The position numbers were made by a program, and so were the translations under genes. This document shows positions 1 through 64,000 of a stretch of 64,000 nt of DNA, piece after piece; within the stretch, counting starts at the first letter, position 1, and the number at the start of each line of letters is the position of its first letter. This DNA comes from Bacillota bacterium (GTDB taxonomy: Bacteria > Bacillota_I > Bacilli_A > RF39 > UBA660), in NCBI GenBank assembly GCA_015059495.1, contig SVAI01000001.1, forward strand, positions 1,055,811 through 1,119,810, in the 5' to 3' direction. The notes below the pieces were generated by a model. It did no database searches, was not told the origin of the DNA, and saw only the letters and a program-made list of their open reading frames with translations.

Positions 1-22
1 ATAGTCTTAAAGACTATTTTTT

Positions 23-1942
23 TTATTCTAAAATATCTTCAGAACCCTTAATAAAATAATATACATAACCTTTATTTTTATCACTAACCTTTTCTCCAGT
101 AATAGAGTCAAGTAATAAACCTACTACATTATTTGGTGTTTCATACCAATCTTTATTATCGATATCATAAGATTCTATAGTATTAACCCATATATTTTTA
201 GCAATATTACCATCACTAGCCTTAACTTCCCTATTATCATCATATCCATTCCATACCATCATTAATATATTGGGATTATATCCTATCATCCAACAATCAC
301 TTTGAGTTGAACCAGTCTTCATAGCATACTTTCTACTTATTTTAGATGCTAAGGATATAATAGTTGGAGTATTATAATCTTTAAATGCACTATTATAAGT
401 AGATGTTAATAATTCATTTAATATATAAGTATAACTACTATTTAATACCTGATTATCAATATACTTCTTCTCATATAAAACATTACCATTTAAATCCTCT
501 ACCTTAGTTATAAAAGATAAATCTCTTTTCATACCATTACTAGCTAAAGTAGTATATGCATTAGCAAAATCTATCATTGGTAATTCTATAGTACCTAAAG
601 GTAATGATGCTATTTCTTCTAGTTTAGTTTCAATACCCATTCTTTTAGCAGTTTTAACCAATGCATCTTCACCTAAAAATAAGTGTGTTTTAACTGCATA
701 AATATTATCTGAATAAGATATAGCAGCAGCCATAGTAATGTCTTTATTAGCGTATTTATTATTATAATTAGAGGGACTATAAGTACTATTAGCAAATGTA
801 AAAGTTGTCTCTTCTGATTTAAAAGTAGATGCTCCAGTCATACCATTTTCTAAGGCTGCATAATATAAAAGTGGTTTCATAGTAGAACCAACTTGTCTTT
901 TAGATGATAATACCCTATTATATTGACTCTTAGAATAATTAACTCCTCCTATTAATGCCATGATATTACCATTATTAGGATTAATAATAATACTACTAGC
1001 TTGCATATCACCTTCTACATACTTATTTACTGATTCTTCTAATTTCTTTTGTAAATCTATATTTAAAGATGTATATACTCTAATACCACCAGTATCTATT
1101 AATGTCTTAGGTACACTTTTAATATTTCTTAATTCTTGTTTAACTGCATCTTGATAATACATAATATTAGATAATTCTCCATTATCTTTTTTACCATATA
1201 TTTCTATATTATTATTAAATAACTTACTACTATCTTCTAAAGAAATATAATTGTTATTAACCATTGAGTTAATAACAACCTTACTTCTTTTAATAGCATT
1301 ATCATAATTAGCTACAGGATTATAGTTATTAGGGCTTTTAGGTATGCCTGCTAATATAATAGCTTCTTCCATAGTTAAATCCTTAGCACTCTTATTAAAA
1401 TAGTAATTAGAGGCATTTTCTATGCCATAATTACCTTCTCCAAAATTAATAGTATTTAAATATCCTTCTAATATCTCATCTTTAGAAAAATGCATCTCTA
1501 ATTTTAGAGTTAACCATGCTTCTTCTAGCTTACGTTCTAAAGTCTTATCAAAATCTAAATATAAGTTCTTAACATATTGCTGTGATATAGTAGAGGCTCC
1601 ACCTACTATTTCTTTATTTTTAATATTTAAAAACAATGTTTTAATAATTCTTAAATAATCAAATCCCTTATGCTTATAAAAATTCTTATCTTCAATGGAT
1701 ATTATCGCATTCTTTACATTAGGAGATATATCATCTAAACTAACCCATTTATTAGTCTTACTCCCTTGATATACAATATTATTTTGATCATCATATAAAT
1801 AGAATTGACCATAAGATTTAATGTCTAAAACAGGGCTATAATAAGCAATTATATATAAAGATATGATAAATAATATAAATATAATTAATAATATAATATT
1901 AATCTTAATTATCTTTTTTAATAAAGACATTTTAACCACCAT
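23..1942 (-). CDS. Class A penicillin-binding protein (bifunctional transglycosylase/transpeptidase, PBP1-like)
   Basis: 639 aa; N-terminal TM; GT51 motifs (EDKNFYKHKGFD, GASTISQQ); transpeptidase SxxK (STMK) and KTG (KTGST). Confidence 0.8.
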   Translation of the reverse strand: MVVKMSLLKKIIKINIILLIIFILFIISLYIIAYYSPVLDIKSYGQFYLYDDQNNIVYQGSKTNKWVSLDDISPNVKNAIISIEDKNFYKHKGFDYLRIIKTLFLNIKNKEIVGGASTISQQYVKNLYLDFDKTLERKLEEAWLTLKLEMHFSKDEILEGYLNTINFGEGNYGIENASNYYFNKSAKDLTMEEAIILAGIPKSPNNYNPVANYDNAIKRSKVVINSMVNNNYISLEDSSKLFNNNIEIYGKKDNGELSNIMYYQDAVKQELRNIKSVPKTLIDTGGIRVYTSLNIDLQKKLEESVNKYVEGDMQASSIIINPNNGNIMALIGGVNYSKSQYNRVLSSKRQVGSTMKPLLYYAALENGMTGASTFKSEETTFTFANSTYSPSNYNNKYANKDITMAAAISYSDNIYAVKTHLFLGEDALVKTAKRMGIETKLEEIASLPLGTIELPMIDFANAYTTLASNGMKRDLSFITKVEDLNGNVLYEKKYIDNQVLNSSYTYILNELLTSTYNSAFKDYNTPTIISLASKISRKYAMKTGSTQSDCWMIGYNPNILMMVWNGYDDNREVKASDGNIAKNIWVNTIESYDIDNKDWYETPNNVVGLLLDSITGEKVSDKNKGYVYYFIKGSEDILE

Positions 1943-2024
1943 TATTAATATGTAAAAAAATTAATAATTTATGTAGTCAATTATATAATCCTATGCTATA
2001 ATGAAACATGTAAAAATTTAAAGG

Positions 2025-2387
2025 GTGATTACTATTAAAAATTTACTGGATTTTACACTATATAAACAAGATAATGTACAATTATTAAAAAATAGTGTTG
2101 CATATTTCAAAAAAATTGATAAAATATTGTTCGAAGTGGACAATTCAGCGTTTGAATTAATCGTTGATAATAAGGATGTATATCTTAAAAAAGAAACTTC
2201 AGAATATATATTTATATTAGATAGTAAAAAAGAACATGCTTTACTTACTTTAAGACAAGAAAATATATCTTTTGATATCTTAATTGAATATATTAATATA
2301 GATATTAAAGATAATATTTATACTATAGAATATAAACTAGAATCTGATGAAGAAAAAACTAGAATTGAAATTAAATTAAACAATTAG
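2025..2387 (+). CDS. Hypothetical protein (possibly DUF1934/YwiB-like beta-barrel)
   Basis: 120-aa ORF directly upstream of rpoE; no motif recognised with certainty. Confidence 0.3.
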   Translation: MITIKNLLDFTLYKQDNVQLLKNSVAYFKKIDKILFEVDNSAFELIVDNKDVYLKKETSEYIFILDSKKEHALLTLRQENISFDILIEYINIDIKDNIYTIEYKLESDEEKTRIEIKLNN

Positions 2388-2398
2388 GAGGAATTAAC

Positions 2399-2836
2399 AT
2401 GAAATTAAAAAATTTATCTAAAGAAGAATTAGAATCAATGAGTTATGATGAAATAGCTTATAAAATATTCGAAGAAGAAAATAAAAAAATGAAATTACCT
2501 GATTTATTTAAGAAAATATGTAATCTATTAGACTTAGATGAAAGTGAATATGAAAATAGAATTGCTGATTTCTTTCAATTAATCTCTAGAGATCAAAGAT
2601 TTACTATGCTTGATAAAGGTTATTGGGACTTAAAAGAAAAATACAAAGCAAATATTATTATGGATAATGATGAAGAAGAAGAAATCGAAGAGAGTGAAGA
2701 CGATCTAGACATCAACGAAGATGATGAATCATATAACTATGATGAAGATAATGAAGACGATGATGTTGAAGAAGATGACTTAAAAGACTTGGTCATTATA
2801 TCTGATGATGAAGAAGATGAAGCAAACATGGCCTAA
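2399..2836 (+). CDS. rpoE: DNA-directed RNA polymerase delta subunit
   Basis: N-terminal HARE-HTH-like region (SYDEIAYKIFEE..., DQRFTMLDKGYWDLKEKY) followed by a long poly-acidic (D/E) C-terminal tail typical of RpoE delta; GGAGG SD. Confidence 0.8.
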   Translation: MKLKNLSKEELESMSYDEIAYKIFEEENKKMKLPDLFKKICNLLDLDESEYENRIADFFQLISRDQRFTMLDKGYWDLKEKYKANIIMDNDEEEEIEESEDDLDINEDDESYNYDEDNEDDDVEEDDLKDLVIISDDEEDEANMA

Positions 2837-2875
2837 TAGTCGTTTGCTTTATTTTTAATGTAAGGAGAAATACAT

Positions 2876-3931
2876 ATGAACGAAAGATTAGAAAATATTC
2901 AAAAGAAATATGATGAATTAACTGAAGAATTAACTAAACCTGAAGTTTTAGCAGATTTTAATAAATTAAGAGTATTATCTAAAGAACAAAAAGATTTAGA
3001 AGATATAGTAGTTAAATATAAAGAATATAAAGCTTGTGAACAAGAAATAAAGGATGCAAAAGAATTAATGCAAGATCCTGAAATGAGAGAATTTGCTACT
3101 GAAGAATTAGAATCAGCTGAAAATAGACTTCCAGTTTTAGAACATGAATTAGAATTATTACTATTACCTAAAGATCCTAATGATGAAAAAAATATCATCA
3201 TGGAAATAAGAGGAGCTGCTGGTGGTGATGAAGCTAATATCTTTGCTGGAGACTTATTTAGAATGTATTCTAGATATGCTGAAAAACAAGGATGGTCACT
3301 AGAAATACTTCATGAAGTTGAAGGTGCAGCTGGTGGTTATGCTCAAATCGAATGTTTAATCAAAGGTGATAGCGTTTATTCTAAATTAAAATTCGAATCA
3401 GGTTCTCATAGAGTTCAAAGAGTTCCTGAAACTGAATCAGGTGATAGAGTTCATACTTCTACTGCAACAGTTGTAGTAATGCCTGAAGTAGATATTCAAG
3501 ATATTGAAATCAAAGAAAGTGATTTAAAAATAGATGTTTACCATTCATCTGGAGCTGGTGGACAATCAGTAAACACTTCAAACTCAGCCGTTCGTATTAC
3601 ACACGTACCAACAAATACTGTTGTTACATGCCAAATTGAACGTTCACAACTTAAAAATAAAGAAAGAGCTATGCAAATGCTTGCTACTAAACTACATGAT
3701 GAAGCAGAAGCTAAAAGAGAATCTGCAGTAGGTGCTGAAAGAAAGAGCAAAGTTGGAACTGGTGATAGATCTGAAAAGATTAGAACATACAACTATCCAC
3801 AAAACAGAGTTACTGACCACAGAATTAACTTCTCTATTATGGAATTAGATAAAGTTATGGAAGGTAATATAGATCCAATTATCGAAGCATTAATTACTGA
3901 AGATCAAAGATTAAAACTTGAGGGTAAATAA
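2876..3931 (+). CDS. prfA: Peptide chain release factor 1
   Basis: 351 aa; GGQ motif (SGAGGQSVNTSNSAVRITHVPT); conserved RF1 architecture; followed by prmC as in Bacillus. Confidence 0.95.
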   Translation: MNERLENIQKKYDELTEELTKPEVLADFNKLRVLSKEQKDLEDIVVKYKEYKACEQEIKDAKELMQDPEMREFATEELESAENRLPVLEHELELLLLPKDPNDEKNIIMEIRGAAGGDEANIFAGDLFRMYSRYAEKQGWSLEILHEVEGAAGGYAQIECLIKGDSVYSKLKFESGSHRVQRVPETESGDRVHTSTATVVVMPEVDIQDIEIKESDLKIDVYHSSGAGGQSVNTSNSAVRITHVPTNTVVTCQIERSQLKNKERAMQMLATKLHDEAEAKRESAVGAERKSKVGTGDRSEKIRTYNYPQNRVTDHRINFSIMELDKVMEGNIDPIIEALITEDQRLKLEGK

Positions 3932-4635
3932 TGTTTGATAAATATAATATAAATGATTTAAACAAACTAACTGATGAACAAAAAGAAAAACTAAAAAGTA
4001 ACTACCCTATTCAATATCTTCTAGGAAGTGTTAACTTCTATGGCTATGACTTTAAAGTAGATGAAAGAGTTTTAATACCTAGATATGAAACTGAATATTT
4101 AGTTGATGATACTATAAAATTAATTAAAGAACATATTAAAGAACCTAAAATCATAGATTTATGCACTGGTTCTGGTTGTATAGCAATATCACTTGCTAAA
4201 GAATTAAATACATCAGTAGATGCTTTAGATATATCTTTAGATGCTATTAACTTAGCTAAAGAAAATGCTGTTAATAACAATGTAGTTATTAACTACATAA
4301 ATGAAGATATTAAATCATTTAATACTAATAAAAAATATAATGTTATTATTTCTAATCCACCATATGTTAGATTAGATGAAGAAGTAGGCTTAGAAACTAA
4401 ATATGAACCACAAATAGCATTATTTGCAAGTGACAATGGTTTAGAATTCTATAAAATAATCTTAGATAAATCCAAGGATTTACTAGAAGATAAAAACATA
4501 ATTGCATTTGAAATTGGTGATAAACAAGGTGATTCTATTAAAGAATATGCTTTAAATATTTATCCTAATGCAAACATAATAATTAAAAAAGATTTAAATA
4601 ATCTTGAAAGATATGTATATATAATCAATGAATAA
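3931..4635 (+). CDS. prmC: Release factor glutamine N5-methyltransferase (HemK/PrmC)
   Basis: Start overlaps the prfA stop (TAATG); SAM-binding DLCTGSGCIA and NPPY motif (ISNPPYV). Confidence 0.85.
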   Translation: MFDKYNINDLNKLTDEQKEKLKSNYPIQYLLGSVNFYGYDFKVDERVLIPRYETEYLVDDTIKLIKEHIKEPKIIDLCTGSGCIAISLAKELNTSVDALDISLDAINLAKENAVNNNVVINYINEDIKSFNTNKKYNVIISNPPYVRLDEEVGLETKYEPQIALFASDNGLEFYKIILDKSKDLLEDKNIIAFEIGDKQGDSIKEYALNIYPNANIIIKKDLNNLERYVYIINE

Positions 4636-4695
4636 TTGATTATATTTTTTTGTTTAAAAATAATTATTAATTATCATAACTTATATGGTGATACT

Positions 4696-5199
4696 ATGAA
4701 AAAGATAATAATTATACTATTTATAATATCTTCATTATATTTAATTAATAATAAAGATGAAATTATAATACCAAGTAATTCTATTAGATTTAGAATAATA
4801 GCTTCTTCTAATTCAATTGAAGATCAAAATCTTAAAAACACAATTAAAGAGGACCTAATTAATAATGTATTACCTACTCTAGACTATAATGATATTGATA
4901 ATTCTATAAATAAATCTATACCTATATTAAAAGATACCTTAAATAAATATAATACCTCTTATGATATATCTTATGGATATAACTATTTTCCTAAGAAATC
5001 ATATAAAGGTATAACCTATCCTTCAGGCAATTATAAGTCTTTAGTAATAACTTTAAATGAAGGTTTAGGTAATAATTTCTTTTGTGTATTATATCCACCA
5101 TTATGCTTAATTGATGATAATAATACAACAAACATTGAATACAAATCTTTAATATTAGATACCATAAATAACTATACACACAAAACTTCGAGGATATAA
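4696..5199 (+). CDS. spoIIR: Stage II sporulation protein R-like (SpoIIR)
   Basis: Signal peptide MKKIIIILFIISSLYL; conserved SpoIIR motifs IRFRIIASSNSIEDQNLKNTIKEDL and YPSGNYKSLVITLNEGLGNNFFCVLYPPLC; sits downstream of prmC exactly as spoIIR does in B. subtilis. Start at internal ATG 4696 rather than ORF-track 4636. Confidence 0.55.
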   Translation: MKKIIIILFIISSLYLINNKDEIIIPSNSIRFRIIASSNSIEDQNLKNTIKEDLINNVLPTLDYNDIDNSINKSIPILKDTLNKYNTSYDISYGYNYFPKKSYKGITYPSGNYKSLVITLNEGLGNNFFCVLYPPLCLIDDNNTTNIEYKSLILDTINNYTHKTSRI

Positions 5200-5265
5200 G
5201 AATAATTTGACAAGTGCCGTCATTTAATTATATAGTAGTGATATAGAGATAGGATAGATTTATTT

Positions 5266-6516
5266 ATGGCAAAATTAATTATTGAAGGCAATAAAGAATT
5301 AAGTGGGACAATAAATATAAGTGGAGCTAAAAATAGTGCTGTTGCATTAATACCTGCTGCCATTTTAAGTGATGAAGAAGTAACAATAGATAATATACCT
5401 AATATATCTGATATTGAAGCATTAACTGAAATATTAGAATATCTAGGAGCTAAAGTATCTAGAGATGATACTTTAATGAAAATAGATACAAGATCTATTG
5501 TTAATAAACCAATTCCAGAAAATATATCTGCTAAACTAAGAGCATCATATTATTTTATGTCTGCTCTTCTAGGTAAATATAAACATGTAGAAATGTATTT
5601 CCCAGGTGGATGTAAGATTGGTAAAAGACCTATAGATCAAACATTAAAAGCGTTTGAAGCACTAGGTGCAATTGTAGAAGAAGATAATAATAAATACATA
5701 ATAGATGCTGAAGAACTAAAAGGTACAACTATTTATTTAGATATGCCTTCAGTTGGAGCAACTATTAATACAATTTTAGTAGCATGTCGTGCTAAGGGTA
5801 CAACTATACTAAGAAATGCTGCTAAAGAACCAGAAATAGTAAACGTTGAAACATTCCTAAACCAAATAGGAGCTAAGATTACTGGTGCTGGTACATCTGA
5901 AATTAAAATCCAAGGTGTTGAAAAATTATCTTCGGGATTTACTGAAGTAATTCCAGATCGTATCGAAGCTGGAACATACGTTATTCTTGGGGCTTTAATT
6001 GGTAATAATTTAAAGATTAATAATATAATTCCAGATCATATTAGATCTTTAACATCTAAATTAAGTGAAATGGGTATTCCAATGACTATAGATAATAGTT
6101 CAATTACTATATCTAAATCAAAGAAAAAGAACCCAGTAGCAATTACTACATTAGGTTATCCAGGATTTGCAACAGACCTACAACAACCTGTTACTACCCT
6201 ATTAACTCAATGCCAAGGTGTTTCACTGCTTACTGAAACAATCTATGAAAATAGATTTCAAAACGTTGAATACCTAAATAAAATGGGTGCTAATATAATT
6301 ATTAAAGATAAGACTATTGAAATATATGGTCCAACTAATCTTAAAGGTTGTGAAGTTAAAGCAACAGACTTAAGAGCAGGAGCTTGTTTAGTACTTGCTG
6401 GTTTAATAGCTGAAGGTACTACAACTGTTACAGATGTAGAACATATCTTAAGAGGATATGAAAACATCGTTGAAAAATTAACAAATGTTGGTGCTAAAAT
6501 CACTTTAGAAAAATAA
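5266..6516 (+). CDS. murA: UDP-N-acetylglucosamine 1-carboxyvinyltransferase
   Basis: 416 aa; N-terminal MAKLIIEGNKELSGTINISGAKNSAVALIPAAIL and overall MurA/EPT fold signature. Confidence 0.9.
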   Translation: MAKLIIEGNKELSGTINISGAKNSAVALIPAAILSDEEVTIDNIPNISDIEALTEILEYLGAKVSRDDTLMKIDTRSIVNKPIPENISAKLRASYYFMSALLGKYKHVEMYFPGGCKIGKRPIDQTLKAFEALGAIVEEDNNKYIIDAEELKGTTIYLDMPSVGATINTILVACRAKGTTILRNAAKEPEIVNVETFLNQIGAKITGAGTSEIKIQGVEKLSSGFTEVIPDRIEAGTYVILGALIGNNLKINNIIPDHIRSLTSKLSEMGIPMTIDNSSITISKSKKKNPVAITTLGYPGFATDLQQPVTTLLTQCQGVSLLTETIYENRFQNVEYLNKMGANIIIKDKTIEIYGPTNLKGCEVKATDLRAGACLVLAGLIAEGTTTVTDVEHILRGYENIVEKLTNVGAKITLEK

Positions 6517-6520
6517 AATA

Positions 6521-6546
6521 GTATTAATATACTATTTTTTTTATGG
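6521..6546 (+). terminator. Rho-independent terminator after murA
   Basis: Hairpin aatagtat..atactatt followed by a T-run. Confidence 0.5.
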
Positions 6547-6553
6547 TGATTTT

Positions 6554-7099
6554 ATGAAAATTAAATATCTTATAATGATAATGCTTGCTGTCTTGAGTGT
6601 CTATATAATATATAATCATAACTATAATAAAAATATTAATATTTTATCTATATCAAGTGTTAAAGATAACTATAACCCCTTTCTATCTAATTATTTAACC
6701 AATAGTAATCTTAAATTTAATCTAAATATAGATTACTCTACTAACTTAGAAATAGAAAACCTTATTGGACTTATTAACAATAATAAAAATAAAATACAAA
6801 GTATAATTAATAATAGTGATATTATAATACTTAATATAGGTAATATTGATATCTTAACTGAAGATACTAAAACAATTATTAATGAATTAAAAGAACTATT
6901 TATATTACTTAGAAAAATAAATACTAAAGAAATAATATATATTAGTCCAAATAATATAAAAAATACTATTTATATAAAAGAATTATGCCAGAAATATAAT
7001 ATATTATTTATAAATAGTTCATCTTTTAATAATATTGAACAATTATCTAAAACTATATATCGTAAAATAGAAAGTCAATATAATGCTAAAAAGGATTGA
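6554..7099 (+). CDS. Hypothetical N/I-rich membrane-anchored protein
   Basis: 181 aa; N-terminal TM; no recognisable domain. Confidence 0.35.
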   Translation: MKIKYLIMIMLAVLSVYIIYNHNYNKNINILSISSVKDNYNPFLSNYLTNSNLKFNLNIDYSTNLEIENLIGLINNNKNKIQSIINNSDIIILNIGNIDILTEDTKTIINELKELFILLRKINTKEIIYISPNNIKNTIYIKELCQKYNILFINSSSFNNIEQLSKTIYRKIESQYNAKKD

Positions 7100-7123
7100 T
7101 TTATTTAAAAAATATGCTATAAT
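7096..7123 (+). promoter_or_regulatory. Sigma-A-type promoter upstream of rpmE
   Basis: TTGATT (7096-7101), 16-nt spacer, TGcTATAAT extended -10 (7115-7123). Confidence 0.45.
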
Positions 7124-7182
7124 ACTCTAGGTAAATGAATTACTATGTTTAAAAATTAAACATGGCGAAAGGAGAAATTATC

Positions 7183-7401
7183 ATGGCAAAGAAAGATATT
7201 CATCCAACAATGTATGAAACTGAAGTTGAATGTGTATGTGGTGCAAAATTCACTGTTAAATCAACTAAAGAAAAGATTCACTGTGAAGTTTGTTCAGAAT
7301 GTCATCCATTCTACACAGGAGCACAAGGTAGAGTTAAAAAAGCTGGTGCTATTGACAAATTCAACAAAAAGTATGGATTTAATGATAAAGCTGCTAAGTA
7401 A
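7183..7401 (+). CDS. rpmE: 50S ribosomal protein L31 (Cys-containing type A)
   Basis: MAKKDIHP... with CxxC...CxxC; AAAGGAG SD before the ATG at 7183 (ORF-track start 7162 is an upstream in-frame extension). Confidence 0.9.
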   Translation: MAKKDIHPTMYETEVECVCGAKFTVKSTKEKIHCEVCSECHPFYTGAQGRVKKAGAIDKFNKKYGFNDKAAK

Positions 7402-7498
7402 GCAGTTTTTTTCATGCCATAAAGTGTAAAGTGGCATTCTAATAACTTTAAAAATAAAAATAGATATGATATTCTAAATAATGAAAGAAGGTATGTAT

Positions 7499-7948
7499 AT
7501 GAGTATATATATAGCATCAGATCATAGAGGTGTAGCTTTAGTAGAATTCTTATCTAGAGAACTATCTAAAGAAACAAGAGTTGTTACAAGTAAAATAGAA
7601 CATTCAGCAGAAGATGATTATCCAGACTTTGCTTTTGATGTATGCATGCATATGAATAAAGAAAATGATTTAGGTATCCTAATCTGTGGTAATGGTGTTG
7701 GAATTGCTATTGCTGCAAACAAAGTTAAAGGTATTCGTTGTGGACGTGTAGTATCGTTAGATGATGCAAAAGCAGCCAAAGAGCACAATCATGCCAATGT
7801 AATATCACTACCTGCATCTATTGACCCATCTTTAGCATTAGAAATCTGTAAAACTTTCATTGAAACAGTTCCATCCCAAGAAGATAGACATGTCAGAAGA
7901 GTTAATAAGATAACTATGTATGAAAATGGTGAATATAATGCAATTTAA
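7499..7948 (+). CDS. rpiB: Ribose-5-phosphate isomerase B (RpiB/LacAB family)
   Basis: MSIYIASDHRG..., ICGNGVGIAIAANK motifs; SD GAAAGAAGG before ATG 7499. Confidence 0.85.
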   Translation: MSIYIASDHRGVALVEFLSRELSKETRVVTSKIEHSAEDDYPDFAFDVCMHMNKENDLGILICGNGVGIAIAANKVKGIRCGRVVSLDDAKAAKEHNHANVISLPASIDPSLALEICKTFIETVPSQEDRHVRRVNKITMYENGEYNAI

Positions 7949-8134
7949 AATATATATTTATGTAATATCTGTAATGCTATCAGCATATACTTTAACAGGT
8001 GTAAATTTTGATAGTATTATTAAGAAAAATAAAAGAATAGAAGCAAGATTATTAGTAATCCTACTAAGTTTTATTATGGGTTACTTAATAACTAATTTTA
8101 TTGTAGATTTTACATCTAGTATTTAAGGAGATAT

Positions 8135-8998
8135 ATGAATAATAAACTATTAATATTTATAATAATTATTCTTATAATTATTAGTATTAGTATTAAACCT
8201 AAAGAAGTATTAATAGAACATAAAGATATTGAAGTATTACTAGATAATAATAAATTATCATTTAATGAGTATTTAATCGGAGTAGTTGGTTGTGAAATGC
8301 CAGCTTCTTTTCATTATGAGGCCCTAAAAGCCCAAGCGGTTGCATCTCGTACATTTGCTTATAACTATTTAAAAGATAATGTTATAAATATATCATCATC
8401 AGCCCAATGTTATAGTGATAACACTACCATAAAAGATAAATGGCAAAATAATTATGATAAATACTACTCTACTATAAAAAATGCTGTTGAAGAAACAAAT
8501 AATCAAGTTATAACCTATCAAGGTAATATAATTAAATCGTACTACTTTGCTATAAGTAATGGTAAAACTTCTTCTGCACTAAGTGTATTTAATGAAGATC
8601 TCCCCTACCTTACTAATGTAGACTCTACTTTTGATGAATCAGTTAATAAATATAAAGTAACTACTACATTTACTTATGATAACTTCTGCAGTCTATTAAA
8701 TATAAATCCATGTATTATAAATATATCTAATATCAAAAGAGATGATTCTAATCGTATTACTTCCCTACTCATTAATGATAAAGAATATGATGGAATAACA
8801 ATTCGAAAGCTATTAGGTTTAAGATCAACTGACTTTGATATTAAATTACTAGATAACATTGAAATAACTACTAAAGGATATGGACATGGTGTTGGTATGA
8901 GTCAATATGGAGCTAATTATCTAGCAAATAATAACTATACTTATGAAGAAATAATAAAATATTATTATAAAGATGTAGAAATAACTAGTATAAATTAA
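8135..8998 (+). CDS. spoIID: Stage II sporulation protein D-like (SpoIID/LytB amidase-enhancer family)
   Basis: N-terminal TM; conserved EYLIGVVGCEMPASFHYEALKAQAVASRTFAYNY block typical of SpoIID/LytB; AAGGAG SD; murA...spoIID neighbourhood as in Bacillus/Clostridium. Confidence 0.7.
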   Translation: MNNKLLIFIIIILIIISISIKPKEVLIEHKDIEVLLDNNKLSFNEYLIGVVGCEMPASFHYEALKAQAVASRTFAYNYLKDNVINISSSAQCYSDNTTIKDKWQNNYDKYYSTIKNAVEETNNQVITYQGNIIKSYYFAISNGKTSSALSVFNEDLPYLTNVDSTFDESVNKYKVTTTFTYDNFCSLLNINPCIINISNIKRDDSNRITSLLINDKEYDGITIRKLLGLRSTDFDIKLLDNIEITTKGYGHGVGMSQYGANYLANNNYTYEEIIKYYYKDVEITSIN

Positions 8999-9035
8999 TA
9001 ATAATTGTTCACACTTTAAATAGGAAGGTGAACAA

Positions 9036-9674
9036 ATGAAGAAAAAATTAAGACTAAGAGGATATGTAGTATATACTTTAATAGCTATGTTACTGGGCGT
9101 TATAGCCTACTCTGGATATGAAATATATAAATTAGTCCAAGAAGATTCAAAAGATATAGTAACGGATAATTATGTTAATAAAGAAATTAAAGAGCGTATT
9201 ATCCCTACTATTACAGTTAACGAAGAAGTAACTAAACCATATGATGATGAATCAGTAACTATTACTATCCCCTACTATAACGAAAATGATGAAGATAAAA
9301 AACAACAAGATGCCCTAATCTATTATGAAAATATCTACATGCAAAATACTGGTATAATGTATACTTCATCTAATAAGTTTAATGTTTTAGCAACCTTAGA
9401 TGGTACAGTAAAAAACATTAAAGATGATGAAATTATGGGTAAAATAATAGAAATAGAACATACTCCTAATGTTATTACTATTTATCAAAGTGTTGATAGT
9501 ATTAACGTCAGTGTTGGTCAAAAAGTAACTCAAGGTCAAATCATAGCCCAAGCATCAAGCAACCCAATCGTTGATAATAATACCTTTGCCCTACACTTTG
9601 AAGTATATAAAAATGGACAATTAATTAATCCAGAATCTTTCTTTAAAATGACTAAACAAGAAATTAATGAATAA
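9036..9674 (+). CDS. Membrane-anchored degenerate LytM/M23-domain protein (SpoIIQ-like)
   Basis: N-terminal TM; C-terminal M23-like fold with ALHFEV in place of the catalytic HLH; position immediately after spoIID. Confidence 0.45.
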   Translation: MKKKLRLRGYVVYTLIAMLLGVIAYSGYEIYKLVQEDSKDIVTDNYVNKEIKERIIPTITVNEEVTKPYDDESVTITIPYYNENDEDKKQQDALIYYENIYMQNTGIMYTSSNKFNVLATLDGTVKNIKDDEIMGKIIEIEHTPNVITIYQSVDSINVSVGQKVTQGQIIAQASSNPIVDNNTFALHFEVYKNGQLINPESFFKMTKQEINE

Positions 9675-9689
9675 ATCCCCTACTTTATT

Positions 9690-9722
9690 AAATAGATACT
9701 TAATTTTAAGTATCTTTTTTTA
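9690..9722 (+). terminator. Rho-independent terminator
   Basis: agatacttaattttaagtatct followed by a T-run. Confidence 0.5.
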
Positions 9723-9767
9723 ATGTTTATATGTTATAATTAAATATACAGATTGGATGTGATTTTG

Positions 9768-10208
9768 ATGAAAGTTATATTACTACAAGATGTTAAAAAA
9801 CAAGGAAAAAAAGATGATATTATAGATGTATCTGATGGATATGCTAAAAACTTCTTAATCAAGAATAAATTAGCAGTACCAGCAAGTACAAAAGCAAAAG
9901 AAGTTCTTCAAGATCAAAAGGACAAAAGAGCTCAAGACGAACAAATATTCGTTGATGAGTGTAATAAGTTAAAAAATAAACTTATTAAAGAAAAATTAGA
10001 GTTTACTGTTAAGACTGGAGCAGGGGATAAAGTATTCGGCCAAGTATCAGTAAAACAAATCCATTCTAAACTACAAGAGTTAGGCTATAAGATTGATAAG
10101 AAGTGTATTCATATAACAACACCAATTATATCTTTGGGTCAAACTGAAGTAGAAATTGAATTACATAAGAAGGTTAAATTTAATATTATTGTAACATTAA
10201 AAAAGTAG
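9768..10208 (+). CDS. rplI: 50S ribosomal protein L9
   Basis: [30 protein letters not shown] matches L9 N-domain; TGtTATAAT -10 at 9732-9740; ORF-track TTG 9753 is likely an upstream extension. Confidence 0.85.
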
Positions 10209-10220
10209 GGAGGTTTTAGT

Positions 10221-11567
10221 ATGCCAGTTAGAAAGATGCCACAAAACTTAGAAGCAGAAATGGCTGTATTAGGTGTTGCTTTTATAGATAAAAATGCTAC
10301 ATCAAAGATTTGTGAAGAATTAACTAGTGATATGTTCTATTCTGATCAAAATAAAAAGATTTTTGAAGCAATTAAATCTATGTATGAAAGTAAAACACCA
10401 ATAGATATTACTACTATAACTGAAGAATTAGATAAAAAGAAAAATTTATCAGCAATAGGTGGAATAGAGTACTTATCAGAAGTTATTGATAGTGTTGCTA
10501 CAACATCTAACTTAGATTACTATATTAAAATAGTAAAAGATAAAGCTATAGCAAGATACCTAATCGATACTGCAAATGACATTGTAACTGATGCATACGA
10601 TTATGGTGATGATATAACAAGATTATTAGATAAATCAGAAATGAATATCTTAAATGTTGTTAAATCAAGAAGAACATCAGAATTCTCTACAATTAATGAT
10701 GTATTAAAAAGAGCAAGAGAGCAATTAGATTTCTTAGCTAAAAATAAATCTGCATTATCAGGACTTTCAACAGGATTTAAAGTTCTAGATAGGGCAACAA
10801 CAGGTTTCCATGGTGGTGAAGTTATAATCATAGCTGCACGTCCAGGTATGGGTAAAACTGCATTTGCACTTAACTTAGCTGTAGGTGCTGCTAAATCTAC
10901 AACTAAAGCAGTTGCAATATTCAACTTAGAAATGCCAGCAGAACAATTAGTTAACCGTATGATTAGTGCAAAAGGTGCCATTGAAGGTAGAAAACTTCAA
11001 ACAGGTCAATTAATGCCTAATGATTGGAATAGATATAACGAAGCAGTAGCAGAACTTGCTTCAACAAATATTTATATCGAAGACAATGCTTCAATTACTG
11101 CATCTGACATTAGAGCTAAGTGTAGAAGACTAGCACAAAGTCCAGAAGGTTTAGGACTAGTAGTAATCGACTACTTACAGTTAGTTACACTTGGTGGAAA
11201 GCGTCCTGATTCACGTCAACAAGAAGTTCAAGAAATTTCAAGAGCATTAAAATTAATGGCTTTAGAACTTAACGTACCAGTTATAGCCTTAGCCCAATTA
11301 AACCGTGCTTCTGAAAAATCTAAAACAGAACCAATGTTATCAGACTTAAGAGAATCTGGTTCAATTGAACAAGATGCCGATATCGTTATGTTTATTAATA
11401 GAGAAGATTATTATAAAGCAAAAGAAGAATTAGGTAAGAATATCAATTCAATTACTGATATAATAATTGCAAAACACAGAAAAGGTGGAGTAGGTAAGTT
11501 CCAATTAATGTTCCAACCAACAATAATGAACTTTACTGAAATAGCCGAAGTAAAGGAAAGTGAATAA
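10221..11567 (+). CDS. dnaB: Replicative DNA helicase (DnaB family; DnaC in B. subtilis nomenclature)
   Basis: 448 aa; Walker A ARPGMGKTAFALN, RecA-fold motifs; rplI-dnaB synteny. Confidence 0.9.
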   Translation: MPVRKMPQNLEAEMAVLGVAFIDKNATSKICEELTSDMFYSDQNKKIFEAIKSMYESKTPIDITTITEELDKKKNLSAIGGIEYLSEVIDSVATTSNLDYYIKIVKDKAIARYLIDTANDIVTDAYDYGDDITRLLDKSEMNILNVVKSRRTSEFSTINDVLKRAREQLDFLAKNKSALSGLSTGFKVLDRATTGFHGGEVIIIAARPGMGKTAFALNLAVGAAKSTTKAVAIFNLEMPAEQLVNRMISAKGAIEGRKLQTGQLMPNDWNRYNEAVAELASTNIYIEDNASITASDIRAKCRRLAQSPEGLGLVVIDYLQLVTLGGKRPDSRQQEVQEISRALKLMALELNVPVIALAQLNRASEKSKTEPMLSDLRESGSIEQDADIVMFINREDYYKAKEELGKNINSITDIIIAKHRKGGVGKFQLMFQPTIMNFTEIAEVKESE

Positions 11568-13083
11568 CAATATGTCTAAGAAAAATAGAATGAAAGCTAT
11601 TATTATCACTTTAATATTAGCCGTATTTGTTTTTCTAGCGGGGTTTACAAATGAAGATAATAAAATGCTTACTGTTAAATACCAAGTCTATTTAGATGGT
11701 AATGCAATAGGTATTATAAGTGATACAAAAGAATTATATGCTTTAATTAACAAAGAACAATCACAAATAAAAGATGATTATAATGTTGATCAAGTATATC
11801 CACCAAAAGGATTTGAAATTGAATCATATTTAACATACAATAATTCAATTTCATCAGTAGGGGATATCTATAATCAAATTAAAAACTCTAAATCATTTAC
11901 TGTTAAGGGTTACACAGCAACTATTTCAAATCAAGCAACTGAAAATGAAGATGCTAAAGTAAAATTTAAAGTTAATGTTTTAGATAAAAAAATATTTGAA
12001 GATGCAATCAATAATGTAATTAAATCATTTATTAATAGTGATAGATACCAAGCATATATTAACAATGAACAAGTAGAAATCAAAGATACTGGATCTTTAA
12101 TTGAAAATATTTACTTTAAAGAAAATATTACTATTAAAGAAAACTATTTAAGTATTGATGATAAGATATTTACTAGTAGTGATGAATTAACTAAATTCTT
12201 ACTATTTGGTGATATTAATGCTACTAAAAATTATGTTATAAAAAGAGGAGATACTATTAAATCAATATCTGACGAAAACAAACTTAATACATCAGAATTC
12301 TTAATAGCAAATCCACAATATAAAAAAGATACAAACATCTTAGCAGTAGGGGACGTTGTTAACGTTGCCTTAGCTAATCCACAATTAACACTAGTATCTG
12401 AAGAATATGTTATCGAAGATACTGAGGTTAAATATGATATTGATGTAAAATACGATACTAAAAAACCATCAAGTTATAAGGTTATTGAAACTAAAGGTCA
12501 AAATGGTATTCAAAGAGTTGCTAAACATATATCTTATATAAATGGTGCAATTCAAGAAGAATCATCAATTGATAAAGAACATACATATATGTTAAAAGAA
12601 GTTGTTAATGAAGTTATAGTAAGAGGTAGCATGAACTACCAAGAAAATATTACAGGATACTATGTTGACAATGGACAAAGTTGGGCATGGCCTACAAATT
12701 CACCATACGTTATTTCATCTGGTTATGGATGGCGTTGGGGTGCATTCCATGCAGGTCAAGATATCACTGGTACAGGTTATGGTTCACCAATCTACTCAAT
12801 TGGTAATGGTGAAGTAATTCAATCTGGATGGGGTGGTATGGGTGGTAGTGATGCCGGTCTAAACATCGTAATTGATCATAAGAACGGATACTATTCACTA
12901 TATGCACACCTTAGTGATACATATGTTCAAGTTGGAGATAGAGTAAGTAGAAAACAAAAAATAGGAGCAATGGGTAAGAGTGGTGTAGCAACAGGTACAC
13001 ACTTACACTTAACTATATCTACTGGTGCTGCTCCATATCAACCTGGATATAAATTTATTAACCCACTAGATTTATGGAAATAA
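11560..13083 (+). CDS. LysM-domain peptidase M23 (cell-wall endopeptidase)
   Basis: N-terminal TM; LysM (YVIKRGDTIKSISDENKLNTSEF); intact M23 motifs HAGQD and GTHLHLTI. Confidence 0.75.
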   Translation: MNNNMSKKNRMKAIIITLILAVFVFLAGFTNEDNKMLTVKYQVYLDGNAIGIISDTKELYALINKEQSQIKDDYNVDQVYPPKGFEIESYLTYNNSISSVGDIYNQIKNSKSFTVKGYTATISNQATENEDAKVKFKVNVLDKKIFEDAINNVIKSFINSDRYQAYINNEQVEIKDTGSLIENIYFKENITIKENYLSIDDKIFTSSDELTKFLLFGDINATKNYVIKRGDTIKSISDENKLNTSEFLIANPQYKKDTNILAVGDVVNVALANPQLTLVSEEYVIEDTEVKYDIDVKYDTKKPSSYKVIETKGQNGIQRVAKHISYINGAIQEESSIDKEHTYMLKEVVNEVIVRGSMNYQENITGYYVDNGQSWAWPTNSPYVISSGYGWRWGAFHAGQDITGTGYGSPIYSIGNGEVIQSGWGGMGGSDAGLNIVIDHKNGYYSLYAHLSDTYVQVGDRVSRKQKIGAMGKSGVATGTHLHLTISTGAAPYQPGYKFINPLDLWK

Positions 13084-13084
13084 A

Positions 13085-13112
13085 AGTAGTTTAATTACTA
13101 CTTTTTTATTTT
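13085..13112 (+). terminator. Rho-independent terminator
   Basis: aagtagtttaattactactt followed by a T-run. Confidence 0.5.
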
Positions 13113-13150
13113 AGGTATTTATAATATAATTAATACTAAGGAGTGTTTAT

Positions 13151-14053
13151 ATGTCAAAAGCGTTAGAAGTAAAAAAACTAAATAAATTTTTTGGTAAAAA
13201 ACAAGTATTGCACGACGTAAGCTTCGATATAGAAGAGGGTGAAATACTTGGTTTTATCGGACCTAATGGTGCTGGTAAAACAACAACTATCAAATTAATA
13301 CTAGGACTACAATCAATTAGTAGTGGAGAAGTATATATTGATGGTTTTAATATTAAAAAAGATTTTTCAAAAGCTATAGCTTCAGTAGGAGCAATTGTAG
13401 AGTCTCCAGATTTATACATGTATTTAACAGGTAGACAAAACTTAAAATTAATGTCTAGTTATTACAATGGTATATCTAAGGAAGACATTGAAGAAGTTAT
13501 TAAACTAGTAGGTTTAGAAAATAGAATAGATGATAAAGTATCTAAATATTCTTTAGGTATGAGGCAAAGATTAGGTATTGCAGCATCTCTACTTAATAAA
13601 CCTAAATTATTAATTCTAGATGAACCAACAAATGGTTTAGATCCAGAAGGAATAAAAGAAATGAGAGAGTTACTTAAGAATTTAGCTAAAAAGAAAATAG
13701 CAGTTCTTATCTCATCTCATAACTTATCTGAATTAGAAAGTTTTATTACAACTGCATGTGTTATTCAAAATGGTAAAGTAATATCAACTTCAAGTGTTAA
13801 AAAACTAAAACAAAAGAGTACTACAACATTTAAGATTGATTTAAATACTACTAAAGGTATAGATAAAGTCTTAAAAGATAACTATGAAATAATTGATGAA
13901 GATTCAATTGAACTATATGTAGAAAAAGAAGAAATAACTAAATATATTAAGAAATTAATAGATAATAAATATGAAATCTACCAAGTAGTTAAAGAAGAAC
14001 TATCACTTGAAGAAGCATTCATTCAAATGACAGGAGGTAATAAAATTGATTAA
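13151..14053 (+). CDS. ABC transporter ATP-binding protein (ABC-2 type)
   Basis: Walker A GPNGAGKTT, signature LSLGMRQRL, Walker B LLILDEPTNGLD. Confidence 0.85.
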   Translation: MSKALEVKKLNKFFGKKQVLHDVSFDIEEGEILGFIGPNGAGKTTTIKLILGLQSISSGEVYIDGFNIKKDFSKAIASVGAIVESPDLYMYLTGRQNLKLMSSYYNGISKEDIEEVIKLVGLENRIDDKVSKYSLGMRQRLGIAASLLNKPKLLILDEPTNGLDPEGIKEMRELLKNLAKKKIAVLISSHNLSELESFITTACVIQNGKVISTSSVKKLKQKSTTTFKIDLNTTKGIDKVLKDNYEIIDEDSIELYVEKEEITKYIKKLIDNKYEIYQVVKEELSLEEAFIQMTGGNKID

Positions 14054-15452
14054 GTTAGTTAAAAGTGAACTATATAAAATATTGCATAAGAAATTATTAT
14101 ATGTATTAGTAATAATCTCAGCTATATTTACAATTATCTCCGGAGTTGCTGATAAAATATATGAAAATAATTCTAATAACAATAACCTAGAAATAATCAA
14201 AACTAAAATAGATAATTATGAAAGCATGGGAGATAGAAGCAGTTATGATTATTTAGACAGTAAAACAACATATGATATTGAAAAATTAATAGAAGATAAA
14301 AACATTAAAGAAGAATCACCAGAAGAATATTATGTAAGAAATAATCTATATTCATATATTTACAATTACTATTTTGCTTTAAGTCAAGATATATCAACAA
14401 ACGGATTAAAAAATATTAAAGATACAATGGACGTAGCTATTAATAAACTAGATAACTTTGATTGGAAAGAAATTATTCAAGAAGAATTAAAAGAAATAAA
14501 TGAAACTGTATGTGAAGATAAAAGTTGTGAAGAACTAAAAAATGAAAAATTAAAAGTAGCTAATTACAGATTAGAAAACAATATACCTAAATCTTCAAAT
14601 ATTGCATCAACAACATTAGAAATGTATATAGGAAGATTTAGCGAATATCAAGAAGTAAAAGATAAAAACGAAGATCTAATGAAGTATAGCGAAAAGTATA
14701 GTAAAAGATCATTAGAAAAAGAAATCAAACCAATACAATATATGATTGATAATAAATTATTTACTAACGATTATAAAGATAATGGCTTTAAATGGACTTG
14801 GGTAGTTAATATGGGTGAAGCAGGAACTATAGTAGCAATAGCCCTTCTAGCATTAAGTGCAACAATAGTAGCTGAAGAGTTTAATAAAGGAACAATAAAA
14901 CAGTTATTAGTAAAACCATATTCAAGAACAAAAATAATAATTAGTAAAATGCTTGCTGTACTAATTACTGCTATGCTATTTAAAATAATAATATGCATAA
15001 CAACATTAATTATAGAAGCGTTGTTTGAAGGTAATATTTTGACAGTATTTGGTAAACACGTAATATATAATTTTAATACTGGTAAGTGTATATCTATTTC
15101 ATATTTTACTGAAGGATTACTTGCATATATCTATTCATTACCAGAAATAATATTGCTTGGAATATTTGTTTTTGCAGTATCTGTAGTATCAACTAATACA
15201 GCATTATCATTAGGTTTAGGATTTGGAGCATTTCTATCAGCAGGTATATTTGAACTAATGCTTGGTAGATTTAAATTTTTATCATTCTCTCCAACGCTAA
15301 ATTATAATCTAAATCAATATTTATTTGGAAATATTAGTGAATATGAAGTATTAACACTACATAAAGCAATCGCAGTAGATATAGTATCATTCATAGTATT
15401 ATTTGTATTAATACTAGTAGTATTTAATAAAAAAGATATTAAAAATCAATAA
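14046..15452 (+). CDS. ABC-2 family permease with large extracytoplasmic loop
   Basis: Overlaps the ATPase stop; N-terminal TM, about 240-aa loop, then 5 TM helices. Confidence 0.6.
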   Translation: MIKLVKSELYKILHKKLLYVLVIISAIFTIISGVADKIYENNSNNNNLEIIKTKIDNYESMGDRSSYDYLDSKTTYDIEKLIEDKNIKEESPEEYYVRNNLYSYIYNYYFALSQDISTNGLKNIKDTMDVAINKLDNFDWKEIIQEELKEINETVCEDKSCEELKNEKLKVANYRLENNIPKSSNIASTTLEMYIGRFSEYQEVKDKNEDLMKYSEKYSKRSLEKEIKPIQYMIDNKLFTNDYKDNGFKWTWVVNMGEAGTIVAIALLALSATIVAEEFNKGTIKQLLVKPYSRTKIIISKMLAVLITAMLFKIIICITTLIIEALFEGNILTVFGKHVIYNFNTGKCISISYFTEGLLAYIYSLPEIILLGIFVFAVSVVSTNTALSLGLGFGAFLSAGIFELMLGRFKFLSFSPTLNYNLNQYLFGNISEYEVLTLHKAIAVDIVSFIVLFVLILVVFNKKDIKNQ

Positions 15453-15481
15453 TAAAAAGATAGCATTTGCTATCTTTTTTT
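15453..15481. terminator. Bidirectional terminator between convergent genes
   Basis: aaaagatagcatttgctatctttttt palindrome with flanking A/T runs. Confidence 0.55.
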
Positions 15482-16847
15482 AAAATCTAAAATATATAAA
15501 TGGATTATAACTTCCAACTACTATAAATACTATTGTTAATAAGAATATAATTATTAACAAAAATTCAAAGCATTTAGATTCTTTAAATTTCTTAGGTAAT
15601 ATATTATAAGAGAATATAATACCTAGTATAAATGCTAATATATATCTAAATGAGAATATACCAGTATATAATAGATTACTTAATGAACCAAATCCATAAC
15701 ATCCAAATAATGTTTTAAATGCTATTCCTAGTTCATTAAAATCAGTTTCTCTAAATATTAACCATCCAATATTAATAATTATTAATGTAATAATATGATA
15801 AAAATATTTATTCTTAATCTTATCACTAATTAAGAACTTCTCAATTAATAATAGTATTCCATAATATAATCCCCATATAACAAAGTTCCATTCAGCACCG
15901 TGCCATAGACCTGTTAATATCCATACTACCATTATATTTCTAATATGTTTAAACTTAGTAGTCTTTGATCCTCCTAAAGGTATGTATACATAATCTTTAA
16001 AGAATGATGAAAGTGATATATGCCATCTTCTCCAAAAGTCTGTAATAGATTTAGCAGAATAAGGATATACAAAGTTTTCCATATATTTAAATCCACATAT
16101 TCTTCCTAAACCAATAGCCATATCACTATATCCACTAAAGTCATAATATATTTGTAATGTATAAGCAATTATTGCAATAACTACACCAATAAATCCTGTA
16201 TTTTGAATTCCATAATTAAATAAACTATCACATATAAATGCAACATTATTAGCTATTAATACTTTTTTAGCTAAACCTAATATAAATCTTTTAATACCAT
16301 AATTAATATCTTCACTAGTACTTGTTCTTTCGTTTAATTCTTTTTCAATGTCACTATATCTAACGATTGGACCAGCAATTAACTGTGGAAAAGCACTAAT
16401 GTATGTTGCTAATTTAATAATATTTTTTTGTACATTAACTTTCTTTCTATATACATCAATAACGTATGATAATATTTGAAATGTATAAAAACTAATACCA
16501 ATAGGTAATGATAAATTAATATTACTAATACTTAAATTAAATATTGAATTAATATTATTAATAAAGAAATTAACATATTTAAATGAGAATAATAATCCAA
16601 TATTAAATATAATTAATAATATTAATAAACCTTTACTTTTCTTTTTATCCATTAATAATGTTAAATAATAATTAACAATAATAGATATAATCATTAAGAA
16701 TATATAATAAGGTTCTCCCCATGCATAAAAGAGTAGTGAGAATAATAATAATATAATATTTCTAGTCTTTACTTTTTTAGCTATAAAATAGCAAAGAAGA
16801 AATAAAGGTAAAAACATAAACATAAATATTGTTGAAGAAAATACCAT
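15480..16847 (-). CDS. MBOAT-family membrane O-acyltransferase (AlgI/DltB/PatA-like)
   Basis: 455 aa polytopic; conserved MBOAT histidine region (WRRWHISLSSFFKDYVYIPLGG). Confidence 0.8.
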   Translation of the reverse strand: MVFSSTIFMFMFLPLFLLCYFIAKKVKTRNIILLLFSLLFYAWGEPYYIFLMIISIIVNYYLTLLMDKKKSKGLLILLIIFNIGLLFSFKYVNFFINNINSIFNLSISNINLSLPIGISFYTFQILSYVIDVYRKKVNVQKNIIKLATYISAFPQLIAGPIVRYSDIEKELNERTSTSEDINYGIKRFILGLAKKVLIANNVAFICDSLFNYGIQNTGFIGVVIAIIAYTLQIYYDFSGYSDMAIGLGRICGFKYMENFVYPYSAKSITDFWRRWHISLSSFFKDYVYIPLGGSKTTKFKHIRNIMVVWILTGLWHGAEWNFVIWGLYYGILLLIEKFLISDKIKNKYFYHIITLIIINIGWLIFRETDFNELGIAFKTLFGCYGFGSLSNLLYTGIFSFRYILAFILGIIFSYNILPKKFKESKCFEFLLIIIFLLTIVFIVVGSYNPFIYFRF

Positions 16848-16849
16848 AA

Positions 16850-18052
16850 TTATTTCACCTTCCTTGCTGTATTAAAATTATATATATCAAATAATTCTAC
16901 TTCTGCTTCTTGCATAAATAATACGTTTTTAATATTATTATCTTTTAAATATGATTCTAAATCTAAAATACCATCTTTAAACTTACCATATCTTAAATTA
17001 ACTACGTATGTATTCTTATAATTACTAGCTAATAAATAATCTACTTGCCATGCTAAAGAATCACTAATAATTAATAAATTATCATTTGATTTAGTTTTAT
17101 TATTTGTATAAATAACTTCATCGTATTGTCCATCAAAATAACCAACATAGTAATCATAAAAATCATTATTTTCTTTATAATTAAATGTTAATGGCTTAAA
17201 TTTTTTATCTTTTATATTAACTTCTAAAGTACCATCCTCTAAATAATTAGGTTTTATAATAGCTCCAAAGTGATCTTCAATGGTTTTAGATAATAAACTC
17301 TTAGCCATAGATCCATAATACAAAGAATATAAATCTTTTTCATATAAATCTTCTTCATCTATGTCTTTATCTATTTCTAAAAGATTTAATAAATCAATGT
17401 ATGCTTTTTTAGCTCCAACAGGATTTAAATGATGATCTGTTTTATAAAAATATCTATCGTATTCTTCAATATCATTTGCTTCTAATGCATCAATCTTAAA
17501 TCTGGAGTCAATCTTATTTCTAAATTCTTGATATTTATTATATATACCGTTAATATTTGTAAATGAATTTATTTCGTATCTAAGAGGCATATACATATAA
17601 AAGTTAACATCTTGATACTTATTAACTAGATTATTATAAAATTCTAATTGATTATTTAATCTCTTATCTAATTCATCTGAATTATAATTATTAACTATAT
17701 AGTAACGATAATAATTATCTGACTTATAAAATATTTTTTCGTTATCACTATTATTCTTTAAATATATATCTTTTAAATATAAACTATCTATATCAATAAT
17801 AGAATTATAATAAATACTATTTATATTTTGATATAAAGGAAAATAGTTATTAATTCTATTTTCAATGTTAGTTTCTAGACTCATTATCTTATCATATATT
17901 GGATCATTACTCTTCTCAACAACCTTCCAGTTATCTCCTTTATAAAAATCAATAACATGTAATGTTATTAATCCAGTTTTTACTACTACAAAAATAAGTA
18001 CAAAAAAAATAATAAATATAAATGTTTTACTTAATAAACTTAGTTTTTTCAT
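16850..18052 (-). CDS. AlgJ/PatB/DltD-like extracytoplasmic acyltransferase partner (DHHW family)
   Basis: N-terminal TM; TDHHLNPVGA matches the DHHW signature of AlgJ/PatB; 2-nt gap from the MBOAT gene. Confidence 0.55.
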   Translation of the reverse strand: MKKLSLLSKTFIFIIFFVLIFVVVKTGLITLHVIDFYKGDNWKVVEKSNDPIYDKIMSLETNIENRINNYFPLYQNINSIYYNSIIDIDSLYLKDIYLKNNSDNEKIFYKSDNYYRYYIVNNYNSDELDKRLNNQLEFYNNLVNKYQDVNFYMYMPLRYEINSFTNINGIYNKYQEFRNKIDSRFKIDALEANDIEEYDRYFYKTDHHLNPVGAKKAYIDLLNLLEIDKDIDEEDLYEKDLYSLYYGSMAKSLLSKTIEDHFGAIIKPNYLEDGTLEVNIKDKKFKPLTFNYKENNDFYDYYVGYFDGQYDEVIYTNNKTKSNDNLLIISDSLAWQVDYLLASNYKNTYVVNLRYGKFKDGILDLESYLKDNNIKNVLFMQEAEVELFDIYNFNTARKVK

Positions 18053-18146
18053 ATAATTACCTCTATAAATAGTTTACTATAAACTTGTAGAAAATAATAG
18101 TTTATTTTGTTATAATTAGTAATAGTTATCAAAGGAAGTGAGAAAT

Positions 18147-18920
18147 ATGAAAGTCTGTGTTTTAGCAAGTGGCAGCGAAGGAAATTCAACATATGTTGAA
18201 ACTAAAACTCATAAAATTTTAATTGATTTAGGTATGAATATGAAATACATTAAATCTAAATTAGAAGAACTTGAAGTTTCTCCAAATGAAATAGATACAG
18301 TTTTAATTTCCCACGTGCATAAAGATCACATCGGTTGTCTAGATTCATTTATTAAAAAATATGATCCTAATGTATATTTATCAAAGATAATGTATTCAGA
18401 ATTAGATAATAATAGTCTAATTAAAAGTTATGATAATATAGTATTCTTTGATACTGATTTTTATATAGATAATTTAAAAATAGAATTAATTAAAACATCA
18501 CATGATACAAAAGATTCAAGAGGATTTATCATAACAGAAAATGATAAGAGTGTAGTATATATTACAGATACTGGTTATTTAAATCAAAGATTCTTTAATA
18601 AATTAAAAGATAAGAACTTATATTTATTTGAATCTAATCATGATGTAGAAATGTTAATAAATGGTAAATACCCTAAATGGTTAAAAGATAGAGTAGTAGG
18701 TCCATATGGCCACTTATCTAATAAAGATGCATCTATCTATTTAACTAAATTAGTAGGGGAAAACACTAAAAAAATAGTATTAATGCACTTAAGTAAAGAA
18801 AATAATAAACCAGAAGTAGCATTAGATACTATAAAAGAAATATTTGATGAATACAACGTAGATTTTAAAAACATTACATACGCTAAACAAAGAGAGAAAT
18901 CGAGTGTGATGAAAATATGA
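18147..18920 (+). CDS. Metallo-beta-lactamase-fold hydrolase (YycJ/WalJ-like)
   Basis: MKVCVLASGSEGNSTYVE..., HVHKDH motif; followed by rlmH as yycJ...rlmH in B. subtilis; AGGAAG SD before ATG 18147. Confidence 0.75.
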   Translation: MKVCVLASGSEGNSTYVETKTHKILIDLGMNMKYIKSKLEELEVSPNEIDTVLISHVHKDHIGCLDSFIKKYDPNVYLSKIMYSELDNNSLIKSYDNIVFFDTDFYIDNLKIELIKTSHDTKDSRGFIITENDKSVVYITDTGYLNQRFFNKLKDKNLYLFESNHDVEMLINGKYPKWLKDRVVGPYGHLSNKDASIYLTKLVGENTKKIVLMHLSKENNKPEVALDTIKEIFDEYNVDFKNITYAKQREKSSVMKI

Positions 18921-19351
18921 TAAATATTATCTGTATGGGTAAAATAAAAGAAAAATATTTAAATGATTTAATTGATGATTATACTAAAAGAATAAGTAAA
19001 TATCATAAATTAAATATCATTGAATTACCTGATAATGACATGGACACTGAAACAAAGAATATTTTAAAACATATTAAACCTAATGATTATGTAATATCTT
19101 TAGCTATAGAAGGTAAACAACTAGATTCAGTAGAGTTATCTAATCTAATTGATAAAACATTTATAAACTATCCAATTATAGATTTTATAATAGGGGAATC
19201 TAATGGATTATCAGATGAAATAAAAAATAGATCTAATATGTTATTATCTTTTTCTAAATTAACATACCCACATGGTTTATTTAGGGGTATTCTTCTAGAA
19301 CAAATATATAGATCATTTAAAATATTAAATAATGAATCATATCACAAATAA
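18917..19351 (+). CDS. rlmH: 23S rRNA (pseudouridine1915-N3)-methyltransferase
   Basis: 144 aa SPOUT fold; overlaps the upstream stop (ATGA). Confidence 0.8.
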   Translation: MINIICMGKIKEKYLNDLIDDYTKRISKYHKLNIIELPDNDMDTETKNILKHIKPNDYVISLAIEGKQLDSVELSNLIDKTFINYPIIDFIIGESNGLSDEIKNRSNMLLSFSKLTYPHGLFRGILLEQIYRSFKILNNESYHK

Positions 19352-19381
19352 AAAAGTAAGTATTAACTACTTACTTTTTTT
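19352..19381. terminator. Bidirectional rho-independent terminator
   Basis: aaaaagtaagtattaactacttacttttttt: symmetric hairpin flanked by an A-run and a T-run. Confidence 0.6.
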
Positions 19382-19465
19382 ATTAACTAATTTAACTTTA
19401 ACGCCTCTTCTTGCGCCGAAAGCTTTCTTCTTACCATCTTTTAAATTAACTTTATAAGTTCTCAT
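19373..19465 (-). CDS. Small highly basic protein (30 aa: MRTYKVNLKDGKKKAFGARRGVKVKLVNKK)
   Basis: Not in ORF track (too short); GGAGGG SD 6-7 nt upstream of ATG; own TTAACA-17-TGcTATAAT promoter; ends in bidirectional terminator. Confidence 0.3.
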
Positions 19466-19488
19466 TATTATCCCTCCAAATCTATGCT

Positions 19489-19517
19489 ATTATAGCATAC
19501 ATTTTTAAAAATGTTAA
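19489..19517 (-). promoter_or_regulatory. Sigma-A-type promoter for the 30-aa basic ORF
   Basis: On minus strand TTAACA, 17-nt spacer, TGcTATAAT. Confidence 0.4.
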
Positions 19518-19518
19518 A

Positions 19519-20142
19519 TTATTTTTCTTTAATATCTTCAACTACTTTAGCATCTTTAACTTCAGACTTCTTATTTTTCTTTTTATCTTTCTTAACTAAA
19601 GCAACTGTTTCTTGTTTATCTTCACTTACTTTAATGCTTTTTCCAGTAAAGAAACCAACTATTTCTAATACTGCATAAACCATCATAATTACACCAATAA
19701 TTTGAATAGCTAAGTTACTTACAAGTACTGTATATAAACCTGCAGCTATTAAAAGAATAGCTATAACTAATTGAGTTGTAAATGCATTAGTATGTTTTGG
19801 CATAGATAAAGCAGTAATTAACTTTTCAATACCATTAAATAATATCCATGCTCCAATAACATATTGAATTACTAAACTAATACTATCTGATAAGATAATA
19901 AATAATATACCAATAATAACTAGTACAATACCCATAGTAAGTAATGTAGCAGGTGTATTACTATCATTTTTAGTTTCATAGTAATTTCTAACTATCATAA
20001 ATAATCCGTATAGAATTAATACTGCACCAAATCCAGATGCAACAATAGATATAACTTTATCAGCATAAGCAAATACTAAAGCACCAAATATTAAAAATAA
20101 TATTGATTTAATTAAGCTTCTTGAATTGTTTTTTAATAACAT
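19519..20142 (-). CDS. HdeD/DUF308-family membrane protein
   Basis: 207 aa, 6 TM with repeated GxxxxxG helices and a lysine-rich C-terminal tail. Confidence 0.45.
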   Translation of the reverse strand: MLLKNNSRSLIKSILFLIFGALVFAYADKVISIVASGFGAVLILYGLFMIVRNYYETKNDSNTPATLLTMGIVLVIIGILFIILSDSISLVIQYVIGAWILFNGIEKLITALSMPKHTNAFTTQLVIAILLIAAGLYTVLVSNLAIQIIGVIMMVYAVLEIVGFFTGKSIKVSEDKQETVALVKKDKKKNKKSEVKDAKVVEDIKEK

Positions 20143-20262
20143 AATTATCCTTCTTTCTAATATAGATTATAAAATAAAAACATATTTGTGTAAAGTGATT
20201 AGTTATTTCATTTAATTATAATAAACTTCGTGATATAATCAAAATAATAGGGGAGGTATGAC

Positions 20263-22080
20263 TTGATGATAACATTTGAATCAGCTCTAAAAGTATTAAA
20301 AAAGTATGGCTATAAATCTAAAGATTCACAACCATATCTATACAAAAATAATAAAGAAATAGGTATTAACTATTCTTATATAGATGATAAGTATGGAATT
20401 ACAGATAGAGTTATTTCCTTCAGAAATGATATTGATTTAGACATGTTCTTAAAAAAATATCAATGGTATAAACTTAATAATAAAAAATATGATGTTAAAT
20501 TAAAATTAAACAATTATGAGATATCTTCACCAGAGGTATTATATATTAGAGATAATCATGTAATGACTGATGATGAAATGTTTAATATTGATTCATATGA
20601 TAAAACTAAGAAGAAAAACAATAGATTATCTCATGCTAAGAAAAAATTAATCGAAGCAGAGAACTTAATGAATCATTATAATAATGAAAAGAGAATCAAA
20701 GAACAATTTGTTAATAATTTTAATGCTAAAGAAAATGAATTAAGAAAAAATTATATTGAATTACAATCTTTAGTAGATACTTATAATAGAACTAAACAAA
20801 ATATTGAATTTGAAAAGTTTGATAATGAATTTGTTACATCAAAGATAATCGAAGATAATATAAATGAATTATTAAATCAATTTAAAGATAAATTACCTAA
20901 TGAAGAAAAGTTATCTAAACTAACTACTTCACTATGGGATTTAAATAAAGACTTAGAACTAAACGAAGCCTATATGTATGCACTAAAGTATAATGATGAT
21001 GTCGATGAAGAACTAAGACTAACAGTAACTAAAATTGATTATATGAATGAATTATTATCTAAAAAAAGAAATATCTTTAAAATCGTAGATCTTAAAAAGA
21101 TATTTAATAATATAGATAATACAAGTACATATGAAAGTATATATGGTGATGATTTTGAAGAAAAATATAAAACATTTGTATATTCTAAATATGATGTACT
21201 AGATAAAATAGATGAATTTAGATTATGTGAATACTTAAATAACTTCAAAACAAGAAAAACATATGATATTGAAAAGAATATTAAGAGATGTTCTCAAAAA
21301 ACTAATAAAAAGAATGAATATGAATCAATGGAAGTTATTCAAAAAGAATTAACTAAACAATATAATGCTAATCTAAATGAAAAAGAAAAAGCAGCATTAA
21401 CATTATATGTATCTTTATATAAACAATTATTTGATTTAATTCAAAGAATTAATAACTATGATACTTTAGAAACTTCTGAATTAATTAATCTATTAAATAT
21501 TACTGATAATTATAATTCATTAATGGATGAATGTTTTACTAAAGTAAAAGAATTATTAAAAGATAATAAAACTATTAAAACTAAAATATTTAAACATATT
21601 AAATTTAATAATGAAGAAGACTTTATTAAATCATTAGTAAGTACCCTAAAAGTAATATCTAAGATTAATACTAAGTTAGTATTAAAACATAACACTAAAG
21701 TATTCTTTACTGTAAGTGATTTAGAAAATATTAATAAAGAAAAGATTATTACTACATCATCTACAATAAGTCCATATATAAATTCTAATAATAAAAATAG
21801 AGTTATATCAGCAAGACTTAAGAAAGGTATTAATATCTTATATTCACCTAAATACTTAAATATCTTAGATAATAAACTAGAATTAATAGATAACAAAGGA
21901 GAATTACTTCTAGATACAAGAGATATTAATATAATATTAGATGATAATATAGTAACTTATACTAGATTTAAATCTAATATAGTTAAAGAAGAAGATTATT
22001 CATATATTGATAAATATGATATTAATTATAAGATTAATATTAATAAAGCTATAATAGAAAAGAGAGATAACAATGAATGA
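20263..22080 (+). CDS. Hypothetical K/N-rich, predicted coiled-coil cytoplasmic protein
   Basis: 605 aa; GGGAGG SD; no recognisable domain. Confidence 0.4.
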   Translation: MMITFESALKVLKKYGYKSKDSQPYLYKNNKEIGINYSYIDDKYGITDRVISFRNDIDLDMFLKKYQWYKLNNKKYDVKLKLNNYEISSPEVLYIRDNHVMTDDEMFNIDSYDKTKKKNNRLSHAKKKLIEAENLMNHYNNEKRIKEQFVNNFNAKENELRKNYIELQSLVDTYNRTKQNIEFEKFDNEFVTSKIIEDNINELLNQFKDKLPNEEKLSKLTTSLWDLNKDLELNEAYMYALKYNDDVDEELRLTVTKIDYMNELLSKKRNIFKIVDLKKIFNNIDNTSTYESIYGDDFEEKYKTFVYSKYDVLDKIDEFRLCEYLNNFKTRKTYDIEKNIKRCSQKTNKKNEYESMEVIQKELTKQYNANLNEKEKAALTLYVSLYKQLFDLIQRINNYDTLETSELINLLNITDNYNSLMDECFTKVKELLKDNKTIKTKIFKHIKFNNEEDFIKSLVSTLKVISKINTKLVLKHNTKVFFTVSDLENINKEKIITTSSTISPYINSNNKNRVISARLKKGINILYSPKYLNILDNKLELIDNKGELLLDTRDINIILDDNIVTYTRFKSNIVKEEDYSYIDKYDINYKININKAIIEKRDNNE

Positions 22081-22483
22081 TAATATAGAAATGCCTAAAA
22101 CTAATAAGGAAGAAAATATCATTGAAGAATCTAAAGAAATGGTAAAAAAAGATGTTAAAACTTTTAAAATATTCTTTAAAGATGTTAAAGAATATCTAAC
22201 ATCTAGAAATACTAATGAACTAGGTGAACTTGTATGGAGATTAGTTTTAATAGCTTTAGTAGTTATTGCACTATATGTACCATTCCAATTATTTAGAGAT
22301 TTAGGTATTAATATTTTAATATCTGTAGGTATAAATTTTAGTGATAAAACACTAAATATGTATAACTCAATATTTAATATTATGTATTCAATATTTGGTA
22401 TAGTTTTATTCTTTGTATTATGCAAAGATAGATTCTATAAAATAGTTAAAAATCAAGAAGAAATAAAGCAAAAACAAAATTAG
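22073..22483 (+). CDS. Hypothetical small membrane protein (2 TM)
   Basis: Overlaps the preceding gene by 8 nt (coupled); 136 aa. Confidence 0.35.
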   Translation: MNDNIEMPKTNKEENIIEESKEMVKKDVKTFKIFFKDVKEYLTSRNTNELGELVWRLVLIALVVIALYVPFQLFRDLGINILISVGINFSDKTLNMYNSIFNIMYSIFGIVLFFVLCKDRFYKIVKNQEEIKQKQN

Positions 22484-22559
22484 CATTATTGCTAATTTTT
22501 TATTGAAAAAATAGTAATTTTATGTTATTATTTACATATTTGTGAAAAGAGATGATTTT

Positions 22560-24374
22560 ATGGATAAAATTATTAATATTGCTGTTGTTGCACACGTAGA
22601 TGCAGGTAAATCAACATTAGTTGATGCTCTATTAAAACAAAACGGCGCATTTAGAGAAAATGAAGAAGTAAATGATCAAGTTATGGATAGTAATGATCTA
22701 GAAAGAGAAAGAGGTATTACTATTTATTCTAAACCATGTGCAATTCATTATAAGGATTATAAAATTAATATCGTAGATACTCCAGGACATGCAGATTTCT
22801 CATCAGAAGTAGAAAGAATTATGCGTACTGTTGATACTGTAGTATTAATTGTTGATGCTAAAGAAGGACCAATGCCTCAAACTAGATTTGTTTTAAAGAA
22901 AGCTTTAGAACAAAACTTAAGACCAATTTTATTTATTAATAAGATAGATAAAAAAGATCAAAGAGCTGAAGAAGTTGTTAACATGACATTTGATTTATTT
23001 ATGGAATTAAATGCTACTGATGAACAACTTGATTTCCCTATAGTTTATGGTATTGCTAGAGAAGGTAAGACTGGATTATCTTTAGATGGTGAAATGACTG
23101 ATGTTAAACCATTATTAGATGTAATCTTAAATCATGTTAAACCATTCGAAGGTAATGAAAATGATAACTTACAATTACAAATTTGCCAATTAGATTATGA
23201 TTCATTCATTGGTAGACTTGGAGTAGGTAGAATTACTAAGGGTAAAATTAAGAGTGGGCAAACAGTTACTTTAGCAAGAAATGGCTCAAATCAAACTACT
23301 GACTTTAGAATTTCTAAACTATTTGTTGAAGAAGGAATTAAGAGAAAAGAAGTTAGCGAAGCATTCTATGGTGATATCGTAACTATTGCTGGATGTTCAG
23401 ATATTTCAATTGGTGATACAGTTTGTGAAAAAGGAAATGTTGATGCACTTCCTCCAATCACAATCGAAAGACCTACAATGTCAATGAACTTTATGGTTAA
23501 CTCATCACCATTTGCTGGACAATCAGGAAAATTCTTAACATCAAGACATATTAAAGAAAGATTAGAAAAAGAATTAGAAACTAACGTTGGATTAGAAGTA
23601 GAAGAATTACCTGGAACTGATGGATTTAAAGTATCAGGTAGAGGTGAACTTCACTTATCAGTTTTAATTGAACAAATGAGAAGAGAAGGATTTGAACTTT
23701 GTGTTTCAAAACCAGAAGTATTATATGAAGAAATAGATGGAAGAAAATGTGAACCATTTGAAAACGTTATCGTTAATACTCCATCTGAGTATGCTTCAAC
23801 AATCATCTCTGACTTACAAGAAAGAAAAGCAACTCTAACTATAATGCAAAACTCTGAAACTGATGCTAACTATACTCATTTAGAATTTAGTGCTCCAACT
23901 AGAGGTTTAATCGGATATAGATCTGCATTCATTACTAACACTAAAGGTGAAGGTATCATGGTTAGATCGTTTGATGAATATAAACCATATGTTGGTGAAA
24001 TTAGAGGAAGAAAAAATGGTGTATTAGTTTCTATGGAAACTGGTAAAACTTTAGGTTATTCACTATGGAATTTACAAGATAGAGGAACAATGATTATTGG
24101 TCCAGCTGTTGATGTATATGCAGGTGAAATCGTTGGTATTAACAACAGAGATAATGACTTAAACGTTAACCCATGTAAGAACAAAGAAATGTCTAACACA
24201 AGAAGTAAAGCTAGTGATGATGCTATCGCTTTAGTTCCACCTAAAACATTTAACTTAGAAGAAGCATTAGAATTCATCGCAGATGATGAATATGTAGAAA
24301 TTACACCTGATGCAATTCGTATGAGAAAAAAAGTTTTAGATGCAAATGAAAGATATAGATTAAATAGAAAATAG
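22560..24374 (+). CDS. typA: Translational GTPase TypA/BipA
   Basis: G-domain [21 protein letters not shown]; EF-G-like domains; start placed at ATG 22560 by conserved N-terminal spacing. Confidence 0.9.
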
Positions 24375-24376
24375 GA

Positions 24377-24399
24377 GAATTTTAATTCTCTTTTTTTAT
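24377..24399 (+). terminator. Rho-independent terminator after typA
   Basis: ggagaattttaattctc followed by a T-run. Confidence 0.55.
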
Positions 24400-24503
24400 G
24401 TTATGTGAAAATTAAATGAAAACTAATTATATTTCTATAAAAAATGACGTTTTTTTATTGATTTTACTTGTTTTGTGGTATAATTTTTATAGGAGGTAAA
24501 ATA

Positions 24504-26066
24504 ATGGAAAAGAACAAAAAGAAAAGTTCAACTGTAAGTAAGAAGTCTACTGTTAAAAAGACAGTAACAAAGAAAACTCCAGCTAAAAAAGCTGAAGAAA
24601 TTAAAAAAGTTGAAGTAAAAGCAACAAAAGTAGAAACTGTTAAAAAACCAAAAAGAGAATTTAAACATTCAACATTTAAAATTCTTGGTTTAGTTATTTT
24701 AGTAGTTGCTCTATTAACTTGGTTCATTAAAGGTGGATCTTGGGATTACACAAATGCTGAAAGTATCTCTTTTGTAGCTAATGAAACTGCAACTAAAACA
24801 GGAATTAATGAATTATTCCTAAGCTTATACTATGGAATTAACTATTATCTAGTTCAACTAGTATTCTTAGCTATTCTTGGTATATTCTATGGAGTTGTTG
24901 CTAAGACTAACGGTTACAAAGCAATGGTTAAAAAATTAGGTTCTTTATTTAAAGGTAAAGAAACTGTATTTACTTTAATCGTTACTTGCTTAATCGCTGC
25001 TTTAACTTCAGTATCAACTCAACCAATCGTTGTTGTAACATTTATTCCTTTAATTATTAGCGTTGCTAAAGAATTAAAGATGAATAAAGTTAGCACAATG
25101 CTAATTACATTCGGTGCACTAGCTGTTGGTCTAATGGGATTAACAATTGGTACTTATGGTATTAATTATGCAGCTACTCAATTAGGCGCTGAATTAACTG
25201 ATGGTCTACTTTATAGATTAGTAGTATTAGTTGTTGGATACTTAGCATTAAATATTTTTGTGCTATTATTCAATAAAAAACATACTAACTTAGAAGTAGT
25301 TGAAGAAGTATTTGAAGAAAGTACTGAAGAATCAAAAGCTAAAGCATGGCCATTCTTCGTATTATTTGGAATTTTACTAGTATTAGTAGTTCTAGGATAT
25401 ATTGGATGGAGTAATGTTTTAGGAATTGAAGTATTTGATAATTTCCATAAATGGTTAACAACTGAAATCGTAGTTGGAAAAGATGAATTACCAATCTTTG
25501 GTGATATTCTTGGAAAGATTACTGCATTCGGTTCTTGGGATCCATTTATCCTTAATTATATTATGATTATAGTTTTAGTATTTACTAAATTCTTAAGTCA
25601 TATTAAATTCGATACATTACTTGAAAATGCACTTGCAGGATTAAAGAAAATGGCTAAACCAATTGCTTTAGTAGCAATGGCTTACTCAGTATTCGTACTT
25701 TGCTATTGGTCAGGTATTACTAACTCAATCGTAAATGTATTTAATACTGGTTCAGGATTTAATCCATACATGACTGCATTAGGTAATACAATTGCTGACT
25801 TCTTACATGTTGATGTTGAATACACAGGATTTGCTTTTGGTGCATTCTATGCTGCAAAATATGCTGACTTTACACAACAATTATTAACTATATTTGCTGC
25901 TACAAGTGGTTTTGTTGCATTATGTGCTCCAACAAGTGTATTTGCTTTAATCGGACTTTCATTTACTAAATTATCTTACAAAGATTATGTTAAAGCTATT
26001 TGGAAGTTTATTGTAGCATTACTTGTTGTATTAGCATTAATATTAACAGTAGTTACATATTTATAA
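24504..26066 (+). CDS. Polytopic membrane transporter (YfcC/DcuC-like?) with lysine-rich N-terminal tail
   Basis: AGGAGG SD before ATG 24504; about 12 TM; family assignment tentative. Confidence 0.4.
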   Translation: MEKNKKKSSTVSKKSTVKKTVTKKTPAKKAEEIKKVEVKATKVETVKKPKREFKHSTFKILGLVILVVALLTWFIKGGSWDYTNAESISFVANETATKTGINELFLSLYYGINYYLVQLVFLAILGIFYGVVAKTNGYKAMVKKLGSLFKGKETVFTLIVTCLIAALTSVSTQPIVVVTFIPLIISVAKELKMNKVSTMLITFGALAVGLMGLTIGTYGINYAATQLGAELTDGLLYRLVVLVVGYLALNIFVLLFNKKHTNLEVVEEVFEESTEESKAKAWPFFVLFGILLVLVVLGYIGWSNVLGIEVFDNFHKWLTTEIVVGKDELPIFGDILGKITAFGSWDPFILNYIMIIVLVFTKFLSHIKFDTLLENALAGLKKMAKPIALVAMAYSVFVLCYWSGITNSIVNVFNTGSGFNPYMTALGNTIADFLHVDVEYTGFAFGAFYAAKYADFTQQLLTIFAATSGFVALCAPTSVFALIGLSFTKLSYKDYVKAIWKFIVALLVVLALILTVVTYL

Positions 26067-26070
26067 TATA

Positions 26071-26097
26071 AAAAATAATCTACGAGAAATCGTAGAT
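26071..26097 (+). terminator. Rho-independent terminator
   Basis: aatctacgagaaatcgtagatt followed by a T-run. Confidence 0.55.
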
Positions 26098-26161
26098 TTT
26101 TTTGTTTAAAATGACAAATTATTACTCATAATTTTCATAGAATTATATCAAGGAGGAATTT

Positions 26162-27727
26162 ATGAGTGAACTAGATAAAATACTTAAGAAAGCAGAAAAA
26201 GAACATGATACTTTAAAACATCCATATGTAGGTACTGAACATTTATTATTAGCATTACTTTCATATGATAATGAACTAACAGATTATTTAAAAGAATTTA
26301 ATTTAACTTATAATAAATTTAAAAGAAAATTAATAAATGTAATCGGAGAAGGTACAAAAAAGTCTGCTTATGTTCTTTATACACCTATGCTAAGAAAGGT
26401 TTTAAAAACTGCTAAAGATAATACTGATGAAATAACTTCAATAGATTTATTTAATTCTCTGTTAAATTCAAAAGAGGGTATAGCAATACGTTTACTAGAA
26501 GAATTAAATATTGATGTTGATAATATTGAATTTATTAACAACGAAGAAATAAAAATTACAAATAGAGATGAAGAAATTAACGAGATCTTTCAAATACTTA
26601 TGAGAAAGAATAAATGTAACCCATTGTTAATAGGAGATGCTGGAGTAGGTAAAACTGCAATAGTAGAAGAAGTAGAAAGAAGATTAAAGCATAACGAAGT
26701 ACCAACAAGCTTAATGGGATATAAAATAAAAAAAGTTGATCTATCATCAATACTAGCAGGTACTAAATATCGAGGAGATTTTGAAGATAAAATAAATAAA
26801 TTATTAACATCTATTGAAAACAAAAAGACTATTATATTTATAGATGAAATACATACTCTAGTAAATGCAGGTGGAGCAGAAGGAGCTATATCAGCAAGTG
26901 ATATCTTTAAACCATACCTAGCAAGAGGCAAAATAAAGTGCATCGGAGCAACAACCAATAAAGAATATAACGAATACTTTAAAACAGATGAAGCACTAAA
27001 CCGTAGATTTCAACAAGTAATAATTGATGAACCGGATAATAATAAAACTTTATCTATTTTAAAATCACTAAAAAAAGAATATGAAAAGTATCATAAAGTA
27101 TCAATAGATAATAATGTGTTAAATGAAATTATATACATATCATCAAAATATATAACTAATAAAAAGAATCCAGATAAATCAATTGAACTATTAGATTCCG
27201 TATGTACTAATGCAAGATTTAAAGAACAAAATAAAGTAAAAATGGATAATTTATACGATGTATTTAAATCTAGATATAAACTAGATATATCTAATAAACA
27301 TATAAGAAATATATTAGATAAAAAAGAAATCTTGTTAGCAACTAAAGATTTATTAACAACTATTAACTGCTCAAATATAATTTATATTGATGGAAATGAT
27401 TACAAGAATGATGAAGATCTTCTTAAATTATATGGTAACATAAAATCTAAAGAAGATTATATACTTAAAAAGGCATTAGAAAACCCTGTTGGAGTAATAA
27501 CTATAACAAATTATAATTATAATGAAATATTAAAAGAATTTATATTAAAATTAACATCTAATAGAAATGTATTAGATAATTTTGGTAACAATATTAATTT
27601 TAATAACTATATTATTATCATGGAAAAAACATCATCCAATAATTCAATAGGATTTACTACAAATACTAGTCAAAATAGTGTAATATATAAGGAAATAAAG
27701 CAAAAAACACTACTACCTAGTATATAA
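26162..27727 (+). CDS. ClpC/ClpB-like AAA+ protein with Clp-N repeats and D1 domain only (no D2)
   Basis: Clp_N repeats (HPYVGTEHLLLALL; second repeat around PMLRKVLKTAKD); D1 Walker A GDAGVGKTA, Walker B IIFIDEIHTL, sensor GATTNKEY..NRRF; C-terminal about 170 aa lacks any second Walker A. Confidence 0.55.
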   Translation: MSELDKILKKAEKEHDTLKHPYVGTEHLLLALLSYDNELTDYLKEFNLTYNKFKRKLINVIGEGTKKSAYVLYTPMLRKVLKTAKDNTDEITSIDLFNSLLNSKEGIAIRLLEELNIDVDNIEFINNEEIKITNRDEEINEIFQILMRKNKCNPLLIGDAGVGKTAIVEEVERRLKHNEVPTSLMGYKIKKVDLSSILAGTKYRGDFEDKINKLLTSIENKKTIIFIDEIHTLVNAGGAEGAISASDIFKPYLARGKIKCIGATTNKEYNEYFKTDEALNRRFQQVIIDEPDNNKTLSILKSLKKEYEKYHKVSIDNNVLNEIIYISSKYITNKKNPDKSIELLDSVCTNARFKEQNKVKMDNLYDVFKSRYKLDISNKHIRNILDKKEILLATKDLLTTINCSNIIYIDGNDYKNDEDLLKLYGNIKSKEDYILKKALENPVGVITITNYNYNEILKEFILKLTSNRNVLDNFGNNINFNNYIIIMEKTSSNNSIGFTTNTSQNSVIYKEIKQKTLLPSI

Positions 27728-27764
27728 TTGTGGTAAAATAATAACAACTAAAGGAGTAATTATT

Positions 27765-27842
27765 ATGTTAACAAAACGATGTTGCACTTACTTATGTATT
27801 AATAATAAAAATATAAAGGAGTGTAGAAATGAAATTATATAA
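27765..27842 (+). CDS. Putative Cys-rich leader peptide ([25 protein letters not shown]) overlapping cysS start
   Basis: AAAGGAG SD 8 nt upstream; 4 Cys codons in 25 codons including tandem UGU-UGC; stop overlaps cysS codons 4-5. Confidence 0.25.
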   Translation: MLTKRCCTYLCINNKNIKECRNEII

Positions 27843-29220
27843 TACTTTAACAAGAACAATTGAAGATTTTATACCTAATAATAAAGATGATGTAAGAATA
27901 TATACCTGTGGTCCAACAGTATATCATTATGCACATATAGGTAATATCAGAAATTATATTGGACATGATATTTTAGAAAAAACTTTAAGATATTTAGGAT
28001 ATGGTGTAACTAGAGCAATGAATATCACTGATGTAGGTCATCTAACAAGTGATAGTGACTCTGGTGAAGATAAAATGGAAGTTGCTAAAAAAAGAGAACA
28101 TAAGAGTGCGATGGAAATTGCTAAATTCTATACTGATGAATTCTTTAAGGATTTTAAAAAAGTAAATTGTAAGGTTCCTGAAATAGTTTCACCAGCAACA
28201 GATAATATTGAAATGTATATTAAAATAATAACTAAATTATTAGAAGATGGTTATGCATATATATCTGGTGGTAATGTTTATTTTGATGTATCTAAGGTAA
28301 AAGATTATTATCAATTAACAAACCATAAGATTGATGAAATGGTAGTAGGAGCAAGAGAAGGCGTAGAAGAAGATGGTAACAAGAGAAATCAAGCTGACTT
28401 CGCACTATGGTTTACTACATCAAAATTTGAAAATCATGAACTTCAATGGGAATCTCCTTGGGGTAAAGGTTATCCGGGATGGCATATTGAATGTTCTGGT
28501 ATTTCAATTAAATATCTAGGAGAACATTTAGATATCCATGGTGGTGGAGTAGATAATATCTTCCCACATCATACAAATGAAATAGCACAATCCGAATCGT
28601 ACTTAGGACATAAATGGTGCAACTATTGGTTCCACAATGAACACTTATTAGATGAATCTGGTAAGATGTCTAAATCTAATGGTGCTATACTTACTGTATC
28701 AGTACTAGAAGAAAAAGGATATGATCCACTAGCATTTAGATTTATGTGCTTAAATTCACATTACAGAAAACAATTAGTATTCTCATATGATGCCTTAGAA
28801 CAAGCTCAAAACACATTAAATAAATTAAGAACAAGAATTGCTAATATCACAAAAGATGGTGAATTAGACAAAGCTAAATTTGATGAATACAATAATAGAT
28901 TTATTGAAAATATTTCTGATGATGTTAATACTGCTAATGCTTTAACTGTACTATATGATTTATTAAAAGATGATGCAGTTAATAATACAACAAAACTAGA
29001 ATTAGTATCTAATTTTGATAAAGTATTTGATGTTAATTTAATTAAATCTAATGAAGTAGATGAAGAATTATTAAAATACATCAATGAAAAGATTGAAGAA
29101 AGAAAACAAGCAAAAGCAAATAAAGACTTTGAACTAGCAGATAAAGTAAGAAATGAATTACTTGAAAAAGGTATTCAACTTAAAGATACTAGAGAAGGTA
29201 CTATATTTGAAATAATTTAA
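27829..29220 (+). CDS. cysS: Cysteine--tRNA ligase
   Basis: HIGN ([12 protein letters not shown]), KMSKS, zinc-binding Cys positions. Confidence 0.9.
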
Positions 29221-29243
29221 GATAGCATAAGCTATCTTTTTTT
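29221..29243 (+). terminator. Rho-independent terminator after cysS
   Basis: gatagcataagctatc followed by a T-run. Confidence 0.6.
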
Positions 29244-29290
29244 AATGTATAAATATATATTATATTCATAAAATAATAATAGGTGATAAT

Positions 29291-29749
29291 ATGAAAAAAA
29301 TAAAAGAACTTATTATTAGTATAATAATACCCAATGTAGTAGGGGCTATTAGTGCTTTTTTAAGTAAAATTAAAGAGAATTCTAATACTTTTAAACAACC
29401 ATCATTTAATCCACCAGGAATAGTATTTCCAATCGTATGGTTTGTACTATATACATTAATGGGTATATCATCATATTTAATATATAAAGATAATACAACA
29501 TATAAAAGAAGAGCATTACTATTATATGCAGTGCAACTATTTATTAATGGCTTATGGTCTATAATATTCTTTAGATTCAAACAATTCTTATTAGCTTTTA
29601 TAGTTGTAATTATACTAATACTATTAACTATATATATGATTATAGAATACTATAAGATAAATAAAACATCAGCATATTTACAAATACCATATTTATTATG
29701 GTTAATATTTGCAGCCATTCTTTCTTATAGTGTATATACTCTTAATTAA
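29291..29749 (+). CDS. tspO: TspO/MBR-family tryptophan-rich sensory protein
   Basis: 152 aa, 5 TM, conserved Trp/Pro pattern (PPGIVFPIVWFVLYTLMG..., LWSIIFF, LWLIFAAIL). Confidence 0.55.
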   Translation: MKKIKELIISIIIPNVVGAISAFLSKIKENSNTFKQPSFNPPGIVFPIVWFVLYTLMGISSYLIYKDNTTYKRRALLLYAVQLFINGLWSIIFFRFKQFLLAFIVVIILILLTIYMIIEYYKINKTSAYLQIPYLLWLIFAAILSYSVYTLN

Positions 29750-29783
29750 ACAAAAAAAGATAGGAATAAATCCTATCTTTTAT
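29750..29783. terminator. Bidirectional terminator
   Basis: aaaaaaagataggaataaatcctatctttt palindrome between convergent genes. Confidence 0.55.
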
Positions 29784-31921
29784 TATTTATCATATAGATT
29801 TTCTTCTGTTGCAGTTCCTCTAGTTTTACCAGTTGGTGTCCAACCATCTAAACTTGGCTCACTGCTCCATTTGTATTCATATGTAGTAGATGTACTAGTT
29901 ACAGGTATTGGATCAGCACATTCTAGTGAGTGCTTAATACACTTATCTTTATCTAGAATATAACCATCTGGACAACTATAACCTTTTAATCCACCTTTAA
30001 TTGTTTTAATACATTTATCATCAACTAATTGTTCTTCAGCACTTTCACAATAATATGTAGTCTTATCTTCAACATAGATAGAACACTTAGTATTTTCTCC
30101 TTCTCCTTCTTTCTTATAACCAGTAGGACATTCATAAGCATATGTCTTCTTAGTTGTAGGAGTAGTATATTGATAACATGTAGTTCCTTCTCTTACATAA
30201 CCAGTAGGACATGTATATTGAGTTTCAGAAGTATGTGGAGTAGCTGGTTCTGATTTAATACATTGAGTTCCACTCATTGTATAACCAACAGGACAACTAT
30301 AACTTGTACTTGAATTATAAGTTGAATTAACAGTTCTTGTACATGTATTATTACTATTAATATTATATCCAACAGGACAACTATAACTTGTAGTTCCTGG
30401 AGTAGTAGAACAATTCTTATTAGCATATTCATAACATGTAGATGAAGATTGAGTTCTACCATCATTACATGTGTAATATGAACTTGATGTACTAGATGGT
30501 CTAGTCATATAACATGTAGAACCATTTCTATTACCTTGAGGACAATTGTAATTTGTTATAGCAGTATATGTACAATATGTATATGTACATCCTCTAGCAG
30601 TACAATTTTGACCTGTTTTAACTCTCTTAGATGAACTATTTTCATATTCAGATAATTGTCTAGATGAAGTTGTACAACTTGGATTAGACCAAGATCTTGT
30701 AGCGTTAGCAGCTTTAGTACATTGACTTCCACTTGGACTCCATCCACTAGGACAATTACCATAGTTTGTAGATCCTGCATGATATGAACCAGTATAAGTT
30801 CTTACACAGTTTCCACCATTATCTCTATATCCATAAGGACAATTACATGTAGTAGAACCACTTGTAGTTGTTCTAGTAGCATTAACAGTACTTGTACATC
30901 TTAATTGATCAGCACTGATTGTATATCCACTAGGACAAGTATAACTACCAGTCTTATGTTCAATTCTTTGAGTAGTAGCAATACATGATGTACCACTTAA
31001 TGTATATCCACTAGGACATTCATAAGTAGTAGTACCAGGTATTACAGTAGCATTTACATATTTATAACAAATGTTACCATTCTTTGTATATCCTTCAGGA
31101 CATACATCTTCACTTGAAACTTCAATTTTTTTAGCTTCAGCATATTTAGTATATCCACCACTCTTATTTTCTTTAGCATCAGTAGTTTGTACTACATCAT
31201 CAAAGTAAAGTGGAGTAGCAGGAATTGTTTCTCCTGTTTCATACTTATAACATACATTATTATCTTTAACATAACCTTCAGGGCAAGTATAAGTAGTGCT
31301 AGTCTTAGTTATAGCTCTCTTATATTCATATTCAACATTTCCACCCTTATCGTATTTAGAATCACCACTATTAATGATACTTGCATCTATTTCAATCCCA
31401 TCATCTTCATCTTTATCATTTTCAGATTTATCTTTAGATTGATTGTTTGAAGTAGATGAACCATTATCTTTTGATTCTCTATTATTATTTGAACTAGTAC
31501 TTGCAGTAGTTGTATTTAATGTTTCTAAAACATAATCAGTTTTATCATCACAAGATAATTGTACTTTTAAAACATAATTATTATTCTCAGTTTTAGTAAC
31601 TTGAGCAAATGAATTAGTAGTACTACATTCATTATTATCTTTATCAGTAAATTCTGTTATTAATTTCTTATCTAACATATCTTGTAGCTTAATAGTATTT
31701 GAACTACCAGTTTTGCTAGGTAAGTTTTCATTAACAAAATACTTTTCAGCTACATCCTTCATATTATTTAAATTTTCATTATAAACTCTATTATAAAATG
31801 TATCTAATTTAGGAATAGGGAATAACCAAATAAATACTAATATTAATAATATTACAGCAATTAATTTAAGTATTAATCCCTTCCAATCAATTTTAATTTT
31901 AACATTATCCTCATAATACAT
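29783..31921 (-). CDS. Bitopic surface protein with S/T/N-rich linker and 13 tandem CPxGY-x(5-10)-C two-cysteine repeats
   Basis: 712 aa; N-terminal TM ILKLIAVILLILVFIWLF; repeats such as CPEGYVKDNNVCYKY, CPSGYTLSGTSC, CPVGYTMSGTQC, CPTGYVREGTTCYQY; third gene of a minus-strand operon. Confidence 0.5.
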   Translation of the reverse strand: MYYEDNVKIKIDWKGLILKLIAVILLILVFIWLFPIPKLDTFYNRVYNENLNNMKDVAEKYFVNENLPSKTGSSNTIKLQDMLDKKLITEFTDKDNNECSTTNSFAQVTKTENNNYVLKVQLSCDDKTDYVLETLNTTTASTSSNNNRESKDNGSSTSNNQSKDKSENDKDEDDGIEIDASIINSGDSKYDKGGNVEYEYKRAITKTSTTYTCPEGYVKDNNVCYKYETGETIPATPLYFDDVVQTTDAKENKSGGYTKYAEAKKIEVSSEDVCPEGYTKNGNICYKYVNATVIPGTTTYECPSGYTLSGTSCIATTQRIEHKTGSYTCPSGYTISADQLRCTSTVNATRTTTSGSTTCNCPYGYRDNGGNCVRTYTGSYHAGSTNYGNCPSGWSPSGSQCTKAANATRSWSNPSCTTSSRQLSEYENSSSKRVKTGQNCTARGCTYTYCTYTAITNYNCPQGNRNGSTCYMTRPSSTSSSYYTCNDGRTQSSSTCYEYANKNCSTTPGTTSYSCPVGYNINSNNTCTRTVNSTYNSSTSYSCPVGYTMSGTQCIKSEPATPHTSETQYTCPTGYVREGTTCYQYTTPTTKKTYAYECPTGYKKEGEGENTKCSIYVEDKTTYYCESAEEQLVDDKCIKTIKGGLKGYSCPDGYILDKDKCIKHSLECADPIPVTSTSTTYEYKWSSEPSLDGWTPTGKTRGTATEENLYDK

Positions 31922-31932
31922 ATAAATACCCC

Positions 31933-33027
31933 CTATCTAGATCTCTTTCCAAGGATGTCTTCAAATCCTTCATTTACTTTTTGGAATGGAACTGTACCAT
32001 CATAAGATGATATCCATTTAGTTTCTTCTATATTTTCACTCTTACTGAATAAATTATCTACAGCATCAGGACAATATAATCCATCTTGTTCTATTTCATA
32101 TGTTCCACCATTATCAATAATATCTTGTCCGTTATAACCGTAATATAAATCTATACCTTCAGCATCAAGTGTGTGATTCTTTTGATGTTTTCTAGCATTA
32201 ATCATATTACCTGTATTTCTATATTGTTCGTATTGTTCTCTAGCCCAATCAATATATACAACATATTTATTGTATTGTGGAATTGCAGTTCTATAATCTA
32301 AGAAATTCTTAACTATATAATTATATAAATCATTTGCGCTTGCATAATCTGTAGAACCATTAAAGTTCTTTAAGTTATATGATAATTTTTCTCCTTCTTC
32401 CATTATAGTTCTCATATAAGTTCCTTCTGGAATAAGGCTGCTTAAATTTGGTTCTATACCATGTGTAACACAAGATTTATAATAATCAGCTATTATTTCA
32501 TCAAACATCGCTTGAGAATTAATTGAAGACTCAATACCTTTTTGGGTTTCATCAAACATGTTTATGAAATTAACAAAATTAATTACATCTTCTTTTGATT
32601 GGAAACTTTCAGCAAATTCTCCATATTTATTTCTATATTCAACTATTTGATTAAAGAATGCATCAACATTAGAATAATCTAATTCTTCATCACTAAAATC
32701 AAATTCAGCAGTTGTATTAGTGCTTTCTATTGTAGAAGCAATTTCTTCTTCGATAGTAGGTTGAATAACTGTTTCAGTATCTTCAATAATTGTAGAATCA
32801 CTGCTTATATTTTCCTCATTATTTTCATCTGATTTATTAGCTGCATGATGATAACCAAGAGCACATATAACTAAGGCTGTACCAATAGCTATACGACAAA
32901 TAGATTTCTTCATTTCTTCATCAGAATCAAGTTTATCATATTCTTCTTCGTTTATTACTTTATGAACTTTTTCGTCGGTATTGTCATAACTAGACTCAAA
33001 TTCTTTATCTAATTTCCATTTTCTCAT
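31933..33027 (-). CDS. Hypothetical bitopic membrane protein (short acidic cytoplasmic N-terminus, about 300-aa extracytoplasmic domain)
   Basis: 364 aa; TM ICRIAIGTALVICALGY; 11-nt gap from flanking genes (operon). Confidence 0.4.
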   Translation of the reverse strand: MRKWKLDKEFESSYDNTDEKVHKVINEEEYDKLDSDEEMKKSICRIAIGTALVICALGYHHAANKSDENNEENISSDSTIIEDTETVIQPTIEEEIASTIESTNTTAEFDFSDEELDYSNVDAFFNQIVEYRNKYGEFAESFQSKEDVINFVNFINMFDETQKGIESSINSQAMFDEIIADYYKSCVTHGIEPNLSSLIPEGTYMRTIMEEGEKLSYNLKNFNGSTDYASANDLYNYIVKNFLDYRTAIPQYNKYVVYIDWAREQYEQYRNTGNMINARKHQKNHTLDAEGIDLYYGYNGQDIIDNGGTYEIEQDGLYCPDAVDNLFSKSENIEETKWISSYDGTVPFQKVNEGFEDILGKRSR

Positions 33028-33038
33028 GCTATCACCTC

Positions 33039-34658
33039 TTATCCTAATGTTCTAACGTTTTCGTTATCTAAAGCGTTTATTCTTAATTGCATAATGTAAG
33101 AATTATCATATGGTTTAACCTTATTATATACTTTTTTAGCATTTTCTCTTACTTCCGCTGGAACACTATTAAGTTCATTTTGGTATTCAGAACCTTCTAA
33201 ACCGTTTTCTTCAGCACATCCTGAAGCAATTAGCATTGAACTATATCCAGTTACTTGATCAGTAATAGCACTTAGATTCCATATAGCTGCGTAATCATCA
33301 GGTGATAAGTAATCAACAGCGCTATTAATTGCATTATAAGCATTATTTTCATCATCGTAAGAATTATTATTTTGATCTATAGCTTTAGTAGATAAGAATA
33401 ATGTGTTCATTACTTGATATGAATCAAGATTTTCGAAGAACATTGATGTATCAATTCCATTATTATATAATACTTGGAATAATTCATAAGCAGTTTCACC
33501 ACTTAATATAGTATTGTCTCTTGTATATCTAACTAATGCTTCAATAGTTTCACGATTAAACATATCTTTAACTACTGGATCACTTATTTTAGAAATTTCA
33601 CTTTCAATTTTATCGACTGTTTCATATATAACAGTATCACTATTAACATCTAATTCGACTTCATATGGTTCTTCTTCGATTGTTGAAACTTGTTCAGTTA
33701 TTTCTTCCTCAACTTCAGTATCATCATCAATAGAGTTAATCATATTAGTGGCTATAGAATTTTTATCTATACCATTTTCTTCTAAAATAGATTCTGCTCT
33801 CTTAGAAGAATTAGATGAATAGGTTAATATAGCAATTGCTAAAGCAGAAATACCTGCGACAGTTATGAAAGCTTTTGAACCTAAAGATGATAGCTTAACA
33901 GCAAATCTTTCTTTTTTATCTACTTCCTCAACTTTTTCAACCTTTTGAGGTTCTTCTTCAGTATCTTTAAAGATTGGTTTAATATTGTTATCATTTCCAT
34001 TATTTTTAGTATTATCATTATTTTTTTCAATCTTAATAACAGGATCAGTTTTTTCTTCGACTTTTGGTTCTTCTTTTACTTCTTTACTCACATCGTTATT
34101 TTTTTTGCTGTTTTTGATATCTATTATATCAATATCTCTATCCCCATCTTGATTTAATATATCTAAAAGTTCTTTTTTGATATCATCATCATCTTCTTTG
34201 ATATCATCATCATCTTCTTTATAATCATCAATAGTTTCTTGATTAGATTTAGTAGATAACTTACGTTCTAATTCATTAATGTATTCTTCTCTTTCGTCAT
34301 TTAATTTTCTTAAATCTTCATTCTCTTTAAGTAACTTATCTAATTGTTCAATAGATTGTAGATTGCTTTCATTTTCTTGACTTGATTTAGCCATTTCTTT
34401 ATCATATACAGCATCATATTCTGCTCTAGTTTCGCTATTAGATAAAACTTTTATAGCTTCCATAATAGCTGAGAAGTATTGATATTTCTCTTTTTCGCTT
34501 ACTTTCTCCATATTAGCATTGTTTCTTGAAATATCACCGGCAAACATAATTGCACTATTACCATTTCTAATAATTTCTTCAGTAGATGCATCTTTATTTA
34601 CACCTATCATTTCATAATAATTAATAAAAAAACCTTTATTATCATAATACTTTTCCAT
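33039..34658 (-). CDS. Membrane protein with N-terminal J-domain-like module lacking HPD, coiled coil, acidic repeats, TM and extracytoplasmic C-terminal domain
   Basis: YYEMIGVNKDASTEEI...AIMFAGD...YFSAIMEAIKVLSNSETRAEYD aligns with the DnaJ J-domain but HPD is AGD; DDDDIKEDDDDIK repeat; TM FITVAGISALAIAILTY. Confidence 0.4.
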   Translation of the reverse strand: MEKYYDNKGFFINYYEMIGVNKDASTEEIIRNGNSAIMFAGDISRNNANMEKVSEKEKYQYFSAIMEAIKVLSNSETRAEYDAVYDKEMAKSSQENESNLQSIEQLDKLLKENEDLRKLNDEREEYINELERKLSTKSNQETIDDYKEDDDDIKEDDDDIKKELLDILNQDGDRDIDIIDIKNSKKNNDVSKEVKEEPKVEEKTDPVIKIEKNNDNTKNNGNDNNIKPIFKDTEEEPQKVEKVEEVDKKERFAVKLSSLGSKAFITVAGISALAIAILTYSSNSSKRAESILEENGIDKNSIATNMINSIDDDTEVEEEITEQVSTIEEEPYEVELDVNSDTVIYETVDKIESEISKISDPVVKDMFNRETIEALVRYTRDNTILSGETAYELFQVLYNNGIDTSMFFENLDSYQVMNTLFLSTKAIDQNNNSYDDENNAYNAINSAVDYLSPDDYAAIWNLSAITDQVTGYSSMLIASGCAEENGLEGSEYQNELNSVPAEVRENAKKVYNKVKPYDNSYIMQLRINALDNENVRTLG

Positions 34659-34753
34659 ATTCCTTTACCCCCTATAACGAATGAATGTTTCATCCGTTTT
34701 TATTGGTTCTATATACTATCACTTGTCTATTTAAATGTCAAGTATAAGTTCGA

Positions 34754-34783
34754 TTGACATTTCGGCCATTTTTATGCTAAAAT
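34754..34783 (+). promoter_or_regulatory. Promoter of ssrA (tmRNA)
   Basis: TTGACA (34754-59), 18-nt spacer, TGcTAAAAT extended -10 (34775-83). Confidence 0.5.
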
Positions 34784-34798
34784 TAGGGCATAAATGGG

Positions 34799-35168
34799 GT
34801 AGCTTATTGGTTTCGACAAGCTAGTCTTATGATAGATGTTTGCAAGTAGTCCGATATGACTTAAAACTGTCAAATTAAAATTAAATGACAAAAATGAAAG
34901 CTCTTTCGGAGCATTCACTCCTGTATTTGCCTAATTAAAGGTTGGGAGTTCTCTATCTTAGGTTCACCTATAGCTTAAGAATAGGGATCATATTTATAGG
35001 TTATATATTATAATTGATTAGGTTATAATACGAATCTTACTAATCTTAGTTAAAGAGTAGGTGTGTGATAGCCGGCGCTTTAATGAAATAATAATTATCA
35101 CTAAACTTGTAGATGATGTCTAATCATATAGTTTGGACAGGAGTTCGATTCTCCTCTACTCCACCAAA
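34799..35168 (+). ncRNA. ssrA: Transfer-messenger RNA (tmRNA, SsrA)
   Basis: 5' GGGGTAGCTTATTGGTTTCGACA and 3' GGACAGGAGTTCGATTCTCCTCTACTCCACCA; acceptor stem GGGGTAG/CTACTCC with the G3:U wobble alanine determinant; T-arm GTTCGATTC; in-frame tag reading ...gac aaa aat gaa agc tct ttc gga gca ttc act cct gta ttt gcc TAA (34887-34934) gives (A)DKNESSFGAFTPVFA. Confidence 0.85.
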
Positions 35169-35263
35169 TTAAAAATAAAGACAAGAAATTGTCTTTTTTT
35201 ATTTCCAATAAATACCATAATTATTTACTATTCTTAAACCATAATATAATTAGGAGGTATATT

Positions 35264-35443
35264 ATGACTCAAAAGGAATTACTTTATTTAGAAGATGCAT
35301 ATAATCATGAAAAGAATATAATTGATATTTATAATAATTTAGAAATGGAAGTTGTAGAAGATTTCATGACAAAAGAATTAAAAAGACATGAACTAATGAA
35401 AAATAAAATAAAAAAATTACTGGAGATGAAAGCAAATGACTAG
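35264..35443 (+). CDS. Small helical protein, partner of CotF-like protein
   Basis: AGGAGG SD before ATG 35264 (ORF-track 35189 is an extension); overlaps the next gene by 8 nt. Confidence 0.4.
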   Translation: MTQKELLYLEDAYNHEKNIIDIYNNLEMEVVEDFMTKELKRHELMKNKIKKLLEMKAND

Positions 35444-35681
35444 TGAATTATTATTACAAAATTATCTTCTACTAGTTAAAAGTACAATAGAGGTATATGT
35501 TCATGGAACAATAGAATCTTCGAATAAAGAAGTAAGAGAAATACTTCATGATGGTTTAAATGAAACATTAAAACATCAAGAAAATGTGTATAACGAACTA
35601 GTTAATAACAACTATTATGTAGTTGATAATATTAACTCTAGTGCTATAAATAAAGTAATAAATAAACTAAACAAGGACTAA
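35436..35681 (+). CDS. Spore coat protein F (CotF)-like domain protein
   Basis: LLVKSTIEVYVHGTIESSNKEVREILHDGLNETLKHQENVYNELVNNNYY resembles the Coat_F domain pattern. Confidence 0.45.
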   Translation: MTSELLLQNYLLLVKSTIEVYVHGTIESSNKEVREILHDGLNETLKHQENVYNELVNNNYYVVDNINSSAINKVINKLNKD

Positions 35682-35750
35682 TCCTTGTTTTAAATTTGCA
35701 TTTTTTAAAAAAAGTAGTATAATATCTAAGCATTAAAGAAGGGGTGTAAT

Positions 35751-36323
35751 ATGTACAAGTATTATTGTTATATAACTGAAAAAGGACCTATATACATTGT
35801 AAAGGAATTTGAGAAGGTAAATGGACAATTATTTCTAAAAAGAATGTTTGAATTTTATTCTCATGAACCAGTTGAAGAATACTATAATTATTTAATGTTT
35901 AATAAAGGAAATAAATACCTTAGATTTGGTGATTTTGAAATAGATAACGATGACTTTATTACTACTAACTCTCAAATAGTTGAATTAAGTTTATTTCAAC
36001 TAAGATGTATCACAAATGGTTATTTACATGAAGGTATTAATCCGGCTGAAGAAACAAAGAAAATAATTGAAAGTGGTATATCTAGAGAAGAAGCAGACGA
36101 AGCACTAAGAAGAAAATGGGAATCAAAGGTTAAATCTCAAGAAAATATAATTGCTAAAGAAAAAGAAGTGGCAGAAGTAGTAAAAAGATTAAAGAGAAGA
36201 AAAACAAATCATGAAATTGTTAGTAGAAGATCTAATACAAATACTACTGAGGAAGAAAAAAAATTAAAAACTTTTATGTACGTATTTGGAGATTTATTTG
36301 AAGAAGAAGAAATAAGATATTAA
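35751..36323 (+). CDS. Hypothetical protein with K/E-rich C-terminus
   Basis: 190 aa ORF with SD; no domain recognised. Confidence 0.35.
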   Translation: MYKYYCYITEKGPIYIVKEFEKVNGQLFLKRMFEFYSHEPVEEYYNYLMFNKGNKYLRFGDFEIDNDDFITTNSQIVELSLFQLRCITNGYLHEGINPAEETKKIIESGISREEADEALRRKWESKVKSQENIIAKEKEVAEVVKRLKRRKTNHEIVSRRSNTNTTEEEKKLKTFMYVFGDLFEEEEIRY

Positions 36324-36350
36324 AAAAACACTCTAACGAGTGTTTTTTAC
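36324..36350. terminator. Bidirectional terminator
   Basis: aaaaaacactctaacgagtgtttttt palindrome between convergent genes. Confidence 0.55.
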
Positions 36351-37568
36351 ATAACTATCATCTAAAACTTTATCAGATTCAACATTGACAGAAACTAATT
36401 TTACTTCATCATCAACAAATCTATAAATGTATACACCACCATCTTCTTTATTAGGTACATATTGCATTACATTACATACATAATTAGGATCACCTGCACC
36501 ACATGCGTATGAATAAGGTAAGAAACTTGTATCAGCAGGATTATCTAATACTTCTCTAGTAGTTTTACCTGTACCTGCTTCCATAGCAGCCATAACTTCA
36601 TAGAAATTACCATGACCTTTATTATAATATTCTAATATTGCAAACATGTTATCAGTATCTAATACATAAGCTGCATGAGCTAATATTATATTAATTGCAG
36701 CTATATTAGTAGGTGGATTAGTTAATTCTTTACTAGTAATAGTAATGTCAGCATTTTTATAATTTTCTGGTGTATCTGTAAATACAACAGTTATCCATTT
36801 ATTTTCATCATAATTATAAACTTTTAAAAGTTGTCCTTCCCATTCGGAGTGTTCTATTTGACCTTTATTACTACCTTTACCATGAGACTCTTGAGTATAT
36901 AATCCACATGCTACATATGGCGAAACACCATATTTTTTACCATATTTAATAAATTCATCTTTATATTCACTTTGAATATCTATTATTTCTTGTTCCATGG
37001 ATCTATCAACGATATCTAAAGATGCTGAAGGTATTACTTCTTGAACTACTTCTTCTTCAATTTTAGGTTCTTCTTGAATAGTTTCTTCAACAACATTATT
37101 TTCTTCTTTAATAGCTATTTGATTATCTATTTGTTCAAATTCGATACCTTCACTATATTTATTACTTAAATCTTCTTCTTTTAAATAAGTAGTAACTAAC
37201 ATACTAGCCATAACAATAGGTGCAACAACAACACCAACTTTACCGACTAAGTTATTACTAACTTTTTTACCTTTATGTTTCTTTTCCTGTATTTTTCTTT
37301 CATTTTCTTTTGCGGTTTTAATAGTATTATCTAAAAGATCTCTATATTTAGATAAAAAGAATTGAGTACAACCTTGAATTACTACATTATATCCGTGTTT
37401 ACTATTCTTAATAATAAGATTATTTCCTTTATTATATATCTTATTATTTTTAGTTTTATCAACTTCCTTTAAAAATTCAATAGCAAGATCTTGTTTAATT
37501 CGTTTGTTATTATTTCCATCTATACACAATAAGGAACCATCAAGTATTGTATAATATATATTATGCAA
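36333..37568 (-). CDS. Bitopic membrane protein with possible lytic-transglycosylase (SLT)-like extracytoplasmic domain
   Basis: 411 aa; TM VGKVGVVVAPIVMASMLVTTYL; YTQESHGKG and EYYNKGHGNF weakly resemble SLT ES... and AYNAG motifs. Confidence 0.3.
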   Translation of the reverse strand: MHNIYYTILDGSLLCIDGNNNKRIKQDLAIEFLKEVDKTKNNKIYNKGNNLIIKNSKHGYNVVIQGCTQFFLSKYRDLLDNTIKTAKENERKIQEKKHKGKKVSNNLVGKVGVVVAPIVMASMLVTTYLKEEDLSNKYSEGIEFEQIDNQIAIKEENNVVEETIQEEPKIEEEVVQEVIPSASLDIVDRSMEQEIIDIQSEYKDEFIKYGKKYGVSPYVACGLYTQESHGKGSNKGQIEHSEWEGQLLKVYNYDENKWITVVFTDTPENYKNADITITSKELTNPPTNIAAINIILAHAAYVLDTDNMFAILEYYNKGHGNFYEVMAAMEAGTGKTTREVLDNPADTSFLPYSYACGAGDPNYVCNVMQYVPNKEDGGVYIYRFVDDEVKLVSVNVESDKVLDDSYVKNTR

Positions 37569-37797
37569 TGTTAAACGCCTCCTTTAGTTTATCTAATAAA
37601 CTATTATCAATTTCTTTTAAGATAATTTTATTATCTACTATTTCATATTCACTAATATACATATTATCTTTATCAGCATATAGTACATAATATTTACCAT
37701 CTACTTCTTTAGAATCAATATATTCATAAGTCTTGCCATCTATTTTTATTTCAAAAGGATTCATAAATACACTTCCTATTCTGATAATATTATACAT
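37561..37797 (-). CDS. Small hypothetical protein, translationally coupled upstream of the SLT-like gene
   Basis: 78 aa; stop overlaps the downstream start (8-nt overlap). Confidence 0.3.
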   Translation of the reverse strand: MYNIIRIGSVFMNPFEIKIDGKTYEYIDSKEVDGKYYVLYADKDNMYISEYEIVDNKIILKEIDNSLLDKLKEAFNIA

Positions 37798-37889
37798 TAT
37801 AATTGTCCATTTTACACTACAAGTGTATAATTACTTTACATTATTAATATAAACATTTATACTTAATAATAGATAGGGAGGTATTAAAT

Positions 37890-38174
37890 ATGGCATTAAC
37901 TTATAGAGAACCAGACTATACTATTACACTAGAAAACTATACTGAAGAAAATGAAAAGTATCATACAGAGCAAATTAGATCTGTTCATTCAGTTGAAAAA
38001 GGATGGTTTGTTGGTGAACCAGAAAGAATAACTAGATCTGACGGTTCAGTTACATTAGTTTATGATTTACAAAAGTTTGATTCTGAAGAAGAAGCACGTC
38101 AAGAATATGCTAAAAATGGTATAGATTTAGATAAAGCAAAAGAAATTCAACAATTCCAAGGATATTCTAGATAG
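37890..38174 (+). CDS. Hypothetical small acidic protein
   Basis: 94 aa; GGGAGG SD. Confidence 0.35.
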   Translation: MALTYREPDYTITLENYTEENEKYHTEQIRSVHSVEKGWFVGEPERITRSDGSVTLVYDLQKFDSEEEARQEYAKNGIDLDKAKEIQQFQGYSR

Positions 38175-38235
38175 GATATCTTTTTTGCTTTATTTAACTT
38201 TAAGTGATATAATTTAATTACTTAAGGGGTGCGCT

Positions 38236-38946
38236 ATGAGAGTTTATGTGAAGAAAATAAATGATTATTTATTTGCTAAGGGTAAAGTCTTTGCAAAAGG
38301 TTTTTGTAAGGAAAAACTTTTCTTTATGTTCCTTTTTGGTTGTATCTTTGGTTGTGTATGGGAAGAACTACTAACTCTTATAGATACATACAAAAGATTT
38401 GGTGTACCAATATGGGAAACAAGAAGAGGAGTTTTATATGGAGAATTATCTCCAATATATGGCTTTGGATGTGTACTTTTACTAGTAATATTAATGCATA
38501 AAAAAAGAAACTTCTTTGAATACTTTGCTATAGGTGCATTAATAGGTGGAGTATATGAATACTTTATGTCATTCTTACAAGAAAAACTAACCGGAGCAGT
38601 ATCATGGGATTATTCAACATTAATGCTTAACATCAATGGTAGAACAACAATTCCATTCATGGCCTTCTGGGGATTACTTTCAGTAATATTCGTTTATGTA
38701 TTTTATCCACTCGTCTCGCACTTCATAGAAAAAATACCATATAACTTTGGTAGATTATTGTATCATGTACTAGTAGTTCTAGTAAGTTTAGATTTAGTAT
38801 TAACTTATGCAGCAGTTGCAAGACAAACACTAAGAAATGCTGGATATCCACCATATACACCAATAGGTAGGACTCTAGATAAATACTATCCAAACGAAAG
38901 AATTGCTAAAGCGTTTGTCAACGCACAATTTAAAGATAAAAATTAA
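38236..38946 (+). CDS. DUF1113/CmpB-like (putative ABC-transporter type IV) membrane protein
   Basis: LFGCIFGCVWEELLTLIDTYKRFGVPIWETRRGVLYGELSPIYGFGCVLLLVIL resembles the CmpB family; AAGGGG SD. Confidence 0.4.
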   Translation: MRVYVKKINDYLFAKGKVFAKGFCKEKLFFMFLFGCIFGCVWEELLTLIDTYKRFGVPIWETRRGVLYGELSPIYGFGCVLLLVILMHKKRNFFEYFAIGALIGGVYEYFMSFLQEKLTGAVSWDYSTLMLNINGRTTIPFMAFWGLLSVIFVYVFYPLVSHFIEKIPYNFGRLLYHVLVVLVSLDLVLTYAAVARQTLRNAGYPPYTPIGRTLDKYYPNERIAKAFVNAQFKDKN

Positions 38947-38966
38947 TAAAACAAATATAATTTAAT

Positions 38967-39599
38967 ATGAAAAAAATTATATTTGTTTTTTTATTATGTT
39001 TAATTTTAATTAATATTAATGTTAAAGGTTCACTATACTTATCAGGTAAATATATAATTATAGATCCCGGACATGGTTCAAAAGATAATGGTACATCATA
39101 TAACAATATTTTAGAAAAAGATTTAAATTTATCCATATCAAAGATATTAGAACAAGAATTAATAAAAAATGGGGCAAGCACAAACTTAGTCAGAGAAGAA
39201 GATTATGACTTATCTTCTCCTAATGCTAAACGAAGAAAAAGAAGTGATTTTAATAATCGAATAGATTTTATTAACAAGTCTAATGCTGATATCTATTTAT
39301 CAATACATATTAACTATTTAGAAAATAATAAGTATAGTGGCTCACAAGTATTTTATTATGGTGATAGTAATAAAGAATTAGCAAATACTATTCAAATGTA
39401 TTTAAACAAGATTAATACTCCTAGAAGTATTAAAGAAATGCCCAATGTATATATGTATAATAAATTAAATATAAAAGGAGTCTTAATAGAGTGTGGTTTT
39501 ATATCAAATATTAATGATAGAAATAACCTTATAAATAAAGATTATCAACAACTTTTAGCTAAGACCATAACAGATGCTTTAATAGATTATTTCACATAA
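38967..39599 (+). CDS. N-acetylmuramoyl-L-alanine amidase (Amidase_3, CwlD-like)
   Basis: Signal/TM; IIIDPGHGSKDNGTS, SIHINY, GVLIECGFISN zinc-amidase motifs. Confidence 0.7.
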   Translation: MKKIIFVFLLCLILININVKGSLYLSGKYIIIDPGHGSKDNGTSYNNILEKDLNLSISKILEQELIKNGASTNLVREEDYDLSSPNAKRRKRSDFNNRIDFINKSNADIYLSIHINYLENNKYSGSQVFYYGDSNKELANTIQMYLNKINTPRSIKEMPNVYMYNKLNIKGVLIECGFISNINDRNNLINKDYQQLLAKTITDALIDYFT

Positions 39600-39682
39600 T
39601 TTTCACATTATTTATATAAAAAAAACACTATAAAGGTATATCATTTAATTATCACATGTGGTATAATCTAACAGAATAGGTG

Positions 39683-40621
39683 ATGCATGTGGAAAAGACA
39701 TTTAAAACACTCGATGAGCAAGTATCCATATTAATTAAAAAGGGATTAATAATAAGTGATATCAACTATACTAAAGATGTTCTTTTAAGAGAGAACTACT
39801 TCTTTCTTATGGGTTATAGACACTTATTCTTCAAAAGTGAAAAGGATAGAGAATTCATTCCTGGAACTACTTTTGATGAACTATATTCAGTATTTAATTT
39901 TGATAGACGAATAAGAAATATCTTATTTAAAAATATCTTAATAGTAGAAAACAATGCTAAGAGTATATTTTCTTATCAATTATCTAAAAACTATGGATAT
40001 AGAGAAAAAGATTATATTAATCCAAGAAACTTTACTAAAGAAGCTAGTAGAAGAAGACAAGTAAATGATCTTTTAAAGAAAATGCAAAGACAAATAAGAA
40101 TCAATGGTGGACAACATAGTGCAACAATGCACTACTTAAGTAATTATGGTTACTTACCACTATGGATTGCAGTTAAAGTATTATCTTTTGGTATTGTATC
40201 TGAATTATTTACAATACTAAAACAAGAAGATCAACAAGCTATAGCACAAATATATGGAATACCAATTGATGATTTAATTCAATATTTTCCAATATTAGCA
40301 AATTATCGTAATCTATGTGCTCATGAAGATATTTTATTTGATCATAAATCTCAAAGAATAATTCAAGATACTAAATATCATAATTATTTGAATATTCCTA
40401 AAATGGATGGAGAATATATTTATGGTAAAGATGATCTATTTGCTTTAATAATAATATTAAAGAGAATTCTAAGAGATGAAAACTTCCATCAACTAATTCA
40501 AGAAATATCATATGAAATGGATATATTAAGCGGAAAACTTAAAACCATAACTATAGACAAAGTTATGGATATGATGGGATTCCCATCAAATTATAAAAAT
40601 ATACTAAGGACGGATTTATAA
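39683..40621 (+). CDS. Abi_2-family (AbiD/AbiF-like) abortive-infection-like protein
   Basis: Architecture and motifs (PLWIAVKVLSFGIVSELF, NYRNLCAHEDILFDHK) reminiscent of Pfam Abi_2; extended -10 TGgTATAAT at 39658-39667 just upstream. Confidence 0.5.
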   Translation: MHVEKTFKTLDEQVSILIKKGLIISDINYTKDVLLRENYFFLMGYRHLFFKSEKDREFIPGTTFDELYSVFNFDRRIRNILFKNILIVENNAKSIFSYQLSKNYGYREKDYINPRNFTKEASRRRQVNDLLKKMQRQIRINGGQHSATMHYLSNYGYLPLWIAVKVLSFGIVSELFTILKQEDQQAIAQIYGIPIDDLIQYFPILANYRNLCAHEDILFDHKSQRIIQDTKYHNYLNIPKMDGEYIYGKDDLFALIIILKRILRDENFHQLIQEISYEMDILSGKLKTITIDKVMDMMGFPSNYKNILRTDL

Positions 40622-40622
40622 T

Positions 40623-41717
40623 ATGAAAAAGAGTAATATAAGATTATTTATAGCAATTATTATTAGTTTAGCTATTGGTGCTGCAGGAATGTATTTCTTT
40701 ACTATTACTTTTGGTGCAACTACAATTATAAATAAGAGTGAAAAAGAAGTAACAGTAACTGATTCAGGTATTGCAGATGCTGTAGAAAAAGTATATGATT
40801 CAACAGTTATTGTTGAAGTATATAAAAATAATAAACTATATGGTTCAGGTTCAGGATTTATCTTCGAAAAAGATAATGATGTATATTATGTAATGACTAA
40901 TAACCATGTAGTAACTGAAGCTACTTCAGTAAAAATTATTTTAACTGATGGTTCAACATATGAGACAACTAAGATTGGCTCAGATCAATATTTAGATGTA
41001 GCAGTCTTATCATTTAAATCAGATAAAGATATCAAAGTAGCTGAAATAGGATCATCTGAATCTATGAGAGTAGGAGATACAGTATTTACTGTTGGAGCTC
41101 CAATTGATTCAAATACATATTCATGGACAGTAACTAGAGGTATTTTATCAGGTAAAGATAGAATGGTAAGTGTATCTACTTCTAACTCTACTGTTGCAGA
41201 TTACATAATGAAATCACTACAAACTGATGCTACTATTAACTCTGGTAACTCAGGTGGACCACTATGTAATGCTAATGGTCAAATTGTTGGAATCACAAAT
41301 ATGAAATTAGTTTCTTCATCAATCGAAGGTATGTCATTTGCTATTCCAATTGAACAAGCACTAACTTATGCTAAGAAATTAATGAAGGGTGAAGATACAA
41401 CAAGACCAACACTTGGAGTTCAAATGGCAGATTTAAGTGCAGCAAGTGCTTTATACTATAAATATAATATAATAATTCCAGATGATGTTGAAGAAGGAGT
41501 AGTAGTTGTAAAAGTTGTAGAAAAATCAGACGCTGAAAAAGCCGGAATCGAAGCTGGTGATATTATCACTAAAGTAGGAGAACAAAAAGTAACAACTATG
41601 GCACAACTAAAATATCAACTATATCAACATAATATTGGAGATAAATTAAATATTACTTTACTAAGAGATGGTAAAGAAAAGACAGTTGAAGTTACTTTAA
41701 CTAAAACTGAAAGCTAA
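40623..41717 (+). CDS. htrA: HtrA/DegP-family serine protease (trypsin-like + PDZ)
   Basis: N-terminal TM; catalytic triad context (TNNHVV, D, GNSGGPL); C-terminal PDZ; start 1 nt after the Abi_2 stop. Confidence 0.8.
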   Translation: MKKSNIRLFIAIIISLAIGAAGMYFFTITFGATTIINKSEKEVTVTDSGIADAVEKVYDSTVIVEVYKNNKLYGSGSGFIFEKDNDVYYVMTNNHVVTEATSVKIILTDGSTYETTKIGSDQYLDVAVLSFKSDKDIKVAEIGSSESMRVGDTVFTVGAPIDSNTYSWTVTRGILSGKDRMVSVSTSNSTVADYIMKSLQTDATINSGNSGGPLCNANGQIVGITNMKLVSSSIEGMSFAIPIEQALTYAKKLMKGEDTTRPTLGVQMADLSAASALYYKYNIIIPDDVEEGVVVVKVVEKSDAEKAGIEAGDIITKVGEQKVTTMAQLKYQLYQHNIGDKLNITLLRDGKEKTVEVTLTKTES

Positions 41718-41718
41718 A

Positions 41719-41745
41719 AGATAGCTAATGCTATCTTTTTTTTAT
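41719..41745 (+). terminator. Rho-independent terminator after htrA
   Basis: aagatagctaatgctatctt followed by a T-run. Confidence 0.6.
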
Positions 41746-41764
41746 TAATTATTATATAATTATT

Positions 41765-42154
41765 ATGGTGATTATTATGAAACAACTTAAAACAATATCA
41801 ATAGTATGGGGATTACTTATCCTTGTAGTATTTACATGTTTAACTATATTTGCTTTAAAATGGAAAAAAGATATTTATCCATATACTTTATTAGAAGACA
41901 AATTAGTAACAGCTACTAAGAAATTTTATGAACAAAAATATTCATATCCTGCTAAAGGTCAATCAACATATATAACTTATGATGAACTAAAAGAAAACGA
42001 AATGATTGATGAACTTAAAAAAGATGATGATACTTGTACAGGATTAGTTAAAGTTACTATGAATAATGTAGTTGAGTATAAAGCATATATTAAATGTGAT
42101 AAATATACAACAAAAGAATATGATAAATATATAGATTATATTAATAAAAAATAA
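41765..42154 (+). CDS. Hypothetical membrane-anchored protein
   Basis: 129 aa; N-terminal TM. Confidence 0.3.
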   Translation: MVIIMKQLKTISIVWGLLILVVFTCLTIFALKWKKDIYPYTLLEDKLVTATKKFYEQKYSYPAKGQSTYITYDELKENEMIDELKKDDDTCTGLVKVTMNNVVEYKAYIKCDKYTTKEYDKYIDYINKK

Positions 42155-42186
42155 TAGATATAATTTATATAAAGAAAGGACTAATT

Positions 42187-43282
42187 ATGGAAATTGAATT
42201 ATTAGAAAATAAAATAAATGATTATGAAGATAAATTAAATACAATCAGGAGGTCTCTTTGACTTAGACAAAAAAGAAAGTGAAATAGCTTCACTTGAACA
42301 AGAAATGTCTAAGGATAACTTTTGGGATGATATAGATAATGCTAATAAGATTAATCAAAAGTTAACTAATTTAAAAAAGAGTATTTCTTCATACAAAAAA
42401 TTAAATGATATGGTATCAACAAGTAAAGAAATGATACCACTAATTAAAGAAACAAATGATAATGATTTATATAATGAAACATTAAATGAATTAAATGGCT
42501 TAGAATCAGAAATAAGTGAACTTGAATTATCAACATTATTAAATGGTGAATATGATAGTTTAAATTGTTTCTTAGAAATACATCCTGGAGCAGGTGGAAC
42601 TGAGTCATGTGACTTTGCATCAATGCTTTACCGTATGTATACAAGATTCTTTGAAAAGAATGATTATAAATATGATGTAATAGATTTTGAAAAAGGTGAA
42701 GAAGCTGGAGTAAAATCAGTTACCTTACTAGTTAAAGGGTTTTATCCATATGGATATTTAAAAAATGAAACAGGTGTACATCGTCTTGTTAGAATTTCAC
42801 CATTTGATTCAAATGCTAGACGTCATACATCATTTGCTTCTGTTATGGTAACACCAGAATTTGATAATAATATAACAATAGATATTAAAGAAACAGATTT
42901 AAAAATAGATGTGTATCATTCATCTGGTGCAGGTGGACAATCAGTAAATACATCAAATAGTGCTGTACGTATTACACACTTACCAACAAAAACAGTTGTA
43001 ACATGCCAAGTTGAAAGATCTCAACTTAAAAACAAAGAGATGGCAATGCAAATGCTTAAATCAAAACTGTTCCAACAAGAATTAGCTAAACAACAAGAAA
43101 AGTTAAGTGACGTTAAAGGTCAAACTATGGAAATTAACTTTGGTTCACAAATAAGAAACTATGTCTTAGAACCATATAGACTAGTTAAAGATTTAAGAAG
43201 TAATTATGAAACTTCTAATACCGATAAAGTATTAGATGGTGATATAATGCCTATAATAGAATCTCTATTAAAAAATAAATAA
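42187..43282 (+). CDS. prfB: Peptide chain release factor 2 (programmed +1 frameshift)
   Basis: Frame 0: ATG 42187...AGGAGG TCT CTT TGA (stop 42259-61); +1 frame from GAC 42260 continues to 43282; SPF (RISPFDS) and GGQ motifs present. Confidence 0.85.
42247..42262 (+). other. prfB autoregulatory +1 frameshift site (internal SD AGGAGG + CTT TGA C)
   Basis: Canonical RF2 frameshift window AGGAGGtctCTTTGAC. Confidence 0.8.
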
Positions 43283-43293
43283 GGAGTTGTGCT

Positions 43294-44151
43294 ATGAGTA
43301 ATATTAATAAATATATGCATTTAATAGTAGGTGTATTAATTGAAGCATTAGGTTTCACTCTATTTTTACAACCTAATAACTTAGCAGCTACTGATGTATC
43401 AGGTTTAGCTTTAATATTTAACAATTTATTTAATATTAATATATCTATGTTTGTACTTATATGTAATACATTATTAATATTAGTTTCATATGTATGTTTA
43501 GGTAAAGAAAAAACACTTAAAACTGTAGTAGGTTCATTTTTATTACCTTTATTTATATTCTTAACTGGAGGAATAAGTAATATCATTAAATTTGAAGGAG
43601 TAGATACATTAATACTTGCTTTAATGGGTGGTATCTTATCTGGTATAGGTAATGGTATGGTATTCAAAGCAGGTTATACTTCTGGTGGAACAGATATAGT
43701 CGAAGAAGTTTATTGTAAATACTATAAAATGACTTTAGGTAAATCTATACTTATCGTTGATGGTTTTGTAGTATTACTAGGTGGATTTGTATTTGGTATA
43801 GAAAAGATGATATACGCTATGCTAGCACTATTTATGATGTCATTATTTTCTAATAAGAAACTAATCGGAGTAGATGAAGATAAATTAATACTAATAACTA
43901 CTAAAAAGAAAAAACTAGTAACTAAATATATAACTGATAACTATCACTATGGAGTAACTATACTAGATGGTGTAGGTAGATATTCTAAAAAAGAAAGTGA
44001 TTTTATTATGTGTTCAGTAGCATCAAGAAACTACTATAAAATAAAAACAGATATTAAAAAACTAGAACCAGATTCATTTATGGTAGTATTAAATTCTTAT
44101 GAAACTAAATATATAAATAAAGAAGAAAGAAAAAGAAGACGTAAGCAATAA
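43294..44151 (+). CDS. YitT-family membrane protein (DUF161 + DUF2179)
   Basis: 285 aa; N-terminal polytopic domain IVGVLIEALGFTLFLQPNNLAATDVSGLAL typical of YitT; soluble C-terminal domain. Confidence 0.55.
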   Translation: MSNINKYMHLIVGVLIEALGFTLFLQPNNLAATDVSGLALIFNNLFNINISMFVLICNTLLILVSYVCLGKEKTLKTVVGSFLLPLFIFLTGGISNIIKFEGVDTLILALMGGILSGIGNGMVFKAGYTSGGTDIVEEVYCKYYKMTLGKSILIVDGFVVLLGGFVFGIEKMIYAMLALFMMSLFSNKKLIGVDEDKLILITTKKKKLVTKYITDNYHYGVTILDGVGRYSKKESDFIMCSVASRNYYKIKTDIKKLEPDSFMVVLNSYETKYINKEERKRRRKQ

Positions 44152-44207
44152 CTTGATATTATTGCTTTTTTTGTGTAAAATAAGGCATAAATGAAAGGGA
44201 CTTATTT

Positions 44208-45491
44208 ATGATTGAATCATTAAACTATTTAAAAAGTATCTTAAGTTTAGATTCTACAGTAGTAGTAGGTGTATCAGGTGGACCTGATTCAATGTGCTTA
44301 CTACATCTTTTGTGTGATTTAAAAGAACAATTAAATTTAAGAATTGTTGTTGCTCACATGAATCATAAAGTAAGAAAACAAAGCGATGAAGAAGCTAAAT
44401 ACGTTGAAGAATTTAGTAAAGAAAATGATTTAATCTATGAATACTTTGAATTATCTACAATCCCTAAAGCAAACTTCCATAGTGAAGCAAGAATTATTAG
44501 ATATAAATTCTTTAATGAATTAATTGATAAATATAAAGCGTCATACTTAATGACTGCTCATCATGGTGATGATTTAATCGAAACTATTTTAATGCGTATT
44601 CAAAGAGGATCTAACTTAAAGGGTTATTCAGGTTTTGATATTATCACAGATAAAGGATCATATAAACAAGTTAAACCACTTATCTTCTATACTAAAAAAG
44701 ATATCGTAGATTATATGGATAATAATAACTATAAATATTATATTGATCATACTAATAATGAAAATGATTACTTAAGAAATAGATATAGACATTATATTCT
44801 TCCTAAACTACATGAAGAATATGAACTAATTCATAAAAAATATTTAAAGTATTCTAATACTATATCTGAAGCAGATGACTTTATTAATAAATATACTAAA
44901 GAAGTATTAAGTGAAATCTATGTTGATAACACATTATTTATTAACAAGTTCTTACGTCAAGAAAAAATTATTCAAAGAAGAATAATTGAATATATTTTAT
45001 CTACACTATATATAGATGACTTATATAAAGTTAATGATAATAATGTTGATGAAATTCTAAAAGCAATCAATAGTAATAAAACATATGTTAAAATTAAACT
45101 TCCTAATAATCATATTATCTTTAAAGAATATGATGAACTATATGTTGATAAAGACATAATTATTAACAATGTAAAAATAATGGAAGTTAAAGAATCATCA
45201 GATACATCTAATTATACTATTAGACTTAACTCTAAAGAAATAAAGATGCCACTAGTCTATAGAACAAGAAAAGATGGAGATAAGATGACAATTAAAAATA
45301 TGGATCATGCTAAAAAAATTAAGGATATTTTTATAGATTTAAAAATACCTTTATACAAAAGAGATGAAATAATTCTAGTATGTGATAGTGATGATAATAT
45401 CTTATGGATACCTGGATATAAAAAATCTAAGTATGATAAAGATATAAATGACAAGTTTGATATAGTGTTAACTTGTAAAAAAAATAAATAA
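44208..45491 (+). CDS. tilS: tRNA(Ile)-lysidine synthetase
   Basis: PP-loop SGGPDS (VGVSGGPDSMCLL); tilS...ftsH neighbourhood. Confidence 0.8.
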   Translation: MIESLNYLKSILSLDSTVVVGVSGGPDSMCLLHLLCDLKEQLNLRIVVAHMNHKVRKQSDEEAKYVEEFSKENDLIYEYFELSTIPKANFHSEARIIRYKFFNELIDKYKASYLMTAHHGDDLIETILMRIQRGSNLKGYSGFDIITDKGSYKQVKPLIFYTKKDIVDYMDNNNYKYYIDHTNNENDYLRNRYRHYILPKLHEEYELIHKKYLKYSNTISEADDFINKYTKEVLSEIYVDNTLFINKFLRQEKIIQRRIIEYILSTLYIDDLYKVNDNNVDEILKAINSNKTYVKIKLPNNHIIFKEYDELYVDKDIIINNVKIMEVKESSDTSNYTIRLNSKEIKMPLVYRTRKDGDKMTIKNMDHAKKIKDIFIDLKIPLYKRDEIILVCDSDDNILWIPGYKKSKYDKDINDKFDIVLTCKKNK

Positions 45492-45539
45492 TTCATAGAA
45501 AACTATGCTATAATAGATAGTATTGAAAAGGAGATTATT

Positions 45540-47507
45540 ATGAAGAAAAAAGAAGATTTTGTAAAGACATCATTTCCTTATATTATTTTAGGATTAGTAA
45601 TTATCATTGCATTCCTATTTTATAATAATACAAGATTTGAAGTACATGAATTAACTACTGGTGAATTAATGAGTGCTATTAAAGATTCTAAAGTATCTGA
45701 AATAACAATTACGCCTAAAAGTAGTGAATCAGTATATTATATAACTGGTAAATTAACTGATTATAAAGAAGGAGAATCATTTACTTCTAAAGTAGTAGAA
45801 GAAGAAGTATCATCAGTTGTTGAATATAAAAATAACAACAATTTAAAATCATATGATACTAATAAAGATCCAGGATCATCTACTATATTATATATAGTTG
45901 TTAATGTAGTACCAATTGTAATTTTAGCTTTTGCAGCTTACTTACTATTTACTAAACTTGCTATGTCTAATAACAAATCAATGGATTTTGGTAAGAGTAG
46001 AGCAAGATTAGAAGAAGGCGGAAAAGTTAAATTTAAAGATGTAGCTGGATTGAAAGAAGAAAAAGAAGAAGTAGAAGAAATCATAGATTTCTTAAAGAAT
46101 CCAAAGAAATTCCAAAAAATGGGTGCAAGAATACCTAAAGGTGTATTACTTGTAGGACCTCCAGGAACAGGTAAAACATTACTTGCTAAAGCTGTTGCTG
46201 GTGAAGCAAATTGTCCATTCTACTTTATCTCAGGTTCAGACTTCGTTGAATTATTCGTAGGTGTTGGTGCCTCTCGTGTTAGAGATATGTTTAAACAAGC
46301 TAAACAAAGTGCTCCATGCTTAATATTCATCGATGAAATTGATGCTGTTGGTAGAGAAAGAGGAACTGGACTTGGTGGTGGACATGATGAAAGAGAACAA
46401 ACACTAAACCAATTATTAACTGAAATGGATGGTTTTGGTGCTAACGAAGGAATCATAATCATGGCTGCAACAAACAGACCTGACGTTTTAGACCCAGCAC
46501 TTTTAAGACCAGGACGTTTTGATAGACAAATCACTGTATCTCTTCCTGATTCAAATGAAAGAGAACAAATCTTAAAAGTACATGCACAAGATAAGATCTT
46601 AGCTAAAGATGTTAACTTAGCTGCAATATCAAAAAGAACACCAGGATTTAGTGGAGCTGATTTAGAAAACTTATTAAATGAAGCTGCATTACTTACTGTA
46701 AGAAGAAATAAAGACGCTATCACAATGGATGAAATTGATGAAGCTACAGATAGAGTTATCTTAGGACCTGCTAAGACATCAAGAAAGATAACTGAAAAAG
46801 AAAAGAGATTAGTTGCAATCCACGAATCTGGACATGCAGTAATCGGACTTAAACTTCCTGATGCTGAAGAAGTTCACAAGATAACAATCATACCAAGAGG
46901 TATGGCTGGCGGATATACAATGATGCTTCCAAAAGAAGAACACATTGGTATTTCTACAAAAGAAGAATTAGAATCTCGTATCACTGGATTACTTGGTGGT
47001 AGAGCATCTGAAGAATTATTCTTAGGTCAAATTACTACTGGTGCATCTGATGACTTTAAAAAAGCAACATCAATTGCACGTGCAATGGTAACTGAATATG
47101 GTATGTCAGAACTAGGAACTATTCAATTTGAACAAAAGAGTGAAGGAGTATTCTTAGGTAGAGATTATAATAAATCTAAGAACTTCTCTGACCAAGTTGC
47201 TTTAGAAATAGATAAAGCTGAAAGAAAGATTATTGATGAATGTTATGCTAAGGCTAAAAAAATCTTAAAAGAAAATGAAAAATTAGTTCATTTACTTGCA
47301 GATGCTTTAGTAGAATATGAAACATTAACTAAAGAACAAATTGAATCACTAGTTGAAACTGGAACTTTTAATCCAAATGATGAAGCAACATCAAATGAAA
47401 CAACTATGTTAAAACTAAAAGAAGTTGCTAAAGCTAAAGGTATTAAAGGTTATACTAAAATGACTAGAGAAGAACTAGAACAAAAAATAGAAGAATCAGA
47501 TAAATAA
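45540..47507 (+). CDS. ftsH: ATP-dependent zinc metalloprotease FtsH
   Basis: Two TM, AAA Walker [12 protein letters not shown], zinc motif HESGHA. Confidence 0.95.
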
Positions 47508-47576
47508 TCTGATTCTTTTTTAATTGATAAAAGTATATATTTTTGATAAAATCTATTTTAGAATAGAGGAAATTAA

Positions 47577-49532
47577 ATGAAGAATAAGGGATTTACTTTA
47601 ACTGAAATAATAGCAGTAATAGTTATACTTGGAATACTAATTGCTATAGGTACTCCAGTATACTTTACAATATCTAATAATACAAAACAAAAAGAACTTA
47701 ATAACAAACTTGAATATTTAAAAGCACAAGCTATTAAATATGCTGAAGAAAATACTATTGATACATCTAAAACTATTGCAGCAGGAGCTTTAGTATATGA
47801 TGGTTATGTAGTAGCAGATAAATATGTAAAAGAACAAGGTGAAGAAATTCCATTTATAATTAATCCGGCAGACGATGATGATAATCTAGCCTGTAGAATT
47901 ATTAATATTGGAGTTAATGATTATGACTACACAGCTAAAGTAACAGATGATAGCAATTGTGACTTAATTAATGAAGATACTTTTGCAAATGAAATAGGCG
48001 TTAAAGTATATAAATATTACAATAATACTTTAACTGAATTAATAGATATAAAAGAAGAGAATAAGAACTGGGTTAATACTGATGTAGCAGTTGTAATTAA
48101 TCCAACTTATGAAAATATTTTAAGTACAAGAATAACTCATCAAGGAAAAACAATTGAAGTAAATAAAAACAATATTTTAACTGAACCATCAATAGGATTA
48201 AGAATTAATCAAGCTTATTCTAATGTAGTTATTGTTACAGCAGCTACTGTATTAAAAGATGAAATACATGTAGCAGTTCAAACAAAAGACTCAATTAAAA
48301 ATGCTGTAATTAAAATTAATATAGATAAAGAAGAACCAGGAATTAAATCAAGTGCATATGACGGATGGACTAAAAAAGATGGTAAGAATGCCAAAGCATA
48401 TGTAAGCGATGGTAATGGATCAGGTGCTAAATATGTATATATTACTGCTGAAAATAATATAGGTATGAAAAATATTTATAATAGATTTGAAGTAATAGAT
48501 GAAGTAGCTACTATTAATCATGGATATGATTTATATGAAGGTGTTAATACACCATTATCAAATGGCACATATTACTTATGGGCAGAAGATGAAGTAGGAA
48601 ACGTAACTTCATATTCAACTGAATTAGTAATATCTAATTCTGATGCTATAGCACCAACATGTGAAATAAGAAATGATAATTCAGTATGGAAAACTGAAAC
48701 AAGAAAAATTATTTATGGATGTGTTGATAATGAATCAGGATGTTCAGTTGACAACAGTGGATATTCTAAAGATGTTAATTATTCAACTAAAAAACAAATA
48801 ATGGAACAAACAACACTAGTTGATAATACAGGAAATGAAACAGTTTGCCCTGAAAGAATAGTTGATGCATATGTTGATATAGATAATCCATATATTGAAT
48901 CTATAAGTGTTCAATCGCAAGATAGTAGATTTAATACTACTAATACAAACGTTGTAGTAAAAGCTAAAGATGATCACAGTGGATTAAAATCAGTTTGTGT
49001 ATTAATAGATGATAAAAAAATAGAACATTGTAAATGGGTAGATGTAGATGCTACAACTATTGATACAATTCATAACGAGGGACCTATATCATATACATTT
49101 AAAGTACCAACTACTATTGGTAGATATGACAGAAAATCTCCAGCATCATATCAAGTATATGCATATGTAAAAGATATTTTAGGACATGTAAGTGAAATTA
49201 AATCTAAGTCATATGCTACATATAAATACTGTGATGCCCAAACAAGAACTGGTGAGTCTGGTTATGGAGGCTGTTCAGCAGATTGTGGTGGCGGATCACA
49301 ATCAAGAACTGTATATTATAGTGATAAGTACTTCTCAAATCAAACTTGTCCAAATGGTTCTGAAAGTCAAAGCTGTAATACTCACGATTGTCCATCAAGC
49401 AGCGAAAGTGATTGCTGTACTTCTGCATCAGAAACAGACGGACATGGTTCTGGACCTGGACACTGGGGATGTACATGTGCAGACGGTTCATGGCATGGTG
49501 GATGTAGTGGACCTGGAGCATCAGATTGCTAA
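47577..49532 (+). CDS. Large type IV pilin-like (class III signal) protein with Cys-rich thrombospondin-type-1-like C-terminus
   Basis: N-terminus MKNKG|FTLTEIIAVIVILGILIA matches prepilin cleavage/methylation motif (G/FTLxE); C-terminus GCSADCGGGSQSR...CPNGSESQSCNTHDCP resembles a TSP1 repeat; 651 aa. Confidence 0.5.
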   Translation: MKNKGFTLTEIIAVIVILGILIAIGTPVYFTISNNTKQKELNNKLEYLKAQAIKYAEENTIDTSKTIAAGALVYDGYVVADKYVKEQGEEIPFIINPADDDDNLACRIINIGVNDYDYTAKVTDDSNCDLINEDTFANEIGVKVYKYYNNTLTELIDIKEENKNWVNTDVAVVINPTYENILSTRITHQGKTIEVNKNNILTEPSIGLRINQAYSNVVIVTAATVLKDEIHVAVQTKDSIKNAVIKINIDKEEPGIKSSAYDGWTKKDGKNAKAYVSDGNGSGAKYVYITAENNIGMKNIYNRFEVIDEVATINHGYDLYEGVNTPLSNGTYYLWAEDEVGNVTSYSTELVISNSDAIAPTCEIRNDNSVWKTETRKIIYGCVDNESGCSVDNSGYSKDVNYSTKKQIMEQTTLVDNTGNETVCPERIVDAYVDIDNPYIESISVQSQDSRFNTTNTNVVVKAKDDHSGLKSVCVLIDDKKIEHCKWVDVDATTIDTIHNEGPISYTFKVPTTIGRYDRKSPASYQVYAYVKDILGHVSEIKSKSYATYKYCDAQTRTGESGYGGCSADCGGGSQSRTVYYSDKYFSNQTCPNGSESQSCNTHDCPSSSESDCCTSASETDGHGSGPGHWGCTCADGSWHGGCSGPGASDC

Positions 49533-49544
49533 AAGGAGAATAAT

Positions 49545-50213
49545 ATGAAGAAGAAATTAATAATAGTATTTGTAATAATAATTATTGCTTTAGCAGGATG
49601 CTTTATTTACTTTAAAATTAATAATAATAAATATTTATTTAAAGCATATCTAGAGGAACATAATGGTAACTATACACTAGTCATAAGAAATAAAGATTAC
49701 TTTAGTTTTAATGAAATGTGGAAAGTAGAAGATTTAACAAGAACAAATGGAAATTTCAAAATGCTTCCATGGACACTAGATTCTAGAATTAAAAAAATAA
49801 CAAAAGTAGATATTCAAGACAACATAAAAGTAGATTCACTTGCGTTATGGTTTTATGGATTTGAAAATCTAGAAGAAATAAAAGGATTAGATAAACTAGA
49901 TACATCATCATTAACTAATCTTTCAGCGGTATTTTACAATTGCAAATCTCTAAAAGAATTAGACTTAAGTATGTTGGATACAAGAAAAGTAACACTAACT
50001 GACAATATGTTTGCTAACTGTGAAAATTTAACTACTATATATGTTGGTGAAAATTGGAATATGGATAAAGTTGAAGAATCAACAGATATGTTTAAAGGAT
50101 GTACAAATCTAGTCGGACCAAATCAAACTGAATACAATGAATATGTTGTAGATAAATCATTTGCACAAGTAGATGATTTAGATAATGCTGGTTATTTAAC
50201 ACTTAAAAATTAA
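49545..50213 (+). CDS. BspA-type leucine-rich-repeat (LRR_5) lipoprotein
   Basis: Lipobox LAGC after signal peptide; repeats LTNLSAVFYNCKSLKELDLS..., MFANCENLTTIY, MFKGCTNL. Confidence 0.5.
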   Translation: MKKKLIIVFVIIIIALAGCFIYFKINNNKYLFKAYLEEHNGNYTLVIRNKDYFSFNEMWKVEDLTRTNGNFKMLPWTLDSRIKKITKVDIQDNIKVDSLALWFYGFENLEEIKGLDKLDTSSLTNLSAVFYNCKSLKELDLSMLDTRKVTLTDNMFANCENLTTIYVGENWNMDKVEESTDMFKGCTNLVGPNQTEYNEYVVDKSFAQVDDLDNAGYLTLKN

Positions 50214-50215
50214 CA

Positions 50216-50250
50216 TTAAAAATACTATATTAAAAATAGTATTTTTTTTA
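50216..50250 (+). terminator. Rho-independent terminator
   Basis: aaaatactatattaaaaatagtatttt followed by a T-run. Confidence 0.55.
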
Positions 50251-50320
50251 TTATTTTATAAGACAAAAAATACTTTATATGATACAATAGATTATGTAAT
50301 AAAAGGACTAGGTGGTAAAA

Positions 50321-51103
50321 ATGGCAAAGGTTATATCTTTAGTTAATCAAAAAGGTGGAGTTGGTAAAACTACATCAAGTATAAACTTGGCTGCAGCTTT
50401 AGGTAAAGAAGGTAAAAAGACTCTACTTATTGATTTAGACTCACAAGGTAATGCTACTACAGGTTTAGGTCTTAATGCTGGTGAAATAGATATAGACATC
50501 TATGATGTTATCACTGGTAATAAGACAATGGATGAAGCAATAGTTAAAACTAAATTTAAAAATTTATCTATTGTACCATCAACAATTAACCTAGCTGGAA
50601 TTGATATGGAATTTACTAAAAAGATGTTTGAAGATAATACGTTTAGACAAAACGAACAATTAAGAAAATATATTAATGAAATTAAAGATAGATTTGATTA
50701 TATTATTATAGATTGTCAACCATCTCTTGGTATAACAACTCTTAATGCACTATGTGCTTCTGATTCAGTTATTATTCCAGTTCAATGTGAATTCTATGCA
50801 CTAGAAGGTATAACTCAATTATTAAATTCAATTATTTTAGTTCAAAATAATATGAATCCAAACCTAAGAATTGAAGGTGTTCTATTAACTATGTTAGATG
50901 GTAGAACAAATATAGGTTTAGAAGTAATAGAAGAAGTAAGAAAATACTTTAAAAATAAAGTATTCAATACAATAATCCCTAGATTGGTTAGATTAGTTGA
51001 GGCACCAAGTCACGGCAAACCAATAAGTGATTATGATCCAGAATGTCGTGCAACTTTGGCTTACCAAAATTTAGCTAAGGAGGTTATAGAAAGAAATGAA
51101 TAA
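50321..51103 (+). CDS. soj: Chromosome partitioning ATPase ParA/Soj
   Basis: MAKVISLVNQKGGVGKTT deviant Walker A; start at ATG 50321 (ORF-track GTG 50312 is an extension). Confidence 0.85.
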   Translation: MAKVISLVNQKGGVGKTTSSINLAAALGKEGKKTLLIDLDSQGNATTGLGLNAGEIDIDIYDVITGNKTMDEAIVKTKFKNLSIVPSTINLAGIDMEFTKKMFEDNTFRQNEQLRKYINEIKDRFDYIIIDCQPSLGITTLNALCASDSVIIPVQCEFYALEGITQLLNSIILVQNNMNPNLRIEGVLLTMLDGRTNIGLEVIEEVRKYFKNKVFNTIIPRLVRLVEAPSHGKPISDYDPECRATLAYQNLAKEVIERNE

Positions 51104-51962
51104 TAAGAGATTAGGAAAAGGATTAGAACAATTATTTTCAAACGAAAGAATAGATTTTGATAATCTAGAAAAAACAATTATCGATGAAGCTAAAAAAAGT
51201 GATATTGTTGAAATTAGATTAGATGAAATTAGAAGTAACCCATACCAACCAAGAAAAACATTTGATGAAGAATCATTAAATGAATTAGCAGAGTCAATTA
51301 AAGAACATGGTGTAGTTCAACCAGTTATAGTAAAAAAATCAATTAAAGGTTATGAATTAGTAGCAGGTGAAAGAAGAACTAAAGCTTCAAAAATCGCAGG
51401 TAAGACTACTATTCCAGCAATCATTAGAGATTTTAATGATGAAGAAATGATGGAAATAGCTTTAATTGAAAATATTCAAAGAGAGAACTTAAACCCAATC
51501 GAAGAAGCATTAGCTTATGAAAATATTATTAAGTCAACTGGTATGACTCAAGAAAAAATAGCTCAAAAATTTGGTAAATCAAGAAGTTATGTTACTAACA
51601 TGTTAGGCTTATTAAACTTACCTGAAGAAACTAAAAAGTTAGTTGAAAAAGGCGACATTTCAGCATCACATGCTAGAGTATTATCTAAGATGGATGATGA
51701 AAAGAAAATTAATGAAATTGCTAAAAAGGTAGTTAATGATAAAATCAATGTTAGAGAAATAGAAGAACTAGTTAAACAAGTTAATACTCCAACATCTAAA
51801 CCAAGTATTCCTAATACATATAAAATATATGAAGATGTATTAAGAGACAAAGTAGGAACTAAAGTTAAAGTAAGTAACAAGAAGATTGAAATACCTTTTG
51901 ATTCACAAAAGGATTTAGAAAGAATATTAGAAATATTACATATTGAAATTGAGGGTGATTAA
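51096..51962 (+). CDS. spo0J: Chromosome partitioning protein ParB/Spo0J
   Basis: ParB box GERRTKASKIAG and HTH; overlaps the soj stop. Confidence 0.85.
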   Translation: MNNKRLGKGLEQLFSNERIDFDNLEKTIIDEAKKSDIVEIRLDEIRSNPYQPRKTFDEESLNELAESIKEHGVVQPVIVKKSIKGYELVAGERRTKASKIAGKTTIPAIIRDFNDEEMMEIALIENIQRENLNPIEEALAYENIIKSTGMTQEKIAQKFGKSRSYVTNMLGLLNLPEETKKLVEKGDISASHARVLSKMDDEKKINEIAKKVVNDKINVREIEELVKQVNTPTSKPSIPNTYKIYEDVLRDKVGTKVKVSNKKIEIPFDSQKDLERILEILHIEIEGD

Positions 51963-51964
51963 TT

Positions 51965-52789
51965 ATGGATAACGTACTAAAACCTCTTGCTGCAGCATTT
52001 CAAAACAAGATGGTATATGGTCCTATTCTAACAATATTAATTGCATATTTAATATATAATATAGTTAAATCTGTATTATACAAAATAGAAGATCCTAAAA
52101 AATACAGTGGATATGATTTAAAAAGAAGAAAAACAGTAGTAGATTTAATAGCTAACTTTATTAAAATATTTACTATAGTAATAGTATTACTAGTTATATT
52201 AAATCTATTTGGTATTAATACTACATCTATTATTGCTTCTTTAGGTGTAGCATCCGCTGTTATAGGTTTAGCATTCCAAGATACTCTAAAAGATGTAATT
52301 GGTGGTGTTAACATTATTATGGATAATTACTTTATCGTAGGAGATATAGTAAAATATAATGATTTTACTGGTGAAGTAATATCATTTGGATTTAAAGCAA
52401 CTAAAATTAAGAATCTAAACAATGAAGTATTAACAGTTGCTAATAGAAATATTACACAAATTATTAACTTATCAAAAGAAAAAGCTGCAGTACAAGTTAA
52501 AATACCAGTAGCTTATGAAGAAGATATTGATAAAGTTGAAAAAGTAATTGATAAGATATTAGCTGATATTGCAAAATCTGAATATGTTGATGCAAAAACT
52601 GTTCAATACCTTGGTGTAGATGAACTAAGTGACTCATCTGTTAATCTACTTATCAAATTTATAAGTGAAAGAGATAAACAATGGATTACTAAAAGAGAAG
52701 CTTTAAAGATTGTTAAAAAAGAATTAGATAAAAATGGTGTTAAAATACCATATCAACAAATTGAGGTACACAATGGAAAAAACATATAA
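51965..52789 (+). CDS. Small-conductance mechanosensitive channel (MscS family)
   Basis: 3 TM then the conserved MscS beta-domain (GDIVKYNDFTGEVISFGFKATKIKNLNNEVLTVANRNI). Confidence 0.7.
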   Translation: MDNVLKPLAAAFQNKMVYGPILTILIAYLIYNIVKSVLYKIEDPKKYSGYDLKRRKTVVDLIANFIKIFTIVIVLLVILNLFGINTTSIIASLGVASAVIGLAFQDTLKDVIGGVNIIMDNYFIVGDIVKYNDFTGEVISFGFKATKIKNLNNEVLTVANRNITQIINLSKEKAAVQVKIPVAYEEDIDKVEKVIDKILADIAKSEYVDAKTVQYLGVDELSDSSVNLLIKFISERDKQWITKREALKIVKKELDKNGVKIPYQQIEVHNGKNI

Positions 52790-52967
52790 GTTAAATGATC
52801 AAGTCATTATGAAAAAAGATCATGCATGTGGTGCTAACCTTTGGAAGATAACTAGAGTGGGAGCAGACATTAAAATTAAATGTGAAAACTGTGGACATGA
52901 AATAATGATGGATAGATTAGAATTTAATAAAAAGATTAAAAAGGTTATAGGTGATAAGAGTGAGTAA
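52773..52967 (+). CDS. DUF951-family small zinc-ribbon protein (YyzM-like)
   Basis: MEKTYKLNDQVIMKKDHACGANLWKITRVGADIKIKCENCGHEIMM matches DUF951; GAGGT SD before ATG 52773. Confidence 0.65.
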   Translation: MEKTYKLNDQVIMKKDHACGANLWKITRVGADIKIKCENCGHEIMMDRLEFNKKIKKVIGDKSE

Positions 52968-54492
52968 ATTATTTAAAAAAATTAAGTTACATCCTATTAT
53001 GACATTTATGGTTTTAATAATAGGAACTATATTACTTAGTGCTATACTTAATTTATTTGAAGTAGGAGCAACATATAATGTTGTTGATAACGCTACTAAA
53101 TCATATAATCAAGAAATGGTAACAGTAGAATCACTTTTATCATTAAGTGGATTTAAATATATATTTTCTTCTACTGTACTAAGTTTTGTTCAATTTACTC
53201 CATTATCTATGCTAATTATTATATTAATTGGTATAGGTGTAATGGAAAAGAGTAATTTCTTAAAAACATCAATTACTCTACTAACACAAAACACTAAAAA
53301 ACAAACAGTAACATTTGTTATATCACTTATTTGTATATTATTTAGTTTAGTTGGAGACTTAGGTTATGTAGTTATGATACCTATAAGTGCAATTATATTC
53401 TTCTACGGAAGAAGAAATCCGATTCTTGGTATAGTAACTGCCTATGCTTCACTAACATGTGGTACAGGTTTAAGTTTACTTATGACTGCAACTGATTCAA
53501 GTTTAATATCAACAACTTTATCAGCAGCAACTGTACTAGATCCAAACTATACAATAAGCGTATTAGGATTTATGTTAATAATGGTAGCAGCAATAATATT
53601 AATTGCACTAGCTATTACAACAATTACTGAAAAAATAAGCGTATTTAGTGTTCCTAAATATGAATTTAAAGAAGAAAGAAAAGAATTTAAATTAACTAGA
53701 AAAGAAGTAAGAGGTTTAGTATTTGCTTTAACAGCAGGTGCTATATATTGTTTCATTATTTTATATAATGTAATTCCAGGTTTACCATTTTCAGGTAATT
53801 TAATAGATTATTCACAAGAATTATTTATCAATAAATTATTCTCACCAAATTCATTCTTCTCTCAAGGATTTGTATTTATAGTTACAACATTATTTATTAT
53901 CCTTGGATTATTCTATGGAATTGGTGCTAAAACAATTAAAAATAACCATGATTTTTCAGATACTTTAGGTCATTCACTAGATGGAATTGGTGAAACAATA
54001 GTATTAATATTCATGGCATCAGTATTTATTAATATATTTAAGAAAACTAATATTGGTATTGTAGTAACATCTATGTTTACTAATCTAATAGTAGCAAGTT
54101 CATTTAAAGGTATTCCTTTAATTATACTATTATTTGTACTAGTATCACTTGCTACATTCTTACTACCTAACTCAACATTAAAATGGTCAGTTATGGCAGG
54201 AAGTATTGTACCAATATTAATGAATGCTGGTATCTCACCAGAAATGGGACAAGTTGTATTTAGATTTGCAGAAAGTGTAACATACGGTTTAACACCAGTT
54301 ATGGCATACTTTGTAATCTATTTAGCGTTTGTAGAAAAGTATAATCAAAGTGATGAACCAATTAGATTATTTAGCGTACTTAAATATCAAAAACCATACG
54401 CTATTGCAACAGGAGCTATATTACTATCACTATTAGTATTATGGTTTGTAGTTGGCCTACCACTTGGTCTACATACTTTACCAACAATGTAA
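52951..54492 (+). CDS. AbgT/MtrF-family transporter
   Basis: About 12 TM; N-terminal KIKLHPIMTFMVLIIGTILLSAILNLFEVGATY and FYGRRNPILG blocks resemble AbgT; GTG start (alternative GTG 52960). Confidence 0.5.
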   Translation: MIRVSKLFKKIKLHPIMTFMVLIIGTILLSAILNLFEVGATYNVVDNATKSYNQEMVTVESLLSLSGFKYIFSSTVLSFVQFTPLSMLIIILIGIGVMEKSNFLKTSITLLTQNTKKQTVTFVISLICILFSLVGDLGYVVMIPISAIIFFYGRRNPILGIVTAYASLTCGTGLSLLMTATDSSLISTTLSAATVLDPNYTISVLGFMLIMVAAIILIALAITTITEKISVFSVPKYEFKEERKEFKLTRKEVRGLVFALTAGAIYCFIILYNVIPGLPFSGNLIDYSQELFINKLFSPNSFFSQGFVFIVTTLFIILGLFYGIGAKTIKNNHDFSDTLGHSLDGIGETIVLIFMASVFINIFKKTNIGIVVTSMFTNLIVASSFKGIPLIILLFVLVSLATFLLPNSTLKWSVMAGSIVPILMNAGISPEMGQVVFRFAESVTYGLTPVMAYFVIYLAFVEKYNQSDEPIRLFSVLKYQKPYAIATGAILLSLLVLWFVVGLPLGLHTLPTM

Positions 54493-54494
54493 AG

Positions 54495-54528
54495 AAGAGT
54501 AAAAAAACTCTTTTTTTTATTTTAAATA
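54495..54528 (+). terminator. Rho-independent terminator
   Basis: agagtaaaaaaactct followed by a long T-run. Confidence 0.55.
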
Positions 54529-54597
54529 TAAATTATTTTCTTCATAAATAATCAAGTTTATGATATACTTTAAAAAAGTAGAATATGAGGAGAAGAC

Positions 54598-55776
54598 ATG
54601 AAGAAATTATACAAGATGATGATTATATCTACATTTATTTTATTGCCATTAACAAATGTTACAGCTAAAGAATATAATAGGTTATCAGTTAACGAATTTA
54701 TTGATTCCATAAACAAAAGTACATTATTTGATTACGAAGTAAAACAAGGAACTAGATCTAAGGCACCAACAATTACTTCGTCAGCATCAATTGATAACAA
54801 TATTTTTAAATATAAGGTAACATATGATGAAAAAGAATATGTGTCATTATTTAAATATGATTTAAAAAATAATACTTTAACATATGTTAGAGAAAACAAA
54901 AAAGATGACTCAGATAAGAGTTTTGAGGAGTCAATAATAGACATTCTAGCTGAGGCAACTGGTGAAGGAACTAATGAAGAAATAGTAAAATCGTTAATAA
55001 ATTTTGACTATGAAAAATGTGATATAGAAAATTTAGGTTATTGTGTTCAAGGAAAAGAAAATGAATCAACAATAATAGTTGAACTATCTGACAAAATGGC
55101 AACTGAAGTGTTAAAATTAAAATCAAAGGTTAACAATAAGACTGCTGATCCAAGATTTCAAGCATATATTGACTTAGTTAACAATTCGAAATATATTAAA
55201 TCTATCAATGATAAGTTCAAAGAAAATGAATCAATGAGTGTTTATGGAGTAACTTATGGTAATGAAGCCTTTATTCAAACAAATGAAGGAAATGATGAAA
55301 ATATATTACTTAATATAACTTATAATCCAGAACTTAATACGATAAAGACTATAGAAAAAACTGATGGAATAAACAGTTTTACAAATGCAGGGTTAATATT
55401 AATATTATACTTTGAAGAGTTTTCATCTTACTCACTTGATGAAGTAGTTAATTCACTAGCAAATACTACAGAAGGTAAAGTGTGTGACATAGAAAACAAA
55501 GGTATATGTGTTAAATATTTTGATGAAACTGAAACGCAAGCCTCTATAGAATTGGAATTATCAGATAAAGCTATAAATAATTATTTTTCTAAAAAGGTTA
55601 ATATAGAACCTACTGAGAACAAAGAAGAATCAAAAGAAGATGAAGAATCAGAAGAACCTATTAATAATCCGGAAACAGGAGCATTTGCAAACTTTGGTTT
55701 AATATCATTGATATCCATTATAGCTATCATAGCAATAGCATTTGTAATAAAGAAAAAGAAATTTTATAACATTTAA
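54598..55776 (+). CDS. Secreted surface protein with C-terminal sortase-type sorting signal (NPETG + hydrophobic + KKKK) and internal duplication
   Basis: Signal peptide; two copies of a module containing C-D-I-E-N-x-G-x-C-V (KCDIENLGYCVQG / VCDIENKGICVKY) each ending ...ELSDK; C-terminal NPETGAFANFGLISLISIIAIIAIAFVIKKKK. Confidence 0.45.
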   Translation: MKKLYKMMIISTFILLPLTNVTAKEYNRLSVNEFIDSINKSTLFDYEVKQGTRSKAPTITSSASIDNNIFKYKVTYDEKEYVSLFKYDLKNNTLTYVRENKKDDSDKSFEESIIDILAEATGEGTNEEIVKSLINFDYEKCDIENLGYCVQGKENESTIIVELSDKMATEVLKLKSKVNNKTADPRFQAYIDLVNNSKYIKSINDKFKENESMSVYGVTYGNEAFIQTNEGNDENILLNITYNPELNTIKTIEKTDGINSFTNAGLILILYFEEFSSYSLDEVVNSLANTTEGKVCDIENKGICVKYFDETETQASIELELSDKAINNYFSKKVNIEPTENKEESKEDEESEEPINNPETGAFANFGLISLISIIAIIAIAFVIKKKKFYNI

Positions 55777-55777
55777 A

Positions 55778-55808
55778 AACTTCAATTTTGAAGTTTTTTT
55801 AATTTATG
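55778..55808 (+). terminator. Rho-independent terminator
   Basis: aaaaacttcaattttgaagttttttt. Confidence 0.55.
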
Positions 55809-55833
55809 TTAAAATACTTATCAGGTGATATCT

Positions 55834-56661
55834 ATGTTTAAAAAGATATATGTAGAAATAACAAACAATTGTAATCTCAATTGTCCGTTTTGTATTGGTA
55901 ATGATAGACAAAAAGAATTTATAACTGAATATAAATTTAATTTGTTATTAAATAAACTAAAAGGACATACTAAATACTTATATTTTCATTTAATGGGTGA
56001 ACCACTTATACATCCAGAAATTAATAAATTAATAGATATAGCAAGTAAAGATTATAAAATAAATATAACTACTAATGGTTATTTTATAAATAGAATTAAA
56101 GATAATAAAAATATTCATCAAGTTAATATATCATTACATTCATTTGATGATAAAAAGAATAAAACTCTAGATGAATACCTAAGCAATATATATGAAGGTG
56201 TTGATAATTTATTAGTTAATAACACTATAATTAATTATAGATTATGGGTTAATAATAAATATAAAGAAGAAATAATTAAATCAATCGAAAATAGATATAA
56301 TGTAACAATAAATGGTAATACTAAAATTAAAGATCATTTATATTTAGAGTTTGAAACTGAGTTTATTTGGCCTAATTTAAATAATCATTATTGTAAAGAA
56401 GAAGGTTCTTGCCAAGGTCTAAGAACTCATATTGGTATTTTAGTAGATGGTTCAGTAGTACCATGTTGTCTAGATTATAATGGTAATCTAAAACTAGGCA
56501 ATATTTATGAACAAGATTTAGATGAAATATTAAATCAACAAAGAGCAAAAGATATGATTAAAGGATTTCAAAATAATAAAAAAGTAGAGAAATTATGTCA
56601 ACATTGTAATTTCTATGATAGAATAATGCAGAAAAAAGGAAGTGATAACAATGTCAAATGA
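55834..56661 (+). CDS. Radical SAM enzyme with C-terminal SPASM/twitch-like Cys cluster
   Basis: CNLNCPFC (Cx3Cx2C) near N-terminus; C-terminal [32 protein letters not shown]...LCQHC; start overlaps uvrA start region. Confidence 0.6.
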
Positions 56662-59464
56662 TAAAATTATAATTAAGGGAGCAAGAGAAAATAACCTTAA
56701 GAACGTAGATTTAGAAATACCAAAGAATTCACTTGTAGTTATGACAGGTGTATCAGGTTCAGGTAAATCATCACTTGCTTTTGATACTATATATGCTGAA
56801 GGACAAAGAAGATATGTTGAAAGCTTATCAGCTTATGCTCGTCAATTCATGGGTGGATCAAAGAAACCAGACGTTGATTCAATCGAAGGTCTATCACCAT
56901 CAATTTCAATTGATCAAAAAACAACAAATAATAACCCAAGATCAACAGTTGCAACTGTAACTGAAATATATGATTACTTACGTTTATTATTTGCTAGAGT
57001 TGGTACGCCATATTGTCCTAATCATAAAGAACCAATTATTCATCAATCAATCGAAGAAATGACTGATAAAGTAATGGCTTTTGAAGAAGGAACAAAACTA
57101 GAGATTATGGCACCTGTAGTTCATGGTAAAAAAGGTACTCATCAAGACTTAATTGATAATTTAAGAAAAGATGGTTATACAAGAATAAGAATTAATGGTG
57201 AAGTTAAATCTTTAGATGAAGATATAACCTTAGAAAAGAATATTAAAGATAATATTGATGTAGTAGTAGATAGAATAGTATTACATAAAGATGAAAGATC
57301 AAGAGTATTTGAATCAATCGAAAACTCATGTAAATTAGCTAATGGACTAGTTATAGTAAATGTTTTAGGAGATAAAGAATACTTATTTAGTGAAAACTAT
57401 GCATGTGTTAAATGTGATTATTCACTTCCTGAACTAGAACCAAGAATGTTTTCATTTAACAATCCATTTGGTGCTTGTCCAGAATGTAAAGGTTTAGGTT
57501 TTAAGAGTGCTATCTCTGAAGAACTATTAATACCCGATAAAACATTATCTATTAATCAAGGTGCTATCCAAACAATCCAAGATTCACAAAATATCTTCTG
57601 GACTGATCTTAAAACAGCATGTGATTACTATAAAATAGATATGGATAAACCATATAATAAGTTAACTAAAAAAGAACGTGATATAGTTTTATATGGTTCA
57701 CTTGAACCACTAAACTTTGAATATACAGCTAAAAATGGTAATAAGAGATATGCTACTTCTTTCTATGAAGGTGTTATAACAAACCTAGAAAGAAGATACA
57801 TGGAAACTAAGTCTGATTGGATTAGAGAATGGTTAGATAACTACATGATGGAATTAGAATGTCCTGTATGTCATGGAACTCGTTTAAAAGAATCAGTACT
57901 TAATGTATTAATTAATAAAAAGAATATTTATGAATTTACTGAAATGTCTATTGGTGAATTAAAAGAATTCATGAAGAAACTAAAATTAACTGAAGAACAA
58001 AAGAAGATAAGTGAGCTAATAGTAAAAGAAATACAAAATAGATTAGAATTCCTAGACAACGTAGGTTTAACATACCTAACACTAAATCGTATGGCAGGAA
58101 CTCTATCAGGTGGTGAACTTCAAAGAATTAGACTTGCAACTCAAATTGGTTCAAGGCTTTCTGGAGTATTATATGTTTTAGATGAACCATCAATTGGTTT
58201 ACATCAAAGAGATAATGATAGATTAATTAAATCATTAAAAGATATGGTTGATTTAGGTAATACTTTAATAGTAGTAGAACATGATACTGACACAATGATG
58301 GCTTCAGACTATTTAGTTGATGTAGGTCCAGGAGCAGGTAACGAAGGTGGATATATTGTATCTAAAGGTACACCTAAAGAAGTTATGAAAGATCCTAATT
58401 CTTTGACTGGTAGATACCTATCAGGTAAAGAAAAAATAGAAGTACCAAAAACTAGAAGAAAAGGTAATGGTAAATTTATTGAAATAACTGGTGCTAAGGA
58501 ACATAACTTAAAAGACGTAGATGTAAAAATACCTTTAGGTAAGTTTGTATGTGTAACTGGTGTATCAGGCTCAGGTAAGAGTTCTTTAGTTAATGAAATA
58601 TTATATAAAGCAGTATTTAAAAATATATATAAAAAATCAAGAGTTATGCCTGGTAAATATTCTAAAATTAAAGGTTTAGATAATATTGATAAGGTAGTTC
58701 AAATAACTCAAGAACCAATAGGTAGAACACCACGTTCTAACCCAGCAACATATGTTGGTGTATTTGATAACATTAGAGAAGTATTTGCTAACATGACTGA
58801 ATCAAAGATGAGAGGTTTTGATAAAGGTAGATTCTCATTTAATGTTAAAGGTGGACGTTGTGAAGCTTGTTGGGGTGATGGCGTAAAGAAAATAGAAATG
58901 CACTTCTTACCAGATGTATATGTACCATGTGATGTATGTCATGGAACACGTTACAACAAGGATACATTAAATATTAAATTTAAAGGTAAGAATATTGCTG
59001 AAGTATTAGATATGAGAGTAGAAGAAGCAATTGAATTCTTTGAAAACGTACCTAAGATAAAAGAACAATTACAAATAATGATGGATGTAGGTTTATCTTA
59101 TATTAAATTAGGACAAGGTGCTCCAACATTATCTGGTGGTGAAGCAGGACGAGTTAAACTTGCTAAAGAACTTCAAAAGAAGCCAACAGGTAAGAGTTTA
59201 TTTATACTAGATGAACCAACAACGGGTCTACATTTAGATGATATTAAAAAATTAATCAAAATACTACAAAGAATAGTAGATAATGGTGATACAGTAGTAG
59301 TTATTGAACATAACTTAGATGTTATTAAAGTAGCTGATCACATTATCGACTTAGGACCAGAAGGTGGATCTTTAGGTGGAGAAGTTATCGCAACAGGTAC
59401 ACCTGAAGAAATAGCTAAATGTGATAAATCATATACTGGTGAATATTTAAAGAGATACTTATAA
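56651..59464 (+). CDS. uvrA: Excinuclease ABC subunit A
   Basis: 940 aa; two ABC ATPase modules (GVSGSGKSS twice), zinc-finger Cys pairs, ABC signatures. Confidence 0.95.
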
Positions 59465-59527
59465 GGTATCTTTTTAAATTGACACGAACAAATTATCAAG
59501 TATAATATTAAACACGAGGGGATTATT

Positions 59528-60328
59528 ATGAGATATGATGACAAATTTTTAAAAGAACTAAAATCAGCAAAAGATACAAAAGAAAATGTATTAGAAGTTT
59601 GCGATCAAGAAGAAGAAAGACTAGTGAAAGAATTAAAAAAAGTACAAGCTAGAAAAAAACAAATTGAAATAAAATATGATAATCAAAGAATAAAAAAAGT
59701 AAAAAATTTCTTAGATCACTATCAAAAATTAAAAAAGGAAAGTAAATCTGTACTTGATATACTAACTGCAATTCATAAAGATTTATATAGACATGGATTA
59801 TGCAAATCGCAATCTAAAAATAAAAAATACAATCTTGAAAAATTATCTACTGAAGTAGATAAGAATATAAGCTATGAGGAGTTTAAACAATTGCTAGTTG
59901 AATTTAAAAAACAAGATGAAATAGTTGACTGGGACGCATTCTGCAATATTACAGATGAAAATAAATATACTTTAGATTCTCTAACAAAAAGTGGAACTTA
60001 TTATGAATTCTTATATTCTTACTGTGAAGCGTTATTAGAAAAAGCGTGTAGACACTTTGGACATGATTATAAGGTTGTAAGTAAAAAAGAAGAAATATTA
60101 CCATTTCCAGACAGATATTCTGAATTTTATGTACCAGAAAGACAAAATGTTTATTCTTGTGAATGTAAAAACTGCGGATGTCAAACAGCATTCCCTAATA
60201 AGGTTGTAAATAGATTTAAGATAGATCAAGATGGAATAGACTCATATTCAGAAGATGTTGAATATTTAAAATTATATAGTTCACACTTTGGAAAAAAACA
60301 AAGATTATTAACTCCATCAGAATATTAA
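59528..60328 (+). CDS. Hypothetical protein with C-terminal Cys cluster (SCECKNCGC)
   Basis: 266 aa; GAGGGG SD; K-rich N-terminal half. Confidence 0.35.
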   Translation: MRYDDKFLKELKSAKDTKENVLEVCDQEEERLVKELKKVQARKKQIEIKYDNQRIKKVKNFLDHYQKLKKESKSVLDILTAIHKDLYRHGLCKSQSKNKKYNLEKLSTEVDKNISYEEFKQLLVEFKKQDEIVDWDAFCNITDENKYTLDSLTKSGTYYEFLYSYCEALLEKACRHFGHDYKVVSKKEEILPFPDRYSEFYVPERQNVYSCECKNCGCQTAFPNKVVNRFKIDQDGIDSYSEDVEYLKLYSSHFGKKQRLLTPSEY

Positions 60329-60330
60329 AA

Positions 60331-60353
60331 GAGAATATTAATTCTCTTTTTTA
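60331..60353 (+). terminator. Rho-independent terminator
   Basis: agagaatattaattctct followed by a T-run. Confidence 0.55.
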
Positions 60354-60434
60354 CATTATAAACGTAAAGAACTAATGGTAAAAATTTAAATGTTTTAAAA
60401 TATATGTTAAAGTAATAATAAGGAAGTGTATATA

Positions 60435-61043
60435 ATGGAAATTAAACAAAAATATGAAGAATTATTTGAAAAATTAGCTGATATGGAAGTAGAAGAATTA
60501 GCACAATTTTTTAACTGCTCGCCAAACGATATATTATTTGACGACATAACAGATGAAAGTGAATTTAATAGTATTCCATATAAAGTAATATGTGGAGATA
60601 TTGAATTATCAGATCAAGCGTTAGTCGAAGATTTTGGCAATATAGAAGCAGTATTAGGAAGTATAAATATAGGAAGATATCCTAGTTTAGAATCAGATAT
60701 TACTTCATTAGGAAAACTAAAATACGTATATGGTGACCTACGAGCAGGATTCTCTCAACTATGTAACCTAGGCGACTTATTAGCTGTAGGTGGATGTGTT
60801 GATTTAGAAAGTGCTGATCTTAAAAGTACTGGATCTTTAGAATATGTTGGAGAAGATTTAATTATACGTGATAATAGTGATTTAAAAGATGCAAGTAGTT
60901 TAAAATATATAGGAAAAAATTTAGATTCACAAGGTACACAAATTTCATCATTTGATAATTTAGAGTATGTTGGTGGAAGTATTGATAAGGATGAAGATAC
61001 AGTAATAGATGCTAGCGTTACAAATCATGGCAGAATAAGATAA
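60435..61043 (+). CDS. Hypothetical acidic protein with about 20-aa tandem repeats (L[KE]Y[VI]G.DL...)
   Basis: AAGGAAG SD; repeats LKYVYGDLRAG..., LEYVGEDLIIRD..., LKYIGKNLDSQG..., LEYVGGSIDKDE... Confidence 0.35.
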   Translation: MEIKQKYEELFEKLADMEVEELAQFFNCSPNDILFDDITDESEFNSIPYKVICGDIELSDQALVEDFGNIEAVLGSINIGRYPSLESDITSLGKLKYVYGDLRAGFSQLCNLGDLLAVGGCVDLESADLKSTGSLEYVGEDLIIRDNSDLKDASSLKYIGKNLDSQGTQISSFDNLEYVGGSIDKDEDTVIDASVTNHGRIR

Positions 61044-61045
61044 AA

Positions 61046-61068
61046 GGGATAATACCCTTTTTAATTTT
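61046..61068 (+). terminator. Rho-independent terminator
   Basis: aaagggataataccctttttaatttt (hairpin followed by a T-run). Confidence 0.5.
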
Positions 61069-61104
61069 TATAAAATTTGGTATACTAGTAAAGAAGGTGA
61101 TGAT

Positions 61105-61920
61105 ATGAATCCAGTAATGTTTACATTTGGTAAATTTGAAATTAGATGGTATTCAGTACTTATATTAATTGGAGTTCTTTTAGCATATGAACTAGCAGCA
61201 TTTGAAGGTAAAAAATATAAAGCTCCTAAAGATTTTATATTTAACTTAACTTTCTGGTCTGTAATATTTGGACTTATTGGTGCTAGATTATATTATGTAG
61301 TATTTAACTGGCAATTATATTCTCATGACTTAACTTCTATATTTAAGTTCTGGGAAGGTGGACTTGCAATCCATGGTGGTATATTTGCAGGTTTAGTTAC
61401 AATGTACTTATACTGTAAGAAATATAAAGTTAGATTACTAAAAATAACTGATATAGCAGTACCAAGTTTATTAATTGCTCAAGCAATAGGTAGATGGGGT
61501 AACTTCTTTAACTCTGAAGCTCATGGAGCAGCAACTACTTTAGCAGAACTAAAAGAATCAAAAATAATACCAGAATTCGTTATCAATGGAATGAATATAA
61601 ATGGTATATATTATGTACCTACATTCTACTATGAATCTATTTGGTGTTTATTAGGATTTGTAATAGTACTAATAATAAGAAATAGAAAGAAAACTAAACT
61701 AGGTACTTTAACAGCATTCTATTTAATGTGGTATAGTTTTGGTAGATTCTTTATCGAAGGATCTAGAACTGATTCACTAATGATATTTGGACTTAAAGCA
61801 GCTCAAATAGTATCAGTACTATTATTTATAATTGGTTTAGTTATCATAATGATAAACTCAAGAAAGAGTGCATTTGATGATAATTATCAAGAAACAACAT
61901 TTGATGAAGTAAGATTTTAA
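61105..61920 (+). CDS. lgt: Prolipoprotein diacylglyceryl transferase
   Basis: Polytopic; LAIHGG signature (GGLAIHGGIFAG), conserved R/W. Confidence 0.8.
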   Translation: MNPVMFTFGKFEIRWYSVLILIGVLLAYELAAFEGKKYKAPKDFIFNLTFWSVIFGLIGARLYYVVFNWQLYSHDLTSIFKFWEGGLAIHGGIFAGLVTMYLYCKKYKVRLLKITDIAVPSLLIAQAIGRWGNFFNSEAHGAATTLAELKESKIIPEFVINGMNINGIYYVPTFYYESIWCLLGFVIVLIIRNRKKTKLGTLTAFYLMWYSFGRFFIEGSRTDSLMIFGLKAAQIVSVLLFIIGLVIIMINSRKSAFDDNYQETTFDEVRF

Positions 61921-61951
61921 TTGCTTCATTTTTTTATTTATATTTACATTA

Positions 61952-61958
61952 TTCGACA
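61952..61958 (-). promoter_or_regulatory. Spo0A-box (TGTCGAA on minus strand) upstream of spo0A
   Basis: Plus-strand TTCGACA at 61952-61958 is the reverse complement of the 0A-box consensus TGTCGAA; about 95 nt upstream of the spo0A start. Confidence 0.35.
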
Positions 61959-62052
61959 GTACTTATCAAAACATTTCCTAGTAATTTGTCTTAATTAATA
62001 ATATAATTAAGTCATGCTTTAAAAATATAATATACGAGGAGAAAGAAGAGAA

Positions 62053-62811
62053 ATGATTAATGTATTTATGGTGGATAGCAATGAATCTACTATTAAAGAA
62101 GTTAAGCAGTATTTTAGTAACCATAGCAGTATATGTATTAAAAACACTTGTAAAGATGGTTTAGAGGCCATTAATGAACTTAAAACTAATAAGTATGACG
62201 TATTACTATTAGATCCAATAATATCAAAAATAGACGGTATAGAACTATTAAAATTAATGTCTAATAATAATATAAATACTAAAGTAATTATTTATAGTGA
62301 TTATTTTAATCACAATATAGTATCATCTATTTATAAATTTGATATATCATTTTATTTATTAAAAGATACTAATAAAGATATATTAGAACAAAGAATAATT
62401 GATGCTACTAAATTAAACTATATAGAATTAGAATTTAATGATAATTCAATTAGTAAGAAAACATCTAAACTATTACATGATTTAGGTATGCCATCTCATA
62501 TAAAAGGATATCAATATATTAGGGATGCTATTATTATGATGTATAATGATAAATCTTATATTGGAGGTATAACTAAAATGTTATATCCAGATATAGCTAA
62601 AAAATATGAAACAACACCATCACGTGTTGAAAGAGCAATAAGACATGCTATTGAAGTATCATGGACTAGAGGTGATTATGACTTAATGGATGAGATATTT
62701 GGTCACTCTGTAGACTTTGATAGAGCTAAACCAACTAACTCAGAATTTCTAGCAACTCTAGCAGATAAACTTAATTTAGATGAGAAAATAAATAATAGAA
62801 ATTACATTTAA
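62053..62811 (+). CDS. spo0A: Stage 0 sporulation protein A (response regulator with Spo0A_C DNA-binding domain)
   Basis: Receiver domain (VDSNE, LLLDPII); C-terminal MPSHIKGYQYIRDAIIMMYND...ITKMLYPDIAKKYETTPSRVERAIRHAIEVSWTRG...KPTNSEFLATLADKL is a near-consensus Spo0A_C domain. Confidence 0.75.
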   Translation: MINVFMVDSNESTIKEVKQYFSNHSSICIKNTCKDGLEAINELKTNKYDVLLLDPIISKIDGIELLKLMSNNNINTKVIIYSDYFNHNIVSSIYKFDISFYLLKDTNKDILEQRIIDATKLNYIELEFNDNSISKKTSKLLHDLGMPSHIKGYQYIRDAIIMMYNDKSYIGGITKMLYPDIAKKYETTPSRVERAIRHAIEVSWTRGDYDLMDEIFGHSVDFDRAKPTNSEFLATLADKLNLDEKINNRNYI

Positions 62812-62878
62812 ATGGCATGTTTATGCTATTTTTTTATTATATTTTGTTATATAATAAAAAATATAGGGAGGGTATTAA

Positions 62879-64000
62879 ATGAAAAAGGTAATCTTAATAA
62901 TATTTGATGGTTTTGGTATGAGAAAAGAAAAAGAAGGTAATGCAGTATTAAATGCTGATATGCCTAACTTTAACTATCTTTTAAATAATTATCCTCATTG
63001 TCTTTTACAAGCATCAGGTAAATATGTTGGTTTAGAAGATAATCAAATGGGTAACTCTGAAGTAGGACACTTATCTATCGGAGCAGGTAGATTAGTAAAA
63101 CAAAACTTCATGCAAATAGAAGAAATGTTTAAAAATAAAGAACTAGAAGATAATGAAGCTTATTTAGATATGGTTAAATATGTACATGAAAATAATAAAC
63201 CACTTCATTTAATGGCTTTAATATCACCCGGAGGCATTCACTCTCACTTAAACTTTATTTTATCTATGTTAGATAATCTTCATAAAGATAATGTTAATAA
63301 TGTTTATGTACATGCTATAACAGATGGTAGAGATACTGATGTTCATAGTGCATATTCTTATATAGCGCAAGTAGAAGAAAAACTAGAAAAATATAAAATG
63401 GGTAAAGTAGTATCTGTATGTGGTAGATACTATGCGATGGATAGAGATAAAAAATGGGCTAGAACTAAATACTATTCAGATATGATAACAGAAGGTAAAG
63501 CAGTTAAAGTACCAAGTGCCAGAATGGGTATAGATTTATGTTATAAAAAGAATATAACTGATGAATTTATTCCACCACTAATAATTGATGATACTAAAAT
63601 AATTCAAGATGGGGACGCACTACTATGGTTTAACTATAGACCTGATAGAGCAAAACAAATCTTAAGAGTATTAACAGATACAACATTTTCAGAATATCAA
63701 ACTAAAAAATACCCTAATTTAAAAACTTATACAATATATAAAATAGATGAAGCAATTAATTCTAAACATTTATTAGATCATATAGATGTAATTAACCCAA
63801 TGGGTGAGTATTTAGCATCACTAGGCTTATCACAAGCTCGTATTGCTGAAACAGAAAAGTATGCTCATGTTACTTACTTCTTTGATGGTGGCAGAGAACT
63901 AATATTAAATAACTGTGATAGATTCTTAATCCCATCACCTAAAGTAGCAACATATGATTTAAAACCTGAAATGTCTTCACATGATGTAACAAGACAAGTT
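62879..64000 (+). CDS. gpmI: 2,3-bisphosphoglycerate-independent phosphoglycerate mutase (partial, runs off window)
   Basis: MKKVILIIFDGFGMRKEKEGNAVLNADMPNFNYL...MGNSEVGHLSIGAGR; GGGAGGG SD; open to the window end (absent from ORF track because no stop in window). Confidence 0.85.
   Translation, partial: MKKVILIIFDGFGMRKEKEGNAVLNADMPNFNYLLNNYPHCLLQASGKYVGLEDNQMGNSEVGHLSIGAGRLVKQNFMQIEEMFKNKELEDNEAYLDMVKYVHENNKPLHLMALISPGGIHSHLNFILSMLDNLHKDNVNNVYVHAITDGRDTDVHSAYSYIAQVEEKLEKYKMGKVVSVCGRYYAMDRDKKWARTKYYSDMITEGKAVKVPSARMGIDLCYKKNITDEFIPPLIIDDTKIIQDGDALLWFNYRPDRAKQILRVLTDTTFSEYQTKKYPNLKTYTIYKIDEAINSKHLLDHIDVINPMGEYLASLGLSQARIAETEKYAHVTYFFDGGRELILNNCDRFLIPSPKVATYDLKPEMSSHDVTRQV

Follow-up and report, generated by a model that had tools for sequence, protein, structure and literature searches.

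A 651-residue modular type IV pilin-like protein with an Ig-like stalk and a divergent thrombospondin type 1 repeat, probably a pilus-displayed adhesin, in a Bacillota bacterium

Within the 64,000-nucleotide stretch of Bacillota DNA analyzed here (the window), one gene encodes a 651-aa protein, beginning with MKNKGFTLTEIIAVIVILGILIAIGTP, that is probably a modular type IV pilin displayed on a pilus as an adhesin tipped with a thrombospondin type 1 repeat (TSR). Modular pilins are defined by an N-terminal pilin motif accompanied by one or more domains without a specific tie to pilus biology (Raynaud et al. 2021, PMC8179133). With its pilin motif, Ig-like domains, and TSR the protein fits this definition, and a pilus-displayed adhesin of this described kind is its most likely identity. 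A sequence-only reading of the window had arrived at an adhesin displayed on a pilus encoded elsewhere; that interpretation is supported, pilus display and adhesion being themselves what we infer.

The gene, its domains, and the neighboring elements are listed in Table 1. The hairpin 3' of ftsH was also detected in a separate scan, none of 200 shuffled sequences folded equally well, and it would insulate the pilin operon against transcription from upstream. The promoter candidate that follows matches 10 of 12 consensus positions and had the top plus-strand score in the region. As described earlier, a second gene starts 12 nt past the pilin stop codon; judged from this arrangement, the two appear to form a two-gene operon encoding the pilin and a DUF285/PARCEL lipoprotein, which the second hairpin (equaled in folding by 2 of 200 shuffles) would close. 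Between two strains, the pilin gene is the most divergent among 8 to 10 neighboring genes, with 91.2% amino acid identity versus 93 to 100%, and despite that divergence its dN/dS is 0.09; it is under purifying selection. An artifact of overlapping open reading frames (ORFs; 49192 to 49548 on the plus strand and 49216 to 49521 on the minus strand) was rejected, as both lie inside a gene with this dN/dS value.

Table 1. Positions of the pilin-like gene, its predicted domains, and adjacent elements in the window
Feature	Position	Strand	Basis or detail
Terminator-like hairpin then U-run, 3' of ftsH	47489..47520	+	dG -14.2 kcal/mol, z -4.98
Sigma-70-like promoter candidate, TTGATA, 17-nt spacer, TAAAAT, TG extension	47524..47552	+	Consensus match only
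Ribosome-binding site AGAGGA, ATG 6 nt downstream	47565..47570	+	Sequence reading
CDS, 651-aa modular type IV pilin-like protein	47577..49532	+	dN/dS 0.09 vs 91% ortholog
Class III (prepilin) leader MKNKG, predicted cleavage after Gly5	47577..47591	+	N_methyl and TIGR02532 above cutoffs
Pilin module, aa 6-135	47592..47981	+	AlphaFold, PDB profile search
Ig-like beta-sandwich domain 1, aa 136-252	47982..48332	+	AlphaFold; Foldseek to tandem Ig arrays of adhesins
Ig-like domain 2, aa 253-356, invariant IDKExP and SDGNGSG motifs	48333..48644	+	AlphaFold, homolog alignment
Ig-like domain 3, aa 357-437, Cys362/382/389/424, DUF7743/Big_13-type	48645..48887	+	AlphaFold, profile comparison
Ig-like domain 4, aa 438-548, Cys474/485	48888..49220	+	AlphaFold
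Divergent TSR, aa 549-606	49221..49394	+	Profiles, AlphaFold, Foldseek
C-terminal 45-aa Cys-rich knot	49395..49529	+	Cys613, 614, 632, 634, 643, 651
Ribosome-binding site AAGGAGA of second gene, within 12-nt spacer	49533..49539	+	Sequence reading
CDS, 222-aa DUF285/PARCEL leucine-rich-repeat lipoprotein	49545..50213	+	Profile matches
AT-rich terminator-like hairpin and U-run	50218..50249	+	dG -7.2 kcal/mol, z -3.49

The prepilin N-terminus proposed earlier on the basis of Gly-1, Phe+1, and Glu+5 was borne out by profile searches, in which N_methyl (PF07963) scored 25.3 bits (cutoff, 21.2; E value, 1.1e-5) and TIGR02532 scored 28.2 (cutoff, 16.3). The N-terminus reads MKNKG/FTLTEIIAVIVILGILIAIGTP, so that the leader is followed by FTLTE, and Gly14 and Pro22 (mature numbering) are also present. 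A six-frame regular-expression scan of the whole 64 kb showed the start of the 651-aa ORF to be the only ORF start with a prepilin motif. None of 36 homologs deviates at G5, F6, T7, L8, or E10, and G-1, F+1, E+5, and P22 do not vary in a homolog set whose mean column identity is just 22 to 32%. By these features the protein carries the class III signal peptide of a type IV pilin. A sortase-dependent (LPXTG) pilin or adhesin was rejected, as the C-terminus (...GGCSGPGASDC) contains no LPXTG motif and no hydrophobic stretch. AlphaFold predicted a long N-terminal helix and a small beta-sheet head, as in type IV pilins, with a hydrophobic alpha1-N, a helix spanning aa 8 to 59, and strands within aa 65 to 134 forming the head, where Cys106 and Cys128 are a conserved pair; the pLDDT per 10-residue block was 73 to 91 for aa 11 to 140 and 57 for aa 1 to 10. 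A profile of aa 1 to 140 gave 20 matches in the PDB, all of them type IV pilins or pseudopilins (best, 1.7e-9), with the alignment to Streptococcus sanguinis PilE1 reaching position 94 of the profile.

Behind the pilin head, the AlphaFold model contains four beta-sandwiches, with block pLDDT values mostly between 75 and 94 over aa 11 to 550 (lower blocks, 73 at aa 21 to 30 and 67 at aa 511 to 520). Foldseek likened this body to the extender regions of bacterial adhesins (6xi3 and SiiE), and an OmpL47-type domain matched weakly at aa 455 to 492. The Ig-like unit at aa ~355 to 440 is found again, in as many as 35 copies, in giant surface proteins that reach 6,619 aa; these DUF7743/Big_13 proteins have ordinary signal peptides, no pilin module, and no TSR. 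As the unit also occurs in such giant non-pilin proteins, the stalk can work without a pilus, which bears on a reading that we regard as rather unlikely: the pilin N-terminus may be a membrane anchor and export signal only, of a stalked surface adhesin that is never polymerized. Its alpha1 helix, cleaved or not, would then stay in the cytoplasmic membrane, and the four Ig-like domains would cross the wall and expose the TSR. The very large size of the protein, with family members of up to 1,700 aa, speaks for this reading as does the shared Ig-like repeat, but the invariant Glu+5, Gly-1, and Pro22 serve peptidase recognition and filament packing rather than plain anchoring, and those modular pilins that have been examined by experiment are subunits of pili (PMC8179133).

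The protein contains 20 cysteines, 12 of which lie in the last 100 residues (552, 566, 570, 591, 600, 605, 613, 614, 632, 634, 643, and 651); the 11 reported previously for its end are obtained by counting from GCSADC onward. The resemblance of this tail to a TSR, also proposed earlier, held for the CSxxCGxG motif, the six cysteines, and the profile matches to the PDB and failed for the Trp and Arg ladders. The motif CSADCGGGSQSR...C...CNTHDCP is present, with a core that reads CSADCGGG, and the first six of the 12 cysteines follow the spondin/C6-TSR1 type of spacing. In full-length scans TSP1_spondin was matched with an E value of 1.6e-4 and a score of 22.3 (cutoff, 41) and TSP1_ADAMTS with 17.2 (cutoff, 23.8), and PF00090 was absent from the matches listed; on the isolated 57-aa segment PF00090 scored 24.0 (cutoff, 21.6). 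All 39 PDB matches of the TSR family profile were TSR-containing chains, with best E values of 3.5e-12 for thrombospondin-1, 1e-6 for F-spondin, and 5.8e-6 for C6 TSR1, the last of which aligned with the profile from end to end, N-terminal Cys and DKY[FY] motif included. The tail has a pLDDT of ~45 (low confidence) in the full-length AlphaFold model, and the isolated segment, modeled from its own alignment, has a pLDDT of 85.7 and a predicted elongated three-stranded fold. This isolated model, a check that had been suggested, retrieved only TSRs as its top 37 PDB matches in Foldseek (TM, 0.45 to 0.63 query normalized and up to 0.71 target normalized), with E values that were weak (0.035 to 1), as expected for a length as short as 57 aa.

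No Trp ladder (WxxWxxW) was found in the TSR, where the strand A equivalent TRTGESGYGG has no Trp (only Tyr564), nor an Arg ladder (RxRxR), as strand B (SQSRTVYY) has one Arg, Arg577; a single Trp is retained in some homologs, and the segment is net acidic. With no Trp ladder and a single strand B Arg, ligand binding like that of eukaryotic TSRs cannot be assumed. The same two features, the full-length Pfam scores under the gathering cutoffs, and the unrelated Cys-rich tails of most family members could also be explained if the likeness were convergent, a chance CxxxCGxG pattern in a small disulfide-rich module, with the tail being a variable Cys-rich cap and the motif possibly biasing AlphaFold toward the TSR fold. 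We consider this very unlikely given the profile E values, the exclusively TSR-containing PDB matches, and a cysteine number and spacing of spondin/C6 type with DKY[FY] common to C6 TSR1. In addition, 11 of 16 family TSR segments match TSP1_spondin individually, and the homolog P0026 carries ~5 tandem TSR copies with the motif WSxCSxxC(G/N)GGxQSR. On this evidence, aa 549 to 606 appear to be a real but divergent TSR.

Like the eukaryotic TSRs of C6 (TSR1), F-spondin (TSR4), TRAP, and thrombospondin-1, this segment has ~55 aa, CSxxCGxG, six Cys in the spacing with an N-terminal Cys (spondin/C6), a terminal CxxxxCP, and a predicted fold of three strands; unlike them it lacks the Trp and Arg ladders, is net acidic and bacterial, and sits on a pilin carrier. 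No O-fucosylation or C-mannosylation machinery is to be expected. Published TSR structures of the F-spondin/TRAP type would predict group-2 disulfide pairing, in which the N-terminal Cys is bridged. A literature search found no dedicated paper on prepilins combined with thrombospondin type 1 or on bacterial TSRs, and the 57-aa TSR profile matched two proteins in a word-indexed search, a number that is no gauge of bacterial TSR frequency. The C-terminal knot belongs to no known family, is variable among homologs, and has a dN/dS of 0.32, the highest in the protein, compared with 0.12 for the TSR. A low-complexity tail, the artifact that the sequence-only reading had named as a danger to its proposal, was rejected because conserved Cys columns and purifying selection were seen in the tail. 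Even numbers of cysteines, which would fit full disulfide pairing in an extracytoplasmic protein, were counted for 24 of the 26 full-length close homologs and for 63 of the 84 wider representatives.

The gene for the 651-aa pilin has no pilus genes next to it. The earlier statement that the window lacks pilB, pilC, and pilD agrees with Pfam scans of nearly all larger ORFs, in which T2SSE, T2SSF, and Peptidase_A24 were not found, and with tblastn searches of all six frames using PilB, PilC, and PilD queries from a relative. The proposed search for machinery elsewhere in the genome succeeded in part. A PilB/GspE-type ATPase (426 aa) is encoded ~348 kb from the pilin gene on the same 946-kb metagenomic contig, Ga0214506_1000003, and a prepilin peptidase, PilC, and a major pilin were not found within the 64-kb window or ±10 kb of PilB. 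The pilin gene is also carried by four contigs longer than 1 Mb. In a relative whose PilB is ~88% identical (by cluster membership), three tandem family members adjoin PilB, and in another relative PilB, PilD, and PilC are encoded together. The loci of the PilB representatives P0319 and P0215, which are from other organisms, show the pilus genes of this clade to be dispersed between housekeeping genes. The PBP of the L088 organism shares 25% identity with the PBP here, the two being probably paralogs, and this value is no gauge of relatedness. For the view of the N-terminus as an anchor only, it counts that most family loci have no adjacent pilus genes and that long pilin genes often precede a gene for a small membrane-anchored protein instead; PilB on the same contig and the three family members next to PilB in the relative count against it.

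Scores of the ATPase are close for GspE (478 bits) and PilB (461 bits), and its ComGA score is lower (274 bits; cutoff, 300). Together with weak N-terminal matches of the 651-aa protein to ComGC, ComGD, GspG, and GspH models, these scores would be compatible with a minor pseudopilin that belongs to a pseudopilus of the competence (Com) or type II secretion-like kind and acts in DNA uptake or protein export, not in adhesion. This assignment is highly improbable, as the ComG and Gsp matches span the shared alpha1 only and fall far under the equivalog cutoffs, the gene lies outside any comG-like operon, the Ig stalk, TSR, and Cys knot are the anatomy of a binding protein, and the expansion of the family to several paralogs in a genome, whose tips are hypervariable, is unlike core pseudopilins.

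The second gene encodes a 222-aa protein with the N-terminus MKKKLIIVFVIIIIALAGC and a putative lipobox, LAGC, at aa 16 to 19; an lgt gene is present in the window at 61105 to 61920. It had been described as a BspA-type leucine-rich-repeat lipoprotein, of which the lipobox and a match to LRR_5 (31.8; cutoff, 27.7) stood, but DUF285 (PF03382; 50.8 bits; cutoff, 25) and PARCEL (TIGR02167; 49.5; cutoff, 30; three copies) fit better, with repeats spanning aa ~85 to 208. By these scores the BspA-type label is acceptable, and DUF285/PARCEL is the better name. PARCEL repeats, DUF285, and a lipobox are shared with the PARCEL/DUF285 lipoproteins of Mollicutes and Listeria (Roske et al. 2010, PMC2996958), from which the 222-aa protein differs in being short, in having a single repeat block, and in sharing a transcript with a pilin gene. 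It is 97% identical in ortholog strains, where it always adjoins the pilin gene, and conservation of this neighbor is limited to the nearest relatives; DUF285 modules joined directly to pilin N-termini are present in the relatives' proteins L023 (603 aa) and L070 (475 aa). A small membrane-anchored protein is often encoded directly 3' of long pilin genes across the family loci, and the idea that these form one homologous family was rejected, as BLAST similarity was detected in one pair only.

The family to which the 651-aa protein belongs is large and uncharacterized, with no studied member, and comprises 754 clusters (E value of 1e-30 or lower) of Cys-rich pilins of 500 to 1,700 aa. Several paralogs are present per genome, their tips are hypervariable, and most members bear other, unrelated Cys-rich tails. 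We take the architecture IPR012902-IPR000884-IPR000884 to be a pilin with two TSP1 repeats and IPR005046 to be DUF285. One protein of the former architecture and at least 13 proteins with IPR012902-IPR005046 were listed in the 2021 InterPro survey (PMC8179133, Dataset S1). The principle of a module grafted onto a pilin, as well as the pilin-TSP1 architecture, is already on record, and no current view is overturned. Modular pilins, of which S. sanguinis PilB is an example, are polymerized via the pilin module and mediate adhesion (PMC8179133); in S. sanguinis, PilB has a vWA module and PilC a lectin module (PMC8179133; PMC9934059). The 651-aa protein shares with these two a monoderm Bacillota host and a predicted role in adhesion. 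It differs from them in the four Ig-like domains that part the effector from the pilin head, in an effector that is neither vWA nor lectin and consists of a TSR and a Cys knot, in a gene located outside a pil operon, in its 20 Cys, and in being known from sequence alone. Enterotoxigenic Escherichia coli (ETEC) CofB and Vibrio cholerae TcpB likewise have a pilin module followed by beta-repeat or beta-sandwich domains and a proposed site at the pilus tip (PMC8179133), but these are diderm type IVb proteins that are encoded within the pilus operon and form trimers, and no sequence similarity was detected between them and the 651-aa protein.

For the preferred reading, a pilus-displayed adhesin, we infer cleavage, incorporation into a pilus, location at the tip, and adhesion through a ligand. 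A prepilin peptidase would remove the MKNKG leader and methylate Phe1, and the hydrophobic alpha1 helix would first hold the protein in the membrane until it is built into a filament by type IV pilus machinery whose genes lie elsewhere in the genome. Because of its bulk, it would most likely be a low-abundance subunit, probably placed at the tip. The four Ig-like domains would form a rigid stalk that holds the disulfide-bonded TSR and the small Cys knot at a distance from the filament, and these two may be the ligand-binding, adhesive end. The DUF285/PARCEL lipoprotein from the same transcription unit may provide a second surface-exposed binding module. In the long-pilin family, which would be diversifying fast, the conserved N-terminal part may act as a carrier and the variable Cys-rich C-termini may confer different specificities.

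A bolder proposal, which we hold to be quite unlikely as a whole, is that the giant, disulfide-rich modular pilins of uncultured low-GC gut Bacilli make up a repertoire that is very large and so far undescribed, with hundreds of clusters at 50% identity, tandem arrays, and several paralogs in each genome. The hypervariable tips of these pilins would include animal-type domains such as the C6/spondin-like TSR, which may have come from hosts and may mimic or bind host matrix, and each pilin may work together with its own small membrane-anchored protein from the gene directly 3', here the DUF285 lipoprotein. If the reading of the 651-aa protein as a pilus-displayed adhesin is true, an uncultured gut Bacillota lineage would equip its type IV pili with interchangeable adhesive tips, the one here being an animal-type thrombospondin repeat on an Ig-like stalk. 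The catalogue of modular pilins would then grow by a very large family without a studied member, and concrete candidates for host- or particle-binding proteins would be available in organisms known only from metagenomes.

The ORF at 47577-49532 (+) encodes a 651-aa protein that starts with MKNKGFTLTEIIAVIVILGILIAIGTP, and the prepilin motif at this N-terminus scored above the curated thresholds of two libraries, with 25.3 bits for PF07963 (cut-off, 21.2) and 28.2 for TIGR02532 (cut-off, 16.3). The class III signal proposed by the sequence-only reading was thus upheld, and its underlying observations were borne out in every particular, namely, the ORF, the motif, the cysteines, the 12-nt gap to the next gene, and the lack of pilus genes in the window. 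Phe1, Glu5, Gly14, and Pro22 (mature numbering) are all present, and 12 of the 20 cysteines lie within the last 100 residues. A six-frame regex scan found no second ORF-initial prepilin motif in the whole 64 kb. In the AlphaFold model (36-sequence alignment; mean pLDDT, 79.5), a helix spanning aa 8-59 is followed by a small beta head up to about aa 135, with a conserved Cys106/Cys128 pair. A profile of aa 1-140 built from 26 family members matched 20 PDB chains, all of which are type IV pilins or pseudopilins; the best match was geopilin (E = 1.7e-9), the alignment with S. sanguinis PilE1 (1.2e-7) ran to profile position 94, and PilA, MshA, PpdD, GspG, and Neisseria PilE were also recovered. 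As Gly-1, Phe+1, Glu+5, and Pro22 are invariant in very divergent homologs, there is indirect indication that processing and assembly of the long pilin are under selection. The main rival explanation, a membrane-anchored stalk adhesin whose pilin N-terminus would mediate nothing beyond export and anchoring, is considered unlikely.

The model was confident across aa 1-550, with means of 10-residue blocks past the first ten residues mostly ranging from 75 to 94 and two weaker blocks at pLDDT 73 and 67. This part includes four beta-sandwich domains, and a Foldseek search of the PDB with the model returned tandem Ig-like arrays, such as those of complement MG domains, of the Salmonella adhesin SiiE, and of a large adhesion protein (6xi3, extender region). 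The Ig-like unit at aa ~355-440, assigned by Pfam to DUF7743/Big_13, is repeated, in as many as 35 copies, in giant surface proteins with ordinary signal peptides (P0067, P0068, P0116, P0117, and others), the largest of which measures 6,619 aa.

As the Cys-rich tail was of low confidence in the full-length model, it was handled separately, using alignments of homologous segments from 15 to 16 family members. These included P0026, a homolog with about five tandem copies resembling the thrombospondin type 1 repeat (TSR), with the motif WSxCSxxC(G/N)GGxQSR. The profile from the first alignment (A3) matched 39 PDB chains at an E value of ≤1, all TSR containing, while the second (A4) matched thrombospondin-1 best (3.5e-12), followed by F-spondin (9.6e-7), complement C6 (5.8e-6), TRAP (2.3e-5), and BAI1 (7.8e-5). 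Alignment with C6 TSR1 was end to end, including the extra N-terminal cysteine, and a DKY[FY] motif is common to both. The TSP1-like character attributed to the tail from sequence also held for the window protein itself, as its isolated 57-aa segment passed PF00090 (24.0; cut-off, 21.6); when family segments were scanned singly, 11 of the 16 matched TSP1_spondin. AlphaFold modeled the isolated segment at pLDDT 85.7, and its 37 best Foldseek PDB matches were all TSRs (semaphorin-5A, BAI1, properdin, TSP-1, F-spondin, ADAMTS13, C6, and UNC5), with TM scores of 0.45 to 0.63 query normalized and up to 0.71 target normalized and weak E values (0.035 to 1). No tryptophan ladder was found in aa 549-606, where Tyr564 is the only counterpart, and the arginine ladder is cut down to Arg577; we therefore file this segment as a putative divergent, noncanonical TSR of the spondin/C6-TSR1 cysteine type. 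The last 45 residues, here termed the terminal knot, contain six more cysteines and gave no known match.

Selection was measured against one 91% identical ortholog, in the related locus L005. The dN/dS ratio was 0.09 across the entire pilin gene, 0.12 in the TSR, and 0.32 in the terminal knot. The pilin protein is the most divergent product of ten neighboring genes (91.2% identity versus 93 to 100%), with changes clustering in aa 500-600. Among close full-length homologs, 24 of 26 have an even number of cysteines, as do 63 of 84 wider family representatives; even counts are what full disulfide pairing predicts. The low dN/dS of the TSR and the even cysteine counts identify the tail as a constrained, folded module, probably disulfide bonded, and not a low-complexity artifact.

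A word-indexed search identified 63 relatives of the 651-aa protein, nearly all of which are 600 to 1100 aa long, have GFTLxE at the N-terminus, and end in a Cys-rich tail. When 1.84 billion representatives were searched exhaustively with HMMER, 754 clusters were obtained at an E value of ≤1e-30 and 3,978 at ≤1e-10. Among 135 new top representatives, 84 start with the prepilin motif (257 to 1,747 aa, all but three being at least 499 aa), and the remainder are giant surface proteins with ordinary signal peptides. Conservation is concentrated in the N-terminal ~360 to 440 residues, with invariant IDKExP and SDGNGSG motifs, and the C-terminal Cys-rich parts vary from subgroup to subgroup; outside the window's subgroup and the P0022-24 subgroup, the TSR occurs only in P0026 and a few others. 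Species-representative genomes with relatives are uncultured MAGs of human, rabbit, chicken, goat, and rumen origin, which bear the labels Tenericutes, Bacilli, Erysipelotrichaceae, or Bacillota. The closest, CAMOFW01 (91% identity), has at least three paralogs.

Features of the pilin unit, the encoded protein, and related loci
Feature	Location	Details
Strong hairpin and U-run	47489-47520	After ftsH; dG -14.2, z -5.0
Promoter-like site	47524-47552	Upstream of pilin gene
Ribosome-binding site	Upstream of pilin gene	AGAGGA
Ribosome-binding site of second gene	Inside 12-nt spacer	AAGGAGA
AT-rich hairpin and U-run	50218-50249	After second gene; dG -7.2, z -3.5
Beta-sandwich domain 1	About aa 136-252	AlphaFold model
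Beta-sandwich domain 2	About aa 253-356	AlphaFold model
Beta-sandwich domain 3	About aa 357-437	AlphaFold model
Beta-sandwich domain 4	About aa 438-548	AlphaFold model
Small anchored protein after long pilin	L087:12197-12649	
Small anchored proteins after long pilins	L088:12167-12490, 15190-15630, 17920-18327	
Small anchored proteins after long pilins	L035, L043, L050, L059, and others	

The second gene (49545-50213) begins 12 nt past the pilin stop codon. Its product has a lipobox (LAGC) and matched DUF285 (50.8 bits), PARCEL repeats (49.5 bits; three copies), and LRR_5 (31.8; cut-off, 27.7), in agreement with the BspA-type LRR lipoprotein initially suspected. Based on the flanking hairpins, the promoter-like site, and the ribosome-binding site in the spacer, the two genes look like an insulated bicistronic unit amid housekeeping genes; as the GC content of the unit (about 26 to 29%) matches the rest of the window, recent insertion is not suggested. 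The lipoprotein gene adjoins the pilin gene in all close relatives (97 to 100% identity) and is lacking in more distant family members. At about 13 distinct loci, another small N-terminally anchored protein (107 to 280 aa) is encoded 2 to 15 nt after the long pilin, and only one pair of these showed mutual BLAST similarity; it appears that the position of the partner is conserved and its sequence is not. In two relatives, the module encoded separately in the window is grafted straight onto a pilin (L023:2234-4045, 603 aa, N_methyl plus six DUF285 stretches; L070:234-1661, 475 aa). IPR005046 in the modular-pilin survey is presumably DUF285. That InterPro survey includes 13 or more proteins with IPR012902-IPR005046 (PMC8179133). 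Such fusions to pilin N-termini form a Rosetta-stone pattern that links DUF285 modules functionally to pilus display, not the two window proteins to each other.

Nearly all of the larger window ORFs were covered, by Pfam scan or by the annotation of an identical public contig, and these have housekeeping and sporulation functions (ftsH, tilS, parAB, dnaB, spoIIR, spoIID, spo0A, lgt, and others). None of them is a T2SSE, T2SSF, or Peptidase_A24 gene, and tblastn of the window with a relative's PilB, PilC, and PilD gave no match. In L088, a T2SSE ATPase directly adjoins three tandem long-pilin paralogs. Using this ATPase as a query and listing cluster members, a 426-aa member (P0321) was located at about 197.3 to 198.6 kb of JGI contig 3300021318|Ga0214506_1000003 (946,033 bp; L175:10001-11281). 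The pilin gene of the window is on this same contig, at about 545.1 to 547.1 kb. By NCBIfam models, P0321 belongs with the assembly ATPases of the GspE (478 bits) and PilB (461 bits) type, with lower scores as ComGA (274 bits) and PilT (183 bits); a GspE/PilB-type ATPase is thus encoded outside the window, as the sequence-only reading expected of pilus genes. No PilC or PilD was found within 10 kb of it. In the clade (loci L175, L172, and L089-L091), PilB neighbors hrcA-grpE-dnaK and RNase Y; another relative has PilB, PilD (Peptidase_A24), and PilC (T2SSF) together beside hrcA-grpE-dnaK, and a third has PilB and a 155-aa pilin beside ruvAB. Pilus genes in these organisms are thus dispersed between housekeeping loci, and the lack of them in the window means little.

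Other genes in the window also stood out. In a 712-aa protein (29783-31921, -), a membrane anchor at the N-terminus precedes about 20 short CPxGY...C cysteine-pair repeats; this protein, which matched complement-type cEGF (PF12662, 31.6 bits), is the window's second animal-like Cys-rich surface protein. A 205-aa ORF (60426-61043, +) matched the Receptor L-domain (LRR-like) weakly, at the cut-off (E = 2e-4), and may encode another small repeat surface protein. A 392-aa ORF without a Pfam match (54598-55776, +), which directly precedes a radical SAM/SPASM gene (55825-56661, +), is absent from the strain with the 91% ortholog (L005) and thus marks a strain-specific insertion or deletion. The tmRNA (34796-35166, +) encodes the tag DKNESSFGAFTPVFA, whose -FA end, we assume, resembles mollicute tags. 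Together with spoIIR (4636-5199), spoIID (8135-8998), spo0A (62053-62811), and the "uncultured Tenericutes" label of the closest MAG, this makes the source lineage look like a spore-forming relative of Mollicutes within Bacilli.

A literature search found no description of an architecture combining a pilin head, four Ig-like domains, a divergent TSR, and a Cys knot, or of the size of the long-pilin family. The combination IPR012902-IPR000884-IPR000884 we take to be a pilin with two TSP1 repeats. One such protein is listed in Dataset S1 of the modular-pilin survey (PMC8179133). Modular pilins, in which a pilin module is fused to modules not specific to pilus biology, are polymerized via the pilin module, are probably tip exposed, and contribute directly to adhesion (Raynaud et al. 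2021, PMC8179133); the 651-aa protein, known from its sequence, falls within this definition. On balance, the initial interpretation is supported, and the protein is, with moderate confidence, most likely a pilus-displayed adhesin with a TSR-type binding end, probably located at the tip.
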